From positions 1 through 64,000 of the IMG/VR virus record IMGVR_UViG_3300035698_024626: DNA of 64,000 nucleotides, one strand, 5' to 3'. The notes below the pieces were generated by a model. That model searched no databases and was not told the DNA's origin. It saw nothing but the letters and a program-made list of their open reading frames with translations. Position numbers and translations under genes: made by a program. Each line of letters begins with the position of its first letter. Within the stretch, counting starts at the first letter, position 1. Shown piece by piece: positions 1-64,000 of the stretch. The DNA is from a virus.

Positions 1-373
1 CTGTCAATCTACCTAAAACATCCGAAGTCATAAAATATCGCTGAAACTCCTCTTCACTATATCTAATTGCTGAAGCCACAGCGCGAGACCGCAAAGGGAA
101 GTTAATAGTATGAAGTCGTTTAACCACGGTAGACGCATGAACACCCAACATTCTCGCAATCTGGGAAGCCGAAAGCCCTAAATTGTAAAGTATTACAAAA
201 AAAGAATCTGGAAAAATCTGATTAGCTTCAGACCTTTTCCGCATTTCGATTCCCAAAGCCTTGAGTCTATGATACATCTTCGTGTCACTACATCCATCAA
301 TGTGGGCGATTTCGGCACAACTAAGCCGATCGCGTTTATACAACTCTCTCACTTTGGCGTCTGGCAGAGACAT
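1..373 (-). CDS. HTH-repeat DNA-binding protein, runs off the window edge (partial)
   Basis: Hand translation from ATG at 373: MSLPDAKVRELYKRDRLSCAEIAHIDGCSDTKMYHRLKALGIEMR...GLSASQIARMLGVHASTVVKRL, open to base 1; same HTH repeat type as the neighbouring 588 aa protein. Confidence 0.7.
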   Translation of the reverse strand, partial: MSLPDAKVRELYKRDRLSCAEIAHIDGCSDTKMYHRLKALGIEMRKRSEANQIFPDSFFVILYNLGLSASQIARMLGVHASTVVKRLHTINFPLRSRAVASAIRYSEEEFQRYFMTSDVLGRLT

Positions 374-493
374 AAGAAACCCCCAGAGAAAAGACCTTTC
401 ACCAGAATTATACACCAAAAGAAAAGGATTGGAAACCATCAATCTGGCCCCAACCCTTAGAGAATTGCTAAGATGAAATTGCGAAAATTTGTG

Positions 494-2260
494 CTACAAA
501 GTTAAAGTGTATCTGTATTTATGGCTCAATGGGATACGAATCCATCCTCGTTCTTGAGCCAATTCCTTTTCGGTTTTATCTATTCCTTTAATTCTTCGAC
601 AAGACGCCTTGTGCTTCAAACTAAATGTTATTGGATCAAAATAGGCGTAGCTGGATTGTGTTGTTCCGGCTTTTCCCCAACCAGCCATTCTATAAACGCC
701 ACCATTATGTCCGACAGAAGAATCGGCAAACGCGATCAATCCCTTGATATGCGAATAATTATTTTTTATATACGCACAACACTCACTTAAAAATTCACAG
801 GCAAATGGCCGTATAACATAAAAGGGGATACATAAACGAGTTAATTCCCAAATATCTTGTTTAATATACTTATTGGTTCCGGTCCCAAATGTAGCAACTC
901 CAATAATAACTCCGCCCCTTTTGGCAACAAGGATCAATTTTGACCCCGGAATAGTCCCCAAATAATGTTCATATCGAATAATTGGCCGTATCTCTTTGGC
1001 CGTAGAGGTTTGTAGATTGTGGTTTATTGGTTGTATTTGACCCTGATTATTAAATAATTGAAAATCTTTTTCTGATAGGGAGCTACACTTAATGGCAAAA
1101 TCTGGATATGGTCGCCAAATTTTCCACCAGGGGTGGGCTTGTTCTAATCTACCTTCTTCGATTTTATTATGCTCTTCTTTTGAAACAACTAATCCATTGT
1201 TATCATCATAAAATCTTGTATCATGCATAATGGCCAAATCGCGATATTCATCAGGAAGCGGTTTATGTTTGGTAACCGATGCCTGTAAAATAATATAAAA
1301 TGGATAAATATGATGACAATTTAATTCTCTAATTTGTTGGTTGGAAATCTCACTTTTATGTTTACTTCGCACAAAAGCATCTGTTCGCCATTGACTAGAA
1401 GCTGCGCAACTTCTAATCGCATTGCGTGTGTCGGTTATTCCACCCTTCCATGATCCATTGCTTTTACCGATATTGCGTCGTCTAGCTTTACCAATAACCA
1501 TAAATCTATGTCTTGTAAATGGGGCACTTTTATTAAAATAAGCAGAAATTTTTTCACAAGACCAACCACATGAATCATATAAATGAATTAGTTGATCGTT
1601 GGGAATATCATCGCTTTTCCTCCATAACCTAGCACCCTCTGATACCGATCTCGTTCCTCTATTGGTTTTTTTTAGTCGTTGTTTAACAAAACCCGCGCTT
1701 CTTCCTAACTGCTTAGCTGTTTCTGCTATACTGAGTTCTTTATTCCAATACAAGTCTATAATTTGATCATTAGAAATATCTTTAATAATGGGCGTAGAAG
1801 ACCTAATCTCTATTTTGAGTTTTTTTAAGTGACGGCGAATAACAGATGCACTCACCCTAAAATATTCGGCACATGCCTTAATACTTAGTTCCCGTTCCAC
1901 ATATAAATCTAATAATTGAACTTCATTAATGGGTATCGCCCTAAAAGCCCCGCCAACCCGGATTAATTTAACTCCAATTCCCTTTAATTTTTTCTGAACT
2001 AAAGATTTGGAAATGTTATGTTTTTGGGCTATCGCGGTAGTAGACATTTTATTAATAACATAATCATATTCTATTATATGTGGATCAATTGTGCTAGGGG
2101 CTTGTCCTGGTGGTTTTAAAGGTATCCCAGCTTCTTTTAATCTACTGGTGACTGTCGCCGGATGAACGTTAAATATTTTTGCTATTTGCGATATAGATAA
2201 ACCATCTTTTTGATATAACAAAACAGCCCTGTCTAAATCAAACGGTTTTTTATGGGCCAT
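494..2260 (-). CDS. Multi-HTH protein with degenerate HNH-like centre and C-terminal Mom-like GNAT domain
   Basis: Five HTH repeats (LSISQIAKIFNVHPATVTSRL etc.); NGSWKGG and LNCHHIYPF...NNGLVVSKEEH; C-terminus EHYLG...GVATFG...WELTRLC...IAFADSSVGHNGGVYRMAGW matches the Mom family pattern. Confidence 0.6.
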   Translation of the reverse strand: MAHKKPFDLDRAVLLYQKDGLSISQIAKIFNVHPATVTSRLKEAGIPLKPPGQAPSTIDPHIIEYDYVINKMSTTAIAQKHNISKSLVQKKLKGIGVKLIRVGGAFRAIPINEVQLLDLYVERELSIKACAEYFRVSASVIRRHLKKLKIEIRSSTPIIKDISNDQIIDLYWNKELSIAETAKQLGRSAGFVKQRLKKTNRGTRSVSEGARLWRKSDDIPNDQLIHLYDSCGWSCEKISAYFNKSAPFTRHRFMVIGKARRRNIGKSNGSWKGGITDTRNAIRSCAASSQWRTDAFVRSKHKSEISNQQIRELNCHHIYPFYIILQASVTKHKPLPDEYRDLAIMHDTRFYDDNNGLVVSKEEHNKIEEGRLEQAHPWWKIWRPYPDFAIKCSSLSEKDFQLFNNQGQIQPINHNLQTSTAKEIRPIIRYEHYLGTIPGSKLILVAKRGGVIIGVATFGTGTNKYIKQDIWELTRLCIPFYVIRPFACEFLSECCAYIKNNYSHIKGLIAFADSSVGHNGGVYRMAGWGKAGTTQSSYAYFDPITFSLKHKASCRRIKGIDKTEKELAQERGWIRIPLSHKYRYTLTL

Positions 2261-2282
2261 TGTCTGCTCTCCTTCTTAGAGT

Positions 2283-2310
2283 ATTATACGTTCCAAACAA
2301 GCGTTTGTTT
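2283..2310 (-). promoter_or_regulatory. Phage bipartite promoter AAACAAA-N11-AACGTATAAT
   Basis: One of five copies with identical spacing; directly upstream of ORF 494..2260. Confidence 0.6.
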
Positions 2311-2397
2311 AGGATTTTATGGAAAATTTTGACAAAAAAAATGAATGGGCTGAAACTTGTTTCACCCACTCATAAAAGCTGATTTTGCTCACCCAAT

Positions 2398-2431
2398 AAA
2401 AACGGGGCTAGTAAATCACTAGCCCCATTTT
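2398..2431 (-). terminator. Intrinsic terminator after major capsid gene
   Basis: GGGGCTAGT-aaatc-ACTAGCCCC hairpin flanked by A and T runs. Confidence 0.75.
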
Positions 2432-2449
2432 AGAGTTAGAAACTACCCA

Positions 2450-3478
2450 CTACGCAGACGCTAAGAGAATTCGGCGCCCATCTAATGCCGCAAAACCGTG
2501 ATTTTGGAACCCGTAGAACCCTGCCTTTCTTCGGCGGTGTAGGTTGTCATCCTCGAAGATAGACAATTGTTCCTTCACTGGCATCACGAACGAATCTCCA
2601 TGAGACAGATCAAGGCCCACAACGATTTCCTCATCGTCCGTCCCCATATCAACGCCCAGAGTCGCAAAATACGTCTGGAATTCTTGACCAACACCAAGCT
2701 CATCCAGAGGATGCAGATTCACGCCGTAAATACGAGCCATCGGCCCGCCATCGTCACTAGCGGTAAAGATGTCCCGACGAGTTAGATCGTCAACTTCATC
2801 ATGATCCCACTCGCGAATATCTTCGAGAGCTTCTGGACTGATGTATAGATCAGTCAGACGACCCCGATTCGGTGTAGCGCTGTTTCCACCTGCAAGACGA
2901 GTCATAGTCGTCTTCATTAGAGAAACCAGACGCTTCGTAAATTGACCGGCTGTTGCAGCACTGTCATACACCAATGGAGCACCACCAGAGTAATCGGTAC
3001 GACCTGCACCAGCGGCGATGATAACGCGCCAGCCATCCGTGTTCATCTTCTTAACAAACCCGGCTTCCATAACCTCCATCGCACGAGCAACGATGTTCCA
3101 ACGTGCAGCACTCGAATACTTCAGAGGCCAATCAATTGCGTTGCCGACATCGTAGGTACTAATCGTCACAGCATCCCCACAAATGGTACGCTGTGGCAAT
3201 GCGCCTTCGCTTGGAATCTGATAGGCAACATAATCACTTTCTTGAGCAGTCTGATAAAAATCTAGTGGATACTCAGCAGTGGCGCTTGGATCGAGAACTT
3301 CAGGAGCGAAGATTCCACCCAGAATGTCACCATCGAGCAATGCTGAACGCAGTGGTACCTGAAGTGCCTGAGCCAGAGCGTGCATAGCCTCCAAAGCCTC
3401 AGCTTTATTAGACGAACCCGTCCGACGCAGCAATTCCACTTGTTCAGAAGTTGGTTTTGTAATCTTACTACGCTTCAT
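2450..3478 (-). CDS. Major capsid protein (HK97 fold)
   Basis: 342 aa; position in the order terminase-portal-protease-decoration-capsid; strong RBS and terminator; C-terminal GFYGFQNHGFAALDGRRILL typical of HK97-fold capsids. Confidence 0.85.
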   Translation of the reverse strand: MKRSKITKPTSEQVELLRRTGSSNKAEALEAMHALAQALQVPLRSALLDGDILGGIFAPEVLDPSATAEYPLDFYQTAQESDYVAYQIPSEGALPQRTICGDAVTISTYDVGNAIDWPLKYSSAARWNIVARAMEVMEAGFVKKMNTDGWRVIIAAGAGRTDYSGGAPLVYDSAATAGQFTKRLVSLMKTTMTRLAGGNSATPNRGRLTDLYISPEALEDIREWDHDEVDDLTRRDIFTASDDGGPMARIYGVNLHPLDELGVGQEFQTYFATLGVDMGTDDEEIVVGLDLSHGDSFVMPVKEQLSIFEDDNLHRRRKAGFYGFQNHGFAALDGRRILLASA

Positions 3479-3492
3479 ATTTCTTCACCCCC

Positions 3493-3966
3493 TTATGTGA
3501 TATCAATCGAAATCCGCGCAAACCCAGCCGCGTCTTTCGCAGTTTCAAACCGACCAACTTGAGGCCCGGTAGTCGTACCCGACCCAATCAACCCACTCGC
3601 TGCCAGATAAGCAGCTTGACCAGCAGTGGGAGTATCTGTGGTTATGATCATATCAGTAACCACAAATCCCTTTTTCACTAGGGCACACTTAGTACCCGGA
3701 CGAATCTCACCATTCTCATAATTAATAAAGTCACGAGTTGTACTCATTGCTGCCGCTACTGTATTTAACAGAATGCCCTTTGCAATAGAAGCCGTAGATG
3801 GACTAGCGAGATACGCAACGGTAATGGACGTATCATCTATGCCAACACCTGTGCTGGAACCTGTTTGCGAAGCAACCCCACCCTTTTCTGCCGATGTCTG
3901 AGCGGCAACCCAAAAATTGGTAATATCGATAACTTCATTATACTCACGATCTGGTTTCAAAGCCAT
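3493..3966 (-). CDS. Head decoration/cement protein
   Basis: 157 aa, Gly/Ala/Thr-rich, PTAGQAAYLAASGLI...VGRFETAKDAAGFARISI; immediately upstream of capsid gene. Confidence 0.65.
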   Translation of the reverse strand: MALKPDREYNEVIDITNFWVAAQTSAEKGGVASQTGSSTGVGIDDTSITVAYLASPSTASIAKGILLNTVAAAMSTTRDFINYENGEIRPGTKCALVKKGFVVTDMIITTDTPTAGQAAYLAASGLIGSGTTTGPQVGRFETAKDAAGFARISIDIT

Positions 3967-3980
3967 TCCTATTCACCCCC

Positions 3981-5435
3981 TTAGTCTTTCTCTACAGTTT
4001 CTTGGCCCAAAAGCTTGTGGGCCGTACTTAGCCACAGTTCCTTCTCCGATTCCACTACATTTTCATCCACAACGAAATCAGCGCCTTCTACTTCTTCCAC
4101 ATTATCTAGAGCCGCTTGTGCTTGTTCCGCCTCGGATTTCTCTTTTTCCCCATCACCTTCAGCAGCCTTGGTTTCACCGGCATACTTCAGAACCATCTCG
4201 AATGTTTCATCGGTCATGTCGTGAAACTCTGCCAACGTTGCCTTTTCGTCTTCAATCGTTTTGATCGCAGACAACTTCACCAAACGATCGCGGGCCATCT
4301 CATTCTTGCGGATTTCAGCCAAACCCGTCTCACTCTTAGTGGCACGCTCGGTAACTTCATCCAACGCTTTCTGAAGTTCTACCTTCTCGCCTTCAATTGC
4401 CTCTGTTTTTTCAGAAGCTTCCACCGCTTTAGCCGTCAATTGTTCAACACTGGTTGTTAACTCAGTAACCTGTGTCTCCAGATTTTTCCCCTGCAACTCC
4501 GCAAGAGTCTTATTAGCTTCAACGAGTTCCGCCTCTTTGCTCTTCAGGCTCGCGAGAGTCTCATCGAGCTTCTCCTGGAGTTCTTTCAGTTCTTTCTCCA
4601 TACCTTCTACACCTCCTTTGGGTATCTCATTCAATCCAACACTTTCAAAAACACGAGAAGCAGCCATTTGACTAGCCGCTACCTTAATTACTGATTCGGG
4701 ATTGGCCGGAATCTCAGTAAATCCTTGTGCCCCAAATACCATATCTTTAAGCACTCGGCCAATTTTATATCCCTGATATTCACCACTACCCTTGTAGATT
4801 CGGAGGTGTTTGGTCAGAAAAGCAGTTTCTTCTGTCCTTTCAATCAACTTAGTTGATCCAGTGGCAGGATCAATAATGCCATAACCAAAGTCAGGAAACC
4901 ACACCTCTACTGAAACAAACATCTCACCAGCCTTAGCTTTGGCAATAATTGCTTCAATTCTATCAGTCAACTTAGGAAATGCTTTGTAGAGGACACCCGC
5001 GACTTCAACATCAAATTCTGTTGGAAGGACTTCTCCTTCGCCGAGTTCTATTTCATTCCCGAACTTATCGATTACACGACTTTTAACAATATGCCCAAGA
5101 ATCTTGGTTTCATCGTGTCCATCGTTCATGGGTTTATGCAATGGTGAGTTACGAGCCCGCCAAATTTCTTCAGGAGTGAAAATGTCATCATTTAGATTCC
5201 ATCCGGTACTAACCAGAATGGCCACAACTAGTGACAAATCAGGTTGATCTTCACCGAGCAATTGCTCGACTGTTTGGATCGTAGCCAATTGCTTCATAAG
5301 ATCAGCAACGGACATTTCACCAAAAATCTTAGTTCTTTCACCTGGTGATACCGAACAAACAATAGAGGCACGATTATGCAACCGCTGATCGGTTAAATCA
5401 ATCCCAGCATCCTTTTCAGCTTGATACGTGCGCAC
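3981..5435 (-). CDS. Prohead protease fused to coiled-coil scaffold
   Basis: N-terminal WNLNDDIF...KPMNDGH...ILGHI...FVSVEVWF...PANPESVI protease-like domain; acidic coiled-coil C-terminal half with possible internal start (GGVEGMEKEL). Confidence 0.75.
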   Translation of the reverse strand: MRTYQAEKDAGIDLTDQRLHNRASIVCSVSPGERTKIFGEMSVADLMKQLATIQTVEQLLGEDQPDLSLVVAILVSTGWNLNDDIFTPEEIWRARNSPLHKPMNDGHDETKILGHIVKSRVIDKFGNEIELGEGEVLPTEFDVEVAGVLYKAFPKLTDRIEAIIAKAKAGEMFVSVEVWFPDFGYGIIDPATGSTKLIERTEETAFLTKHLRIYKGSGEYQGYKIGRVLKDMVFGAQGFTEIPANPESVIKVAASQMAASRVFESVGLNEIPKGGVEGMEKELKELQEKLDETLASLKSKEAELVEANKTLAELQGKNLETQVTELTTSVEQLTAKAVEASEKTEAIEGEKVELQKALDEVTERATKSETGLAEIRKNEMARDRLVKLSAIKTIEDEKATLAEFHDMTDETFEMVLKYAGETKAAEGDGEKEKSEAEQAQAALDNVEEVEGADFVVDENVVESEKELWLSTAHKLLGQETVEKD

Positions 5436-5512
5436 TTAAAAACCCCCTGTCATTCAGATTATACACAATCATTGATGGAAATTACACGAAAACGAACTCA
5501 AAAAATTACTTT

Positions 5513-5836
5513 TCATGTTCGCCGCTTATGCAAAAAATCAATCACATCAGCTTTAGCCTGCTCGTCATCGTGAAGAATCTTTGACGCGAATCCTTTGTCG
5601 TCAAGCTCGGCATGAGCGTCAACAGCCAATTCTTCAGGACTTGGAAGGTAAAATTGCCGCCTTTCCTTCATGCCATTACCATCGACATTTTCAAGCGTAT
5701 AGGAAAACGCCACTTCCTTTTTACCATCCCACACAGATTTTGAAATTGAACATTCGTGTGCTGGAACTAACACGCCGTTAACAGTGAGAACCACTTGCCG
5801 AGTCGCCGTATCCAAAGAAACTGTCGCAATTGCCAT
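5513..5836 (-). CDS. Hypothetical protein in head module
   Basis: 107 aa ORF with GGAGG RBS. Confidence 0.7.
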   Translation of the reverse strand: MAIATVSLDTATRQVVLTVNGVLVPAHECSISKSVWDGKKEVAFSYTLENVDGNGMKERRQFYLPSPEELAVDAHAELDDKGFASKILHDDEQAKADVIDFLHKRRT

Positions 5837-5910
5837 TACTTACCTCCCAATTAATTCCAAACTTTTGTTCTACCACCCAGAAAAACTCTGACATCTTTTG
5901 TACCATATGC

Positions 5911-8037
5911 TTAGTAAACCATAGCAGCCCACGCCAGAACAGTCAACATTCGACGCTCTTTCGCAGTCGGCTCCTTTTGGACTGATGTGGTAAAACTAAC
6001 CACATAATCATTGTAGAAAATCTTCATACGAAGAGCATCCTTTTTTGCAGTGCCCAATTTTTTGGCCATAAATTCTTTCGTTACCGTATCTCCCGGACGC
6101 AAGACAGACAAGAGGCCGCGTTTGACCTCTTCCAATTCGGTTCGCTGAGCCTTGGTTAGAGATCGCATGTTTTTAGCTTGGCATTGTTTCAGATAGGGGG
6201 TGTCTATTAACCGATCAATTTGATCCATGAAGTTGTCGGCAATGACACTTATAACAGAAAGGGATTTAGGTGTGCGTTGATCTCTTGGCGCGGTATCTTT
6301 GGTGGATGGAGGTCTTCCCGTAGGATTGTCTCCATCATCCTTGGGTTGATCCCCTTTCGGATTATCTCCACCTCCATTATCATCCTTACCACCTTTATCA
6401 TTACCTTTGAGATCGCGCATTTGTTTAACTTTCACAAGTTCAATCGCAAGATCATTTTGTTTCTCCAGGACAGAGAATGGCCGATTATAAGGATTAGATT
6501 TCTCTAACACACCTGGACTTTCTTCTCTGATTTTTTGCTCAGACTTCATCCTCTCAAGTTCAATCATATAATTAACACCAAAAACTTCGGTGGCCTTTTC
6601 AGATGAAATAATACCACGATCAAGCAACTGAATCATCAATTGCTTTTCCGCCGCTTCATCTCTCAAGGACATATTGCCAAAATTAATCGCCGGAATCTTT
6701 TTGAACCCCATCGCGTCTGCGACCAATTGCAATTCAGTTTTCATCCATCGCACAGTGCGCTCTCGCACATATTCCAGTCGCTCTGCCAAAGTTTTTAACT
6801 GAACAAAAGCCGATTGAGCATTTCGTGTCCCCAAGTCTGCTCCACCAACGAGTGAATCTGGAATACCCAAACCTCGGACAATATCAGCGTTGACCCCTTG
6901 GTACTTTTCAACTCCTAGAATTTTGTCGGTAGGTGGATACTCGATTTGAAGATCGATCATATCGTCCCACACAAGGTCCATGACCCCTCCACCAACATTA
7001 TGCTGAAGAATACCAATAAGTTTATCTACCGCCGCAGCCGTTGGGAGAATTTGTTGATCAGATTTACCCAATTTCCAAAGACGCACGACATTGATAACGC
7101 CATCAAGAGCAGCCATGTCGGCCAATCTCATTTTCTCCTTAAACATGATATCCTCAAGGACACCATACAAAAATGGCGTGCCCCAATCTTCCCAATCATC
7201 TTTCTTGTAATAATCGACATAGATTTTATCCATGTCTAGTTCAACCAGAGCACTACTTTTTTTGGCTGCCGCGACTACTTCTGGAGGAAGCTTCGTTACA
7301 AAAGCCTTTTCGGCTCCGGTTTTTGGCCGCTTAATTGCATTGGCTAGTTTTTTTGGAATACGCATCCCTAATGCATCAGCCCCAAAGAATCGTCCAACCT
7401 CGCCACCAATCTTTTCAATAACGACAGGAGAGAGAAACGTATAACTCCAAGGAATTTCTCTCTTATTGGCCAGTTTCTTTATAGTTTTAATCTTTTCTGG
7501 TGGATCGGATACAGAAGGCTCAAAAATAGTATCTATAGCTGACACACCCCCCTTGGTCATTTCTCTAACGGCAGGCTTGGTGATAAATGCGTTTTTGCGA
7601 CGAACAATTACATTGGCATCTCGCATCAATAATTTCATAAAATCATGTGCGCGACCCGTCAGATTGACACGATTAGCCCACTCACGAAAGAATCTTTCTT
7701 GAGTTTTTGTTGGGTGCTGTAATTCCAACCCCTCTGCGGCAAAATCGGTCATCATATCAATAACATTGCGTACCATACCAACCTTACGATAAACAGCCTG
7801 ACAAGCAAGAATAATGTCTGCATGTTCAGAAGGGAGCTTATCATGCGGACGATCGGCGTAATAATCGTGGCGATTATGCCCAGTCCGCAAATTTACATCT
7901 GATGCTATGGCTCGATTTGCAATACCCTGTGACGTGTGGCATATTTCCGGCAAAATGTGTTCGGCAACACTTTCAGCCCCTTGGGTGTATAGCGCCTTTT
8001 CTTCTGGTTTGCCGTCGCTTGATTCTTTTTCTGCCAT
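5911..8037 (-). CDS. Portal protein
   Basis: Lies between terminase and protease; VRNVIDMMTDFAAEGLEL and LGIPDSLVGG segments, low-complexity tail; start moved to MAEKESS after AGGAG RBS. Confidence 0.8.
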   Translation of the reverse strand: MAEKESSDGKPEEKALYTQGAESVAEHILPEICHTSQGIANRAIASDVNLRTGHNRHDYYADRPHDKLPSEHADIILACQAVYRKVGMVRNVIDMMTDFAAEGLELQHPTKTQERFFREWANRVNLTGRAHDFMKLLMRDANVIVRRKNAFITKPAVREMTKGGVSAIDTIFEPSVSDPPEKIKTIKKLANKREIPWSYTFLSPVVIEKIGGEVGRFFGADALGMRIPKKLANAIKRPKTGAEKAFVTKLPPEVVAAAKKSSALVELDMDKIYVDYYKKDDWEDWGTPFLYGVLEDIMFKEKMRLADMAALDGVINVVRLWKLGKSDQQILPTAAAVDKLIGILQHNVGGGVMDLVWDDMIDLQIEYPPTDKILGVEKYQGVNADIVRGLGIPDSLVGGADLGTRNAQSAFVQLKTLAERLEYVRERTVRWMKTELQLVADAMGFKKIPAINFGNMSLRDEAAEKQLMIQLLDRGIISSEKATEVFGVNYMIELERMKSEQKIREESPGVLEKSNPYNRPFSVLEKQNDLAIELVKVKQMRDLKGNDKGGKDDNGGGDNPKGDQPKDDGDNPTGRPPSTKDTAPRDQRTPKSLSVISVIADNFMDQIDRLIDTPYLKQCQAKNMRSLTKAQRTELEEVKRGLLSVLRPGDTVTKEFMAKKLGTAKKDALRMKIFYNDYVVSFTTSVQKEPTAKERRMLTVLAWAAMVY

Positions 8038-8104
8038 TTTATCTCCTATAGAATCAATGGTATTACAATGGAACAACAGTCATATTGATTATACACCATC
8101 AACT

Positions 8105-8902
8105 TTAAATTTGTTTACCTTTTCTTGAATTACATGGTCCACACAAAAGGGACAGATTTTTGAGAGCGAATAGGGCTAGTATTTCTTCAGTATGATTCGC
8201 AGAAGCTAATGGAATAATATGATCAATTTGAAATCCACTTTTATTATAGGAAACGCCACAAGATGGGCATTTATTTTGTTGTTCATTCCTAATATTCTCC
8301 AGGTAACTTTTTAGGTCGCACGACGTATATGGAAGTAATTTGAAACATCCAGCCCCCTTGCTTTTGAGGGCTAACCTAAGTTGCGTTCTTAATCGATGAA
8401 TGTAGGCCCACTTAGGCTGGGATAGGCGTCTCTTTTGCCACTCACTGTTCCTGCGCCGAACTCCGGGGTTTTCCGCATACACTTTCCTGCACAAACTACA
8501 TCTGGGGCCACGCCTCGGACGTAAACGATGCTCAACATTGCCATGAATAGGGCATACAGCTATTACTCTATTATCTCCCAAAAAAGAAACGATGCGATGT
8601 GAAGGAGATTTGCCATTTTTGCACTGAGTACTTATCCCTATGACAAAAGCCTTATCCCTAATCTGGCTTGATGACCGATTTATAAATTCGGAGCATTTTT
8701 TAGACCCACCAGTAGAATAATAACGCCGCAACAAATTGATTTCTTCATTAGTCCAATCACGGTATTTTATACCAAGATCATATGCTTTATGGGCAATCGC
8801 ATTTCTGGTTCGATCTGGCAACTTGTCATAACATCCGCCATTTTTATATGAATAATTAGTTTTGAGTATATCTAATTCCCTATCTGTCCATCTTGGAACC
8901 AT
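8105..8902 (-). CDS. HNH endonuclease with N-terminal Myb/SANT-like repeats
   Basis: WTDRELDILK/WTNEEINLLR repeats; CPSC...IDHIIPLA...NLSLLCGPCNSRKG. Confidence 0.8.
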   Translation of the reverse strand: MVPRWTDRELDILKTNYSYKNGGCYDKLPDRTRNAIAHKAYDLGIKYRDWTNEEINLLRRYYSTGGSKKCSEFINRSSSQIRDKAFVIGISTQCKNGKSPSHRIVSFLGDNRVIAVCPIHGNVEHRLRPRRGPRCSLCRKVYAENPGVRRRNSEWQKRRLSQPKWAYIHRLRTQLRLALKSKGAGCFKLLPYTSCDLKSYLENIRNEQQNKCPSCGVSYNKSGFQIDHIIPLASANHTEEILALFALKNLSLLCGPCNSRKGKQI

Positions 8903-11025
8903 TATTCTAATCTTCCACCCCTCTTAACTGCGCCATAAGAGTTGTTCCCATCCCTAGTCTGCTTACTATTACGCATCCGCCCCAGTCCGCTACCTCTGTA
9001 AAGCGGCTCGTCCTCGGGAGCTTTTAATCGCTTTTCAATGTTACCAGCCACATCCTCATAATCAATGTCGTCATCTGGAGCTGTCCCCGTATCATAAATA
9101 TACTTATGAGACAATAAAAGAGCCGTATAACGGTCCTTACGGAGCCTACCTTTGCGACCTCGACCCTCTACGGCACCCGGCTGAACTACTTGGGGAGTAT
9201 CGAATCTTTCCTTACCCGTTGCCGTTGCGCTCATTTGGATTGTACAGAGTTCGTTTTTTAGTTCTTCCAGATTAAACACATTCTCTTCAAAAGTGTCGAA
9301 AAGAATCCCCGCAGACTTCTCAACTTCCATTGCGGAATACATTTTCACGCTATCAAAAGCTGGGAACAACAAAGAACGAGTTTCTAGACTCTTATGAAGA
9401 ACAGAGTTTGCTTCCTGATTAAATTCAGAAGTCTGTTTGACAAGATGCAAAATGTGGCGTCCATCTGTTTCTCCATCGGTGGATTTCGGATCATCGAAAT
9501 CTATGACTTCATAAATTGGGAAATCACCCACGGTTATATCGAGCAACTTTTTATTACGCAACATCTCGGCTACGGCATAACCCCCGCCTTGACTATCCAT
9601 TTCAATCCGCACTGGATTGAATAACCGAGTAATCTCACGAATCCTAGAACAACAGTAGGCATAATAGTCATCGTCAGTAACCAGTCCACGCTTCTTCCTC
9701 TTAATAAACTCCTTTTTGTTTACTGCCCAACAGTAAACTGCACGATAATGATTGGCCCAGACTTCTGTCACCGTAATAGCCAAATTGTCTCTCTCGGAAG
9801 CGGGGTCGATACCCATCACATATTTGCGACCAGGATGACCTTTCATCAACGGGGTAAAAGTTACCACACCATCAGGCGTTTCTATGGGCTTATTCGGTCC
9901 AACGGTACATCCCTCAATCAAACTACGAGGATAAAATCCGTCAGAATCGCTAACAAAAATCGCCCCATATTCCATTAAATAGATATTACGAGGAAGGGTA
10001 GCCTTGGCGTGTGCCAACTGTCTTTGATCAAGAAGACCTGCTGGTAAATGGTTGTGCGGAATTCGCATAACAGCATAATCCCGATGGTTGAAACCATCTG
10101 GGATAAGATTATCACCTCCGAAAATCTTTGATACCTTTTCTAAATCACCTTTACTCCTAATAATATCTTGCCACATTTCATAGCGTTGCGCAAAATGGTT
10201 AAAACCATAATAGGCAGTACCAGAATAGACAATCTGGTTGCCATGCATTTTACCATCATCCTTAATAAGACTTCGGCTAATATCAATAGGGAGATTCAAT
10301 TTATCAAGGTCTTTCTTAAAAGCGCATTTCCTCGCTTCTTCTACAGGAGTCTTGGCAGTCGCCGCAAAACCACGAACCACCACATCAAACACATCTGCGG
10401 GGATTGAAGCAAATTCATCGGCGATTACCACGTTCGCCCTGAAGCCACGAATCTTCGTGCCGTCGCCCAAAGGCAGCGCGTAAATAATTGAATCTCCAAT
10501 ACGAAAATAACAGAGGTCCACATTCTGTCGTGGACCAGCCTTTTTTCCTCCACCAACAATATCCCTCAAAACAGGAGAATTACCCCACATAGTATCTATG
10601 TAATTAAAAACCAATCGAGCTTGTCTCAAGCCAGCACCAACGATAACTACTTTTGTTCCTGGATCAAGCAAAGCTCGCAAAACCGCATAGACAGCCAGCA
10701 TGAAAGATTTACTTCCACCTCTACATGCGATCAACATTGGGAACGGAGTGTCCCACAACATTTGCAATATAGCTATTTGTACGGGGAAAAGATCAATATT
10801 CAAAATGGCCTTGGCGGTCCAACCGATATTGTCGATATCAAGCATTCGTTGGATAACTGCGTGGTCTAGCGTTTGTTGTGATTTCTTAAGATCAGTGAAA
10901 ATATGACGCTTAACCGTGGGCACACGATCTCTGTAAGGAAATAAGTAGCCATAGCGGCCCTGTTCAGAATATAATAAGTCTTGAAGACTAAACGGTGGTT
11001 GAGATTTACTGACCATACACAACAT
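8902..11025 (-). CDS. Terminase large subunit
   Basis: LFPVQ Q-motif, Walker A ACRGGSKS, IRGFRANVVIADEF Walker B, SGT coupling motif, RNase H-like GIDPA, EMDSQGGG and KDRYTA. Confidence 0.9.
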   Translation of the reverse strand: MLCMVSKSQPPFSLQDLLYSEQGRYGYLFPYRDRVPTVKRHIFTDLKKSQQTLDHAVIQRMLDIDNIGWTAKAILNIDLFPVQIAILQMLWDTPFPMLIACRGGSKSFMLAVYAVLRALLDPGTKVVIVGAGLRQARLVFNYIDTMWGNSPVLRDIVGGGKKAGPRQNVDLCYFRIGDSIIYALPLGDGTKIRGFRANVVIADEFASIPADVFDVVVRGFAATAKTPVEEARKCAFKKDLDKLNLPIDISRSLIKDDGKMHGNQIVYSGTAYYGFNHFAQRYEMWQDIIRSKGDLEKVSKIFGGDNLIPDGFNHRDYAVMRIPHNHLPAGLLDQRQLAHAKATLPRNIYLMEYGAIFVSDSDGFYPRSLIEGCTVGPNKPIETPDGVVTFTPLMKGHPGRKYVMGIDPASERDNLAITVTEVWANHYRAVYCWAVNKKEFIKRKKRGLVTDDDYYAYCCSRIREITRLFNPVRIEMDSQGGGYAVAEMLRNKKLLDITVGDFPIYEVIDFDDPKSTDGETDGRHILHLVKQTSEFNQEANSVLHKSLETRSLLFPAFDSVKMYSAMEVEKSAGILFDTFEENVFNLEELKNELCTIQMSATATGKERFDTPQVVQPGAVEGRGRKGRLRKDRYTALLLSHKYIYDTGTAPDDDIDYEDVAGNIEKRLKAPEDEPLYRGSGLGRMRNSKQTRDGNNSYGAVKRGGRLE

Positions 11026-11075
11026 CTTCCTCTTTCGCCCAGTTTTTTCTCATTGTTTTCGGATATTCTGTTTGA

Positions 11076-11639
11076 TCAACGCCCAAAATAATCCCCCTTC
11101 GGTGGACCATCAGCAGATGGCGATTGGTTCTTCTTGGTATCCCGCGATACCCAGCGATCCTTCTCTACTCGAACAACTTCTTCAAAAATCAACTGAGCAA
11201 CCTTTCTACCACATTGTCCTGCAAAAAACACAGGAACGCCATGTTTAATCGATAAATTAAGTAACCATCTTATCAATGATTTTCCAGGTACCCCTTTAGA
11301 AAACTGAGGTGGTGACAACTCCAATATATCTGGAGTCATTGACGATTCGATAACAATGTAAGCGTATTTAATGCTAGACATGCGTTTCATTTCATCTTCA
11401 AACGCAGGTCGTCTTTTAGCAGCATAATTTCCCCATAGTTCAGAAAAATCAGCTTTTCGTTCAATTGTCAAAATATCTGTATAACCTACTAAACTGTAAT
11501 CGCCAGTCTGAAGAGTGTCAATAACCATACCCGCACATCGCGGAGAACGTCGCTCGGGATGATGAGCATCAAAGTCCCACCCCTTTTGCTCACGAGTATC
11601 TTTTGTCACTACATAACTAGGAAGAATTAGTCTAGACAT
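11076..11639 (-). CDS. ERCC4/XPF-family structure-specific nuclease
   Basis: DTREQ, LQTGDYS and TIERKADFSEL match the ERCC4 GDX...ERK motif. Confidence 0.85.
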   Translation of the reverse strand: MSRLILPSYVVTKDTREQKGWDFDAHHPERRSPRCAGMVIDTLQTGDYSLVGYTDILTIERKADFSELWGNYAAKRRPAFEDEMKRMSSIKYAYIVIESSMTPDILELSPPQFSKGVPGKSLIRWLLNLSIKHGVPVFFAGQCGRKVAQLIFEEVVRVEKDRWVSRDTKKNQSPSADGPPKGDYFGR

Positions 11640-11661
11640 TTAATTACCTTAAGCTTCAGTA

Positions 11662-12666
11662 TCAGCGCCACCACCCAAACCTATTACAATCAGCAGTCAC
11701 CATACGATAAATCAATTCATCAAAATCAATTTTGGGTCTCCATCCCAACTTCTGGCGGGCCTTTGTGGAATCAGCATGTAATAAGTTCACATCAACAGGC
11801 CGATAGAGTTTTGGATCAATTGTCACATAATCTCGATAATCCAAACCAATTATGCCAAAAGCAATTTTCAAAAAATCTCGGACTGTATGAGTTTTCCCCG
11901 ACCCTAAGACATAATCTCCTGGCGCATCTTGTTGCAACATCAGCCACATACCTAAAACCATATCTTTTGCATGCGACCAATCACGTTTGGCCTCTATGTT
12001 GCCGAGAGCCAATTTTGGCCAATCATCCGGAAGAATACCGCAATTGTTCTCTATGGCTACAGCAAGCTTAGCTACATACATAGTTATTTTGCGCGTAACA
12101 AACTCTTCTCCACGACGCTCACTCTCGTGATTAAACAAAATACCGCCACAAGCGAATATCTTATATGCCCGACGATAAAGGCCAACGTACATGTGGGCCG
12201 CTAACTTGGCGACAGCATATGGGGAATTAGGGTTAAAGGGAGTTTCTTCATTTTGGGGAGAAATATTTGTATCACCGAATAATTCTGAAGTACTTGCTTG
12301 ATAGAATTTGCTCTTAGGGGAGCATTGACGAATAGCCTCTAGAATATGCAGTGGCCCCATCGCATCGATACAACAAGTAGTTACAGGCTGATCAAAAGAA
12401 ACACCCACATGGCTCATCGCAGCAAGATTATAAATCTCATCTGGCATAGTCCCAGAAATCAATCGATGCATACAAGTTGCGTCAGTAACATCTCCTTCTA
12501 TAAGTTCAAATTGAGGATTATCCATCAGATGGGATATGCGCTCTGTGGTATTCACAGAAGACCGCCTAATCATTCCATAGACCTTATATTTTTTGTCAAG
12601 CAACAATTCACAAAGGTAGCTACCATCTTGACCGTTGCAGCCCGTCACCAAAGCAGACTTAATCAT
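11662..12666 (-). CDS. gmd: GDP-mannose 4,6-dehydratase
   Basis: ALVTGCNGQDGSYL, YNLAAMSHV, FYQASTSELFG, SPYAVAK, ILFNHESERRGEEFVTRKIT. Confidence 0.95.
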   Translation of the reverse strand: MIKSALVTGCNGQDGSYLCELLLDKKYKVYGMIRRSSVNTTERISHLMDNPQFELIEGDVTDATCMHRLISGTMPDEIYNLAAMSHVGVSFDQPVTTCCIDAMGPLHILEAIRQCSPKSKFYQASTSELFGDTNISPQNEETPFNPNSPYAVAKLAAHMYVGLYRRAYKIFACGGILFNHESERRGEEFVTRKITMYVAKLAVAIENNCGILPDDWPKLALGNIEAKRDWSHAKDMVLGMWLMLQQDAPGDYVLGSGKTHTVRDFLKIAFGIIGLDYRDYVTIDPKLYRPVDVNLLHADSTKARQKLGWRPKIDFDELIYRMVTADCNRFGWWR

Positions 12667-12810
12667 TGTTCTTTCTCCTATTTCTACCCATCGAATTTTC
12701 CTGCCTCTTGTTCTTGTTTGAGCTTTTCTACAGTCGTCATTTTTTGCAACATCTCATCTTGTTGGTCTGCGTTCATTTTTTATTTCTCCGTCGCCTTCCA
12801 TACTCCTATG

Positions 12811-13065
12811 TTACTTTTCTTCGACAGGTTCGTAGGTCGCCCGGAATATATCCGGTCTGCACGGGTAGTGCTCGCCCGCAATTCCTCGGATCACATAATC
12901 CCCATCACTCACTAGCATATTCCCCTCTAGGGTATTCACAAAAAACAGGTCCGCCGAATCGTAGCGTATTTGATACTCTTCGCACAGCGATCGATCATAC
13001 GTCCACAAGCCGGGCGTGAACACAATAGCCTCAATGACAATAGGTTTTTTCCGGTACTTACTCAT
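12811..13065 (-). CDS. Conserved small phage protein (PGDYG-like)
   Basis: YRKKPIVIEA...TLEGNMLVSDGDYVIRGIAGEHYPCRPDIFRATYE. Confidence 0.7.
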   Translation of the reverse strand: MSKYRKKPIVIEAIVFTPGLWTYDRSLCEEYQIRYDSADLFFVNTLEGNMLVSDGDYVIRGIAGEHYPCRPDIFRATYEPVEEK

Positions 13066-13324
13066 CTGCTCGTCCTCCTACCATAGCAACCATTTCCTGT
13101 GGAATAGGAGACACACGAGCGTTCTGATCTTCATTGTCCAAAGCCTCAATATCTTTCATGCAACAATTTTTATACTTTTTCTTACTACCACATAGACATA
13201 ACCAATTCCTACCCCATTTTGCTCGTTTACGAGTAATGGGCATAGTCACACCAGCAATACGTCTTTTCAAACTTCGTTGCTCACTGGGTCTATCAACATC
13301 TCTAGACAACGGCCTTTTCTCCAT
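13058..13324 (-). CDS. SEC-C metal-binding motif protein
   Basis: GRNWLCLCGSKKKYKNCC matches the SEC-C consensus GRNxxCxCGSGKKYKxCC. Confidence 0.8.
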   Translation of the reverse strand: MEKRPLSRDVDRPSEQRSLKRRIAGVTMPITRKRAKWGRNWLCLCGSKKKYKNCCMKDIEALDNEDQNARVSPIPQEMVAMVGGRADE

Positions 13325-14375
13325 ACTGAACTCCTCTCTCTACACAACTTAAACGAGTATTCATTTCCCAACAATGTTTAACAGCAATATCGCGCCCCAC
13401 TATTTCTGTCTTCTTACAACATTCGATCCATCCCAATGAATGAAAAATAGTAGTCAAACGATTAAAATAAGTGTGCGAGTTTGCCACACGCTCCATCGCA
13501 CCACGGATTTGTGCAAATCGAAATTCGGCATCATTAATGGCAGCCAAAGTACGATCAATAAAATTAACAGTCTTCGTCGCTACTGCCACATGTTCCCCAA
13601 GATATTCAGCGGCCAACGCATTATTGACAACTTGATATCCGCCACAAAGGGGTATGGTAAAAAGTCGTTCATTAACAGATGTCCCCATTTGCGATTGCGT
13701 TTGCGTATGCACATTGGGGCATACTTTGGCGGTCGCATAAACTTGAGCCAACTTATCTGAAGAAAGCGGGCCGCTGTAGCTCAATCCTGTTTGATTCCAC
13801 AACTCATTTCCAAAAATCTGATACGTGTGACCAAGACAATCAAGTTGCCGAAATAAAGGAATAAGCAACTTTCGAGTGACCACAGGACGATGATCAAGAT
13901 TAGCCACTATTGCCACATCTGTTAGTGGATTACAATTCATAGGCAAAGCCCTGACAATGTTCCCAGCCATGGGCAAATGAGTCAGAGGCAAAACCGCATC
14001 GACCCAATCGCCCAAATAGATAGACCATACGTCCGGTTGTAAGTGCGTATGCAATATCCCTAATCCAATACGATCCAAAACTGCAATTTCATCTGTATGA
14101 GCCCCTCCCTTCGCATCGAACGGCAAGACACTTACAATCACCGCAATTTTACGGTCGTTAATAACGTCAATCGGCAATTGACGAATACCATAGCGCGAAG
14201 AAGACATAATTAATTGGACATTATGTTTTTCGATCAATTCGCGGGTGCCCAATTTAGTCTTAGGATCACATACATAAACGATCCAACCCGTTGCTCGTAA
14301 AGCATCAACATAGCCCCTCTGAGACATTCCATAAGTGGCTCCCGGTCTTGGAATATATAGTGCAGTCTTGCTCAT
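13302..14375 (-). CDS. GT-B glycosyltransferase (CgeB/DUF3880-like)
   Basis: LAQVYATAKVCPNVH...NERLFTIPLCGG...HTYFNR; start reassigned to MSKTALY just after the upstream stop. Confidence 0.7.
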   Translation of the reverse strand: MSKTALYIPRPGATYGMSQRGYVDALRATGWIVYVCDPKTKLGTRELIEKHNVQLIMSSSRYGIRQLPIDVINDRKIAVIVSVLPFDAKGGAHTDEIAVLDRIGLGILHTHLQPDVWSIYLGDWVDAVLPLTHLPMAGNIVRALPMNCNPLTDVAIVANLDHRPVVTRKLLIPLFRQLDCLGHTYQIFGNELWNQTGLSYSGPLSSDKLAQVYATAKVCPNVHTQTQSQMGTSVNERLFTIPLCGGYQVVNNALAAEYLGEHVAVATKTVNFIDRTLAAINDAEFRFAQIRGAMERVANSHTYFNRLTTIFHSLGWIECCKKTEIVGRDIAVKHCWEMNTRLSCVERGVQYGEKAVV

Positions 14376-14376
14376 T

Positions 14377-15273
14377 TTAATCATCTCCAAAATCGGTTTC
14401 TTCATCAACCAAAATCGGTTCAATGCTCCCGTTCGGAAATTCTTGCGGTTGACGGAAAACTTTCTTAACATCATTGGCGGCAAGTTTAGTTAGTTGAGCA
14501 TATTTCCCCTGACGGTCTCGCTCGTCCTGTGAATGTTGAAGAGTAGCCACAAGAGAAAAAAAAGTCTCTTTCCCACCCCTAAGTTCATCCAAACGATCCT
14601 TACGAGTGGCAGCTAAACTGCTGTAAATCTTTTGTCGTTCTTTTACTAGAGCATCATACCTATCATTAACACTCTTAAGATAGCGATATCTATCTTCTAA
14701 TTGCCGTTGTTGCATAATTCTAAATTTGACAACATCTTTATCTTCATCTGCTTGCTTAGGGTTTTGAACAAACCATTCCTGCAAATCTGCTATTTGTTGT
14801 TGTAATGATCGAACCAAAATGAGTTGCCTATCTACCAAAATACGATGCTTAAGGAAATCATCTATCTGAAAGAACTCACTCAGTACGATATCTTCAAATT
14901 GACAACACAGGTTACCATAATCCTCAATGTATACATCAACTTCATGCGATTCAAATTGTTTGCGAATAGTTTGATAAAGATGTGTCTTCTTGAATTGTCC
15001 CCTGAACCATTGAGCTTTATCGGATTCGTTTAACCCCGGCTGAGGGGTACACAACATGGGAGCATCAGAAATCCCTATCTCGGCTGGTTGACCCGATTTC
15101 TTGATAATCCCCAGACCTCTGCGTCGTTTGCTAATGGTATCGATGTTCCAACGATAATGACATTGATCCAATAGTACTTCCTGGATTCTTTTGTCAGTCC
15201 ATCCTTGCCGCAAACCATCTTCGAATATTTTGATAGCTTGAGGATCATTGGCCAAACGACGGAATTTAGCCAT
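14377..15273 (-). CDS. HTH plus coiled-coil protein, candidate terminase small subunit
   Basis: N-terminal HTH-like GWTDKRIQEVL...IDTISKRRRGLG; long helical oligomerisation region; upstream of TerL on the same strand. Confidence 0.4.
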   Translation of the reverse strand: MAKFRRLANDPQAIKIFEDGLRQGWTDKRIQEVLLDQCHYRWNIDTISKRRRGLGIIKKSGQPAEIGISDAPMLCTPQPGLNESDKAQWFRGQFKKTHLYQTIRKQFESHEVDVYIEDYGNLCCQFEDIVLSEFFQIDDFLKHRILVDRQLILVRSLQQQIADLQEWFVQNPKQADEDKDVVKFRIMQQRQLEDRYRYLKSVNDRYDALVKERQKIYSSLAATRKDRLDELRGGKETFFSLVATLQHSQDERDRQGKYAQLTKLAANDVKKVFRQPQEFPNGSIEPILVDEETDFGDD

Positions 15274-15808
15274 AACTATCCCTTTCTGTCAAAAGACGTG
15301 CAACTTCTGTACGGACACTATCTATTAAAGCCTTCCTAACTTTATTGCCACTTACTAAATTATCAAAAGCCACCAAGAGTTCACCCGAAAGATTGCTCCG
15401 TAAATATTCCAACGTTTCATTACAAATGGCGCGACCCAAAGGGTCAGCATCAATAGAACTAGACCCAAGAACAACACCCCCAGAATCAGCATTGCCACTA
15501 TCTAGAGGCAGAGCATTGATTAGATTAATGCGAACATGCGCATGGCCAGATGTCTCCACGTCTGATCCAGGACGAAAATACTTATCTCGTTTCAAGTTCT
15601 TGAGACGATTGGATACGTGACTCACCAAATAATTTTCAAGTGGACCTATGGATGGATCGTATCTCTCGACAGCATCGAGACACATCAACCAAACTTCTTG
15701 CGAAACGTCATCACCAGTGTAATACGCAAAAGCCCCATTTTTCCTTCGAATAGTGGCTATGCGTTGGATAATCGGATATGCTTCATCCAGCAGAGTTTGA
15801 CTCACCAT
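15266..15808 (-). CDS. Phage-encoded sigma-70-family factor (region 2)
   Basis: DDVSQEVWLMCLDAVERYDPSIGPLENYLVSHVSNRLKNLKRD resembles sigma region 2. Confidence 0.75.
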   Translation of the reverse strand: MVSQTLLDEAYPIIQRIATIRRKNGAFAYYTGDDVSQEVWLMCLDAVERYDPSIGPLENYLVSHVSNRLKNLKRDKYFRPGSDVETSGHAHVRINLINALPLDSGNADSGGVVLGSSSIDADPLGRAICNETLEYLRSNLSGELLVAFDNLVSGNKVRKALIDSVRTEVARLLTERDSYG

Positions 15809-15977
15809 CGCTTTGGTCCTCTAACGCTCGCTTAACAATACCTTCTCCGACTACAGGATCGGGATCGTCCCTGTCAAGGTCATCATCTACCTGAGCCTCT
15901 ATCTTGTCAGTCCCCTTAGCCGTCAAATTCACCATTACTCGTGTTGCTTCTAATTCACTCATTTTATCATCACCCAT
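15783..15977 (-). CDS. Small acidic hypothetical protein
   Basis: ORF directly after the GGTGTATAA promoter, overlapping the sigma gene start. Confidence 0.55.
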   Translation of the reverse strand: MGDDKMSELEATRVMVNLTAKGTDKIEAQVDDDLDRDDPDPVVGEGIVKRALEDQSDGESNSAG

Positions 15978-16063
15978 TTTTTATACACCGTCCGATAAAA
16001 TCTCCCCCTATAGTACTATACAGAGCCTTTTGGTCAAAAGCGCTCCATCTTTTTATTTTTTCC

Positions 16064-16091
16064 AAACAAAAGTGGCTCCTATACGTATAAC
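16064..16091 (+). promoter_or_regulatory. Phage bipartite promoter AAACAAA-N11-TACGTATAAC upstream of tnpB
   Basis: Same motif and spacing as four other copies. Confidence 0.6.
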
Positions 16092-16106
16092 CCTTTGTGA
16101 TATCTA

Positions 16107-16217
16107 AGTTTATGGGGAAGTGGTCTTTTCAGCAGGGGATGTTACTATGGTAGTGCTGGAACTGTGAGTTCTGCTACTATCCAGAAATACATAGAAAACC
16201 AGAAACACAATGACTAA
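16107..16217 (+). pseudogene. tnpA: 3' stump of IS200/IS605 Y1 transposase
   Basis: Translates to SLWGSGLFSRGCYYGSAGTVSSATIQKYIENQKHND*, the characteristic TnpA C-terminus; no start or HUH motif. Confidence 0.75.
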
Positions 16218-17388
16218 CACCAAAGCATTCAAATACAGATTGTATCCAACCAAGAAACAAGAACAAGGTCTACAACAGACTTTGACCACTTGTAGGTTCT
16301 TGTATAACAATGCTTTGGCTCAACGAATTGACACCTACAAAAATACTCAAGAATCAGTCACTTATTGTGACCAAGCAAATACACTTGTAAAACAAAAGAA
16401 CGACTACCAAAAACAAGTCCACTCACAAGTGCTACAAGAATCACTCAAACGTCTTGACACTTCCTTTGGGAACTTCTTTCGTAGAATCAAACAACAGAAG
16501 GCAGGAAAGAAAGTCAAAGCAGGTTTCCCACGTTTCAAGCCAGACCAGCGTTACAATTCGTTCTGTTACCCACAATCAGGTTTTAGATTAACCAACGATA
16601 GTAGGAGAATTACACTCAGTAAGATTGGTGATGTAAGACTCAAATATTCAAGACCAACAGAAGGTAAGATTAAAACTTGTAGAATTGTTCGTGATGTAGA
16701 CCAATGGTTTGTGGTTCTAACTTGTGAGCAAGAAGTTTCTGAGCCACTCAAATCTACTAATCCTACAGTCGGTGTTGATGTGGGTATTAAGACCTTTGCT
16801 TTTCTTTCAGATGGAACGCAGTTTGAGAACCCACGTCATACACGGAACTCAGAAGTTAAGTTAGCACAAACACAACGTAGATTGTCACAGAAAGTAAAAG
16901 GCAGTCAGAACAGAAACAAACAACGACTTGAAGTTGGGAAGGTACATCGTAAAACACGTAGACAACGTGAGGATTTCTTACATAAGTTAAGTAGGGAGTT
17001 AGTAGACAATTACGGTTGTCTTGTGTTTGAGCAGTTAAACATTAAAGGAATGGTTCGTAATCACAAGTTAGCTAAGCATATAAGTGATTGTGCTTGGAGA
17101 AAACTAATTGAGTATACTACATACAAAGCGGAGGAAGCTGGTGTGGAAGTTAGATTAGTTAATCCCAAGAATACAACTCAGATGTGTTCAAGTTGTGGTA
17201 AGATTGTTCCAAAGACTTTAGCAGACAGAACTCATGATTGTTCTCACTGTGGCTTAGTGATGGACAGGGATTTGAATGCTGCTAAGAATATATTAAGTAG
17301 GGTAGGGACTACCCAAAGTTACGCCTATGGAGATTTAACCGCTACTCAAGGACATTGTGTTCTTGAGCAAGTTGAGTCTGTGAAGTAG
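16210..17388 (+). CDS. tnpB: RNA-guided endonuclease TnpB
   Basis: KAFKYRLYPT N-terminus, GFPRFK, RuvC D/E/D (VGVDVG, VFEQL, DRDLNAAKNI), Zn finger CSSC/CSHC. Confidence 0.95.
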   Translation: MTNTKAFKYRLYPTKKQEQGLQQTLTTCRFLYNNALAQRIDTYKNTQESVTYCDQANTLVKQKNDYQKQVHSQVLQESLKRLDTSFGNFFRRIKQQKAGKKVKAGFPRFKPDQRYNSFCYPQSGFRLTNDSRRITLSKIGDVRLKYSRPTEGKIKTCRIVRDVDQWFVVLTCEQEVSEPLKSTNPTVGVDVGIKTFAFLSDGTQFENPRHTRNSEVKLAQTQRRLSQKVKGSQNRNKQRLEVGKVHRKTRRQREDFLHKLSRELVDNYGCLVFEQLNIKGMVRNHKLAKHISDCAWRKLIEYTTYKAEEAGVEVRLVNPKNTTQMCSSCGKIVPKTLADRTHDCSHCGLVMDRDLNAAKNILSRVGTTQSYAYGDLTATQGHCVLEQVESVK

Positions 17389-17477
17389 GAATCCCCTCCC
17401 CTTGTGGGAGGGGTAGTTCAAGATAAAAGATACCTTATTATTAAGAGACAAGACAAACCAACGGATGAGAGGCAAAT

Positions 17478-18182
17478 GTGATCAAGCTAATCCACAAAAA
17501 AATCGAAGATATTTATAAATCGGAAATTGGAGATGTCAATTTAATTATTGCAGATATCCCTGATTGTCTAAATCAAAAATATCCCGATTACATAGACAAA
17601 ATGACCCACGGAGAATATACACATAAATTGCATTGCTGGTTAAATAAGATGGTAACACTAACAGATGGTCCTATATTCCTTCTATTCAACGAACGCTGGA
17701 CAAAAGAGATTGAAGATGCTATTAGCAATACCAATATTCAACTAATCCAACGATTGTTATGGCAATACAATTTTGGAATGGATCAATCTCGTCATAATAG
17801 ATATAGTTTATGTTATAGACCAATATATTGGTTGAATAATCCCTATATGCAACCAGAAAATATTAAAATACCAAGTGATAGACAATTGAAATACGGCGAT
17901 TCAAGAGCGGCAATGAAAGGTAAAATCCCACAAAATGTTTGGAGTTTCCCTAGGATTTGCGGAACTTTCAAAGAACGCAAAAAATGGTTCCCAAACCAAA
18001 TTAATCAAAAAGTAATTGAACGTATTATTTCAGGACATTGCCCTGAGAACGGAACAATTTTAGACCCTTTTATTGGAAGTGGAACCTCAGTTTTTGCCGC
18101 AATTGCAACAAATAGAAACGCCATTGGCTCAGATATAAGCAAAACATGCATTGAAAAAATTAGAAAAAGTTTAAAGTTATGA
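17478..18182 (+). CDS. DNA N4-cytosine/N6-adenine methyltransferase (beta class)
   Basis: SAM motif ILDPFIGSGT near C-terminus; catalytic motif appears as ADIPD; NVWSFP and FPNQ. Confidence 0.8.
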   Translation: MIKLIHKKIEDIYKSEIGDVNLIIADIPDCLNQKYPDYIDKMTHGEYTHKLHCWLNKMVTLTDGPIFLLFNERWTKEIEDAISNTNIQLIQRLLWQYNFGMDQSRHNRYSLCYRPIYWLNNPYMQPENIKIPSDRQLKYGDSRAAMKGKIPQNVWSFPRICGTFKERKKWFPNQINQKVIERIISGHCPENGTILDPFIGSGTSVFAAIATNRNAIGSDISKTCIEKIRKSLKL

Positions 18183-18339
18183 CCAAACAATGTAAACAAT
18201 GCAACAACCCCTTCCAATACAGACGAAACCGAACTTTCTGTTCTCGCCAATGCTATATAAAATATCAAAATAAAATAAAGAAAATCCCGAACATTATATA
18301 TTTTGCTGGTACTACTCCAATACAAGGAAACTAACGGAA

Positions 18340-18684
18340 ATGAATAAAAATAAGGTGGAGACAATACTTAGTGACTGGATAATAGCCATAGAATCGGGAC
18401 GATCCGGGTCTTTACATAAAATAAAGAGGCTACCAGATGGTTCACATGGACGAATTAAACGAACAAGCGGCAATCCAATTGTTTTTGATGCCAAATATCA
18501 TAAAAACATGGGAATATTAAGGAGTCAGCTATGCGCAGAACTTCCCCATCTAGCTGATGTCATTCGCAGTGATCCTGATTTATTTAATGGTTTTGCTTGG
18601 ACAAGAGGTGATTACGTTGAACTGTATTTCTCACATTACGAAATGGTTATTGCCAAAATCCGACGCGCACTGCCTAGTACCTAA
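18340..18684 (+). CDS. Hypothetical protein
   Basis: 114 aa ORF with RBS, co-oriented with neighbours. Confidence 0.55.
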   Translation: MNKNKVETILSDWIIAIESGRSGSLHKIKRLPDGSHGRIKRTSGNPIVFDAKYHKNMGILRSQLCAELPHLADVIRSDPDLFNGFAWTRGDYVELYFSHYEMVIAKIRRALPST

Positions 18685-18961
18685 TCGTATTGGCTGCGAC
18701 ATTTGTGGCAAATACCGAGAAAACGTTAAAATAATTCTGTCCGGTATCTGCATCTGCGATCAGTGTGTGGAAAAGATTCTCATATGGTATGTCTATACTT
18801 TTCCTATTAAATCCCTGTGTCCCCATTGCCTTAACAAAAAAAGCAATAAACAATGTAGATACTGCAATTTAAACCTACTTCTCGCGAATGCAATGAAAAC
18901 TATACCTAGCGATGATTGATTTGGTTGGACAACGATTTGGGCGACTTAACAAGGAGAAACA

Positions 18962-19681
18962 ATGAGCAATTATGCGAAAGATGATATCGACAGGTGGTTC
19001 GAGTTCAGCTACTTACCCTCTAAAAGAACAATCTACGTTGGCTCTCGGGATTCTGAAACACAAAGTGGAGAAGGTGAATCTGGAACTGACTGCAAAATGA
19101 GCGAATTTTTCCTTAAGGCAATGCTCCACCTTACCAATGTGTCGTCCAAGCCTATTTTTGTTCACATGAACAACATAGGTGGAGATTACCAGCACGGAAT
19201 GGCGATATACGATGCCATCAGATTATCCCCAGCACATGTTTATGGAATTGCCTGGAGTTACGCGACGAGCATGGGCTCCATTATCCTACAAGCTTTTGAT
19301 ACTAGAATAATTACACCAAATTGTATTTTCATGCTACACGATGGAACCGAAGAATTAAGCGGTACTTGCAAAACTGTCGAAGCGTGGGCTAAAAATACAA
19401 CAAAAACACGACAACTAATGTACAAAATTTATTACAGTAGAATGAAAGCGTCAAAGCCTCGCATTACAATAAAGAAAATTGAAGAATTATGTTCCCACGA
19501 TACAATTTTCAATGCCGAAGAGGCGGTAGCTAGTGGCCTTGCTGACTGGATCATGGAGGGGATAAATGATCAATATAGATTTTTCGCAACAGATACACAA
19601 GACGCCAAATGGACCTCTGGAATGACAAGCGATAAGCGTGAGATAGAAGGTGAGCACGAAGCAGAAGAAAATGGTGACTAA
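18962..19681 (+). CDS. clpP: ClpP-like serine protease
   Basis: MNNIGGDY...AIYDAI...ATSMGSIILQA (catalytic Ser)...FMLHDG (His)...HDTIFNAEEAVASGLAD. Confidence 0.85.
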   Translation: MSNYAKDDIDRWFEFSYLPSKRTIYVGSRDSETQSGEGESGTDCKMSEFFLKAMLHLTNVSSKPIFVHMNNIGGDYQHGMAIYDAIRLSPAHVYGIAWSYATSMGSIILQAFDTRIITPNCIFMLHDGTEELSGTCKTVEAWAKNTTKTRQLMYKIYYSRMKASKPRITIKKIEELCSHDTIFNAEEAVASGLADWIMEGINDQYRFFATDTQDAKWTSGMTSDKREIEGEHEAEENGD

Positions 19682-19683
19682 TA

Positions 19684-20256
19684 ATGAATCTGAATGTTTT
19701 CCAAAAACAAGCTAGAAGGACGGCAGTATACCCCAATGTCGGCAATAACATGTTGTACCCTGTTCTTGGATTACTGGGGGAATGTGGAGAAATATGCGAA
19801 AAAGTAAAAAAACTAGAACGCGACGACAATGGAATAATGACTGATCAACGTCGAGAAGCAATCGCAAAAGAGCTAGGTGATGCAATGTGGTATATTTCCA
19901 GCATTTGTTCGGAAATTGGCGCAGAATTGGATATGGTCTACGCAATGCGGGGTTTCAGGGCCGCCAATCATACCGGAGGTTTCGATCTATCAAGGGTCAC
20001 ACTCCACCTAATGTTTTGCGCAACAGAAGTGGCCAAAGCCATCGAATCGTGGTACTACCATCATAACAGTGCAATTCATCAGCACCCCTATTATATGGAC
20101 ACCACATCCCAAATGTCATATGTTATACATTGCATAACGGAAATCGCTCGTCAAGTTTGCAATATGTCTATTGAAGAAATATGTGCAGCTAATATGAAAA
20201 AGTTGTTAGATCGTAAAAGTCGCGGAACTCTATTAGGAGAAGGCGATAATCGCTAG
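19684..20256 (+). CDS. MazG-like NTP pyrophosphohydrolase
   Basis: LGLLGECGEICEKVKK...KELGDAMWY...NMKKLLDRKSRGTLLGEGDNR. Confidence 0.85.
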   Translation: MNLNVFQKQARRTAVYPNVGNNMLYPVLGLLGECGEICEKVKKLERDDNGIMTDQRREAIAKELGDAMWYISSICSEIGAELDMVYAMRGFRAANHTGGFDLSRVTLHLMFCATEVAKAIESWYYHHNSAIHQHPYYMDTTSQMSYVIHCITEIARQVCNMSIEEICAANMKKLLDRKSRGTLLGEGDNR

Positions 20257-20318
20257 AGTAAATGGTGTATAATAACTATGATAAAAGTCCTATTCTATAA
20301 AAAGAAGGGATACAATCA

Positions 20319-20741
20319 ATGATTGATGTTGCTTGGATAGTTATTCGAAAACAAAGCCGTTTCCTATTAGCACAACGCTCCCCTAACGACAAGGCGGGTG
20401 GAGCCTGGGTGTTCCCAGGTGGCAAAAAGGATTCAATAGATAATAATTTGATCCAAACTGCTCGCAGAGAACTATTAGAAGAAGTGGGGCTAAAAGGTAG
20501 TGACTTCCACCAATTGTTGCAAATATCCCAAAATAAGTATCGCATTTGGATTTTTGCGTGTCTCAAGTGGATCGGTCAACCACAACCTAATTGCAACGAT
20601 ATTGTCGGCATAGGATGGTTTACGTTACAAGAAATGTACGCAATGAAAGAGAACTTAGCTCCGTATGTCAATACCATGCTGCCTGAACTTGCATATTGCG
20701 CACAACACTACAAAGCCCATCCAGAAGAATGGAAGTGGTAG
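20319..20741 (+). CDS. Nudix hydrolase
   Basis: WVFPGGKKDSIDNNLIQTARRELLEEVGL Nudix box. Confidence 0.9.
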   Translation: MIDVAWIVIRKQSRFLLAQRSPNDKAGGAWVFPGGKKDSIDNNLIQTARRELLEEVGLKGSDFHQLLQISQNKYRIWIFACLKWIGQPQPNCNDIVGIGWFTLQEMYAMKENLAPYVNTMLPELAYCAQHYKAHPEEWKW

Positions 20742-21387
20742 CAAGAGAAAGCTGGTGGATTCTATGGCAAAAATTATAAAACCGGTTTTAGCAGAAAAAT
20801 TTGAAAATCTATTGTGGGCGAACACCCCCGTCGATTGGATTGTTAAAGGACTTTTCATAAACGGCGCTCTTCATATCATAGTTATTCTCCCACAACACAA
20901 CTCTTATAGAATGCGAAGAAAATTCCCCATAGACGTACTCGAAGCAAGAAAAGACGATTTACAAGGGCTAGCTCAAGATTGCGTACATGAGATGCGATCT
21001 GAAACCGATAAAATTCCGCAATAAGGAAAATAACGTGCATATTTCACAGAATAATCGCAAGCCCATATTGGAGTTCTTACTACATAGATGGCAACTCTTA
21101 ACATCACTTTCGGCAGCAGAAATAGTATGGTATGCAGAAAAAACTTGCGATCCAAAAGATGGTGACCTTATACAACTAATACCCATCGTCATTTCCGCCC
21201 AGCCTACAAAACAGATTATGATAATTAAACGACACATCATCTCCATATTGCCAGAAGCAAGGTTCATAGACTACAATTACGAGACTCCCTGCGAACTTAT
21301 TCCCAAAGATTTTATAGAACTTTATGCCAACGAACAAACACAGTGCATTAGCAAAGTACGGGAACTCATAAAGAAGCTCAAAGTTCA

Positions 21388-22299
21388 ATGAAACAAGAAC
21401 GCGCCCTAGAACGTTGTTTACAGAACCCAGATTATCTCGTCGTCGCCGGGTCTAAGCTATATGGCACCGCCACTCCAAAAAGTGACCACGACCTTAGAGG
21501 ATTCGTGGTGCCCCCTTTCGAGTACACGACAGGTCTCAGTAGATTCGACCAACAAGTCATTCGAGAACCAGACACGGTAATCTATTCCATCAAACGAACA
21601 TTCGAATTGTTGATTAGGGGAGACCCACTCATCTATGAGATTCTGTGCGCACCAGAACCAAATATTATTGAACAGAGCGACATTGGTAGGGTTTTACGCC
21701 GAAATCGCGAACTGTTCGCTTGCAAAAAATTCGCTCGCCGTATCAGCGGATACGCTCAATCAGAATGGCGCAAAGTTACTGGCACCCAATTGGTCCCAAT
21801 CAAAAGAACACCAAACGAAGATGAAGTGATTGAAAATATCCGCCAAATATTCCGTCCACAGAAAGGAGAAATGGATGAAATTATTCGTCTTCTACTCTTA
21901 CGATACCCCAGAGAGACAAGACCTGCCCGACGCAAACTAGGGGCGAAAAGGAAACTCCAGATAGAGAGATATGGATATTGTACCTCCAGCGCATCACACA
22001 CTATTCGGCTTTTGGGCCAACTCAAAGAATTGATGGAGACTGGCAATCTTACTTTTCCTAGACCTGATGCCAAACTCCTGCTAGCAATCAAACAAGGAAC
22101 CGTGAAGCTCGCACAGGTAACGGAAATCTATAACGAATCACTACACGAAGCTAAACAAGCAGAAGGAAACTCCACGCTTCCTGGTCGTGCGCCAATCAAA
22201 AAGATAAGGGATATCTTCCACGAAATTATTGCAGCAGCATTGATCCAAGACAAACGGGCTACGACCTACGCCCAGGCTTATCGAAAGAAGTGGGAGTGA
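21388..22299 (+). CDS. Pol-beta superfamily nucleotidyltransferase (RlaP-like)
   Basis: GSKLYGTATPKSDHDLRG; SHTIRLL...TGNLTFPRPDAKLLLAIKQG. Confidence 0.85.
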   Translation: MKQERALERCLQNPDYLVVAGSKLYGTATPKSDHDLRGFVVPPFEYTTGLSRFDQQVIREPDTVIYSIKRTFELLIRGDPLIYEILCAPEPNIIEQSDIGRVLRRNRELFACKKFARRISGYAQSEWRKVTGTQLVPIKRTPNEDEVIENIRQIFRPQKGEMDEIIRLLLLRYPRETRPARRKLGAKRKLQIERYGYCTSSASHTIRLLGQLKELMETGNLTFPRPDAKLLLAIKQGTVKLAQVTEIYNESLHEAKQAEGNSTLPGRAPIKKIRDIFHEIIAAALIQDKRATTYAQAYRKKWE

Positions 22300-22739
22300 T
22301 GGGGAAAACTATACCTGTTGAATGTGCTGTTTGCGGCACAACTTTTGACAAGCCACTCAAACGATTCAATCAAACGATCAAGCTGGGTAAGCAACACACA
22401 TGCTCTCGCACGTGCGCCTCTAAACTCACAAATGAACAGCGTAGATGCGAACCAATTACTTCGAGTGCGAAGAACACCCGTAAGGACAAGGAGAAATATC
22501 CTGAGAAAAACAAGGCTCGCGAATTGGTGCGTCGAGCATTAAAAACTGGCAAGCTCATACCACCAGAAGAATGTGAGTATTGTTTCAGGGACGACAAATC
22601 GTTGGAGGCTCACCATCCAGATCATTTAAGACCATTTTTGATTTCGTTTTTTTGCAAAGAATGTCATGCGCTCGCAGACAGCGATTCGGATAAATGGGAA
22701 GATTTGGCAACCGATTACTCTAGCCAGATCAAATCATAA
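22299..22739 (+). CDS. Zn-binding HNH-like protein
   Basis: CAVC, CSRTC, CEYC...EAHHPDH...CKECH. Confidence 0.6.
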   Translation: MGKTIPVECAVCGTTFDKPLKRFNQTIKLGKQHTCSRTCASKLTNEQRRCEPITSSAKNTRKDKEKYPEKNKARELVRRALKTGKLIPPEECEYCFRDDKSLEAHHPDHLRPFLISFFCKECHALADSDSDKWEDLATDYSSQIKS

Positions 22740-23159
22740 CTCCTCATCGTGAGGATCGAACTGACACGCCTCCCCTTCGCCATATGGCAAACGATAATTG
22801 CTCAAATCGAATGGCAATAAATCAATATCTGTTTTGGTTTCATTTAATGTTACTTCCACAGCCTCCATCCCGCATACAAATGCCACAAACGCTTCCGTAT
22901 TTGCGCCAAGACTGTCTTTCCAACTAGGCAATAAGGCAATCTTATTGCATCTATTGACGATTGCGTTGATATCTGTTGTCATACAACTCGCAAATGAAGA
23001 TCGAAGGTAACTCCCATGTTCCGATGGATTAAAGACCGTAAATCCTTTATCTCTTAATAGACCGGCCACCAAAGTGAACATTTCTTTATTCAAATTGGGA
23101 ATACCCCGCATACATCCTGCGAGATAGAAATCGTACTTCTTCTTTTTTTTCCCAAACAC
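22734..23159 (-). CDS. DUF4406 / nucleoside deoxyribosyltransferase-like protein
   Basis: FYLAGCMRGIPNLN...VFNPSE...LLPSWKDSLGANTE. Confidence 0.8.
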   Translation of the reverse strand: MFGKKKKKYDFYLAGCMRGIPNLNKEMFTLVAGLLRDKGFTVFNPSEHGSYLRSSFASCMTTDINAIVNRCNKIALLPSWKDSLGANTEAFVAFVCGMEAVEVTLNETKTDIDLLPFDLSNYRLPYGEGEACQFDPHDEEL

Positions 23160-23761
23160 ATTAACCCCCTAGTCAACACGACTCATCCCATCATCTTCCC
23201 GCCTTCATTCCTCCTAATGTCTCTAGATAAACCAACGAATCCCTTTCTTAGACACAAGTCGGCACATCGTTGTCTGCACGCATCCCAAACGAAGCGGCAT
23301 TGATTCTTAATGAAAAGATAATCAAATGGGTCCATCCCGGCCATAAGGAGTTCATGGCACCACGCATCGAATTCTAAATCTAACGTTTCCACTACTCTTC
23401 CCTGCGCTTCCAAATAGCATCTTGCTTGCGTTTGATCATTATATCGAATGTCTCGTTTGATAGAGGTTCATGTTCATCGGTGTCCGCATCAGCCTCATCG
23501 CTCGACGATATAATTGGCGCGTCTTCCTCTGACCCATCTTCAACAAAATCGAAGTGAAGTTGTTCGCCCTCCATTGTGTCGTAGCCTCCCTTAAATCAAT
23601 CAATTTCGGCATTTTGTTCCGAGTCCTTTAGTATCAAAATCCCAACATCAGCTTGTTGCAATATATTTGCAATACGATATAAATTAACTGCAATGACAGT
23701 CATCGCCAAAGTCAATATAAACACCCTAATCCATTTACCCAAACTCGAAACACGAAAAACC

Positions 23762-24817
23762 TTAAACTGTGCTGGCTCCATCTTCCGTCTCCGTAACGGT
23801 GTTAAAACAAAACAGTTGTTGCAACACATATTCCCAATCTTCGCAATGGGCTTCTACGTGAGGAACATTATGATTGCGCAAAAATATCTCGATCTGATTA
23901 TCAATCGAACGCGCTGTAGCCTCGTCATGGAAGCGTATACCGTTTTCTCGGTATTGCTGAAATCGTAGGAACACCATGTCGGTATAGTTATGAAGATCAA
24001 GCAACACCCATTTGTAAAGCTTGCTAAGTATCAAGCGGTTAACAGAGCTTCGGGTTTCTCCCCTATGTAAAGCTGCATAGATGTATGATAGGAATGTTGG
24101 ACAATCCGAAACAACAATGTCAGATCGTTTTGCTGCATCCAACTCCCTGGCTCGTTGTCCTGCGTAAATCAAAATCTGTTCAGTAAAACCTGGATTGCGA
24201 TCATACTTCTGAACAAAGGACGTAGCGTATTCTTGTACAGGAAAAGAGTTGCCGTCAAGCGTAGTGTTCAGTGCGGTGGTGAACAATCGAGACACTTCGG
24301 ACTTTCCAGAGCTTGGTGCACCACAAATACCAATCCGACGAACAAAATAGTCCCAGGCAGAGAACGGACATGTAGTGAAGGCGTGTGGATACCCTAAAAT
24401 CTGATGTAGAGGCGGGATATCCCGCTCACCACACACCTCACATTCTACGACAGCGACTTTGAGAGGAAGCTCCACGAAATCTACGGTCACAGCAATCCAC
24501 AGATAACTAGGGAGTAGCAATTTATATCGTTGCTTTTTGACAACCAGTTCGGCTTGCGGAATCAACAAACGAGCAGCCTCGACAGAAAGCCCTACAGACT
24601 CTTCAACACGAACACCAGACAACTTCTTTCCGACTTTGTTTTGAAGAAAATGCCTGATTTGTCCACCTGTTGTCTCCACACGAATACGAGTATCTTTCGA
24701 GAGATAGTGGTCAACAACATCTATAGGGTCGGCTAACTTATGACCACCTTGATCGAGCAACCGTTTAATAGATGCGTAATCGAAAATATATGAGTCTTCC
24801 TTTTCATTATTGACCAT
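23762..24817 (-). CDS. NadR-like P-loop ATPase/kinase (AAA_28) with N-terminal extension
   Basis: RIGICGAPSSGKS, EYATSF, VVSDCPTF, NGIR. Confidence 0.7.
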   Translation of the reverse strand: MVNNEKEDSYIFDYASIKRLLDQGGHKLADPIDVVDHYLSKDTRIRVETTGGQIRHFLQNKVGKKLSGVRVEESVGLSVEAARLLIPQAELVVKKQRYKLLLPSYLWIAVTVDFVELPLKVAVVECEVCGERDIPPLHQILGYPHAFTTCPFSAWDYFVRRIGICGAPSSGKSEVSRLFTTALNTTLDGNSFPVQEYATSFVQKYDRNPGFTEQILIYAGQRARELDAAKRSDIVVSDCPTFLSYIYAALHRGETRSSVNRLILSKLYKWVLLDLHNYTDMVFLRFQQYRENGIRFHDEATARSIDNQIEIFLRNHNVPHVEAHCEDWEYVLQQLFCFNTVTETEDGASTV

Positions 24818-25763
24818 CTAATTCTCCTACGTTGTTCGTCTTACAGCCGGACACATTAGGGTCAAGAATTGCAAAATCATTCAAACATTTCTCCAACTCT
24901 TCTGGACCCATCCTGATAGTGAAAAAATGGCCATTAGTTTTAGGATTGTAATCTTCTGCCATAATGCCAAATACAGTTATGTCCCCAACTTCATACTTGT
25001 ATAATGCGGCAGTAACTCGATAGTTTTTAATGGGCAAACATTTATAGTGTAACCCCTTGGGACGAACTATCTGATTATGCCATTTCTCCTCAAAAGCGAC
25101 ACTCTCTTCTTTATCTACACTATTTATCAATTGCTCTCCTCTGTATCGTCCCAGGTGAGAACTAAAGCTTTCGTCTTAACTAAATCCGCCTGAAGTGATT
25201 CAATTCTTGCAGCCCGCATTTCTTCAGCACGCACAATAGCGCAAAGAGGGGTGATATGCCAATCTGATTTACCATACCAACGACCTTCTTTTTTATTTTT
25301 TCCAATGATAAAGAGAAAACTACCAAACTGCCAAATATCGTTTTTTTGGATACTTACAACCTGGACCCCTTCTTCCAGAGCATGTTTCGTAAGATAGATC
25401 GGTGTTTTTATATTCCAATTGACCGACATACACGTTCTCCCTACCTAATCACCACATTCTGGACTTATTGGCAATAATTCCAACAAAGATTGAGGAACAA
25501 ATGATCCCTCCCAGGCACCCGCTTGTTCCCGTGCCATTTCGGGGGATAGGTCACTATTCATCCGATGATGTTCGCAAGCCATTGCGGCGAGTAATGTACC
25601 CTCATCTACAAGACAGGTATCCCAAACCATGACTCCACCACCAACTTCGTCACTAAAATATGTAAAGCCACCTACACAGTTAGGCTTCCTATACAATCGC
25701 GCTCCGTTGGCAAGACATCCCAAATCTTCGGTCTTATCCATTTTCCTACCTCCTCAATTCCAA

Positions 25764-25800
25764 CAAAAAAGGGGGGATGGCCATCCTGGACCACCCCCGC
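25764..25800 (-). terminator. Intrinsic terminator
   Basis: Minus strand GGGGGTGGTC...GGCCATCCCCCC followed by a T run. Confidence 0.7.
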
Positions 25801-25809
25801 CCTGGTTTA

Positions 25810-25989
25810 CTAGTGAACCAACTTCACGTCGCTCTTACGGTACGTCTCAGGACGATCCGTAGTTGGACGCCCGCGCCCAAAATTAAGATCGACAAAACAG
25901 TCCGTTACCGCCTTGATCGTTCCAGTCTTTCCAATTATCTTCGGGCACTTATTACACTGAACCACCTCTACAACATCACCAATCTCCAT
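25810..25989 (-). CDS. 59 aa KOW/SH3-like small protein (below ORF-track cutoff)
   Basis: AAGGAG RBS; MEIGDVVEVVQCNKCPKIIGKTGTIKAVTDCFVDLNFGRGRPTTDRPETYRKSDVKLVH*. Confidence 0.65.
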   Translation of the reverse strand: MEIGDVVEVVQCNKCPKIIGKTGTIKAVTDCFVDLNFGRGRPTTDRPETYRKSDVKLVH

Positions 25990-26060
25990 TTTCTTCTCCT
26001 TTACACCTTAAAACCCTGAACACGAAAACACAAAAACACAAAAACACCAACCGAATATCA

Positions 26061-26582
26061 TTAGGCTATATGTCTCCACCACTTGCCACGAGCTATATCC
26101 CCAATAGTGGTGTGACTCACATCAAATAATCCGGCAATACAACGATGCGTAAAACCATCAGCCAGTAATCGTTTAATATTACGGACCTGAGCCTCGAACA
26201 AAATAGAAGTTCCAATTTTAGAACCATAAGCTTTTGTCCCATGATCAATCTTATCTTTTTCATTTTCAACATAAGAGCCCCATCTTAAATTACTAAGATA
26301 ATTATTTGATCTATTACCGTCTAAATGGCGAGTAATTTGACCGGATGGACACAACCCGACAAATGATTCAAGGACCAATCTATGGATTAACTTAGTAGAT
26401 ACAAAACTATTCCTACCATTTCTTAAACCAACTCGCAAATATCCGTCTCGATCAACAGAAGGCTTTAAGATTCTACCAACCCGAGCCCCATGCCCACGAG
26501 CTATCCTCTTAACTCGACCATAATCAGATACTTGATAAATGCCTGGATGACTTACGATATCTTTCCAAGTTTCATCGGTCAT
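26061..26582 (-). CDS. NUMOD4-HNH homing endonuclease with C-terminal HTH
   Basis: ETWKDI...YQVSDYGRVK; HRLVLESF...RHLDGNRSNNYLSNLRW. Confidence 0.9.
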   Translation of the reverse strand: MTDETWKDIVSHPGIYQVSDYGRVKRIARGHGARVGRILKPSVDRDGYLRVGLRNGRNSFVSTKLIHRLVLESFVGLCPSGQITRHLDGNRSNNYLSNLRWGSYVENEKDKIDHGTKAYGSKIGTSILFEAQVRNIKRLLADGFTHRCIAGLFDVSHTTIGDIARGKWWRHIA

Positions 26583-27850
26583 TATTCACCAGCCCTTAAG
26601 TGATTTAATAGCCCTAGCTATTGAAATAATCTGATCAGCCGCTATTCCTCGTTGAGCCTTACACACACCATAGCCAACTCTGTGTCCACCCCTCTTTATC
26701 GGTATGGAGGCTCTCATCTTGGCCTTCAATACTGCTACAGCATCATCGAGTTGGACCAACAATGCAGTATCGACATTAGCAAGATAATCCTCTTCAACAT
26801 AAATGTTGGCTTTCTGTGCCATTATTCTACCTCAACATTGCCATATCTCTTCTCCCTTCGCTGCCGAGCTAGACACAATAGGGATTCAGCCTGCCATACA
26901 GAGAATTCACGGTTACAGGTATCGCATTGCATCATCCGATCGTCTCCCGATAAAATCATGGGCTTTAGCTGATCAATATCGTGATCACGATTCTTGCAAA
27001 TCGGACATAGTTCGAAAGCTAACATCACAGGATTATACGTCTGGGGAGAGTATTTGTTTAATCTTTTTTCTGACATGCAAAAAGCTTCTCTTTATCGGTC
27101 TAAAATGGACCATAGACTTTCGGCGACCTCAGCCAATCTTTCTCTGCTGGGAAATGATACTGAAGTTCCGCTTATACCGATGAGGGGGCAAGAACCAGCC
27201 AATTCCATAGACGATGAATCGCGATTGGAAATTTCAACCACCGCCATAGCCACCAAAGGATCGAGATAGATTTCAACAATCCATCCACAACGAGGACACG
27301 CATTCGTCTCTGCCTGACTAAGCTCCCATTCCTCACTACAATGAAAACACTTGACTTTGATCATATCGATTCCTTCAAAGCTTTTTCTAGTTGCGACTGC
27401 AAAATACGGGCCAACCTATTATCCAATATAATGGTATTAGTCTGTGTAAAAGTTGATTCATCAAGCTCAATACTCTCGGTAAAAATCAACCGAACACCCA
27501 TAGAACATCCCACCAGTGGTTTTATCTTTTCAACTTCTGTAACTTCTGCTTGGAAAACAACATTCATTATATCATCCCTCTAACTAAATTGAGCCCCACG
27601 CTAGCATTTCTTCTCCTTGAGGTATGGGATCGAAAATCTTAGACCCATAATTTCCCGTAGATCGAAAGATTAACCCGCCATAAACCGGCGAGATAGACAG
27701 TGGATTATTTTCTGATATGTCCACATCTCCCTCAACTCGCTTACCACAACAAATACAACTTCTTCTATCGTACTCACTCATTACTCACTTCCTTCTGTAA
27801 GTTGTGAATTCCTTTTACAATTTCGCCACTGCAATTACAACGCCCAGAGA

Positions 27851-29188
27851 GTGACTTTCGGCAGGGCGAGCCCTGCCGCTTCATATTAGTTCAAACTACA
27901 CGGATGTAATTCAAGACCTAATACTTCTTTTTCCTGCTTCTTAGACTGGCACTGAACCGAAGTTCTGCAACCTCCAATCTCCACAGGCGTTTTGCAAAGC
28001 AAACGAGCTTCGCTAAATTTCTGAGTGTCCCTCAGTATTTTTGTTCCTACATTTCTTATATTTACAGCAGCGTTCAAATCTCTATCCATCACTTCACCAC
28101 AATCCAAGCACTTGAACTCTCTATCTTTCAGTGTTAAGTTTTTGTTAATCCATCCACAACCACTACAAGTCTTAGATGATGGTTCAAATCTATCAATCTC
28201 AACAAGTGGTTTACCACTCCATTCTGACTTGTATCGTAGTTGTCTCTTGAACTCAAACCAACCACAATCTGAAACTGCCTTTGATAGACAATGGTTAGAC
28301 ATAATGCCCTTAATGTTCAAATCTTCCATAGCAAATCCTTCATACTTGGCTATTATATGAGCAGTTGCTTTGTGTTGAAAATCTCGTCTGACATTTCTAA
28401 CCTTTCGATGTAGTCTCTGAACTTTGTTACGCTGTTTACTTCTATTGTTACTCTCTTTCTGCTTTCTTGATAATCTTCTCTGTGCTTTCGAGAGTTGTTG
28501 TCCATACTTATTGAGTGTTTTAGGATTTTCTATGACACTCCCATCGCTCATAGTGGCATATGTCTTAATCCCTACATCAATGCCAACCAGTAAGTCTTGC
28601 TTACAAATTGGTTCTTTGACTTTGAGTTCCACATTTACGGCACAATGCCATTGCTCACCATCTTGAGAAATAGTAAGATGTTTTACTTTTCCTTTGATTG
28701 GTCTGTGCTTAACCCACTGAATTTCTCCAATCTTAGGAATGAAAACAAAATGCTTTCCTATTCTAAACTTCTGAGGCACAGCGAAACTGTCGTTTTGCTT
28801 GCCTTTCTTCTTAAACACAGGAAACCGCTTGGTCTTACTGAAACAGTCTTTGAGTGCTCTATCTAATTGACGGGCTACCTGCTGAAGTGATTGACTAAAA
28901 CTCAGTTGAAGAAAATCGTGTTCCTTCTTGAATTGTGGAAGTGAAGTAACCATATCGTGAACAAATACGAACTTCTTTTCGTTTTCGTATTTGTCTTGAT
29001 TTTGTTTAAGAAGAGCATTCCACAAGAAACGAGTATTACCACCGTGCTGTCGTAAGGCAGCAGATTGTTCCTTAGTGGGATAAAGTCTAAACTTGTATGC
29101 TCTTCTAATCTTCACTACCGTCTTTCTCTTTTTGGTCTGCTATGTATTTCTTTACTGTTTCAGCACTGACCACTCCAATAGTAGAGAT
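27851..29188 (-). mobile_element. Non-autonomous IS605-like element with tnpA stump
   Basis: Upstream of tnpB reads ISTIGVVSAETVKKYIADQKEK (TnpA C-terminus); right-end hairpin CGGCAGGGC/GCCCTGCCG then AAAGTCAC. Confidence 0.75.
27886..29115 (-). CDS. tnpB: RNA-guided endonuclease TnpB
   Basis: RAYKFRLYPT, FPVFKKK, RuvC D/E/D (GIDVG, AMEDL, DRDLNAAVNI), CSGC/CLDC. Confidence 0.95.
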   Translation of the reverse strand: MKIRRAYKFRLYPTKEQSAALRQHGGNTRFLWNALLKQNQDKYENEKKFVFVHDMVTSLPQFKKEHDFLQLSFSQSLQQVARQLDRALKDCFSKTKRFPVFKKKGKQNDSFAVPQKFRIGKHFVFIPKIGEIQWVKHRPIKGKVKHLTISQDGEQWHCAVNVELKVKEPICKQDLLVGIDVGIKTYATMSDGSVIENPKTLNKYGQQLSKAQRRLSRKQKESNNRSKQRNKVQRLHRKVRNVRRDFQHKATAHIIAKYEGFAMEDLNIKGIMSNHCLSKAVSDCGWFEFKRQLRYKSEWSGKPLVEIDRFEPSSKTCSGCGWINKNLTLKDREFKCLDCGEVMDRDLNAAVNIRNVGTKILRDTQKFSEARLLCKTPVEIGGCRTSVQCQSKKQEKEVLGLELHPCSLN

Positions 29189-29274
29189 AACCATTTATAA
29201 TTACGAGATTTGTTCTTCCCATTCTGGTTTACAACAGTAAGTCTACCGAATTTTTGCCCTACTAGGTCGATCAT
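29189..29274 (-). pseudogene. 5' fragment of an HNH-type endonuclease gene
   Basis: MIDLVGQKFGRLTVVNQNGKNKSRNYKWL resembles the N-terminus of ORF 61940 (MLSLYDQRFGKLVAIEPRGSNKNKQILWLC); truncated at the tnpA stump. Confidence 0.65.
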
Positions 29275-29298
29275 TAAATCATCGCCACAGTAATATTA

Positions 29299-29742
29299 TT
29301 ATTGTTTTTCTCTTTTGTTTTCATTAATCATCTTCTTTCTCGCCTCCAAGGACAATCGTTTCAAATTTAACCACGAACGATCACTACTACCACTCCCCCA
29401 ACAACCATCACAGACATCGTTAGTGATCATTTGCCCACCAAAACCGCCACGCCAACCCGACGTACTGCCATAAGCCCGTACACCAGCACCACCACATTTT
29501 TTACAAGGATTCTCTATCCCTCGCCAATCAAGACAATATTGATTTACTCTTTGTTGAAATTCTCCTAATTGACAAAGCGAGTATTGATCTCGAAGAGATT
29601 GTGCCTGTTCGTCATGCCAGTCGGCGGCTGCTTTGCAAGCACGTTGCACCATAGCCCGCTGCTCTTTGGTTGGAACAGTTTCTATCCCGTGTAGGAGTTG
29701 CGCGAGCAACTCTTGTAATGGATGATGTGATTTGACGTTCAC
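29299..29742 (-). CDS. Hypothetical protein with DnaJ-type CxxCxGxG repeats
   Basis: CKKCGGAG...CDGCWGSG. Confidence 0.65.
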   Translation of the reverse strand: MNVKSHHPLQELLAQLLHGIETVPTKEQRAMVQRACKAAADWHDEQAQSLRDQYSLCQLGEFQQRVNQYCLDWRGIENPCKKCGGAGVRAYGSTSGWRGGFGGQMITNDVCDGCWGSGSSDRSWLNLKRLSLEARKKMINENKREKQ

Positions 29743-30339
29743 TTTTTAATCCTTTCCAAAAGACGATTCCACCAATACATACACTTAGCCATCAAACAAT
29801 AATATCGCCGTATACACCAAACTCCATCACGATAAAATAAACAATCGGGACTATTTTCAATCCCAGACAAACAGTTGCGGTCTTTACCCCGGTATACTGC
29901 TACACACCCGATTCGTTCGTCATAATGAATAACCTTTACTATTTCTTTTGGAGTCTTATTCATTTTCTTTCTCCCAGAACAACTCTTCCATCACCTGCTG
30001 AATAACCATCAATTTCCATTCCAGAGATAGGCCCGACAACAAAGTGAGTACCTCATCGCATTTTCCGTCTTGCCAATTAATCTGATTATACGAATTCTGA
30101 TACGTCACTTCTGGTACCCTTTCCATTCGTCAATCAATTTTATAATTTTACTCATGACGCATCGTGAATTATCAGCATCCCCAGCCATAAAACTCAATTC
30201 ATTGGAACAACGATCGCATAGATGGAAATTTATACCAAATTCAACAGGGCCGATGCGGTATTCCCATGTTGCGTCTTTGGTACAACATGATTTGCACATA
30301 GGTACGGGTGTGGTTTTATCTATGATATTTATTCTAATG

Positions 30340-31281
30340 TTATCCATTGGCCTTCATCCTTTTAACTGCTATTTTAAGGGTCGGTATGTTCCGTGGCGTT
30401 ATATCGTGTGGGTAAATCTCGATGAATGACGCCTCGGCAACCAGACCCTTTTGCAAACCTTCGCGTAACGAACCCCCAAAGCGGTGCGATTTCGCACCGC
30501 AAAGCATCTGAAACCCAACCGGATGTGGATATTGCTCGATTACCCTATACGGTACGAAAGTATCTAAGGGAATCTTAGCAGATAGCCAGTTCCCTTGAAT
30601 CCCCACTTTGTGTGTCTTGCAATATTTTACCACGTTGTAAATTACTTGTTCGGGAGTCCCAAAATTAACCGGCCTTGAAATTGCAACAGAAAGATGCTGT
30701 CTGGGAAATGCCTCGCGGAATATATCGATACATTGTTTCCATGCCCGAATTAGTGCAGTTTCGGTATAACTTCCCGAACAATACCAAGCAAATGAGTCTT
30801 TCTTCCCAGGTAAATGCATTTCGCCACCGGCCCCCGCCCCGGTAATCGCAACAATCCGCAGACATTTGTGACCTGCGTATCTTTTCCCTAATGCTCGAAC
30901 AAAACGACCCCACTCTGCAAGATATCCGGAATCCCAAGGAATTGGAATATGAACGCGATCATCACCAACTTCGATATTGTTGGCGAGAGCATATATCCAA
31001 TCAGGCGAATAAACCCCAGCCAATACCCGAAGCATAACTTTCCCGTCAGCCGCCGCCATTAGATCGTCAAGTTTTTCCCAACGAAAATCCCCACGATATG
31101 GCTCAAGGTCCGACCATCGAAGCCTTATGCTCAACCCATCGACACCGTTGTTTCCGTAGAGAATCTTCCTACTCCACGCAGCAGAGTGTCTTTCTGCGCC
31201 GAGAGAATAAATTCCGGCAAAACTCTCTAAACTTTCCAAGCCCATTAACCGTTGCCAAAATTTCGCCCACCATGTCATCAC
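30340..31281 (-). CDS. Glycoside hydrolase, clan GH-A TIM barrel (GH42/beta-galactosidase-like)
   Basis: LSIRLRWSDLEPYRGDFRWEKLD, YSPDWIY, PIPWDSGY...FVRALGKRY, GGEMHL. Confidence 0.7.
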   Translation of the reverse strand: MMTWWAKFWQRLMGLESLESFAGIYSLGAERHSAAWSRKILYGNNGVDGLSIRLRWSDLEPYRGDFRWEKLDDLMAAADGKVMLRVLAGVYSPDWIYALANNIEVGDDRVHIPIPWDSGYLAEWGRFVRALGKRYAGHKCLRIVAITGAGAGGEMHLPGKKDSFAWYCSGSYTETALIRAWKQCIDIFREAFPRQHLSVAISRPVNFGTPEQVIYNVVKYCKTHKVGIQGNWLSAKIPLDTFVPYRVIEQYPHPVGFQMLCGAKSHRFGGSLREGLQKGLVAEASFIEIYPHDITPRNIPTLKIAVKRMKANG

Positions 31282-31367
31282 ACATCTCCATCTTCATTTG
31301 GAACTATCCATGAAAAAATTGCAATTACTACACAAATTATCACTAAATCTGTCAATATCATCGTATA

Positions 31368-31787
31368 CTAACTACCACCTTCTATCATCTCTTTATGTTT
31401 TGAACACCCTGGCCAATGATAACTCAATTTAGCTTCTGCCATATCCGTTAAAAACCATTGGCTCTTTTGTTCTGACCACAGCCAATCAATTGACCATGCC
31501 CCAGGAATCTCGGCACCTACTTTACTGCTAAGCTGAGATAGCAAACCAATTTCATCTTTATCCTCTATATTCATCGCGTCAAGACGTTTTCTCCAACCTC
31601 CAATCGAGACTCTTGCATCGTCGAATACACTTGGAGGCCAATATGGATGATGGCATACCACTTTGGCGTCTTGCACAAAATATCGACGTTCCTTCACGAT
31701 AGGCATATTGCCACGAAATGCTGTGAAAGCAGCTATGGTCGGTATCATTGCTCTAGCTATCCAACAATCAGTCGGAAAACCCAGCAT
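31368..31787 (-). CDS. Hypothetical protein, possibly an ATP-grasp-like C-terminal fragment
   Basis: ERRYFV...WSIDWL...WFLTDMA; weak resemblance only. Confidence 0.35.
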   Translation of the reverse strand: MLGFPTDCWIARAMIPTIAAFTAFRGNMPIVKERRYFVQDAKVVCHHPYWPPSVFDDARVSIGGWRKRLDAMNIEDKDEIGLLSQLSSKVGAEIPGAWSIDWLWSEQKSQWFLTDMAEAKLSYHWPGCSKHKEMIEGGS

Positions 31788-32291
31788 GTCAGCTCCGGTC
31801 TAGCAGTTTTTTTGTAAGGTCATATTTGTATCACTCACTTCTTCTTCCTCTCTTTAATAGGGCTAGGCCGTGCTCTTGGTTTTCTTCACTTTCCAATTCA
31901 TTTCATTTTCTCTTTTTGTAAATTAGGGTAAATTACGACGGAAAATTTTCTGAAAAGCATCGCCGAGTCGTTGTTCTATTGCGTTCATCACATCACTAGC
32001 AACCTCGCCTTGTTTCTCAAACAACAGCGTTCCATCTAAAGTCCTAACATCTCCATTCCATTTATACGTACAAGTGGAGCGATGACACACACATGCCGTA
32101 ACTAATCCAAAATCCGCAACGTACATGCCTTCTTCTTCGTAAACCCATTTTCCTTTAGTCATATTGCTTGTTCCTTTTCTGCGGCTTCGATCACCTTATT
32201 ATACGTATAAATCGGCCATTTGTTTTGTGGCCCTCCGATTTTTTTTGGGGGTGATAAAGTGGGTTCCACCTAAAGGTTATGGGACGTGTTT

Positions 32292-32918
32292 CTAATTTTC
32301 ATGGTTCAAGATTTTTTGTATGGTCGATCGACAAACACCATAATTGTGAGCCAATTCCCTTTGACTCAATTTTGAAGCTTTAATTGCGAGGATTTGATCT
32401 GATGTAAATTTTCGACTATATGCAGGTATTTTTTTTTCACATGGATTGGGCACATGACCCCACACTGTTTTACCTCGTAGCGCCAAAGAAATGTTCGGTT
32501 GCGATACACCGTATTTCTTTGCTAACTGAGCCTGATTCATCTGCCCAGTACGATATAATTCACGCATTTCAACTACGTAAACCTCAGTCAATTTGCTTCT
32601 GGGGTGTTTTGAGCCGCGTATACTGCCAAGCCTGATCGTATCATCAGCATTCTCTCTGGATGTACCATATCTTAAATTCTCTGGGCGCGCATTGTTTTTG
32701 TCACCATCAAGATGCCGGCATTGTAAGCCCTTGGGCCTGGGTCCATAGAATGCTAAACAGACGAGCTTATGAACATAATGTTTACTATTCTGACGAACCG
32801 ATACTCTGGGGTAACCTTCTTTATTGTAGTTCCATTTCAAGATATAGCCCCTTAGACCCCAAATGTTCCCATCGGAGTCTGCAAAATAGCCAGGATACTC
32901 AGGAATCGCTTTCTTCAT
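32292..32918 (-). CDS. HNH homing endonuclease with C-terminal HTHs
   Basis: IPEYPGYFADSDGNI, VHKLVCLAFYGPRP...RHLDGDKNNARPENLRYGT. Confidence 0.9.
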   Translation of the reverse strand: MKKAIPEYPGYFADSDGNIWGLRGYILKWNYNKEGYPRVSVRQNSKHYVHKLVCLAFYGPRPKGLQCRHLDGDKNNARPENLRYGTSRENADDTIRLGSIRGSKHPRSKLTEVYVVEMRELYRTGQMNQAQLAKKYGVSQPNISLALRGKTVWGHVPNPCEKKIPAYSRKFTSDQILAIKASKLSQRELAHNYGVCRSTIQKILNHEN

Positions 32919-33330
32919 ATATAATTATACGTTCAAGTCGATCGTTTGTTTTGATTTTTTTTGGTCAGTTGTTGAAAACTACAAGGCGATTGATATGGTG
33001 GTCGGGAAAGTGTCACCCCCCTTTTTTTCTTCCTCCTTAGTCGGCGAAGTGCGAGAAAGAGTGTAAACGAAAAGTTGTAGGTCGTTTGAAAATGGAGCCT
33101 ACTATGTTTCGCACCCCTTACGTTATAGGACCATGTAATGTTATCGGAATCTATTTGTATTATACGCCGCCCCCTCCCACATCCAGGTTATCGGACTACC
33201 ATCCACCAAACCTACTTATAGGACTATCTTGCACAAGGTGAGTTATAGGACCATCGAGCATCCTGAGTTATCGGACTGTATCCTACCTTGCTGGACATTA
33301 TCGGACGAAAAATAAATCTTGGGATTCACC

Positions 33331-33359
33331 TTGACAATCGGCAACAGGGATCATATAAT
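33331..33359 (+). promoter_or_regulatory. Consensus sigma70 early promoter
   Basis: TTGACA-17 bp-TATAAT, perfect match, with A/T-rich sequence upstream. Confidence 0.9.
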
Positions 33360-33400
33360 ACATTGTAGAAACGAGGCTTTTATTATCGGAGGATAGAAAA

Positions 33401-33958
33401 ATGACTATGATACTGGGAAGCGCTGTTATGGTTGTTATCGGGGTTGTTTGGTTTAGGCACATAGCCAAAGACTTATAGGACGACAATGATGAAGACTTTA
33501 TTCGGACTAACAGGAATGGGGTTGGTTATCGGAACCTTGACCGCGATGGGGTTATCAGACCTGTTCGGACGTATGTTATCGGCGATGAGCATCTAGAACC
33601 GAATAACAAAGAGAAAGGTAGGTTATTATGAGACGCTTGCTATTGTTGGTATGCTTGGCTATAGGACCATGCTCTGTATGGGCCGATAACGAGGGAGTAG
33701 GGTTTATAAGCCCGATAGGAGGATATTATCAGGCGTGGAGAAGCAATGGGTAAAGCACGACTTGAAATTCCTAATTATGGGACGGCAACTGGATTCTCGG
33801 ACGTACTAGCTATGGGTTATGGGAGGTTACTTGCACTGACGTTATCGGACAATGAGGGATTCGTGGTTGTTACGTTATCGGACAGAAGCGAGAGAGTTAT
33901 CGGACGTGACGCTCTGACCGGCGAAATTACTATAGGACTTTTAATTAAGGAGCGATAA
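33401..33958 (+). other. Four tiny early ORFs (33401-33478, 33486-33596, 33628-33753, 33746-33958), first three hydrophobic
   Basis: MTMILGSAVMVVIGVVWFRHIAKDL; MMKTLFGLTGMGLVIGTLTAMGLSDLFGRMLSAMSI; MRRLLLLVCLAIGPCSVWADNEG...; each preceded by a purine-rich RBS. Confidence 0.55.
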
Positions 33959-34123
33959 TATGGGATCAATATCGGACATTGAAGCTAGACTGGAAAATTG
34001 GAAGATGCGATCATAATGTTATCGGACGGAGTTGAAACACTGGATTCTCGAACCTCGTCCGATAGCGACAAAGAATGTGGACATTATATTCGGACGCCTA
34101 ATATCGACGACTAGCCCGATAAC

Positions 34124-34164
34124 CAAAAGGAAGTAGGTTCGATTTTATCGGACCTTTTCCTTTG
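34124..34164 (+). terminator. Terminator-like hairpin closing cassette 1
   Basis: AGGTTCGAT-ttt-ATCGGACCT then TTTCCTTT. Confidence 0.6.
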
Positions 34165-34460
34165 CCCCGGCGAAACATTATAGGACGTTCGGCGATTCGG
34201 GATGTTATCGGACCCTTCTCGGTCGGGCATTATCGGACTTGAAACCGTAAGGTTATAGGACTATGCTGGGGGAAAAATTATCGGACGAGGCTGCGTTTAT
34301 CGGACCTGACGTATAATAGCTTACCCTGTGTGTTGTAGGGCATGTTCTGATAATATCGCAACAGGTCCGTTTTACTTAATTATGCGGACCAGGACGTTAC
34401 TTGCCGATAATAGCCGCGATTCTAGTCTAAAAACGCGGAAACTTTTTTCTCACATTTCAC

Positions 34461-34489
34461 TTGACGTTATACGATAACAAAGCTATAAT
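34461..34489 (+). promoter_or_regulatory. Sigma70 early promoter
   Basis: TTGACG-17 bp-TATAAT. Confidence 0.85.
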
Positions 34490-34535
34490 AGAGTATAGAA
34501 TCGAACGATGGATTATCAGACCTAGGAGAAACGCG

Positions 34536-34886
34536 ATGGGTAGGATTATGGGACGAACGGGAAGTCAAGTCTTATCGGACAGCGCCGCTCGTTATCGGCT
34601 GGCGCGTAGTCGGACGGTAAAATGCCAACATTATCGGCACGGTCCGAAAAACTGGGATTGTTGGGTAGTTGGGCCATTTCATAGTCGATATTATGGGACT
34701 ACTGGTTTTGGGACCACCCGAAGTAAGGCTAAAGTGGCACTTGAATACTTACTAGCCACAGAGTTCGGTTTTATCGGGCGACTAATGTTATCGGCAATCG
34801 ATTCCGCCGATAACGTAGGAATCCGTTATGGGGCGTTAGATACTCCGATAACGATACAAGATTTATTGGGACGTGCCGGCGCGTAA
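34536..34886 (+). CDS. Hypothetical early protein
   Basis: AGGAGA RBS then ATG 34536; the track start (TTG 34461) is actually the -35 box. Confidence 0.65.
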   Translation: MGRIMGRTGSQVLSDSAARYRLARSRTVKCQHYRHGPKNWDCWVVGPFHSRYYGTTGFGTTRSKAKVALEYLLATEFGFIGRLMLSAIDSADNVGIRYGALDTPITIQDLLGRAGA

Positions 34887-34895
34887 TATAGGACT

Positions 34896-34930
34896 AAGAA
34901 CCGGGTTCGATTTATCGGACCCTTTTCTTC
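34896..34930 (+). terminator. Terminator-like hairpin closing cassette 2
   Basis: GGGTTCGA-ttta-TCGGACCC then TTTTCTT; homologous to the 34124 hairpin. Confidence 0.6.
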
Positions 34931-35576
34931 GCGCCCATGACGATATTATCGGACCTGTGGGACGGCTGCATTATCGGACCTAAACCAGAGTAGATTTATC
35001 GGGCCTTTGAGCGGCAAGTTTTTATAGGACGTGACGTATAATCATTTGGCCTGTGTGCTCGTATCCACGTTTTTATAAGCCACGACCGAGAAAATCGATC
35101 ACCCTCACAGCCTTGAATCGGAACTATTATAGGACCGGCGGAGAAATATTATCGGACTACAGCCAGTTTTAGTTATCGGACGGAGCTGCCATTATCGGAC
35201 GTGGCTAAGAATCGTTTACTTCGTGTGATAATAACCCTCCATTTGACCAATTAAACGCCTCTTTTGTGTTATAGGGCGCATTTCTTATAGGATGTGGCCA
35301 ATAAAATCGATTTTTTGCCGGTTATAGGACCAAAACGGGCGATATAGGACTAGCATAACCAGTCTTATCGGTCGGTCCGGATAAAGGGTCCGAGAAAATA
35401 GCCCATTCTAGCCTAAAAAACGTGTATAGTTATGGGAATACGCGATTGTGGCGCGTGAACAGCGTTATTATAGGAGCCTAAAAAGGGACGTGTTTCCTAT
35501 AGGACCAGGACGTAGTTTGCCGATAATATCCCGCCTGGCGCTGTCAAAAACGGCGATTTTTCTTTTGTATAACAAT

Positions 35577-35605
35577 TTGACCCTCCCGTATAACTATGGT
35601 ATGAT
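35577..35605 (+). promoter_or_regulatory. Sigma70 early promoter with extended -10
   Basis: TTGACC-17 bp-TATGAT with TGn. Confidence 0.75.
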
Positions 35606-35824
35606 CTTATGATAAGAGAAACTGAGGTTCGATAATAAAAGGCGTTTTCGCGCCCGATTTATCGGACACCCGCCCCACGGGTGTTATGGGACGCAACCGT
35701 TCTGGTTATCGGTCCCACCTTAGTCCGAAAAAAAACTTAGTCTGATAACGCGATCTACTCGTCCTATAATCTGGGGCGGCGTAGTCACGGGTTATAGGAC
35801 GGGGTTCAGTTATGGGAGTCTACC

Positions 35825-36148
35825 ATGAGTGAAACCGATACCATGACCAGTCAGGCAACCGTTGTAGAGTTTGGTGCTGACGATCTGATTCGAGTCGCTA
35901 AGGCTTACGCTGAAGCCAAGCGTATTGTCGATGCCAGTAGTCGGTACGACAATCTCGAAGATGCTGTCGCTGCGCTTACCGAAGCGTGGGAACAGTTGGA
36001 GAGTCAGGCCAATAACGGCGGAAGGTACACTCCGGCTAAGGAGTTGGGGTTTGGGTCTGATAACGCGGCGACCATCGCTGATGCGTTATTGGGACGTAAG
36101 CCGACCGTCGGCGCTACTCGCAAGGCGTTTGCCGCATTGGGCAAGTAG
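35825..36148 (+). CDS. Hypothetical 107 aa helical protein
   Basis: GGGAG RBS; Ala-rich ORF between a structured leader and the candidate large RNA. Confidence 0.75.
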   Translation: MSETDTMTSQATVVEFGADDLIRVAKAYAEAKRIVDASSRYDNLEDAVAALTEAWEQLESQANNGGRYTPAKELGFGSDNAATIADALLGRKPTVGATRKAFAALGK

Positions 36149-36149
36149 T

Positions 36150-37480
36150 CCGCGTGTCTCTCGTACCGCGCTTTGGGTATAGTCACCGCTCCGAGCGCGG
36201 ACCGACAGACATGTTATAGGACCGTCCGGTAACGACGGACGTTATATGGCGCGCTAGACCGATAAGTCGCGCTGGTTCGATCTGTCAGTCGGGCACGAAG
36301 TCCGATAAGTGCGGGGGGGCGATTCGTTATCGCTAGAACCGTCAGTCGCGCAAAGCGTGCGGATTTAGTCAACGGATTATCGGTCTTAGGGTCTATAGTC
36401 TGTATCCGTCCGTGAGCACGTCTAAGCCGCTCATTCCGGGAGGTCGATATAGGCAGAGAGTCCGCGCCTAAGTCGGTGGAAACCGTCTTCGCGAATCATC
36501 TGGGGTAGCGCCTAGTGTGACGGATGTTAGTAGCGTAGTCCGAGCAAGTAACCGATGGTAAAGCGTGCTTTTTTTGACTCCGAAAATCGTCTAAGTAGGC
36601 TATTGGTCTGCCCTTCGCGGGTGGGGGTCGTAGTCAACATTCGTTTTTCCCTATATCGCAAATCGCCGTAGGGATAGGTCGTCAGGCGCGCCGCACGTCA
36701 ATTTCGTCACAACGATTTCACTGAACAATCTACAATCGCTCGACGCCAAATAGCTATGCGGCAAGGGCCGTTGGTTTAGTGGATAGTGTCGGAACTTCTG
36801 TTGTTCGTCTGATGCGACTGGTGTTTACCTGTAGCAAGGTACGTTCTGGTCGGGACGCTGAACGACTACGGCGCAACGGCGAGCGTAAAATCAGGTCAAA
36901 AACCGACTGTCCGGTCTGGTGGCACGCTCCGAAACACTCCGTTGTAAATCAAGACTTCATAGAAACCATCCACGGCGTGCGACTGGCAGTATCAGTCAGG
37001 CTGTGGGTGTAAGTCATATAAACTGTGTGCGCACCGAAAGGTGTGGGAGCAATTGGGTGGCCCGGCTAATAACTGGGGCGCTCAGTTGTCGATTAGGATC
37101 GGTGGGGATTCTAGTCAACTTTTCTGTAGGATGTACGACGATGAAAGCGGTCATACGGCCGCGAATAATCCCGCATCCGAAAGCTATGTTGTCGATACTG
37201 GTGAGACGGGTAGCCCCGCCGTAGCGCCGGGTTCAAGTCCCGGAAAGTCCAAGCCAGTTGCCAAGTATGGGGAAGTTCCCCAAGCGTTATCGACAGCATA
37301 GCCAGGCGCGCCTAGTGCTGATAAAGTCACAAAATTGGGTTTGGCCGACTGGGGAGTCGCAGACCTCTTAGGATGTGCTGGGCGCGTTTGGGTATGCTGT
37401 TAAGTATTAGGAGTGGTACCGAAGTTTCCCTAGTTTTTGAACGTAAGTTCATAATCGAGCGCGGGGTTAGCGTCACAATT
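36150..37480 (+). ncRNA. Candidate giant structured non-coding RNA (~1.3 kb; boundaries approximate)
   Basis: No ORF with a convincing RBS; GC-rich; many nested helices with G-U pairs (37183-37197/37288-37302, 37303-37318/37375-37390, 37049-37059/37079-37089), GNRA loops and a T-arm mimic. Confidence 0.65.
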
Positions 37481-38388
37481 ATCCTTCATATCTGTAGTTA
37501 CAAACTTTAGTTTTCACTCTTTCTTGTACCCCCTAGTTATCACACTACAAAAACTACACCCCTACAAAAACACACTTTAGGGGGTCACCAGAACACTTTC
37601 GGGGCGTTTTAATTAGTCTAGTCTTAGCGTGCATCTGTCCCAGGCGCGCCAAGAGAGAACTGTTCTGTAGCCTTTTTGGTGGTTGGTGCTCTTTTGCTTG
37701 TAGGTGGGGTATGGGGTAGATTGGATAAAGGGGGTTTACAGAGTCGTGAGAGCGGCTTCTGGCACTGCAAACAGACAATCGTCACCAAGTCCGTTTACCC
37801 CGTATATGTGGGATCGTCAACCACTCCGTGGGAATCTAAACCACTTTGTGGGAGTGAAGTACGATAGGGAAAAACACATAGTATCGTCGGATTCCGGTAG
37901 TATTATCTGTCGGGCAACAATACGTATTTCAGGGTACAAAAAATGCGACAAGAAGAGTACGAATATCACCTTGCTCTAAGATGGCACCAACTCAAATGGG
38001 CGGGTTGGGATATAGCCAAGTGGATTAGAGCGGGATGGTGTCCTCAACACGGAATAAGGTTTTCTCGCAAATGTCCCGTTTGCACAGAAATGAAAGACCG
38101 AACGGAAACCGAACAAAGGATGAATGTAAAATGAAACTTCGTAACATCTCTTTCTATAAGAATCCCCTCGATCTTGATATCCGACCGCACTTACCGGCAA
38201 CCAGTCCAATCCTCTATTACATTATTAATAGGAACATTATAGTAGGACATTTTCACAAAAAACACAAAAAACACGAATGGTATCTCTCGCTAGAACCCAA
38301 TGTAAGTATCTCCCCCAGTCTCGTAGTTAGCCTTTACGAACGACTCATATCTTCCTTGTCTTGCTATAAGTTACCATAATCCCGCCTG

Positions 38389-38477
38389 ACAGCGTGGCAA
38401 AATGCCCCTGGCGCACAATTGCCCAAGACCGAAATGGTCAAGGCTTGTGTTGATCCGGGGGTGTCTTGTTGCGCTGT
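38389..38477 (+). repeat. Structured hairpin element, copy 1
   Basis: ACAGCGTGGCAA...CCCAAGACCGAAATGGTCAAGGC...TTGTTGCGCTGT; homologous to 38637-38723. Confidence 0.75.
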
Positions 38478-38508
38478 TGTGTATAATCCACAGAAGGAGG
38501 TGAAAACA

Positions 38509-38637
38509 ATGGGAAAGAAACTATGGTTGTGTGCGTGTATACTAGCGCTGGCATCCTGCGGTTGTGTAGAGAAAAACGATTCGTGCCCCTACACAGAATT
38601 CTTTAGTAATCTACCCGGTTTAATTATCAGTGATTAA
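38509..38637 (+). CDS. Small putative lipoprotein
   Basis: AAGGAGGTG RBS; MGKKLWLCACILALASCGC signal peptide with lipobox-like end. Confidence 0.6.
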   Translation: MGKKLWLCACILALASCGCVEKNDSCPYTEFFSNLPGLIISD

Positions 38638-38723
38638 CAGCATGATAAAATACCCCTGACTCGTAGTTACCCAAGACCGAAACGGTCAAGGCGACGGTAG
38701 TCGGGGGTATCTTGTTGCGCTGT
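38637..38723 (+). repeat. Structured hairpin element, copy 2
   Basis: ACAGCATGATAA...CCCAAGACCGAAACGGTCAAGGC...TTGTTGCGCTGT. Confidence 0.75.
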
Positions 38724-38999
38724 CTAGGGAGAAAACTGATGATCGAAGCTGTAAAAATATTGCGAGCCCTCATCGCTGAATCGCCGAAGAAAGAGATAGG
38801 CTCCCCCCCCTTGGTGCATTGAGGCGAAGCATGGGTAATAATTACCTGATTAATTGTATAGGGTTAATCATCAAGGATTGCGTTAAAAAGTGGCCCGATA
38901 CAGCTGAGTTTCTGGAAGAGATAATACGTCAAGCGAAAAAGTAGGAGATTTCGTCCCGAAGGCTGCAATCTAGTCCACGCATCCTAGCCAGTTTGACGT

Positions 39000-41900
39000 A
39001 TGTCAAATCAAAAGGAAGTCAAAATGAAAATCAACAACATAGGGACAGTCTCTACAGATAGTAACCCCGGCGTCGAAACACGGTTCCCTGTCGGAACAAG
39101 AGTGATAGTGCCAAATTGGCCAACAGGCGGAAAAGTAATGGGGCATCACGAAGGTTCTGTGATAGTAGAAGTGTTGCCGATATCATACTGTCCATCACAA
39201 CTCCAACTCGATTATGGACAGTAGTCTACACTCTTTTTTGTAGGGAACGAATTCCAATGATTGATAGATAAAAAATCGTAGTTTTGTGGGATTGGTGGGG
39301 ACAGAAATTTGATGGGTCCACCGGAGATGCAAAATCAGCACGGAAGAAAGTCGGCAGCATGAGCGAAGCTTACGATTTAGTGCACAAAATAAAACTCCGC
39401 TATGCAGACCGGCCCACTTTGGCGTCGGGCAATCTTCTGGCCGTGAAGATAGTGGTCACTCATATCATGTACCCCGCCGAGTAAACTTGTACTCTAAAAG
39501 AAGTAAGCCATCGTTTTAGTCTTTACTCTTTCTTGTAGGGAAAACCATGGAAATCAAATGTACCAACAGCGAACTGGCCACAAAACGTTTTGACGAACTA
39601 TTAATCGGCGATGCATTTCGGTTGCCGTTCGGACACAATCCTATGATTAAAACCGAAAAATGCCAACAAGTTGTCCCAGATGGCGCACCCATATTAAGGA
39701 ATGTCTTCAACCTCGGAAACGGCGGATTTACACGGCTTAGTGACTTGGAACGTAAGTTCATAAAGGAGGACCAACGTGCATTATTGTCAAGTGTGTACTG
39801 ATAAATCGTTTGCACGACAAGGAAGGTGGGGATAAACATAAAAGAAATCCAGCTACCGTGCTATGGAATCTGTGTGACCATCGTTGATGGGAGTGGGAAT
39901 ATCACCCATAGCGGACTAGAAGAAACATGTCCATATTGCGAAGATACGGATTGCTGTTACAGTTGTGACCTATCGGAGGCAGTATGGGATTGGGACGTTC
40001 CCGATCGCCTAAAGTTCAACGGAGCAATTACTGGCATCATGTCTATGATCCTTGCCCACGCCTGTGCTGGAGTGGATATTGAATCACCGGAATACATTGA
40101 AGGTATCGAAACCGCCATCCAGACTAGCAACGACAATCTCTAACAGGTTCATTAGAAGTCGTCTAGACAAGGAAAGTGGGAGTAAAAACATATGGGACAG
40201 GCTGTGGTTGACGGTAAATTAGAGCCTGGAACATATTACATCCGAATTATTTGGTAATCGACGGAACACGTATTTCAGGGTACAAAAATCGCCTGCAACA
40301 ACAAGTGGAGGTAAGGACGATGACCGCTGAAGACTTGGGCACAGCCACTAGGCGACGGGCTATTCTGGATTTGCTGTGGAACTCTCTATCAGCCGACCCA
40401 GAGAACAAAGACCGCGTGCGTACCGGATGGGGCACCAAAAGACAAGAGGGACTCGTGGCGTGCATCGAAAACATCATGGGTGACAAATTTGTTTTCGTGC
40501 TCGAAGATACCATGTTCATTTTTGTCAGCATCCACCACACCCTAGCAGGAGCAATCGCTGCTTTTATCAGACACAATCGTGTAAAAGATGAGCACAATAT
40601 TATTGTGGACAAAGTGGATGATGGTTGGTTCATATATTCACGCAAAGAGCCTGGAATCAAGTGGTCAATATATAAAGAAGAGATACAAGAATGAAATTTG
40701 AAGTTTCAGATATTTTTGCTTAACAAACTAACAGAAAGGACAGAAACATGACTCTTGCTCAAGTTTTCATTATCGGAATGGGTGCTGGTGGACTTTTCAT
40801 CCTAGTCCGCGACATATCGCTTTGCCTAAGTACTAACGCGAAAGGGCAAGTTTTTGGGATTGCGAGGTATATATCCGGGGCTGTAATAGGAGGAATAACG
40901 GGCGTAGCCGTTAACCTTCTTTGGCATCTATAGTCTTAGCAATGAGAATTGACGCTCGATTCAAATAGGAGACTGCCCATGATTGACGACGGAGGACCGG
41001 CGTTTCCGGTGACAGGAACTTGTGGTTACGATCCAGAATATGAACGTAAAATGTCGAGCCGAGCAAAAGAATTGCCTGAACTAACAGGCTTGGAACGGTT
41101 AGGGCTCTTAGGGGTTGTCCACGGGTAAGTACCCGTAGAAACGGCGATGGCCAATCTCCGGTGCTCTCGGCAGGATGTAGAGGCGTATGTTTGGCGCGAG
41201 AAACTACGTGCAGCGGCAGACCGAGAGAGTTATGGCGGGATCACGGCATGATCCTCTGCGCCATGGCCATCGTCATCGAACTGGTTGAATATCGGTACGC
41301 ACAACGCGGTATCCCCGCAGCGCTTGTACGATACCCAACTTGGCGAGATGCCCTCGCCGAATGGGAGCGGTTGACGGAGAAAAGCGATGGAAATTGACGG
41401 GCAAACGATCACGCAGATACGTGATGAACTGCGTAAAGTAAGGCGCGAACGCGACACGCTGGCGGGCCAGCTAGAAGCAGTAGAAGCGGAACGTGACGCT
41501 TTAGGGTTGGACCTGGAAAGGGCGGAAACTGAACTCAAAGGTGTCCAGGCAGATGCCACAGCTCGGCGAAGGTCCCTTGCCGAATGAGAGCGACTGACGG
41601 AGCAAAAGTAATGAGCGCTAAACTTATTGCCACGTTTAAGCACATGAGCATTACACGGTATGGTCGAATCGGCGTAGAGGAAAGCTATACGATCCGTTCG
41701 CAGATTCTCCTCGGCCATATACGGTTTTACAGCCCGTGGGGACAATGGTGTTTCTTTCCCTTTGCAGATACGGTCTGGAGCGAGGACTGTCTTGCGGACG
41801 TGCGGAAGTTCATGTTGGGATTGAAAACATGATGGGAGCGAAAAAACCTAAGAGCGTAGCCGCTCTGCTGGACAACTTGAAGGCGGAGTATGCGGTCGTC

Positions 41901-44900
41901 GAACGGGGTTGGAAGACGCGGGTGGCGCTGGTCACAGTGGAGAACCAATGGCGACAGTTAGAGATGGAGTGCTTCGAGGCCAGAATACGCTGCGAAACAG
42001 CGGAGCGCGAATATGAGAAAGCCAAAGTCGCTGTCGTGGGTGCGCGGGGCCGTCTGCGCAAACAGACTGCAAGGGTCGCGAAAGCTGGGAGGGCGGTTAC
42101 TGATCTTCCCGCTCCCGAAACCGAAGCGATTGCCACCCAGATCGCCGAATGGGAGCGGTTGATGAATACAGTGGAGAACGGGACTGGTTAAAACAGGAGA
42201 CAGAATGATGACAGTAAAAGAATGCATGATCAGATATTCCGCAGGCGCGCGATTGGTATTAGAAGCGGCCATACGGAAAGTTGCCCTCAAATGGATCAAT
42301 GCGAACTGTCCGGATGCTTGGTTCCGGGCAGCGTTCGCGAGGGAGACCCCCGATGCCTAAGCAGACGGCGGAGAACGTGGTAAAGGCTCTAGAGGCGGCC
42401 TTTGGTTGGTTGCTTCCTTCGCTAACCTGGAACGACCAAGGCCGAACGGCCGGGAACGTTCTATGGACGAAGATAGGCAACGTCAAGTCTGTAACAATTT
42501 TGAGATCAACGCCAACGGTGGCGGGCTTACGGATAAAGTTGTCCGACGACTCCGAATTCGTGATCACCATTGCCAAGGGATAACACTATGTCAAATGTAT
42601 TTAAGGTAAAGTTTGAATCAGCTTTCCCGGCCACCGGCAGATTGCAAACAGAAATAATCGCATGGCTAAGCGACAGTATGGTGGTGAAAGTTGATGGCGA
42701 AGATTCACAAGTAGCCGTCGATATGGTGCGGGCTTATGTTTTGTCCAAGGTAAATAAAGCATGTTCCGCTGATGCTCCGATAAATACAGTCAAAGGGTTT
42801 CATCTCAGAGGTGTGGAGTTTATAACTCAGATAGACTTAGAGTAATAAGAGTTCTTGTGCTAAAATCGTTCACACTCTTTCTTGTAGGGGAAAACATGAA
42901 AACTAACAAGGTGAATAAGAAACTTGATGTAACTTTTGACGAACTATCGATCTCGGCAGCATTTCGGTTACTGTATGGGGATGTCCCCATGATCAAAACC
43001 AAAGAACTACAAATGTTAGTCCCCGATTCGAACTGTATAAAGGAGCAGGATCACTGCACCAAAAATGCCTTCAACCCCGAAACCGGTGAACACGCTTGGA
43101 TTTTAGGAGCCCAGTTGGTGGTCCCCCTTCCAAATGCAGAATTCCGGTATTGAAATCTTGTATCCCCACAAGGAGACTGATGTGTGTAATTTCGCTTCTA
43201 TGATTGTCATGAAAAATGAAACTGTTCATTGTTTTCCAGGAATTGATGCGCATCACGAGATACTCGAATTGGCGGGTATCAGTGATATTAGGAGTGCTTA
43301 TCTAACACCTAATTTTGCTAAAATAGAGATTATCCCAGTAAAAGGGAAAGAGCCTAACGATTGGAGGTTAATAGTAGACGAGTGCACGGACCCTAGCTGG
43401 TTCACGGCTTCTCATAAAAGGGCGTGTTTCGCTGCTCTTCATGGTTTATTGAAAAAAGAAGCAAAGGGTTGCGAAATAGTTTTCCCCGATGGCAGTTGGC
43501 GAAAGATTTTTAGAATTAATGGAGTTTTACATCGGAAAGGGGGTCCAGCTTCTACCACAGTAGAAAAGGATGGTAGCTGGACAGAAGAATACTACTGTAA
43601 CGGAAAATTCCATAGAATCAATGGGCCTGCTCTCATAGAGGTAGGTACCGATGGTGACTGGTTCGAAGATTACTATGTTAAAGGCAAACTCATTCGTTCA
43701 ATCAGTGGATGTGCGCCACCAAATAACTAGAAAGCAACAAAGTCCGGAGAATTGATCGATGTCAAAAAAGAAGAAATCGGGAGAAGAAACACTGCTGAGG
43801 TGGCGGTGCGAAAAGTGCGGCGCAATAAGTAAATCAACCAGCGATCCCATTGAATTAGCGCAAATCAACATTCCTGTTTGCTACAATCACGGTGGGGGTT
43901 GCTATCCTGCAATGAGTCTCTGCGAAACTGACCTCCAGCCGATACTTAAAACTCTGCGTCTCTCTACATTTATCCTGTCTAGGATCATCGCGGGAAACGC
44001 CGAGGAAGTCAAAAAAGCGATGATCGGGGCTGCAAAGGTCGTGCCGAATAACATCAAAATGCTGGTGGACTACGGCGAGTACGACCAATGGATGGAGGAA
44101 TTTTCCCGTGAGTGAAAACCCACGATGGATCGGTAGACAATTCTGCAAGACAGAGAAAGTGGGGTAAAATGGCACGGATCAGCGAAATCATCTTAGGTCT
44201 TGAGATTCTTGCACAGTATTGCCCAGAAGGGGAATCGACTCACTTGGGTAGTGCTGAACAAGATGTCCTCTACCTCTACGGTCCAAAGATAGATGGAAAT
44301 GTCAGTCCCGACGACGCCCAAGCATTGGTGGGTCTCGGTTGGTACTTCGACGAGAAAAATCCCTTGTGGGCGTGTTTCGTATAGGGAGCAATCGGACTAT
44401 GGCGACTAAAATGAAGTTGGAACTAACCCCCGATATGAGCGACGAAGAAATCAAGGAAGTCGCCGAAAGAGACATTGGGGTGGAGTACGTCTCAGAAATT
44501 TGCCGGCGCTGCGGGTCTTTTTGGGTCGATGGTGACGCTCATACAGACAAGGCAACTATCCTTTCTGTTTGTCACTGTTGTTCTAGACCTGGAAGAAACA
44601 ATCGTCGATGGCATTGTTAGAACAATCATTTTTAGGAGAACAAATCGTGGGTAATAATGGAAGATCATCGAGTGACACCTCAAGCAGTAGCATCGGATTC
44701 GTTGGTTTACTAACCCTCCTCTTCATTATCCTCAAACTAAACCCTGGTAGCCATTTAACCACGCCAATTGCAGAATGGCCTTGGTTTGAGTGGTGGGGAG
44801 TGTGTGTTATCTGCCCCTTTCTTTGGTCTGTGTATCTGATCATTGCTATCGTTGTAGCGGCTGGTTGCATCGCCGCAACTCTCTTCGCAATCAAACGCTC

Positions 44901-47900
44901 ATAACCGAAAAAATCCTTGAAGATAGCTGAGACACATACGATAGGAGAGAACCCGTGGATCAAAAGACAAAAGATTGGGCGGAAAGTCGTGGGTTCTCTT
45001 TGCGGGAGCCTACTCGAAAAATTGAGGGTCAAAAAGGCTTTGGGTATCCCGCCCACCCGTATCGAAGCCACAAGGTCGTCAAACTCACGAGAGGGCTCGA
45101 CCAACAATGGAAGCGAAACAGCAAAACCACCGTCCGCGTCAAGAGTAGCCGGGCAACAGCCAGTCGCAGGGCTCGTCGGATTGACGGGTCTGTCCACTAT
45201 TTGGTTTCTAGTTCCGAACTGGTGGGGATTGCGAGAGACCCAGCAGCGGTTGCCGATCAAGAAAGAGCGTACAAGAAACTCAAGCGTCGGCGTAACAGAA
45301 ATAATAGGGCGAGGAGGGGTCATAAACGGTCAAACAATCCTTCCTAAAATGTAGAGGCCAGCCATGAAATGCGAAGTAACAGAATGTGGGTACACCCCAA
45401 ACGGCTTACGAGTACAAGCCATAACAGATGCTATGGGGGCGCAAGTGGTTGTTGGAAGAGACCCAACATCTAGCGATGAAAACCTACTAAGCGAACCTCT
45501 CGCCGACCATCAGGCAGCGGTTTCTCTGGGTAAAGATGTTGTAAAACACGGTATTGACGTTTATCATGAATGGCGAGGTCCAATTAATTCGTTAATTGCA
45601 TTCGCAGAAGCCATGTTCTATGCAATGGTGATGGACCTGAGCGGGAACTAGTGGATTATGCGACACGATAACGTAACCGATCCAATTTGCGCAGAGAACT
45701 GCCTAGACGTATGTGTTGACTACAACAGCGTGGCCAACAAACATGTCTTGTCTATTTTAATGGAAGAAAACCAGTAATTACTCATACCTCGTAAAAGGAG
45801 ATCAATCATGAGTTACGATTCAAAGTCGAAAAAGAAGCAGGAAACTCCAGTCTGGACTACGGAGAGAGGACTAGCTTTGTTGGATTCTCATAACAACCAA
45901 CAAAACAACAACCCATTCTTCAAGAGAGAGGTAGTGATAAAAGTTGATGGCGAAGATAAAAAATTCACCATCGGCCAAAAGTGTCCAGTCTGCAAACACC
46001 GCATTCGCGGCGTAAACCATTGCGAAGGCGATCATCATAAAAAACGTTAGAGGTATTCTCTTTTACGCTTAACCACAATTTTCAGGAGATTTTTTAGTGA
46101 ATGTAGAACCAGTCAATAGGGAAATCCGGTCGCCTGTGAAGATTGTTCCTTGTACATGCGTTCATCTATTCCAGGACATGACGTATGGGAGAGGAAATCG
46201 AGTGGCCAACAAATGCAAGGCTGGGGAGGGGTATCGGTGTACCGTGTGCGGCGCAAAGCATCGGTAGGACTGCAAAAAGGGTTCGATGGCGGAACCAGTT
46301 TGGAGTGTTTCAATGAAACGACTACGGAGGTGGTGGCTATACCAAGATAAGTTGTTCTTTATAATCGTAGCAATATGCATCATACATGTGTGTTTTACGT
46401 GGTGTTGGGCAATAACACTTATTATCGAAACACTGGAGGAATGCAAATGCGGCAGTTGATGAAACGACCACTGATTGACATCGAAACCAAACTGAGGCGA
46501 CGTAGCCCGCTTGCTCCGCTCATTAGATTTGAAGTGGACGCGAGGAAGTAACGGAGACAGGAGAAACAAAGTGAAAGCGATAAAATTCGAGGTGTCCGAA
46601 AAAGAATTAGCGTTCCTTCCAGCAATGTCTATTGACCCCGAACTCTATAGTGTCGTCCACGTCCCCGAAACAGGTAACTACATGGTTCACGTCACGTCCA
46701 ATTTTGGAGTTGAGTGGTTGATTAGATGGTTCATTGGTAGAGAGAGACAAAGAAAATAAGGAATGTCTCCTCCCCCAGAGGCCGGTAGTCCAATTGGTGG
46801 AACAGCGGTTTTGATCTCTTCGCTCCCATTTTATTTGGAGAACAGTAATGAGTGTCCCTATTGATGTTAAAAAAATTACTAACGATTACTATAAATGGTG
46901 TGAAGAAGCCGGGGTTGACAGAATCGAAGAACCATCTTTCCACTATGATTCAATCCCACCCGACAACTTAGGCATTACTTCCCCAGTCGATGGAATGAAA
47001 CTGACTCCAGAAGAAGCAGAACGCCACATGAAAGAGAAACGAGATCGAGCTTGGCGAAAAAAGTTTGGATAAACATCGTAAAGGAGAAATAATTATGACT
47101 CAGTGTTCTGAATGTGGAAGCGGGGCAGATTACAGCGCAATCGTGGCGATTGGTGTAAAAATTCCATCAAAGGATTTCTACAGAGAAACCGACACCAAAC
47201 ACCGTGGTTGTTATCATCGTGCACAAAATACACACCATTGCCCACAATGTGGGTCAGTAATGTGGATTCCTGACCGACCAACTTGCGTACTACCTTGTTC
47301 TAAACACGCAGATCATCACAGACCAAATGAAGTAGAGGACGCAACAGGCCACAAGTATCCTGTAATCTACAGTGGTGCGTATAAACCTGATTTTGCTATC
47401 GTAGCCACCCATTTTATCAAATGCACTGATTCCGGCTGGGAGGACGATTACGGCCTACTTCCTCCAGCTTCGCCAGAAAGAAACGCTTCTCTGAAAGGTT
47501 TTTTAGAAGCTTACGATCTTTGGAACGAAGATAAGTTTGGTACTTGGTGCGTATTGTTCTGGCATGACTGAGAGTAGAATGGCACACTGCATGAAATAGA
47601 AACAAAATCGGAGAAAACAATGTCATCGATAGCATTCATAATTGATTATCACAGGGGTATCCACCAGTGGACAGATAAGCAACTCATTACCATACTTCTG
47701 GTCATGCTCAATCACTTCGAGGGTGATTTGATAGACGATGTGGACGTGGAGTGTTATTTCCACGAGGAAAACTTATGACACATTTCGTAGAAATCACACA
47801 AATCACCAAACAGGGCAGACAAAGCCCATATGGACAACAATGGTCGGCGTCCATGGGAGATGACCACAGGGGACATTACGAAACAAAGAACGGTCAAAGG

Positions 47901-49037
47901 TCTCCAGAAGCAGCGCTTCGGAATCTGGCAGAAATGGTTCGGGGAGAAAGCATCTGGGGAACTTTTGTCTCAAACGAGTGTGAATCGTACACAACAGAAC
48001 CTCGAACCGGAGTTGAGTCACATCTCTACGAAATTCAAAGGGAAAGCCTCGCGGTGGCTGCACGTCACCAGCAGCAAGAAGAACGATTGACTGTTATCAT
48101 ATTTGAGGCAATAGCAATAATAACGGCTATTTGTGCGTTAGTCCTTTGAAGGAGAAGACAAATGCTGTCAATCACAATACACGACGCTTTAGTTAAACTT
48201 CAACAGATGAAAGCGGAAAGTACTCTTGGAGACGAAACGGTACTCGTTCTGTCCCTAACCGGGTCGGAAATTTCCAACGTTCCAATCGACGATTTGGTAC
48301 TCGTATCCGATAACGACGGAGCGGTAGTGGAAGTAAGGGCTAGGCCAAGTCCGGGTCTTGGCGACTTGGGGTGCGTGGACGGTTGTTCAGGATGTGGTTA
48401 CGGTAATGGATGTTTCCCTAACTATTTTGGGACATAACGATCCAGAAGTCCAAGATGATAAGTCTACGTAGAGGCTGGGGCATTGTGTGCGAAATGGTGG
48501 AAAGAGTTGAAGTATGAAAATTGCACTAATCATATCACAATACAGCGCGATTTCAGAGCTATTTATGAATGTGAACATTGCGGTCACAGACATGAAGCAT
48601 CCGGCTATGACGACTCGCACTTTCACCAAACTGTCATTCCTGATATGAAATGTCCACAATGCGACCAAACAGCGAGTGCCGATTACCGTCCACTTGCACC
48701 AAAGTATTCTGACGATACAACCGTATAAATAAGTATTGACGGTGTTGCCACGAGCATAAAAGTGAGAGGGAAACTAACAATGAGAATGCCAGTTACATAC
48801 GAACTACGCTATGGGCAACACAATATAGGAAATGATACCTATGTCTTCGGATGGACTTGGGCTCTCTATCAAAATAATATAGAAATAGTCCAATCCAACT
48901 TTCATACAACCTGTCAAGAAGCCCTCAACGAACTAACAGAACTCCTAGAATCACTTGGTGCGTCAATATCCACAATGACTGAGCGCTACCCAGACTTGCG
49001 GCGGCGGCTTACAAGAGAATACGATCAATGCGACTAA
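39000..49037 (+). other. Long array of small hypothetical early genes
   Basis: About 30 co-oriented 60-200 aa ORFs with RBSs; includes paralogues 39547-39801 and 42896-43153, and a membrane protein at about 44647-44904. Confidence 0.65.
43182..43730 (+). CDS. Protein with C-terminal MORN-like HRxxGPA repeats
   Basis: NGVLHRKGGPA...NGKFHRINGPALIE; GTG start after AGGAG. Confidence 0.65.
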   Translation: MCNFASMIVMKNETVHCFPGIDAHHEILELAGISDIRSAYLTPNFAKIEIIPVKGKEPNDWRLIVDECTDPSWFTASHKRACFAALHGLLKKEAKGCEIVFPDGSWRKIFRINGVLHRKGGPASTTVEKDGSWTEEYYCNGKFHRINGPALIEVGTDGDWFEDYYVKGKLIRSISGCAPPNN

Positions 49038-49303
49038 TACCCACGATGGCTAAGTCTAGTTTATAGTAAGTGTTTCTACGAGTCTGGCATTCCTCGATGT
49101 CGGATTCCGGAGGCGAAGCTTCGGAGGTTAGAGGTAAACCAGCCGTACCCGCCTCGCCGTAGATGGGATCGGCTCGTAGAAGCATATTGTAGTTGTGTTG
49201 TTTGGAGGTTTGTGGCTAATACGCTACAGTAATAGGTTGGTGTTGTACCCACCTTCCCTCCAATCAACGCGACGAGAAGTCTCTAAGAACGGAGAAATAA
49301 AAA

Positions 49304-49459
49304 ATGACCGCAGACCAACACGACGAGATGCTGCAAAACATGACGTTGGATGTACGAGAGCAATACGAGGAAGCAAGCGGCAAGGTGCTGGGTGTATTTG
49401 AAACTCAAGCTCTGAACGATATGTTGGACAACTTCTTCTGCGAGGAATTGGCGAAATAA
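49304..49459 (+). CDS. 51 aa acidic protein flanked by structured elements
   Basis: GGAG RBS; MTADQHDEMLQNMTLDVREQYEEASGKVLGVFETQALNDMLDNFFCEELAK*. Confidence 0.6.
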   Translation: MTADQHDEMLQNMTLDVREQYEEASGKVLGVFETQALNDMLDNFFCEELAK

Positions 49460-49685
49460 GCAAGATTGCAAAATAAAACGGCGTAGGCGGTCAGTAGCTC
49501 TCCTAGTCGTCCCGTTTGGGAGTCGGAGATGAAGTGCCAAAGTGGATGCGCGCTACGGAGGCAGACGCCTATGTCGTTACAAACTTTTTACCATTTCAAA
49601 TCTTGTTCTTGGCAAAACTGGCATAAAAAGATAAGATATGCTGAAAGAATGGTAGCTATAACCATTGTCATCTGGGAGTAACTAT

Positions 49686-50204
49686 ATGTCTTCCTACCTC
49701 AACGGATTTTTCAAATCGCCACAACAAATCGTGGATACGATTGTTCACGAATTGTTTAACCCACTCTTGGGTCAAGTTGACGCAATCGTTGGTAGGGGCG
49801 TTAGTGGAATTCTACCACTAATGTCCGTATCAATAAGAACTGGCATACCCGCATACGTAGTGCGAAAACCAGGAAATGGTGCTCATTCCACGAGGAGAGT
49901 CGAAGGGAGCGGATATCTCGCAGGACGATATGTCATTATCGACGATCAAATCGACAGTGGTACCACCGTAAGAACAATCCTCAACACGTTGAAAGACCGA
50001 GAATGCGCCGGTATTATTCTCTACAATGGTTTTGCCGACAACAAGTACAATGAATTCAGTGAGTATGATGGATTAGGGAGGTTTCCCTTTGAAAGCACCG
50101 GTTGGGAATCCACTCCAATGAATAATTCTAACGGAATCCCAGTTATCAACGTCAGAAAAGATATAGATCAACTCATCTCGATTCATAGACTGTCGAAACC
50201 TTGA
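49686..50204 (+). CDS. Type I phosphoribosyltransferase
   Basis: AIVGRGVSG, YVVRK, PRPP-binding loop YVIIDDQIDSGTT. Confidence 0.85.
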   Translation: MSSYLNGFFKSPQQIVDTIVHELFNPLLGQVDAIVGRGVSGILPLMSVSIRTGIPAYVVRKPGNGAHSTRRVEGSGYLAGRYVIIDDQIDSGTTVRTILNTLKDRECAGIILYNGFADNKYNEFSEYDGLGRFPFESTGWESTPMNNSNGIPVINVRKDIDQLISIHRLSKP

Positions 50205-50229
50205 CAATCGCGTGGCGGAGGCATTAATC

Positions 50230-50841
50230 ATGGGTATGTTAATAGATGTCGATCTAGATTGGTTAAACGACAAAAGAAATCCTGTACGATCGCTAAAGAG
50301 TATATTGCAACACCTACCCCCGGATACCCCCGCCGTACTCACAATCGAACATCATCACATACTCAAACATATACGGCAATGGATTCAATCGGGAATCATA
50401 ATGCCACCGTTCGACATCATCCATATCGATCAACATCACGACTTTTATTTCAACAACCCCCCACATCACCCAGAAGGTCGAGGAATCAATTGTGGCAACT
50501 GGGGATTCAGAATACCTCTATGGTGGTATAATTCGTTTACGTGGATTCCAAACAGAAACCCTGACACAACAAATTGGGAAGACGCAATGGGGTGGCTCAC
50601 CAGCCATAAAAAACGAATCTCATTCAGGGAAAAATTGCGAGGATCAAGCTGGAAACCCATTGTTGCTACCTTTTGTGTCTCACCTGACTACTCAGACAAA
50701 AACGTAATGTCGTACATGGACCAATTGATTGACGTTATTGTCCAATATTTTGGACTGCAACGTGCCCCCCGGCCACGCCCCGACTATAAGGGCTTCACAG
50801 AAGAAGTCGAGGCTTGGCAAAGAGTTGCGTGCCATGTTTAA
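50230..50841 (+). CDS. UPF0489 / arginase-deacetylase-fold metalloprotein
   Basis: IDVDLDW, EHHH, IIHIDQHHD, INCGNW, VSPDY. Confidence 0.65.
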   Translation: MGMLIDVDLDWLNDKRNPVRSLKSILQHLPPDTPAVLTIEHHHILKHIRQWIQSGIIMPPFDIIHIDQHHDFYFNNPPHHPEGRGINCGNWGFRIPLWWYNSFTWIPNRNPDTTNWEDAMGWLTSHKKRISFREKLRGSSWKPIVATFCVSPDYSDKNVMSYMDQLIDVIVQYFGLQRAPRPRPDYKGFTEEVEAWQRVACHV

Positions 50842-50852
50842 GGAGATTGACC

Positions 50853-51389
50853 GTGAACATCGACAGGACGCTAGTTATCATAGACATGCAGGATAGCTTT
50901 ATTTGTTGTGGGGACGAAGAGGAGTTGATCCCCGCCATATGTAAACTGTGTCATCACGCCAAGCAAAACAAGTGGCCGATCATTCTAGTTGAGTTTAATG
51001 CAAGTGGACGTACCACGAGCGCAATTCTTGAAGCTGTAGAAAATTACCCCTTTACAGAAACGGTGACTAAAGAAACGGGCAGCGGTGGGAAAGAAGTAAT
51101 GGCATGTCTCCTCCACCATCCAGAGTGGCCGCTGAATCTTCTCGTCTGTGGCATCTATGGACCAGAATGTGTTGCCGAAACTGTTGCTGGATTACTTGAC
51201 AATAGCGATCTGGTAGAAGTCGATGTCATTATAGACGCCATATATCCACCATATTGCTCATTAGCCGAACTAGACGAACATGGTCAACAACGAGAAGGTG
51301 AATTCTTTGTGAGTGAAATCGTAGACCCAGAATATTTGGCGCAGTACGAAACTGTGAACAGTCTCCCGAAGAAGATTGTTTTATCGTAA
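50853..51389 (+). CDS. Isochorismatase/nicotinamidase-family cysteine hydrolase
   Basis: LVIIDMQDSF (Asp), VTK (Lys), VCGIYGPECV (Cys). Confidence 0.8.
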   Translation: MNIDRTLVIIDMQDSFICCGDEEELIPAICKLCHHAKQNKWPIILVEFNASGRTTSAILEAVENYPFTETVTKETGSGGKEVMACLLHHPEWPLNLLVCGIYGPECVAETVAGLLDNSDLVEVDVIIDAIYPPYCSLAELDEHGQQREGEFFVSEIVDPEYLAQYETVNSLPKKIVLS

Positions 51390-51734
51390 TGTACCAAGAG
51401 AGATTAAAGGAGATATCGTATGCCTATTGGACAGAATCGTGGGGGAGAGTGGATCGGACCCCAGTAAATCCTGCACCTATTCCCAAAAAACACAAAGAAA
51501 CGGATTGGAAACAGATCAAGCAACGGGTACAAATGAGAGAACTGCCCAAGGAACAAGTCCCTAGATTACTTTTCGAAGCCATACAGGAAATTGGGAGACT
51601 TCAAGAACAACTCCGATCTTTGAGAGAACAAATACAAAAGCTTTACGACCACAGTAAATCAGATTAACCCCCAAAAGGGACTGCAATGTAATCGTATCGT
51701 CCAGACCAGTTTGACCTGTATATGGAGAAATGCA

Positions 51735-52256
51735 ATGAGATTTGCTGACATCCCACAAATGACTCAGGCAAACTATAGTTGCCATCATCCCCTCCATATG
51801 CTCCCTTGGGCTATCGATAACTACCAAAACAAAAAACTTGCTCCCCTTAATATGAACCCCGATTTCCAACGGGCACATGTCTGGACACAAGAACAAAAAA
51901 CTCGCTATATGGAATTCATCCTACGAGGGGGAAATTCTTCTAAGGACTTCTATTTCAATTGCCCTGGATGGATGGATAACTGGGAAGGGCCATTTGAACT
52001 TGTGGATGGAAAACAACGACTTGAGGCATGTATGGGTTTTATGTCTGGCAAAGTGCCTATTTTTGGTGGACTCCGCGTCCAAGACTTCTATAACGAACCT
52101 TTTAACATTCACCTTTGTTTCCACATCAACAATCTAAAAACACGGATAGAAGTTCTCCAATGGTACTTGGACATAAACTCTGGTGGAGTTGTCCACACCA
52201 CCGACGAACTTGAAAAGGTCAAAAAGCTTCTAAGACAAGAAGAGGAAAGATTATGA
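51735..52256 (+). CDS. DUF262 (ParB/Srx-fold, GmrS-like) domain protein
   Basis: PDFQRAHVW...LVDGKQRL...DINSGG. Confidence 0.8.
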   Translation: MRFADIPQMTQANYSCHHPLHMLPWAIDNYQNKKLAPLNMNPDFQRAHVWTQEQKTRYMEFILRGGNSSKDFYFNCPGWMDNWEGPFELVDGKQRLEACMGFMSGKVPIFGGLRVQDFYNEPFNIHLCFHINNLKTRIEVLQWYLDINSGGVVHTTDELEKVKKLLRQEEERL

Positions 52257-53456
52257 TCCTAAAACAAACCGATGATTATATCTTCATTCACGGACATGCA
52301 GGCAGAGTTCTCCTAAAAAATAACATCACAAAGCAACATGAAGTCTGGGTAAGGGCGGAGCCAGGAGCGTTAGCAAGTATTATCTGGTGCTTTTACAACC
52401 ATTCATTTTGGTTGACTTTCGATCACGTAGCTACCGAAGCCGATATTAGCGAAGCACATGAATTGTAGAAAGGAGTGAACTATGTGTAATTATTCATTTA
52501 TCTGTCCAGCGTGCGGGAAAAAGGCTGGTGTCGAAGAAATCACCCTCTGTGAAGGCGTGATATCCGAAGTAACTGGCTTTCACAAAGACAAAAATGGCAA
52601 CTTTTGTGGATGTGAATGCAAAGATGGTCATGGTTACGGCGAGATTGTTAACGTAATCTATCAATGCACTGCTTGCGGAGCAGAACTTAACTTTGTTTAC
52701 GATAATAATGATGATTGCGAAATTCCGGACTGTATAACTTTAAAAAAGGAGAAACCATAATGAGCCGTTGTTACGAAATAACCATCTCGGTAATGAAGCA
52801 CAACACTGGTCGTGTCGAGGAAATAGTTGATGCGTTATTGAGTCTCGGCTACGAAGCCTACTGCGACACTTTTGGGGATGTGATCCAGTTCTACTCCGAG
52901 ACCATCAACATCACCGCCGGGCACAATGATGAATCGGTAGCCCGTGAAATCGTGGAGACTATCTGGGAGGCGAACGGCGCATTCTGCAAAGTCGATGTTG
53001 AAATGCTTGACTTGGATGCTGACTATCCGTCATATTCGTGGGATGAAGCGTCTTTTGACGAATGGCACAAGGCAAGTAAAAATGAAAAGTGAATTCGAAA
53101 CAACAATGGAAAAGTTGAAGCAAAAGGAGTACAAAGATTATGGCAATTCCCTAAAGTGATTACATCGAAGAGGCGTGGGGTACGTGCGTAACAATAGAAA
53201 TGATTCGATCGCACCATACCGAGACCGAAATTGAACATTTTTGCGCATGGTATTTTGGTCAGACTGGACCAGTCTTGTCAAATGGCACCCTCGGCATCTA
53301 CTCTTGGGATTACGAAAGGTGGTGTAGAGAAGGGAATTTGGATCATCAATTACCAGCAACATGGGATTGAATGTAAGTAATGCAAGGATGGATGTTCCAT
53401 CCTTTGGTCCGTTGTCTTGGTGGCGCATAGTCACCGATTACACATGGGAGAATGTG

Positions 53457-53696
53457 ATGATTAATGTAACTTTAATTACGAACAATGGTGCGGGCGTACC
53501 CGCGAGGATTCCTGTGGTCGAAGGTACGACCCTGGAAAAGTTCTTGGAAGTTTCGTTTGAAGGCGACCCGGATGAGTTCACTATTCGGGTTCGCGCCAAC
53601 GGGGAGACTGTTGAAGTCGAGCAGGATTATGTTCTCCAGGATGGGGATCGCATTTCAATGGCACCTACTAAAATTGATGGTGCAGTAGTACTGTAA
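53457..53696 (+). CDS. Ubiquitin-like beta-grasp protein (pro-form ending KIDG-AVVL)
   Basis: 79 aa; VTLI...IPVVEGTTLEKFL...IRVRANG...DYVLQDGDRISMAPTKIDG matches the MoaD/ThiS/Ubl pattern; GGGAG RBS. Confidence 0.85.
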   Translation: MINVTLITNNGAGVPARIPVVEGTTLEKFLEVSFEGDPDEFTIRVRANGETVEVEQDYVLQDGDRISMAPTKIDGAVVL

Positions 53697-53781
53697 TTTA
53701 TCAAGCTATACTGTAGGTTGATTTAGCCGATGGTATAACTTCGATTAACGAGTTTTAGGGAACCAACAAAAGGAGAAGAAC

Positions 53782-54021
53782 ATGAAGGGTCCAGGAACAA
53801 AAAGTCAGCAAATCCAATCGTTGAGGGACAAGGTTGGCGCTGCCGGTGTGAAAAACGTTGACACTATCGTCAAAGATTATTCGCCAAGCGAAATTGCGTT
53901 GGCGTATAGGCTCTCTCGCAGAAGCACCGCACTTCCCAAGTCAGTTACCAATCTGTTAGGCAACCTTCCTGAAGGTGAAGCCAAGGCAATTCGCGACAAG
54001 CTTTTGGCAGCCAAGGGCTAA
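53782..54021 (+). CDS. Small basic helical protein downstream of the Ubl
   Basis: AAGGAG RBS, 79 aa, Lys-rich; followed by a terminator. Confidence 0.75.
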   Translation: MKGPGTKSQQIQSLRDKVGAAGVKNVDTIVKDYSPSEIALAYRLSRRSTALPKSVTNLLGNLPEGEAKAIRDKLLAAKG

Positions 54022-54044
54022 CGGCTACAACAAGTCAAATTCCC

Positions 54045-54082
54045 AGAGGGGGTGGGGGGAGTATTCCCCCGCCCCTTTCTTT
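54045..54082 (+). terminator. Intrinsic terminator
   Basis: GGGGTGGGGGGA-gta-TTCCCCCGCCCC then TTTCTTT. Confidence 0.7.
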
Positions 54083-54132
54083 ATGGTGCTAAAGCGGGAA
54101 GAAAACCAGAACCTATCCTCAAGGATTTTCAA

Positions 54133-54417
54133 ATGAATCAAATTACTTTGCAACCAACGATTTTCATCAACTATCCGCAGAAAAGCCTGAGAAGAATTGA
54201 GACCTACGGTTATCGTATGTACGACGACGAAGGTCAAACTTATTTCAGTAGGTGGAAGTCTATCCCCGATAATAGCCTGGAGGTTCTGAGACAAGCTCTC
54301 GAAGATGCAGATGAGGTCGCTGGAGACATGTTCAGCTACGTACTAGAACACCAATGCGGAATGAACATAGGCGACGAGTGGTATGATTGGGACGAAATTA
54401 GCCATCTGTTTGAATAG
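54133..54417 (+). CDS. Hypothetical acidic protein
   Basis: ATG after AAGGA; MNQITLQPTIF... Confidence 0.6.
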   Translation: MNQITLQPTIFINYPQKSLRRIETYGYRMYDDEGQTYFSRWKSIPDNSLEVLRQALEDADEVAGDMFSYVLEHQCGMNIGDEWYDWDEISHLFE

Positions 54418-54430
54418 GCAGAAATTCGTT

Positions 54431-55621
54431 ATGAACGAAAAACTAATACAACGTGCTGCGATTAAATACCAGCAGTGGATGGTTGCCGAATCGCATCGCC
54501 CATGCTGTATTTCCAAAAACACAATCGACAACCATCTCGCAACGGTCTCACTCCAAGTGAGCCAAATGCAAACATGGAGCGAACGGTTTTTTCGCGGTCA
54601 ATACCCCCGTGTCACTCACGGTCTCCTCGGCCCAGAAGTATACAAAAACATTGCCACGAATATGATCCCCGCTTTGGGGATCGATGCGGTAAATGGCATC
54701 AACCTCGCAATTAAAACCCTCAAGAAAATAATAAAAAACACAATCTCACCCATCACACTAAGAGGAGCAATCGAGGAAATCACGATCGTCACCAAAGCAT
54801 GGCAAAGGGTTAAATTCAAAGACAACACGCTGGCAGTTCTCATTTCCGATGTCACCTTGTCTGACGAAAACCAAGAGGTAAACTTAGGAAGCTTTTGGAT
54901 ACATTTGAACCTTACTAATCCCAACGAAGAGTTAAGAACCTACTCGGTCGATGAGGTTATGTCGGAAGATGGCAACTACTGCCACCCTCATATAACAAAC
55001 GGTGAACTCTGCGAAGGTGATGGCAAGTATCTGATGCAAGAAGCTCTTAGTCAAGGCCGGTTGGAAGATTACTTTAGAATTGTCGAAGCTATCCTTAGAA
55101 CGTACAACTATAAATCCCCCTACGCAAAACTCGAAGAATGGTATAATCCTTCACATGAAAGCGAATTCTACTGCGAACAATGCGACGAGTGGCGACTTGA
55201 AGAGGATGGGTGTTGGTGCGAAGGGTGTCAAACACAACACTGTGAGTCCTGCGCTGCCGGTGGTTGCTGTATCGACTGTGGCGAATGGAACTGCGACGAG
55301 TGTGGTAAGTATTGTAGCGACTGTGGAGAAAGAGTGTGTCATGATTGTGTAAGTGATTGCGAGGATTGTGGCAATCACCTTTGTTCATCATGTCTGGTTG
55401 GGTGCTCAAACTGTGCAAATTATTACTGTAAACATTGTATAGTGTCCTGTGATGATTGCGGTGACAACATATGCAAAGAATGTCGAATAGAATGCGACGA
55501 GTGTAGGAAAACTCTGTGCCCTGAGTGTGTACAAAAGTGTTGTGATGAATGTGGTCGAGAATTGTGCGATAATTGTATTAAGCAGGATTGTGGCTGTTTA
55601 CTAACAAAAATGGACAAATAA
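54431..55621 (+). CDS. E2 (UBC-fold) conjugating enzyme fused to tandem CxxC Zn-binding tail
   Basis: YCHPHITNGELCEGDG parallels the E2 HPN...C active site; followed by ILRTYN..SPY; 17 CxxC units at the C-terminus. Confidence 0.75.
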   Translation: MNEKLIQRAAIKYQQWMVAESHRPCCISKNTIDNHLATVSLQVSQMQTWSERFFRGQYPRVTHGLLGPEVYKNIATNMIPALGIDAVNGINLAIKTLKKIIKNTISPITLRGAIEEITIVTKAWQRVKFKDNTLAVLISDVTLSDENQEVNLGSFWIHLNLTNPNEELRTYSVDEVMSEDGNYCHPHITNGELCEGDGKYLMQEALSQGRLEDYFRIVEAILRTYNYKSPYAKLEEWYNPSHESEFYCEQCDEWRLEEDGCWCEGCQTQHCESCAAGGCCIDCGEWNCDECGKYCSDCGERVCHDCVSDCEDCGNHLCSSCLVGCSNCANYYCKHCIVSCDDCGDNICKECRIECDECRKTLCPECVQKCCDECGRELCDNCIKQDCGCLLTKMDK

Positions 55622-55626
55622 AATCA

Positions 55627-56379
55627 TCATAAGCGATAATCATGAATTTTTTGGACGAGAGCAAGAAATTCGTCGGGCGTTTGATCAGCCTTCATTTTAT
55701 TCACATCCCTCGTTACCCATTCTAGATTGGTTATATTTGAGGCTAGATCAGGGAACTTAGCTCGTGGAAATTTATGATCTAATGAATCGTTCAACCCCAA
55801 TATGAGATGCTCACCGGTATATGGACATTTCCAATCTTGTGATTCCAACAAGGCCAGTAATGTTTGCCAATAGCCAACCGTTTTCAAATGATAACGAGAC
55901 TTATTCTTGATGTAACAGACCTGGCATAAAACAGCATAATGCATCCTGTAATTTTTCCCACAATAATGGCATAAACCGGCATCTGTCAATGATGCCCTAC
56001 GTTGCTTTTCCCAATTCCTTATTCTCATCAAACAGGATTCACATGATTTTTTACCAGAAGTTTTTCCGCCACATTGACCACACAATCCTTGTCTAATCCA
56101 AGTATCTCGTCGTTGTTTACAATAAGCATTTTTCTGCTCTAAACAACTAGAACAGCGAGTACGCCCGTGCTCAACCTTCTGATTACATTGCACACACTGC
56201 CCTTGGATTTTCCTTTTTTCTATTGCAATAAGTAATTGATGACATCTTTTGTTAGCGCACTTGTCACAATACGCCCCGCCATCTGTTTTAACTCCACATG
56301 AGAGACACAAGTGCTTCTTACGTCTTGCCTGAGAGTATTCTTTTGAGTATTCACGAAATTTCTCTTTAGTCCACGCCAT
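55627..56379 (-). CDS. HNH endonuclease with Cys-rich repeats, inserted antisense
   Basis: CPYTG...SLDHKFPR...NLEWVTRDVNKMK; repeated CxxC...CxxC units; own GGTGTATAAT promoter 7 nt before ATG 56379. Confidence 0.8.
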   Translation of the reverse strand: MAWTKEKFREYSKEYSQARRKKHLCLSCGVKTDGGAYCDKCANKRCHQLLIAIEKRKIQGQCVQCNQKVEHGRTRCSSCLEQKNAYCKQRRDTWIRQGLCGQCGGKTSGKKSCESCLMRIRNWEKQRRASLTDAGLCHYCGKNYRMHYAVLCQVCYIKNKSRYHLKTVGYWQTLLALLESQDWKCPYTGEHLILGLNDSLDHKFPRAKFPDLASNITNLEWVTRDVNKMKADQTPDEFLALVQKIHDYRL

Positions 56380-56423
56380 CGCAAATATTATACACCAACT
56401 CAAACCCTTTTAAGGAGAAAAAG

Positions 56424-57350
56424 ATGGATATGACAAAAAAAACTTTAAAAATCACAAAGCCCAAAACATCTTATGCCGACACGCTAAGAATTTCACCATT
56501 CGCTTTTGCAAAGATACGGTATTGGAGAGACTATGGGGACGTAGAGGTGGCGGCATATGCCACAACTGGAACAGATAATCCTCTGCTCATTACTGACTTT
56601 CGACTAATTAAGCAACAATCCTCAATAGGAGACTTTGATCTCGATCCTAATGATTTAGCCAAAGATGTCGAACGCACACTAGATGATGGGCTATGCCCAT
56701 GGCAGACCCACAACATCTTGGTGCACAGTCACCCAGGCAATTGCCCAAACCCATCTGGCACTGACGAACATAACTTTCAGAAAGCATTTTCCCATCCTGA
56801 TTGGGCAATCATGTTGATTATAGCCCAAGATGATTCTATGTATTGTCGTCTAAAACTCAACACCGGCCCAGGCGCAGAAAAACTACTGAAAGTCCAAATT
56901 GATTTTAGTCAAGAATTCCAAGCCTCCGACCATACGGCGTGGAAAACAGAGTACGAAAAGAAGGTTACAAAACAGCAATTCTTTATGATTGATGAAGAAG
57001 GCTTCTCAGCACAAGCACGAATACCAACAAACAAGATACAAACCGCCTGGGAAAAATACCTTGAAGGGTCTAATGACAACCAAGACATGGAACTTGACTG
57101 CGACTGGGATGAAGACGGAGCCGTTTCCTGTTTCAACGATGAAGACGGTACGTGGTATGTGTATGATCCTGTTACTCGACAGTGGTATGTAGAAGACCTT
57201 TTCGGTAATGATGAACACGTATCAGAAATCCAAGCTCCAAATGGACCATGGACAGCAAAAATCCTAGCGTGGGCAGAAAAACACGCTGATGAACGCAAAT
57301 TGGCAATGGAACGAAAGGACGATTATAATCGCAGTGGTTGCAGACCATAG
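56424..57350 (+). CDS. JAB/MPN+ metalloprotease (Ubl-processing/deconjugating)
   Basis: Glu in DVEVAAY plus exact H-x-H-x7-S-x2-D motif HSHPGNCPNPSGTD; acidic C-terminal domain. Confidence 0.85.
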   Translation: MDMTKKTLKITKPKTSYADTLRISPFAFAKIRYWRDYGDVEVAAYATTGTDNPLLITDFRLIKQQSSIGDFDLDPNDLAKDVERTLDDGLCPWQTHNILVHSHPGNCPNPSGTDEHNFQKAFSHPDWAIMLIIAQDDSMYCRLKLNTGPGAEKLLKVQIDFSQEFQASDHTAWKTEYEKKVTKQQFFMIDEEGFSAQARIPTNKIQTAWEKYLEGSNDNQDMELDCDWDEDGAVSCFNDEDGTWYVYDPVTRQWYVEDLFGNDEHVSEIQAPNGPWTAKILAWAEKHADERKLAMERKDDYNRSGCRP

Positions 57351-57701
57351 GACAATCAAGGATTAACCCATGAACAAATCACAACGTTATGTTGGACTGA
57401 CTTACCCTCGTCTTTTAGAGTGGAAAGTAATCCATAGTCTGTGGAAGAAATTCTTGTGTCCCAAACATATCCATCTGTTCGACGAAACCTTATCCTCTGA
57501 ACACACCTTAAACTGTAGTGCTTGTGGATTAGTGGTCCACATTGCCCTTATTGAAACTGAAGAAGAAGCTTGTGCCAGAGCGAAGAAGGGATTATATATA
57601 GCAACTTGGGCAATAAAACAAAGGGTAAGCCTGATGCTACGATAGAAGTAGATATGTCTAGATTTATTTGACCTGACTAGGGAACGGTTAAGGAGAAAAA
57701 A

Positions 57702-58358
57702 ATGACCATAATCGCAGACAGAAATATCCGCCAACGCGAACTTATCCCTCCAGACAAACTAGCACAAACAAGAATCACATTAATAGGTGTGGGCGCAATA
57801 GGCCGTCAAGCTGCGTTACAATTAAGTGCTATCGGCGTGCCCAAACTTCAATTGATAGACTTTGATTTTGTTGCGCCTGAAAATCTCGCTGCTCAAGGCT
57901 TTTATGAGCAAGACCTAAACTCGCCAAAAGTCGAAGCCGTAGCTAATGTTTGCAGAGCAATCAACTCAGAAATCGAAGTAACCACTGCAAATAAACGATT
58001 CACGGGGTTGCAATTTACTGGAGGTGTGATTTTTTGCTGTGTCGATAAAATCGAAACTCGCAGATCAATCTTCAATTCTGTAAAAAATCGTGCCAACTTG
58101 TGGATTGACTCCAGAATGTCTGCTGAGTACCTGCGGATACTAACAATCTATGATAATCCCTCCCAGGAATACTATTTGACAACTCTATTCCCTGCCGCAG
58201 AAGCATACCAAGGAAGTTGCACAAACAAAAGTATCATTTATTGTGCCAATATCGCCGCAGGAATGATGGTAGCACAGTTCGCCAAATGGCTTCGTGGATG
58301 CGACCTCAACATGGACATTGATCTTAATCTTCTCACCAATGAAATGGGAGTAAAATAA
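57702..58358 (+). CDS. E1/ThiF-family Ubl-activating adenylyltransferase
   Basis: RNIRQ Arg finger, IGVGAIG, IDFDFVAPENL, PKVE, CVD, candidate catalytic Cys in GSCT. Confidence 0.92.
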   Translation: MTIIADRNIRQRELIPPDKLAQTRITLIGVGAIGRQAALQLSAIGVPKLQLIDFDFVAPENLAAQGFYEQDLNSPKVEAVANVCRAINSEIEVTTANKRFTGLQFTGGVIFCCVDKIETRRSIFNSVKNRANLWIDSRMSAEYLRILTIYDNPSQEYYLTTLFPAAEAYQGSCTNKSIIYCANIAAGMMVAQFAKWLRGCDLNMDIDLNLLTNEMGVK

Positions 58359-58792
58359 ATGCTTACCTGTCCACTGTGCAACGGAGATGCAGAAGAATCT
58401 GGTACGCCAGATAAAATAACGTGCCTTTTCTGTGGTTATGAAGGCCTAGATGGGGGTAAAATATTCAAGACGGTTCGCATCTTAATGAAATCACGAGGAA
58501 AAGCAATCAATATCAACGTAATAGCATTAACCTTCGAAGAAGCATTTGGTTTCGTAGAAAAACACAATCTACGGGTAGACCCACTAATTGTGAAATGCGA
58601 CGACCCCCCAGGATACCGAAAAAAACACTGGCATGTGGGACAAACCGTACTCTCAAGCAACGGGTGGACTAATATTTCCAATTGGCTTGTCAAAGGGAAA
58701 ACAGCACTAGAAGCCATCTCTATCACAAAATCATTCATAGAAACAGGGGAAAACCATAAACTATACAACGAAGGTGTTCTCAACAAATCGGA

Positions 58793-59659
58793 GTGAAAGA
58801 TGTAGCAGTCTTGTGCCAGACATTAAACGAGGTTAATATTACGATGCGAAGCATGTCAGGACAGGAAACGCTAGGAATTGATGATTGGTATAATGTATGG
58901 AACGACACCAATGATTATAACGATTCGTGCGTTATTCGAGTAACAAATAAATGTAACGAGCAATGTCAACATTGCTGCTTTAGGTCAGGCCCCCTATGGA
59001 AAAAATATATATCAACTGAAAAAGCCATTAAGATAAATCAATGGTTGCCTAAAAAAATCACAATGTATATTATGGGGGGCGAATTTACCGTCTTAAAAAA
59101 TTATCCCGAAATTATATTAGCTTTAACGAAAAATAGAAAAAAAGTTCGTCTAGCTACTAACGGCCAATGGGCAACAACAAAAAAGAAATTACAAAAATTT
59201 GTCACAACTGTCAAACAAATCAAGAAGAATTGTAATGACTTAGATATATCCATTTCCGATGATCAATGGCATATCTCAAAAGGGGCAGTTAGTAAATATA
59301 AATTTATCAAATATAACACTGGCATCCCCGTTGCATTAAATCAAAACTGTAATCCAGCACCCATAGGAAGAGCGTGGGATAACAAATTAGTGTGTTTCCC
59401 AGAAATGTATGCATTATGTAAAACAAAAAAGTATTTAATTATAACAGAAGATAGTATGATCCATAGATGCTCATCCGGGTATTTCCCTTGGAAATCTTTC
59501 GAAGAAACCACTTGGGATGATGCCAGAGATTATATCTGGAGATGGAGATCAGAAAAACTTTCAGAAGGCATGAATTGCCATATTTGCATGGAAATAGTAG
59601 CAGCAGCTCGACATAGAATCGTTGGAAGTGAAGCACCACCAAACACAAAAGAGGAATAA
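58793..59659 (+). CDS. Radical SAM protein
   Basis: TNKCNEQCQHCC (CxxxCxxC), MGGE, ATNG, ISDDQWH, PIGRA. Confidence 0.85.
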   Translation: MKDVAVLCQTLNEVNITMRSMSGQETLGIDDWYNVWNDTNDYNDSCVIRVTNKCNEQCQHCCFRSGPLWKKYISTEKAIKINQWLPKKITMYIMGGEFTVLKNYPEIILALTKNRKKVRLATNGQWATTKKKLQKFVTTVKQIKKNCNDLDISISDDQWHISKGAVSKYKFIKYNTGIPVALNQNCNPAPIGRAWDNKLVCFPEMYALCKTKKYLIITEDSMIHRCSSGYFPWKSFEETTWDDARDYIWRWRSEKLSEGMNCHICMEIVAAARHRIVGSEAPPNTKEE

Positions 59660-60244
59660 ATGCCTAAAAAAATCCACAGAATTGTAGTCATCGATCTAGA
59701 ATGTACATGCTGGGACGATCCAGGAGATCAGAAACCAGAAATTATAGAAATAGGCGCATGCCTGTACAACAATCGAACGAGGGAAATTACTAACTCAATC
59801 AACCTAGTGGTCCGTCCCCATCACTTGGATATCAGCGACTATTGCACAAACCTTACGGGCCTGACAGAAAAAGCGGTGATACAGGGCATATGGCTCCACG
59901 AAGCTCTAGGGACACTAAAGAAAGACCTGCCTTTGCGGTCCTGCGCTTGGGCTAGTTGGGGAGATTTTGATCGTGTTCATTTAGCGAAAGAGTGTGCGGG
60001 AAAATCCATTGAATATCCCTTTAGTCAGACGCATATCAATATCAAATCCCTCTTCGGCCTGATGATGCACGATAAGGTCGGGGTAGGCTTAGGCAAGGCA
60101 ATAGATCGTTTAGGGATGACTTTTGAAGGTAAACCCCACCGAGCAGTAGATGATGCTTACAATGCAGCTAAAGTTTTGCAGAAACTTTCAGAGTTTGAGT
60201 TACCAACGGGTATTGTTGATTGTATTTTGGAGCCAACACCATGA
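59660..60244 (+). CDS. DEDDh 3'-5' exonuclease (ERI-1/KapD-like)
   Basis: VIDLECTCW, EIIEIG, SWGDFD, HRAVDDAYN. Confidence 0.9.
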   Translation: MPKKIHRIVVIDLECTCWDDPGDQKPEIIEIGACLYNNRTREITNSINLVVRPHHLDISDYCTNLTGLTEKAVIQGIWLHEALGTLKKDLPLRSCAWASWGDFDRVHLAKECAGKSIEYPFSQTHINIKSLFGLMMHDKVGVGLGKAIDRLGMTFEGKPHRAVDDAYNAAKVLQKLSEFELPTGIVDCILEPTP

Positions 60245-61548
60245 CGAGTCAAGACAAACTACTATGTTATGAGGTGTAAAACAATGACATGGAATGAATT
60301 AAAACCCTTGATAGAACGCATGTCTCCTGAGCAACAACAAACAGATGTGACAATATATGTGTCTGCCATAGACGAAACATATGTGGCAACAACTCTAGCA
60401 GAAGTGCCTTATGGGCCTATTAAAAATAGTCTGTGTGGCGGCGTACTTGATGATGGCCACCCATTTCTTGTCACAGTTTAGGAGTAATAACAATGTCCAA
60501 AGGAAAACCTGACCCTCAATGCCAGGACTGTAAAGGGACAGGGCAAATCACGCTCTTTACCTCAATAAGCATATGTGATTGCGTTAATCGTAAGTCGGTA
60601 ATCACAGATTTGAAGGAAGACTATCCCCACCCCTCAAAATACATCAAGAGCGAAGATTTCAAAATTAAGACGATTTACCCGTCGGACATTCCCTTTTAAA
60701 AAGAGAAAATAATGAACAACGAAACGGAAAAGAATCGCACTTACGATCATCTCACCACTGAGCAGCTTATCATACTCGATGAACTATTGTTCGAGGTCAT
60801 GTTTGAAGATATGCAGAGAGACCCGTACTATCTGGAGGACTGTTTACTTGATTACATTGAGAGGATGGACGTTGCAACTAAGCTTGCTGCACTATCTAGT
60901 GATGAAGAATCTCGCCGGGAGTTGTTGGGATTTGATCCAGAGGACTGCAACAACGATTAGTATCTTAGACTAGTTTAGTGTGTAAGATTTTAGGAGTGAT
61001 AAACCAATGAAGTGGATAAATGTAAACGACAGAATCCCGCCCATATTCGACAAATTTCTTGGAGACAGCGAAAAAGTGCTATGTCAAGATAGCAAAGGAC
61101 AGACCTTTATAGGTTATGTTAGACACGAAACAGACGTGGCATTCGACCGCCTTCCCAGTTGGATTCAAGACGGAGGAGATATGTATGATCTACAGGACAT
61201 CATTAGATGGATTCCTCTGAAGTATGTGGTTGAATCAATCTCACCAAATCAACAGGAGCTTATCGATGAATGACGAAACAAGTAAACGAAACGTTAAGGC
61301 GCTGGTTAGTGAATATCATCAGTTAAGTGGGGCCTGTAGCAGAGCGCAAGCTAAAATTATTCAAGTTACCAACCGTCGCGAACGAATTTTGGAGGAAATT
61401 GCCAAGAAAATCACTACGCCATCGCCCGTTGTTATCCGTATCGGCAGTCAATCATTCGTGGTAGAATCTGGCACGGGGAAAATAGCGGCCATTCGTCTCG
61501 CAGTAACAATTACTTGACACGAATTCCAATTAGAAAATAGGTTTGTGA

Positions 61549-61576
61549 AAACAAATTCCCAAGTTCAACGTATAAC
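61549..61576 (+). promoter_or_regulatory. Phage bipartite promoter AAACAAA-N11-AACGTATAAC
   Basis: Intergenic, same spacing as four other copies; upstream of ORF 61655. Confidence 0.6.
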
Positions 61577-61939
61577 CTCTATGTCTTAAGTTAATTGAAG
61601 CTGGTTCGTTGTTGAATCAGTATGAATTGTAATCGCTACCGAAAGGAATAAACCATGTCCGATGAAGCACCAACAGTCCAAAAGGATTCGGCATTCGAAA
61701 TTATTGAACTAAACACCAAAACCGGAGAAACCATTGTCATTATTCAAAAGGGCATTATAGGTGCTTTGGCGAATCAGTTGAAAAACACTAGTGACAAGCG
61801 CAAGGCCAGTTCAATTTTAAGAAAACTTGGATATACCCTTAGCGATTGTGGAGACATACATTATGAGACCAAGCAAGTAAGCGATACTGATATCAACCCA
61901 AGTATTGTAACAGACCGAATGGAGGAGTGATAAGTTAGG

Positions 61940-62860
61940 ATGCTATCCCTGTACGACCAACGATTTGGGAAACTAGTAGCCATAGAACCACGTGGAAGCA
62001 ATAAAAATAAACAAATTCTATGGCTATGTTTGTGCGATTGTGGGAATGAAGTAATTGTAGAAGGTAGAGCCCTTAAAGCCGGGCAAACAAAGAGTTGCGG
62101 ATGTTTAGCCCTAGAACAAGCAAAAAAGATGGGACTCAACAATAAAACCCACGGCCATAGTAAAAATGGAAAAAAGTCTAAAGTTTATATGGCGTGGGAA
62201 GCAATGATTCAAAGATGCACCAACCATAAACACAAATATTATAATATCTACGGAGGTCGTGGAATCACTGTTTGCGATCGTTGGTTGAAATTTGAAAACT
62301 TTCTTGAAGATATGGGAGAGTGTCCACCGGGTCTTACATTAGAACGTAGGAATAATAATAAAGGATACTCTCCCTCGAATTGTTATTGGGCAACATGGAA
62401 ACAACAACAAAGAAACAGACGAAACAATAGACCAATAACACACAATGGGAAAACACAACTCTTGATAGAATGGGCAGAAGAAACAGGTATCGATAGAAAG
62501 ACTATTACTGCGAGACTTAAGAGGGGTTGGTCAACAGAAAGAGCCCTTAAAACTCCGGTCAGAAAATGTAAAAGGAGAAATCAGATGGATGAGCTAGCAA
62601 TGAAAACAATTGCGACGAATGTCGCCGAAGTATTCGAATCCCTGACTGACGTAAACGCAGAGGACTTCAAAGAGGTAAAACGATTATCGCAAAAAACCGT
62701 TGGTTTGCGCGAAACTGGAGCATTTAATGTTGGCGTAAGAATGCTGCGACGGAAGGACATCCGTGAACAACATGCCAAGCTGATGGCCGCGATCGCTGCG
62801 GAAAAGTGGGGCGAGGGGTTCCTGATGGCGCTGCAACTCATGGCAGCTTTTGGAGTGTAG
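61940..62860 (+). CDS. HNH-like endonuclease fused in frame to a downstream 91 aa protein
   Basis: WLCLCDCG, TKSCGC, YGGRGITVCDRW, TLERRNNNKGYSPSNCYWAT; internal AAGGAG plus ATG at 62585. Confidence 0.75.
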   Translation: MLSLYDQRFGKLVAIEPRGSNKNKQILWLCLCDCGNEVIVEGRALKAGQTKSCGCLALEQAKKMGLNNKTHGHSKNGKKSKVYMAWEAMIQRCTNHKHKYYNIYGGRGITVCDRWLKFENFLEDMGECPPGLTLERRNNNKGYSPSNCYWATWKQQQRNRRNNRPITHNGKTQLLIEWAEETGIDRKTITARLKRGWSTERALKTPVRKCKRRNQMDELAMKTIATNVAEVFESLTDVNAEDFKEVKRLSQKTVGLRETGAFNVGVRMLRRKDIREQHAKLMAAIAAEKWGEGFLMALQLMAAFGV

Positions 62861-62870
62861 AGGTGAAAAA

Positions 62871-63407
62871 ATGTTGAAGAAAACTGTTCCGATAACGATG
62901 GTCTGTGTATTATTGCTGAGTGGTTGTACCTCTATGCGGCTGGCTCAAGAATCTCTGGCGATTGGTCAAGACTCAAACTTAGAAATTCGCAATGCCTTTT
63001 TGGCTAAATCGTGGGGACTCAACAGGGCCTTGGTTACCGAATCGCGACGGGGATATGTGGCCGAAGCAAAGCTAGTCCTCCTGTCTATTGGTTCTAATGG
63101 GACAGTAGATATTCAAACGGCAATGCAAAGCCTAGACAATCTCGCCAATGAACTCGCTACAGATGAAATTACTACTTCGGAAAATTTCGCATATTTGGCC
63201 CTCCTTAGCATCATGGGTGAACGGGCCGATTCGTATCTCGATCAGACATACGGATTCATTGAAGCTCAAAAACCAATCTGGATGAGAAGTGCTTTACTAC
63301 GATCAGCGATTATGGAAACAACTACAGAAATCGAAATGTGGACGATGCTGCTGGGCGACGTACTGCCCAAGTTCAAAGGTCTTATCGACAAAATACCGAC
63401 AAGATAA
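62871..63407 (+). CDS. Putative lipoprotein
   Basis: GAGGTG RBS; MLKKTVPITMVCVLLLSGC lipobox. Confidence 0.7.
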   Translation: MLKKTVPITMVCVLLLSGCTSMRLAQESLAIGQDSNLEIRNAFLAKSWGLNRALVTESRRGYVAEAKLVLLSIGSNGTVDIQTAMQSLDNLANELATDEITTSENFAYLALLSIMGERADSYLDQTYGFIEAQKPIWMRSALLRSAIMETTTEIEMWTMLLGDVLPKFKGLIDKIPTR

Positions 63408-63704
63408 AAATACCAACAACAAAAAAGGAGACTTAGTATGGGCGTTGATCCACCTCAATATCCAACATCTCCCAAACCTGAACCTTATCCATTATTGGAC
63501 ACCAAGAAAAAACGACCTACCGCAACAGTCACAATCTTCGGAGCCGCTCACGTTCCGGCATTTCACTGGGAGGCGTTAGTATTTGGCATAAGATGTATCA
63601 ATGATACCACATATACGACTGTCAGGTCTGCTAAAAGAGCAGCAAAACAATGGTGTAATCGCGTCGGTCTATCTATTATATTGCCATACTGAACAGGAGA
63701 AGCC

Positions 63705-64000
63705 ATGATAACACACACAGAAGCATCGGCTAAATTCAAGAGATGCCGAAATGAAAAGCGGGGCTACAAACTAGCAAACAATACCTATCTTAAAAAACGT
63801 GGAAATGCTTTCGCTGTTCTACTCTACGAGACAAATATTGTAACGATTCGTCCCAACGGGACATACCGGCTAGATACAGATGGACATCGCACAGTCACAA
63901 CCCAAAAACGAATGAACATGATACTACCCTGTACTGTTTCACAAACGAAAGGCATTTGGCACATCGGAGACAATCTCTACACAGATAATATGCTTATTAA
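63705..64000 (+). CDS. Hypothetical phage protein (partial)
   Basis: AGGAG RBS; MITHTEASAKF...YRLDTDGHRTVTTQKRMN, open to the window end. Confidence 0.65.
   Translation, partial: MITHTEASAKFKRCRNEKRGYKLANNTYLKKRGNAFAVLLYETNIVTIRPNGTYRLDTDGHRTVTTQKRMNMILPCTVSQTKGIWHIGDNLYTDNMLI

Follow-up and report, generated by a model that had tools for sequence, protein, structure and literature searches.

The window analysed here is the whole 64,000-nucleotide stretch (positions 1 to 64,000) of IMG/VR virus record IMGVR_UViG_3300035698_024626, a 76,817-bp record. At about 33 kb, at the point where the coding strand switches, it carries a dense, co-oriented array of the nine-base word TTATNGGAC, interspersed with promoters and small early genes (Table 1). 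Exact copies of the word numbered 40 across the window, compared to 2.24 +/- 1.54 expected (maximum of 6 in 100 shuffles), and 42 across the whole record, where only 5 fell outside the tract. Exact and one-mismatch copies together gave about 60 that face the same direction within the tract; one-mismatch sites were divided into ~26 on the plus and 14 on the minus strand, and elsewhere occurred at ~0.4 per kb per strand. The exact plus-strand sites per 500 bp, counted from 33000, were 7, 4, 8, 6, 6, 3 and 1, with zero from 36500 onward; the tract thus begins abruptly and thins out rightward. Site spacing was irregular (19–34 bp within clusters, mode 25–27), so that the array is not a tandem repeat. 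The refined word was R-TTAT-[C>A>G, no T]-GGAC-[not A]. Most exact sites (27/35) lay outside plausible ORFs; the eight inside the 70-aa and 116-aa ORFs used all three reading frames, as did the word sites in the 70-aa ORF considered by itself, and the word was also present in two terminator stems (34135–34155 and 34903–34922). These data are in agreement with a first-pass annotation that had described about 37 polarised sites at the strand-switch point, starting abruptly at 33123 and fading rightward, with irregular spacers, and running through ORFs in different frames and through terminators. It had also proposed a genome-wide motif count and a search for analogous arrays in relatives; the former placed the word overwhelmingly in the tract, as given above, and the latter found arrays in the relatives.

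Table 1. Positions of the array, promoters, early genes and other features in the window.
Feature	Position	Strand	Remarks
Solitary exact site	15990..15998	-	just downstream of a TTGACC-16-TACTAT promoter-like site
Probable direct terminal repeat	33000..37800		approximate borders: left 32973-33085, right 37452-37785
Conserved boundary element GAGAAAGAGTGTA(A/C)ACGAAAAGT	33053..33075	+	~47 bp left of first site
Polar array	33123..36308	+	35 exact TTATNGGAC on +, 2 on -, ~40 one-mismatch sites
Cluster A	33123..33306	+	6 exact sites and 1 near-site; stops 25 bp before P1
P1, sigma-70-type promoter TTGACA-17-TATAAT	33331..33359	+	12/12
Small early ORFs (36, 41, 70 aa)	33486..33958	+	hydrophobic or signal-like
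Terminator-like hairpin	34135..34155	+	word is the 3' stem half
Cluster C	34145..34305	+	7 exact sites; last one 6 nt before TATAAT
P2, TTGACG-17-TATAAT	34461..34489	+	11/12
Conserved 116-aa early protein	34536..34886	+	three exact sites in three frames
Second terminator-like hairpin	34903..34922	+	contains the word
Clusters D and E	34912..35200	+	8 exact sites
P3, TTGACC-17-TATGAT with upstream TG	35577..35605	+	
Conserved 107-aa early protein	35825..36148	+	~60% identical in relatives
Inverted boundary-element copy	37499..37529	-	weak (81% of 31 nt); near right border

The boundary element was found at the same array-adjacent place in four relatives, with 0, 2, 3 and 5 mismatches to the query core in G004, G017, G002 and G001, respectively, while the DNA around it does not align among these four and the query. 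Its inverted copy near the right border may be a chance match. The 116-aa early protein gave no match in Pfam or PDB. The solitary site on the minus strand heads a leftward operon whose first gene is an ECF-like sigma factor gene.

The array occupies the left 3.3 kb of a segment of ~4.5–4.8 kb (about 33.0–37.8 kb) whose depth was about twice that of its flanks in four salt-lake metagenome runs (12.3 compared to 5–6.5; 7.7 to 3–4; 7.3–7.7 to 3–4; and ~6 to 3.4–4), as measured by k-mer depth at the level of Logan contigs rather than by read ends. Logan contigs broke at 37763–37785 (two runs) and at 37452–37478; in relative G002 the contig's right-hand end corresponds to ~37.7 kb, and a contig end of relative G004 falls ~400 bp inside the array. 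In the relatives G016, G017 and G018, all circular-type assemblies, the array lies 3–8.5 kb from a contig end. Because of the twofold contig depth and the ends of near-complete relatives' contigs at its borders, the segment is probably a direct terminal repeat bearing three strong sigma-70 early cassettes, and the genome probably ends here. The first-pass annotation had taken the array for a tract that loads proteins in one direction, at a genome end or an origin, and had seen selection on the nucleic acid rather than the protein. As applied to a genome end, the general reading gains support from the contig depth, the relatives' contig ends and the frame-independent use of the word; the candidates named for it (small-terminase or pac sites, initiator iterons, and Chi/KOPS-like signals) are not favoured.

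Irregular arrays of the same word were also found in unrelated phages (31 loci, compared to 6 for the reversed control word). These phages carry unrelated large terminases (PHROG 2, 38, 979, 5989 and 5653), and the flank preferences of the word were the same among them; neither a tyrosine recombinase in the unrelated array phages nor a phage protein common to the array phages was found. Their arrays occupy gene-poor DNA and use both orientations, with two convergent blocks in G005 and G006, and in the smaller phages they lie 1.4–5 kb from the large terminase gene. This proximity, along with the position of our array in what is probably a terminal repeat, immediately to the right of the conserved boundary element, would fit a packaging or end-processing signal for a phage packaging protein, i.e., small-terminase sites, or a concatemer-junction array like cosQ or the SRL/SRR of T7. 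We regard such a signal as unlikely, since five unrelated TerL families share the word and its flank preferences with no shared phage protein, and since the TerL gene is 22 kb away in this phage and the repeat contains no small terminase. Small-terminase sites of the pac/cos kind are disfavoured because use of the word was not limited to one terminase lineage, with TerL 22 kb off. That the sites are origin iterons to which a phage initiator binds is very improbable. The clusters do form direct repeats of 4–7 sites spaced 19–34 bp, and the GC-skew analysis that the earlier annotation had suggested gave a cumulative minimum at 33 kb; but this minimum falls where transcription changes direction, and G005, with all genes on one strand, has no skew inflection at its arrays. 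There is no adjacent initiator gene, no initiator is common to the array phages, and eight clusters over 3.3 kb are unlike known origins. Neither pac sites nor initiator iterons are likely, given that the word is shared by phages whose terminases and replication genes are unrelated. DnaA boxes (consensus TTATNCACA) were likewise considered and are not supported: the word diverges from the box in its second half (ending in GGAC, not CACA), and no match to DnaA domain IV (Bac_DnaA_C) was found in five array phages.

Read on the opposite strand, the word is GTCC[G>T,C; never A]ATAA, and this is identical to the arm on the XerC side of dif sites from three bacterial phyla. The arm GTCC[C/G/T]ATAA adjoins the central hexamer in five deltaproteobacterial dif sites (PMC2731167). 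We surveyed genomes of the three phyla that contain a Bdellovibrionales-labelled MAG, a Deltaproteobacteria-labelled MAG and Neobacillus, and found GTCCNATAA-N6-TTATGNNAA in 56/151, 30/151 and 24/151 of them (110/453 overall), nearly always as a single copy per genome; the reversed control gave ~0–1 per genome set, and none of 61 Pseudomonadota genomes contained the pattern. The variable base agreed in its preference, being G in 87, T in 20, C in 13 and A in none of 120 dif arms, and (complemented) G in 20, T in 11, C in 4 and A in none of the window sites. A pyrimidine followed ATAA in 17/20 dif sites (85%) and in 78–87% of phage sites; the base before GTCC agreed only in part (C > T in dif, G ~ C in the phages). 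A complete core, with two inverted arms 6–8 bp apart, was not found in the window's repeat, where the best candidate had at least three mismatches, and the G002 repeat likewise yielded no complete dif-like core. Two of the unrelated phages, G005 and G010, each have one array site that continues into a complete dif-like core, without an integrase, as TGGTCCGATAA-tccctg-TTATGTCACGC and TGGTCCTATAA-taatga-TAATGTTAACC, and these were the only two matches to the right-arm pattern in ~0.9 Mb. Recognition of the word as the XerC arm of dif is new here; an Xer-type recombinase had not been considered in the first-pass annotation. Judged by its sequence, the word is on balance probably an Xer half-site of the XerC-arm type. 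The match could possibly be a coincidence, because only eight specified bases are involved and it was found by a string search of the literature.

Each of the seven array-bearing relatives that are at least 43% complete encodes exactly one tyrosine recombinase of 297–300 aa (E ~1e-41). Along its whole length the protein aligns to XerD (4e-70) and XerC (1e-67), and it has the catalytic R-K-H-R-H-Y residues. No recombinase gene was seen in the present record, a fragment (46% complete) that ends ~5 kb before the position of the gene in G002. We infer that an Xer-type recombinase is a better candidate for the binder than either the 14377–15273 protein or the HTH-repeat protein put forward earlier. 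Since the word equals one arm of dif, the tract is most likely a docking field for an Xer-type recombinase, and we give about an even chance to its being a polar field of Xer half-sites at a genome end.

The placement of sites around the promoters could be explained otherwise, as an operator or "stoperator" field through which a transcription regulator would repress the sigma-factor operon and all three very strong early promoters, or set the timing of their expression. Cluster A stops 25 bp short of P1, sites at 34297 and 35022 lie 6 nt before TATAAT, one-mismatch sites occur at +12 to +25 of P1 and P2, and the solitary 15990 site falls at about +2 to +10 of a sigma-70-like promoter; site orientation follows transcription, as it likewise does for the stoperators of mycobacteriophage L5. 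We judge an operator field distinctly unlikely, for the fixed spacing from site to TATAAT is absent from the relatives and the other phages, sixty sites are far more than three promoters need, and the arrays of other phages are in gene-poor DNA in both orientations. An Xer protein could itself be the regulator, so that an operator function overlaps with the Xer half-site reading. Action at the RNA level, with UUAUNGGAC repeats on early transcripts being the target of an RNA-binding protein or endoribonuclease, or a sponge, would account for the location of all sites in this phage family on the sense strand of early transcripts, and for use of the word in all frames and in terminator stems. It is highly improbable, as cluster A is upstream of the first promoter at a probable DNA end, in the non-coding DNA of other phages both orientations occur next to each other, and there were no Rfam matches.

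A polar array at a genome end also brings to mind a Chi-like single-stranded DNA signal for host RecBCD/AddAB, which would halt degradation and let the repeats recombine. Host Chi sites are known to cluster in one orientation at the termini of lambdoid phage LLS (20 active and 3 inactive sites) and Pseudomonas phage MD8 (32 and 0), so that there too a word specific to the host is gathered with one polarity at the genome end (PMC12315714). A word specific to a host clade would explain its sharing among unrelated phages, and the two convergent blocks of G005 and G006 are as expected around a cut site. But those 20–32 sites extend over many kb and are G-rich octamers read on single-stranded DNA by RecBCD; known Chi sites are G-rich, 5–8 nt long and lack a central N, while our word is not enriched genome-wide outside the tract, reverse-oriented degenerate sites are also enriched within it (14 compared to ~1.5 expected), and the word is separately identifiable as a dif arm. 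In five arbitrary genomes there was no general enrichment of the word, save for a repeat element in Neobacillus. Chi/KOPS-like signals, as named earlier, are possible and not favoured, and a Chi-like role is improbable.

In the favoured reading, the tract would be a dense, co-oriented field of half-sites for an Xer-family tyrosine recombinase, placed in the 4.5–4.8 kb repeat of a ~160-kb phage and interleaved with its strongest early promoter cassettes. A XerC/D-like recombinase of the relatives' type, or host XerC, would load as monomers on TTATCGGAC, all facing one way. Ordinary recombination would not be expected in the tract, because the window lacks a complete core site (two inverted arms around 6–8 bp). 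Of the actions considered, the likeliest is that the loaded field would hinder DNA translocases from one side only, as an obstacle or brake; the packaging motor, FtsK/SpoIIIE, SMC-type complexes and helicase-nucleases are candidate targets. FtsK is stopped about 5-fold better at the outer face than at the inner face of XerD or Cre monomers bound to half-sites (PMC2800217). The outer faces here point right, so that the field would halt machines travelling leftward to the boundary element and let rightward transcription and DNA entry through. By analogy, a polar barrier or brake can be proposed tentatively. A point against it is that E. coli XerC alone binds its own arm weakly and did not block FtsK (PMC2800217). 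A second action might be pairing of the two repeat copies for cyclisation, and such end pairing seems unlikely. The large phages would have strictly polar arrays inside the terminal repeat and the smaller phages convergent traps around a dif-like core. It is rather doubtful, as a general proposition, that phages of several phyla use Xer-loaded arrays of dif arms as new one-way barriers at the genome end.

Natural arrays of Xer half-sites have, to our knowledge, not been described. The likeness to dif and its XerC-XerD sites lies in the identical arm, in a variable position that is never A and in the pyrimidine that follows ATAA; dif differs in being one 28-bp site of two inverted arms, whereas there are ~60 isolated arms here pointing the same way, and neither a XerD arm nor a 6-bp core was found at this array. 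Among mobile elements with dif-like sites or their own tyrosine recombinase, such as IMEX (for instance CTX-phi), plasmids with cer/psi and P1 with Cre-loxP, the sites serve integration, multimer resolution or circularisation of terminally redundant DNA. These have one complete site and accessory sequences bound by other proteins, and we know of none with dozens of recombinase half-sites. Stoppage of FtsK by half-site monomers is not known to us from any phage context. The in-vitro work with XerD and Cre monomers, done on single sites, gives a physical reason for half-site polarity to matter (PMC2800217). The XerD-binding sites (XDS) of the Bacillus subtilis terminus, which are described as unloading or stalling Smc-ScpAB, are likewise half-site-like Xer sequences that serve without recombination, and an artificial XDS array is stated to stall translocating Smc-ScpAB (PMC11840125). 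The XDS are XerD-arm-like, few and chromosomal, whereas the present array is of XerC-arm type, in ~60 copies, in a phage repeat. With respect to layout, the SRL/SRR arrays of T7 are non-coding repeat fields inside or beside terminal repeats. The left terminal repeat of T5, with pre-early genes, has repeat regions and DnaA boxes (10.1101/866236), and so likewise has a non-coding repeat field in or beside a long terminal repeat. The T5 and T7 repeats differ in using other words and far fewer copies, and their functions are themselves unproven.

If the Xer half-site reading is correct, these phages would have borrowed the universal bacterial housekeeping system Xer/dif in the form of fields of dozens of half-sites, an undescribed use of Xer/dif in place of a single recombination site. 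There would then be a concrete candidate reader for oriented word arrays at phage genome ends, and the conserved XerC/D-like gene of the ~160-kb phages would be linked to a specific DNA target. The tract would add a case from nature to the polar protein roadblocks on DNA that are so far known mainly from Tus-Ter and in-vitro FtsK work. The word would also be a clue to host range, because only hosts with a GTCC-N-ATAA dif arm would fit.

Exact copies of the nine-base word TTATNGGAC (eight fixed bases) numbered 40 in the window, compared to 2.24 +/- 1.54 expected, and 42 in the entire 76,817-bp record, of which 37 lay within 33123-36308 (35 on the + strand and 2 on the - strand). Sites with one mismatch crowded into the same 3.3 kb, where the + strand had about 26 and the - strand 14; the background was about 0.4/kb/strand. 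The exact + sites per 500-bp bin, counted from 33000, ran 7, 4, 8, 6, 6, 3, 1 and then 0, i.e., the onset of the tract is abrupt and it fades rightward; and since the spacing within clusters was irregular (19-34 bp, mode 25-27), the array is not a tandem repeat. Because 27 of the 35 sites fell outside plausible ORFs and the remaining 8 occupied all three reading frames, selection acts upon the DNA. These measurements, including the genome-wide count, bear out the first-pass annotation, which had described a dense one-way array with irregular spacers under selection at the nucleic acid level. Pooling the window phage with two relatives, the extended word was R-TTAT-[C>G,A; T rare]-GGAC-[A disfavoured].

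The sites formed six clusters (2-7 exact sites each) interleaved with three rightward promoters, P1-P3, with short ORFs and terminator-like hairpins between clusters and promoters; the word supplied half of the stem in two hairpins. A role at the RNA level fits poorly, as Rfam searches were without match; tRNA and Rfam searches, including those at relaxed thresholds over 32.8-38.6 kb, gave nothing. A promoter arrangement (site, 6 nt, TATAAT) was rejected because its spacing was not general. The coordinates of these and other features are collected in the table.

Features of the window phage (positions of the window unless indicated)
Feature	Position	Strand or direction	Remarks
Protein, 588 aa	494-2260	-	several HTH/sigma-region-4-like modules and C-terminal Mom-like DNA-modification domain
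Protein, 298 aa	14377-15273	-	adjacent to 180-aa protein; 59-69% identical in relatives (69% in G002); without match
Sigma70_r2-matching protein, 180 aa	15266-15808	-	weak ECF-sigma PDB match; heads leftward operon
IS200/IS605-type TnpB gene	16210-17388	+	within phage genome
HNH endonuclease gene	26061-26582		one of three paralogs
IS200/IS605-type TnpB gene	27886-29115	-	within phage genome
HNH endonuclease gene	32292-32918		paralog
Boundary element, 23 bp	33053-33075		about 47 bp left of first site
P1	33331	rightward	sigma-70-type, 12/12 consensus
P2	34461	rightward	sigma-70-type, 11/12 consensus
Small protein	34536-34886		kept in relatives; without family or solved-structure match
P3	35577	rightward	sigma-70-type
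Small protein	35825-36148		kept in relatives; without family or solved-structure match
GC-rich stretch without ORFs	36150-37800		right third of probable repeat; without Rfam match at relaxed thresholds; no alignment with G002
Inverted copy of boundary element	37499-37529		weak; near right border
Conserved genes	53457-58358		37-79% identity in G001 and G004
HNH endonuclease gene	75033-75572 (record)		paralog, past the window

The source record, taken from IMG/VR, represents a phage genome fragment (46% complete) recovered from salt-lake metagenomes. Its late genes, among them portal and large terminase, occupy 0.5-15.8 kb and point leftward, and the array begins just to the right of the switch in transcription direction. 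The 180-aa and 298-aa proteins may be a pair of phage late-transcription factors. No similar DNA was found among isolated phages, the window TerL shared just 26% identity with terminases of Bacillus phages, and comparisons of TnpB and Gmd gave no clue to the host. We examined relatives for like arrays, as had been proposed at first pass, and found them in three records syntenic with the window phage (G001, G002 and G004; 40-67% amino-acid identity), with the same word at the same place and pointing the same way with respect to the genes on either side; one strand held 55/64 sites in G001, 28/32 in G002 and 5/5 clustered sites in G004. The DNA between the relatives' sites did not align with the window; conservation concerns the word and how densely it occurs rather than any particular site. 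The boundary element was kept in the window, G002, G004 and G017, and was weaker in G001. A 28%-complete fragment, G003, grouped with these by small ORFs common with the window, carried 27/32 sites on one strand, and one-way arrays of the word occurred in four further records, G016-G018 (165-180 kb, 100% complete) and G019 (a 71-kb fragment, 43% complete). The 588-aa protein showed little conservation in G002 (30% over 150 aa); neither it nor its Mom-like domain was present in the unrelated array phages described below.

When IMG/VR contigs were searched with a two-site and then a three-site pattern, word arrays appeared in many contigs; the three-site pattern gave irregular arrays at 31 loci versus 6 for the backward-read word. 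Arrays of an arbitrary word do exist in phages, yet this word is several-fold enriched. In the whole genomes of unrelated phages G005-G010 (42-98 kb, GC 40-59%), nearly all sites lay in a single gene-poor stretch or a few such stretches, in blocks of either orientation and with the flank preferences seen in the window phage. Their large terminases come from different families, no protein family common to these genomes and the window phage was found, and neither BLASTP nor phmmer (eight genomes), nor comparison of array-adjacent ORFs, gave a protein shared by all array phages; hits were either artefacts of translating the word or not universal (MazZ-like, DUF4326 and BCS1-like AAA). Use of the word across unrelated terminase families, with no common protein found, argues against a lineage-specific reader; hence the small terminase and the origin initiator, both named at first pass, are disfavoured. 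A lineage-specific packaging signal is weakened for the same reason, and origin iterons fit poorly; a DnaA reader lost favor when family searches found no DnaA domain IV in five array phages. An operator field serving the early promoters agrees with some local details of sites and promoters, but not with the number of sites nor with the arrays in other phages; any operator activity could be secondary to Xer binding.

A triple-site scan of a genome collection was uninformative, as it returned mostly perfect tandem repeats and unrelated intergenic triplets; its sole result resembling a phage array was L158, a phage-like contig within a Bdellovibrionales-labelled MAG. A second shared word, CCCACC, was dismissed because the enriched k-mers were degenerate copies of the array word. 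In G009, the word occurred in 29-bp tandem units with six 21-bp CAACCCACCCTCTGAAAACAT repeats after them (L266:18140-18844, G009 58140-58844), within a ~3-kb terminal duplication. PF18909 (dATP/dGTP diphosphohydrolase N-terminal, MazZ-like) was present in the phage family (G002 39543-39989) and in the unrelated G005, G006, G008 and G009, a sharing that hints at modified DNA bases.

A literature string search for the word returned mostly primers, together with a tabulation of dif sites that contains GTCCGATAA. There, the XerC-side dif arm of five Deltaproteobacteria is GTCC[C/G/T]ATAA, abutting the central hexamer (PMC2731167), and the reverse complement of the array word is GTCC-N-ATAA. The composite GTCCNATAA-N6-TTATGNNAA was present, nearly always as a single copy, in 56/151, 30/151 and 24/151 genomes of the phyla containing the Bdellovibrionales-labelled MAG, a Deltaproteobacteria-labelled MAG and Neobacillus (Bacillota), and in 0/61 Pseudomonadota; control counts were near zero. 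The variable base was G 87, T 20, C 13 and A 0 in 120 dif arms, and G 20, T 11, C 4 and A 0 in the complemented window sites; a pyrimidine followed ATAA in 17/20 dif sites and 78-87% of phage sites, and the base preceding GTCC agreed only in part. The match rests upon eight fixed bases; the word is, on balance, probably a Xer half-site corresponding to the XerC-side dif arm. No complete core site was found in the window or in the G002 repeat. One array site each in G005 and G010 was extended to a full dif-like core with a TTATGT-type right arm; these were the only two matches to the right-arm pattern in about 0.9 Mb, and the exact word was the left arm in both.

Similar words were seen on bacterial chromosomes. 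Three Bacillaceae loci (L157, L133 and L152, from Fredinandcohnia, Neobacillus and Ornithinibacillus) held dispersed elements with (T/A)TATCGGACA every 21 bp, and Neobacillus had 174 TTATCGGAC copies versus 34 for the control, sharing the core word but with A next; these may be arrays of that half-site on the host side, or coincidence. Ten direct, irregularly spaced copies of a 19-bp iteron, GTTTTATAGGACACCCAAC, lay between two ORFs without Pfam match in Marinomonas phaeophyticola (L156:4548-5093), probably an unrelated system containing the word by chance. In both repeats GGAC is followed by A, and they may be unrelated to the array word.

Copy number of the array region was assessed by mapping Logan contigs from four runs on 27-47 kb, using contig k-mer depth rather than read ends. 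Contigs spanning ~33.0-37.8 kb had about twice the flank depth in all four runs (12.3 vs 5-6.5; 7.7 vs 3-4; 7.3-7.7 vs 3-4; ~6 vs 3.4-4), with contig breaks at 37763-37785 in two runs and 37452-37478 in a third, and left starts at 32973 and 33085. That the ratio held in every sample is better explained by two copies per genome than by a mixture of strains. On its right the G002 contig stops at a point matching ~37.7 kb of the window, the contig of G004 is broken about 400 bp into the array, and a contig end is found 3-8.5 kb away from the array in G016-G018, even though these are self-closing assemblies. The depth, breaks and contig ends together indicate that the segment is probably a direct terminal repeat of ~4.5-4.8 kb, as judged at the contig level, whose left two thirds are filled by the array; in the unrelated G009 an array likewise sits inside the terminal duplication of the contig. 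The inverted copy of the boundary element could hint at an invertible or mobile segment, without accounting for the double depth; it is weak in the window and was not found in relatives. Another reading is a Chi-like signal, for which terminal Chi clusters are a good precedent (PMC12315714); but the word does not resemble known Chi sites and shows no enrichment beyond the tract, within which degenerate sites in reverse orientation are also over-represented.

Each of the adequately complete relatives (G001, G002, G004 and G016-G019) encoded exactly one tyrosine recombinase of 297-300 aa, aligning end-to-end to XerD (4e-70), XerC (1e-67) and the XerD crystal-structure sequence, with catalytic residues kept. 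The G002 gene (16335-17228) is situated about 5 kb past the point matching the end of the window record. No tyrosine recombinase was found in G005-G010. We suppose that the recombinase, phage-encoded in the window phage and host XerC in the recombinase-free phages, would load as monomers all facing the same way; E. coli XerC alone binds weakly (PMC2800217). As such monomers, lacking inverted partners, could not assemble into an ordinary recombination site, a role independent of strand exchange is favored. A half-site-bound monomer of XerD or Cre halts FtsK about 5-fold better from its outer than its inner face (PMC2800217), and XerD at dif-like sites is stated to unload or stall Smc-ScpAB (PMC11840125); these precedents make the polarity meaningful.

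The outer (GGAC) ends face right in the window phage, so that motors moving leftward to the boundary element would be braked amid rising site density, and both transcription running rightward from P1-P3 and DNA entering inward would encounter the permissive side. The motor concerned could be the packaging terminase as it nears the terminal cut, FtsK/SpoIIIE, an SMC-type complex, or a helicase-nuclease on its way into the right-hand repeat copy; the convergent site blocks of G005 and G006 might form a trap around a dif-like core. As a second option, loaded fields may align the two repeat copies in register and aid cyclisation, much as Cre-loxP aids cyclisation of P1. A polar, conserved field of dif-arm words does lie in a segment of double depth, and the relatives do keep an Xer-like gene; by analogy with the FtsK and Smc-ScpAB precedents, the likeliest, though still rather doubtful, function for this field in these phages would be that of a one-way barrier or brake for DNA translocases.
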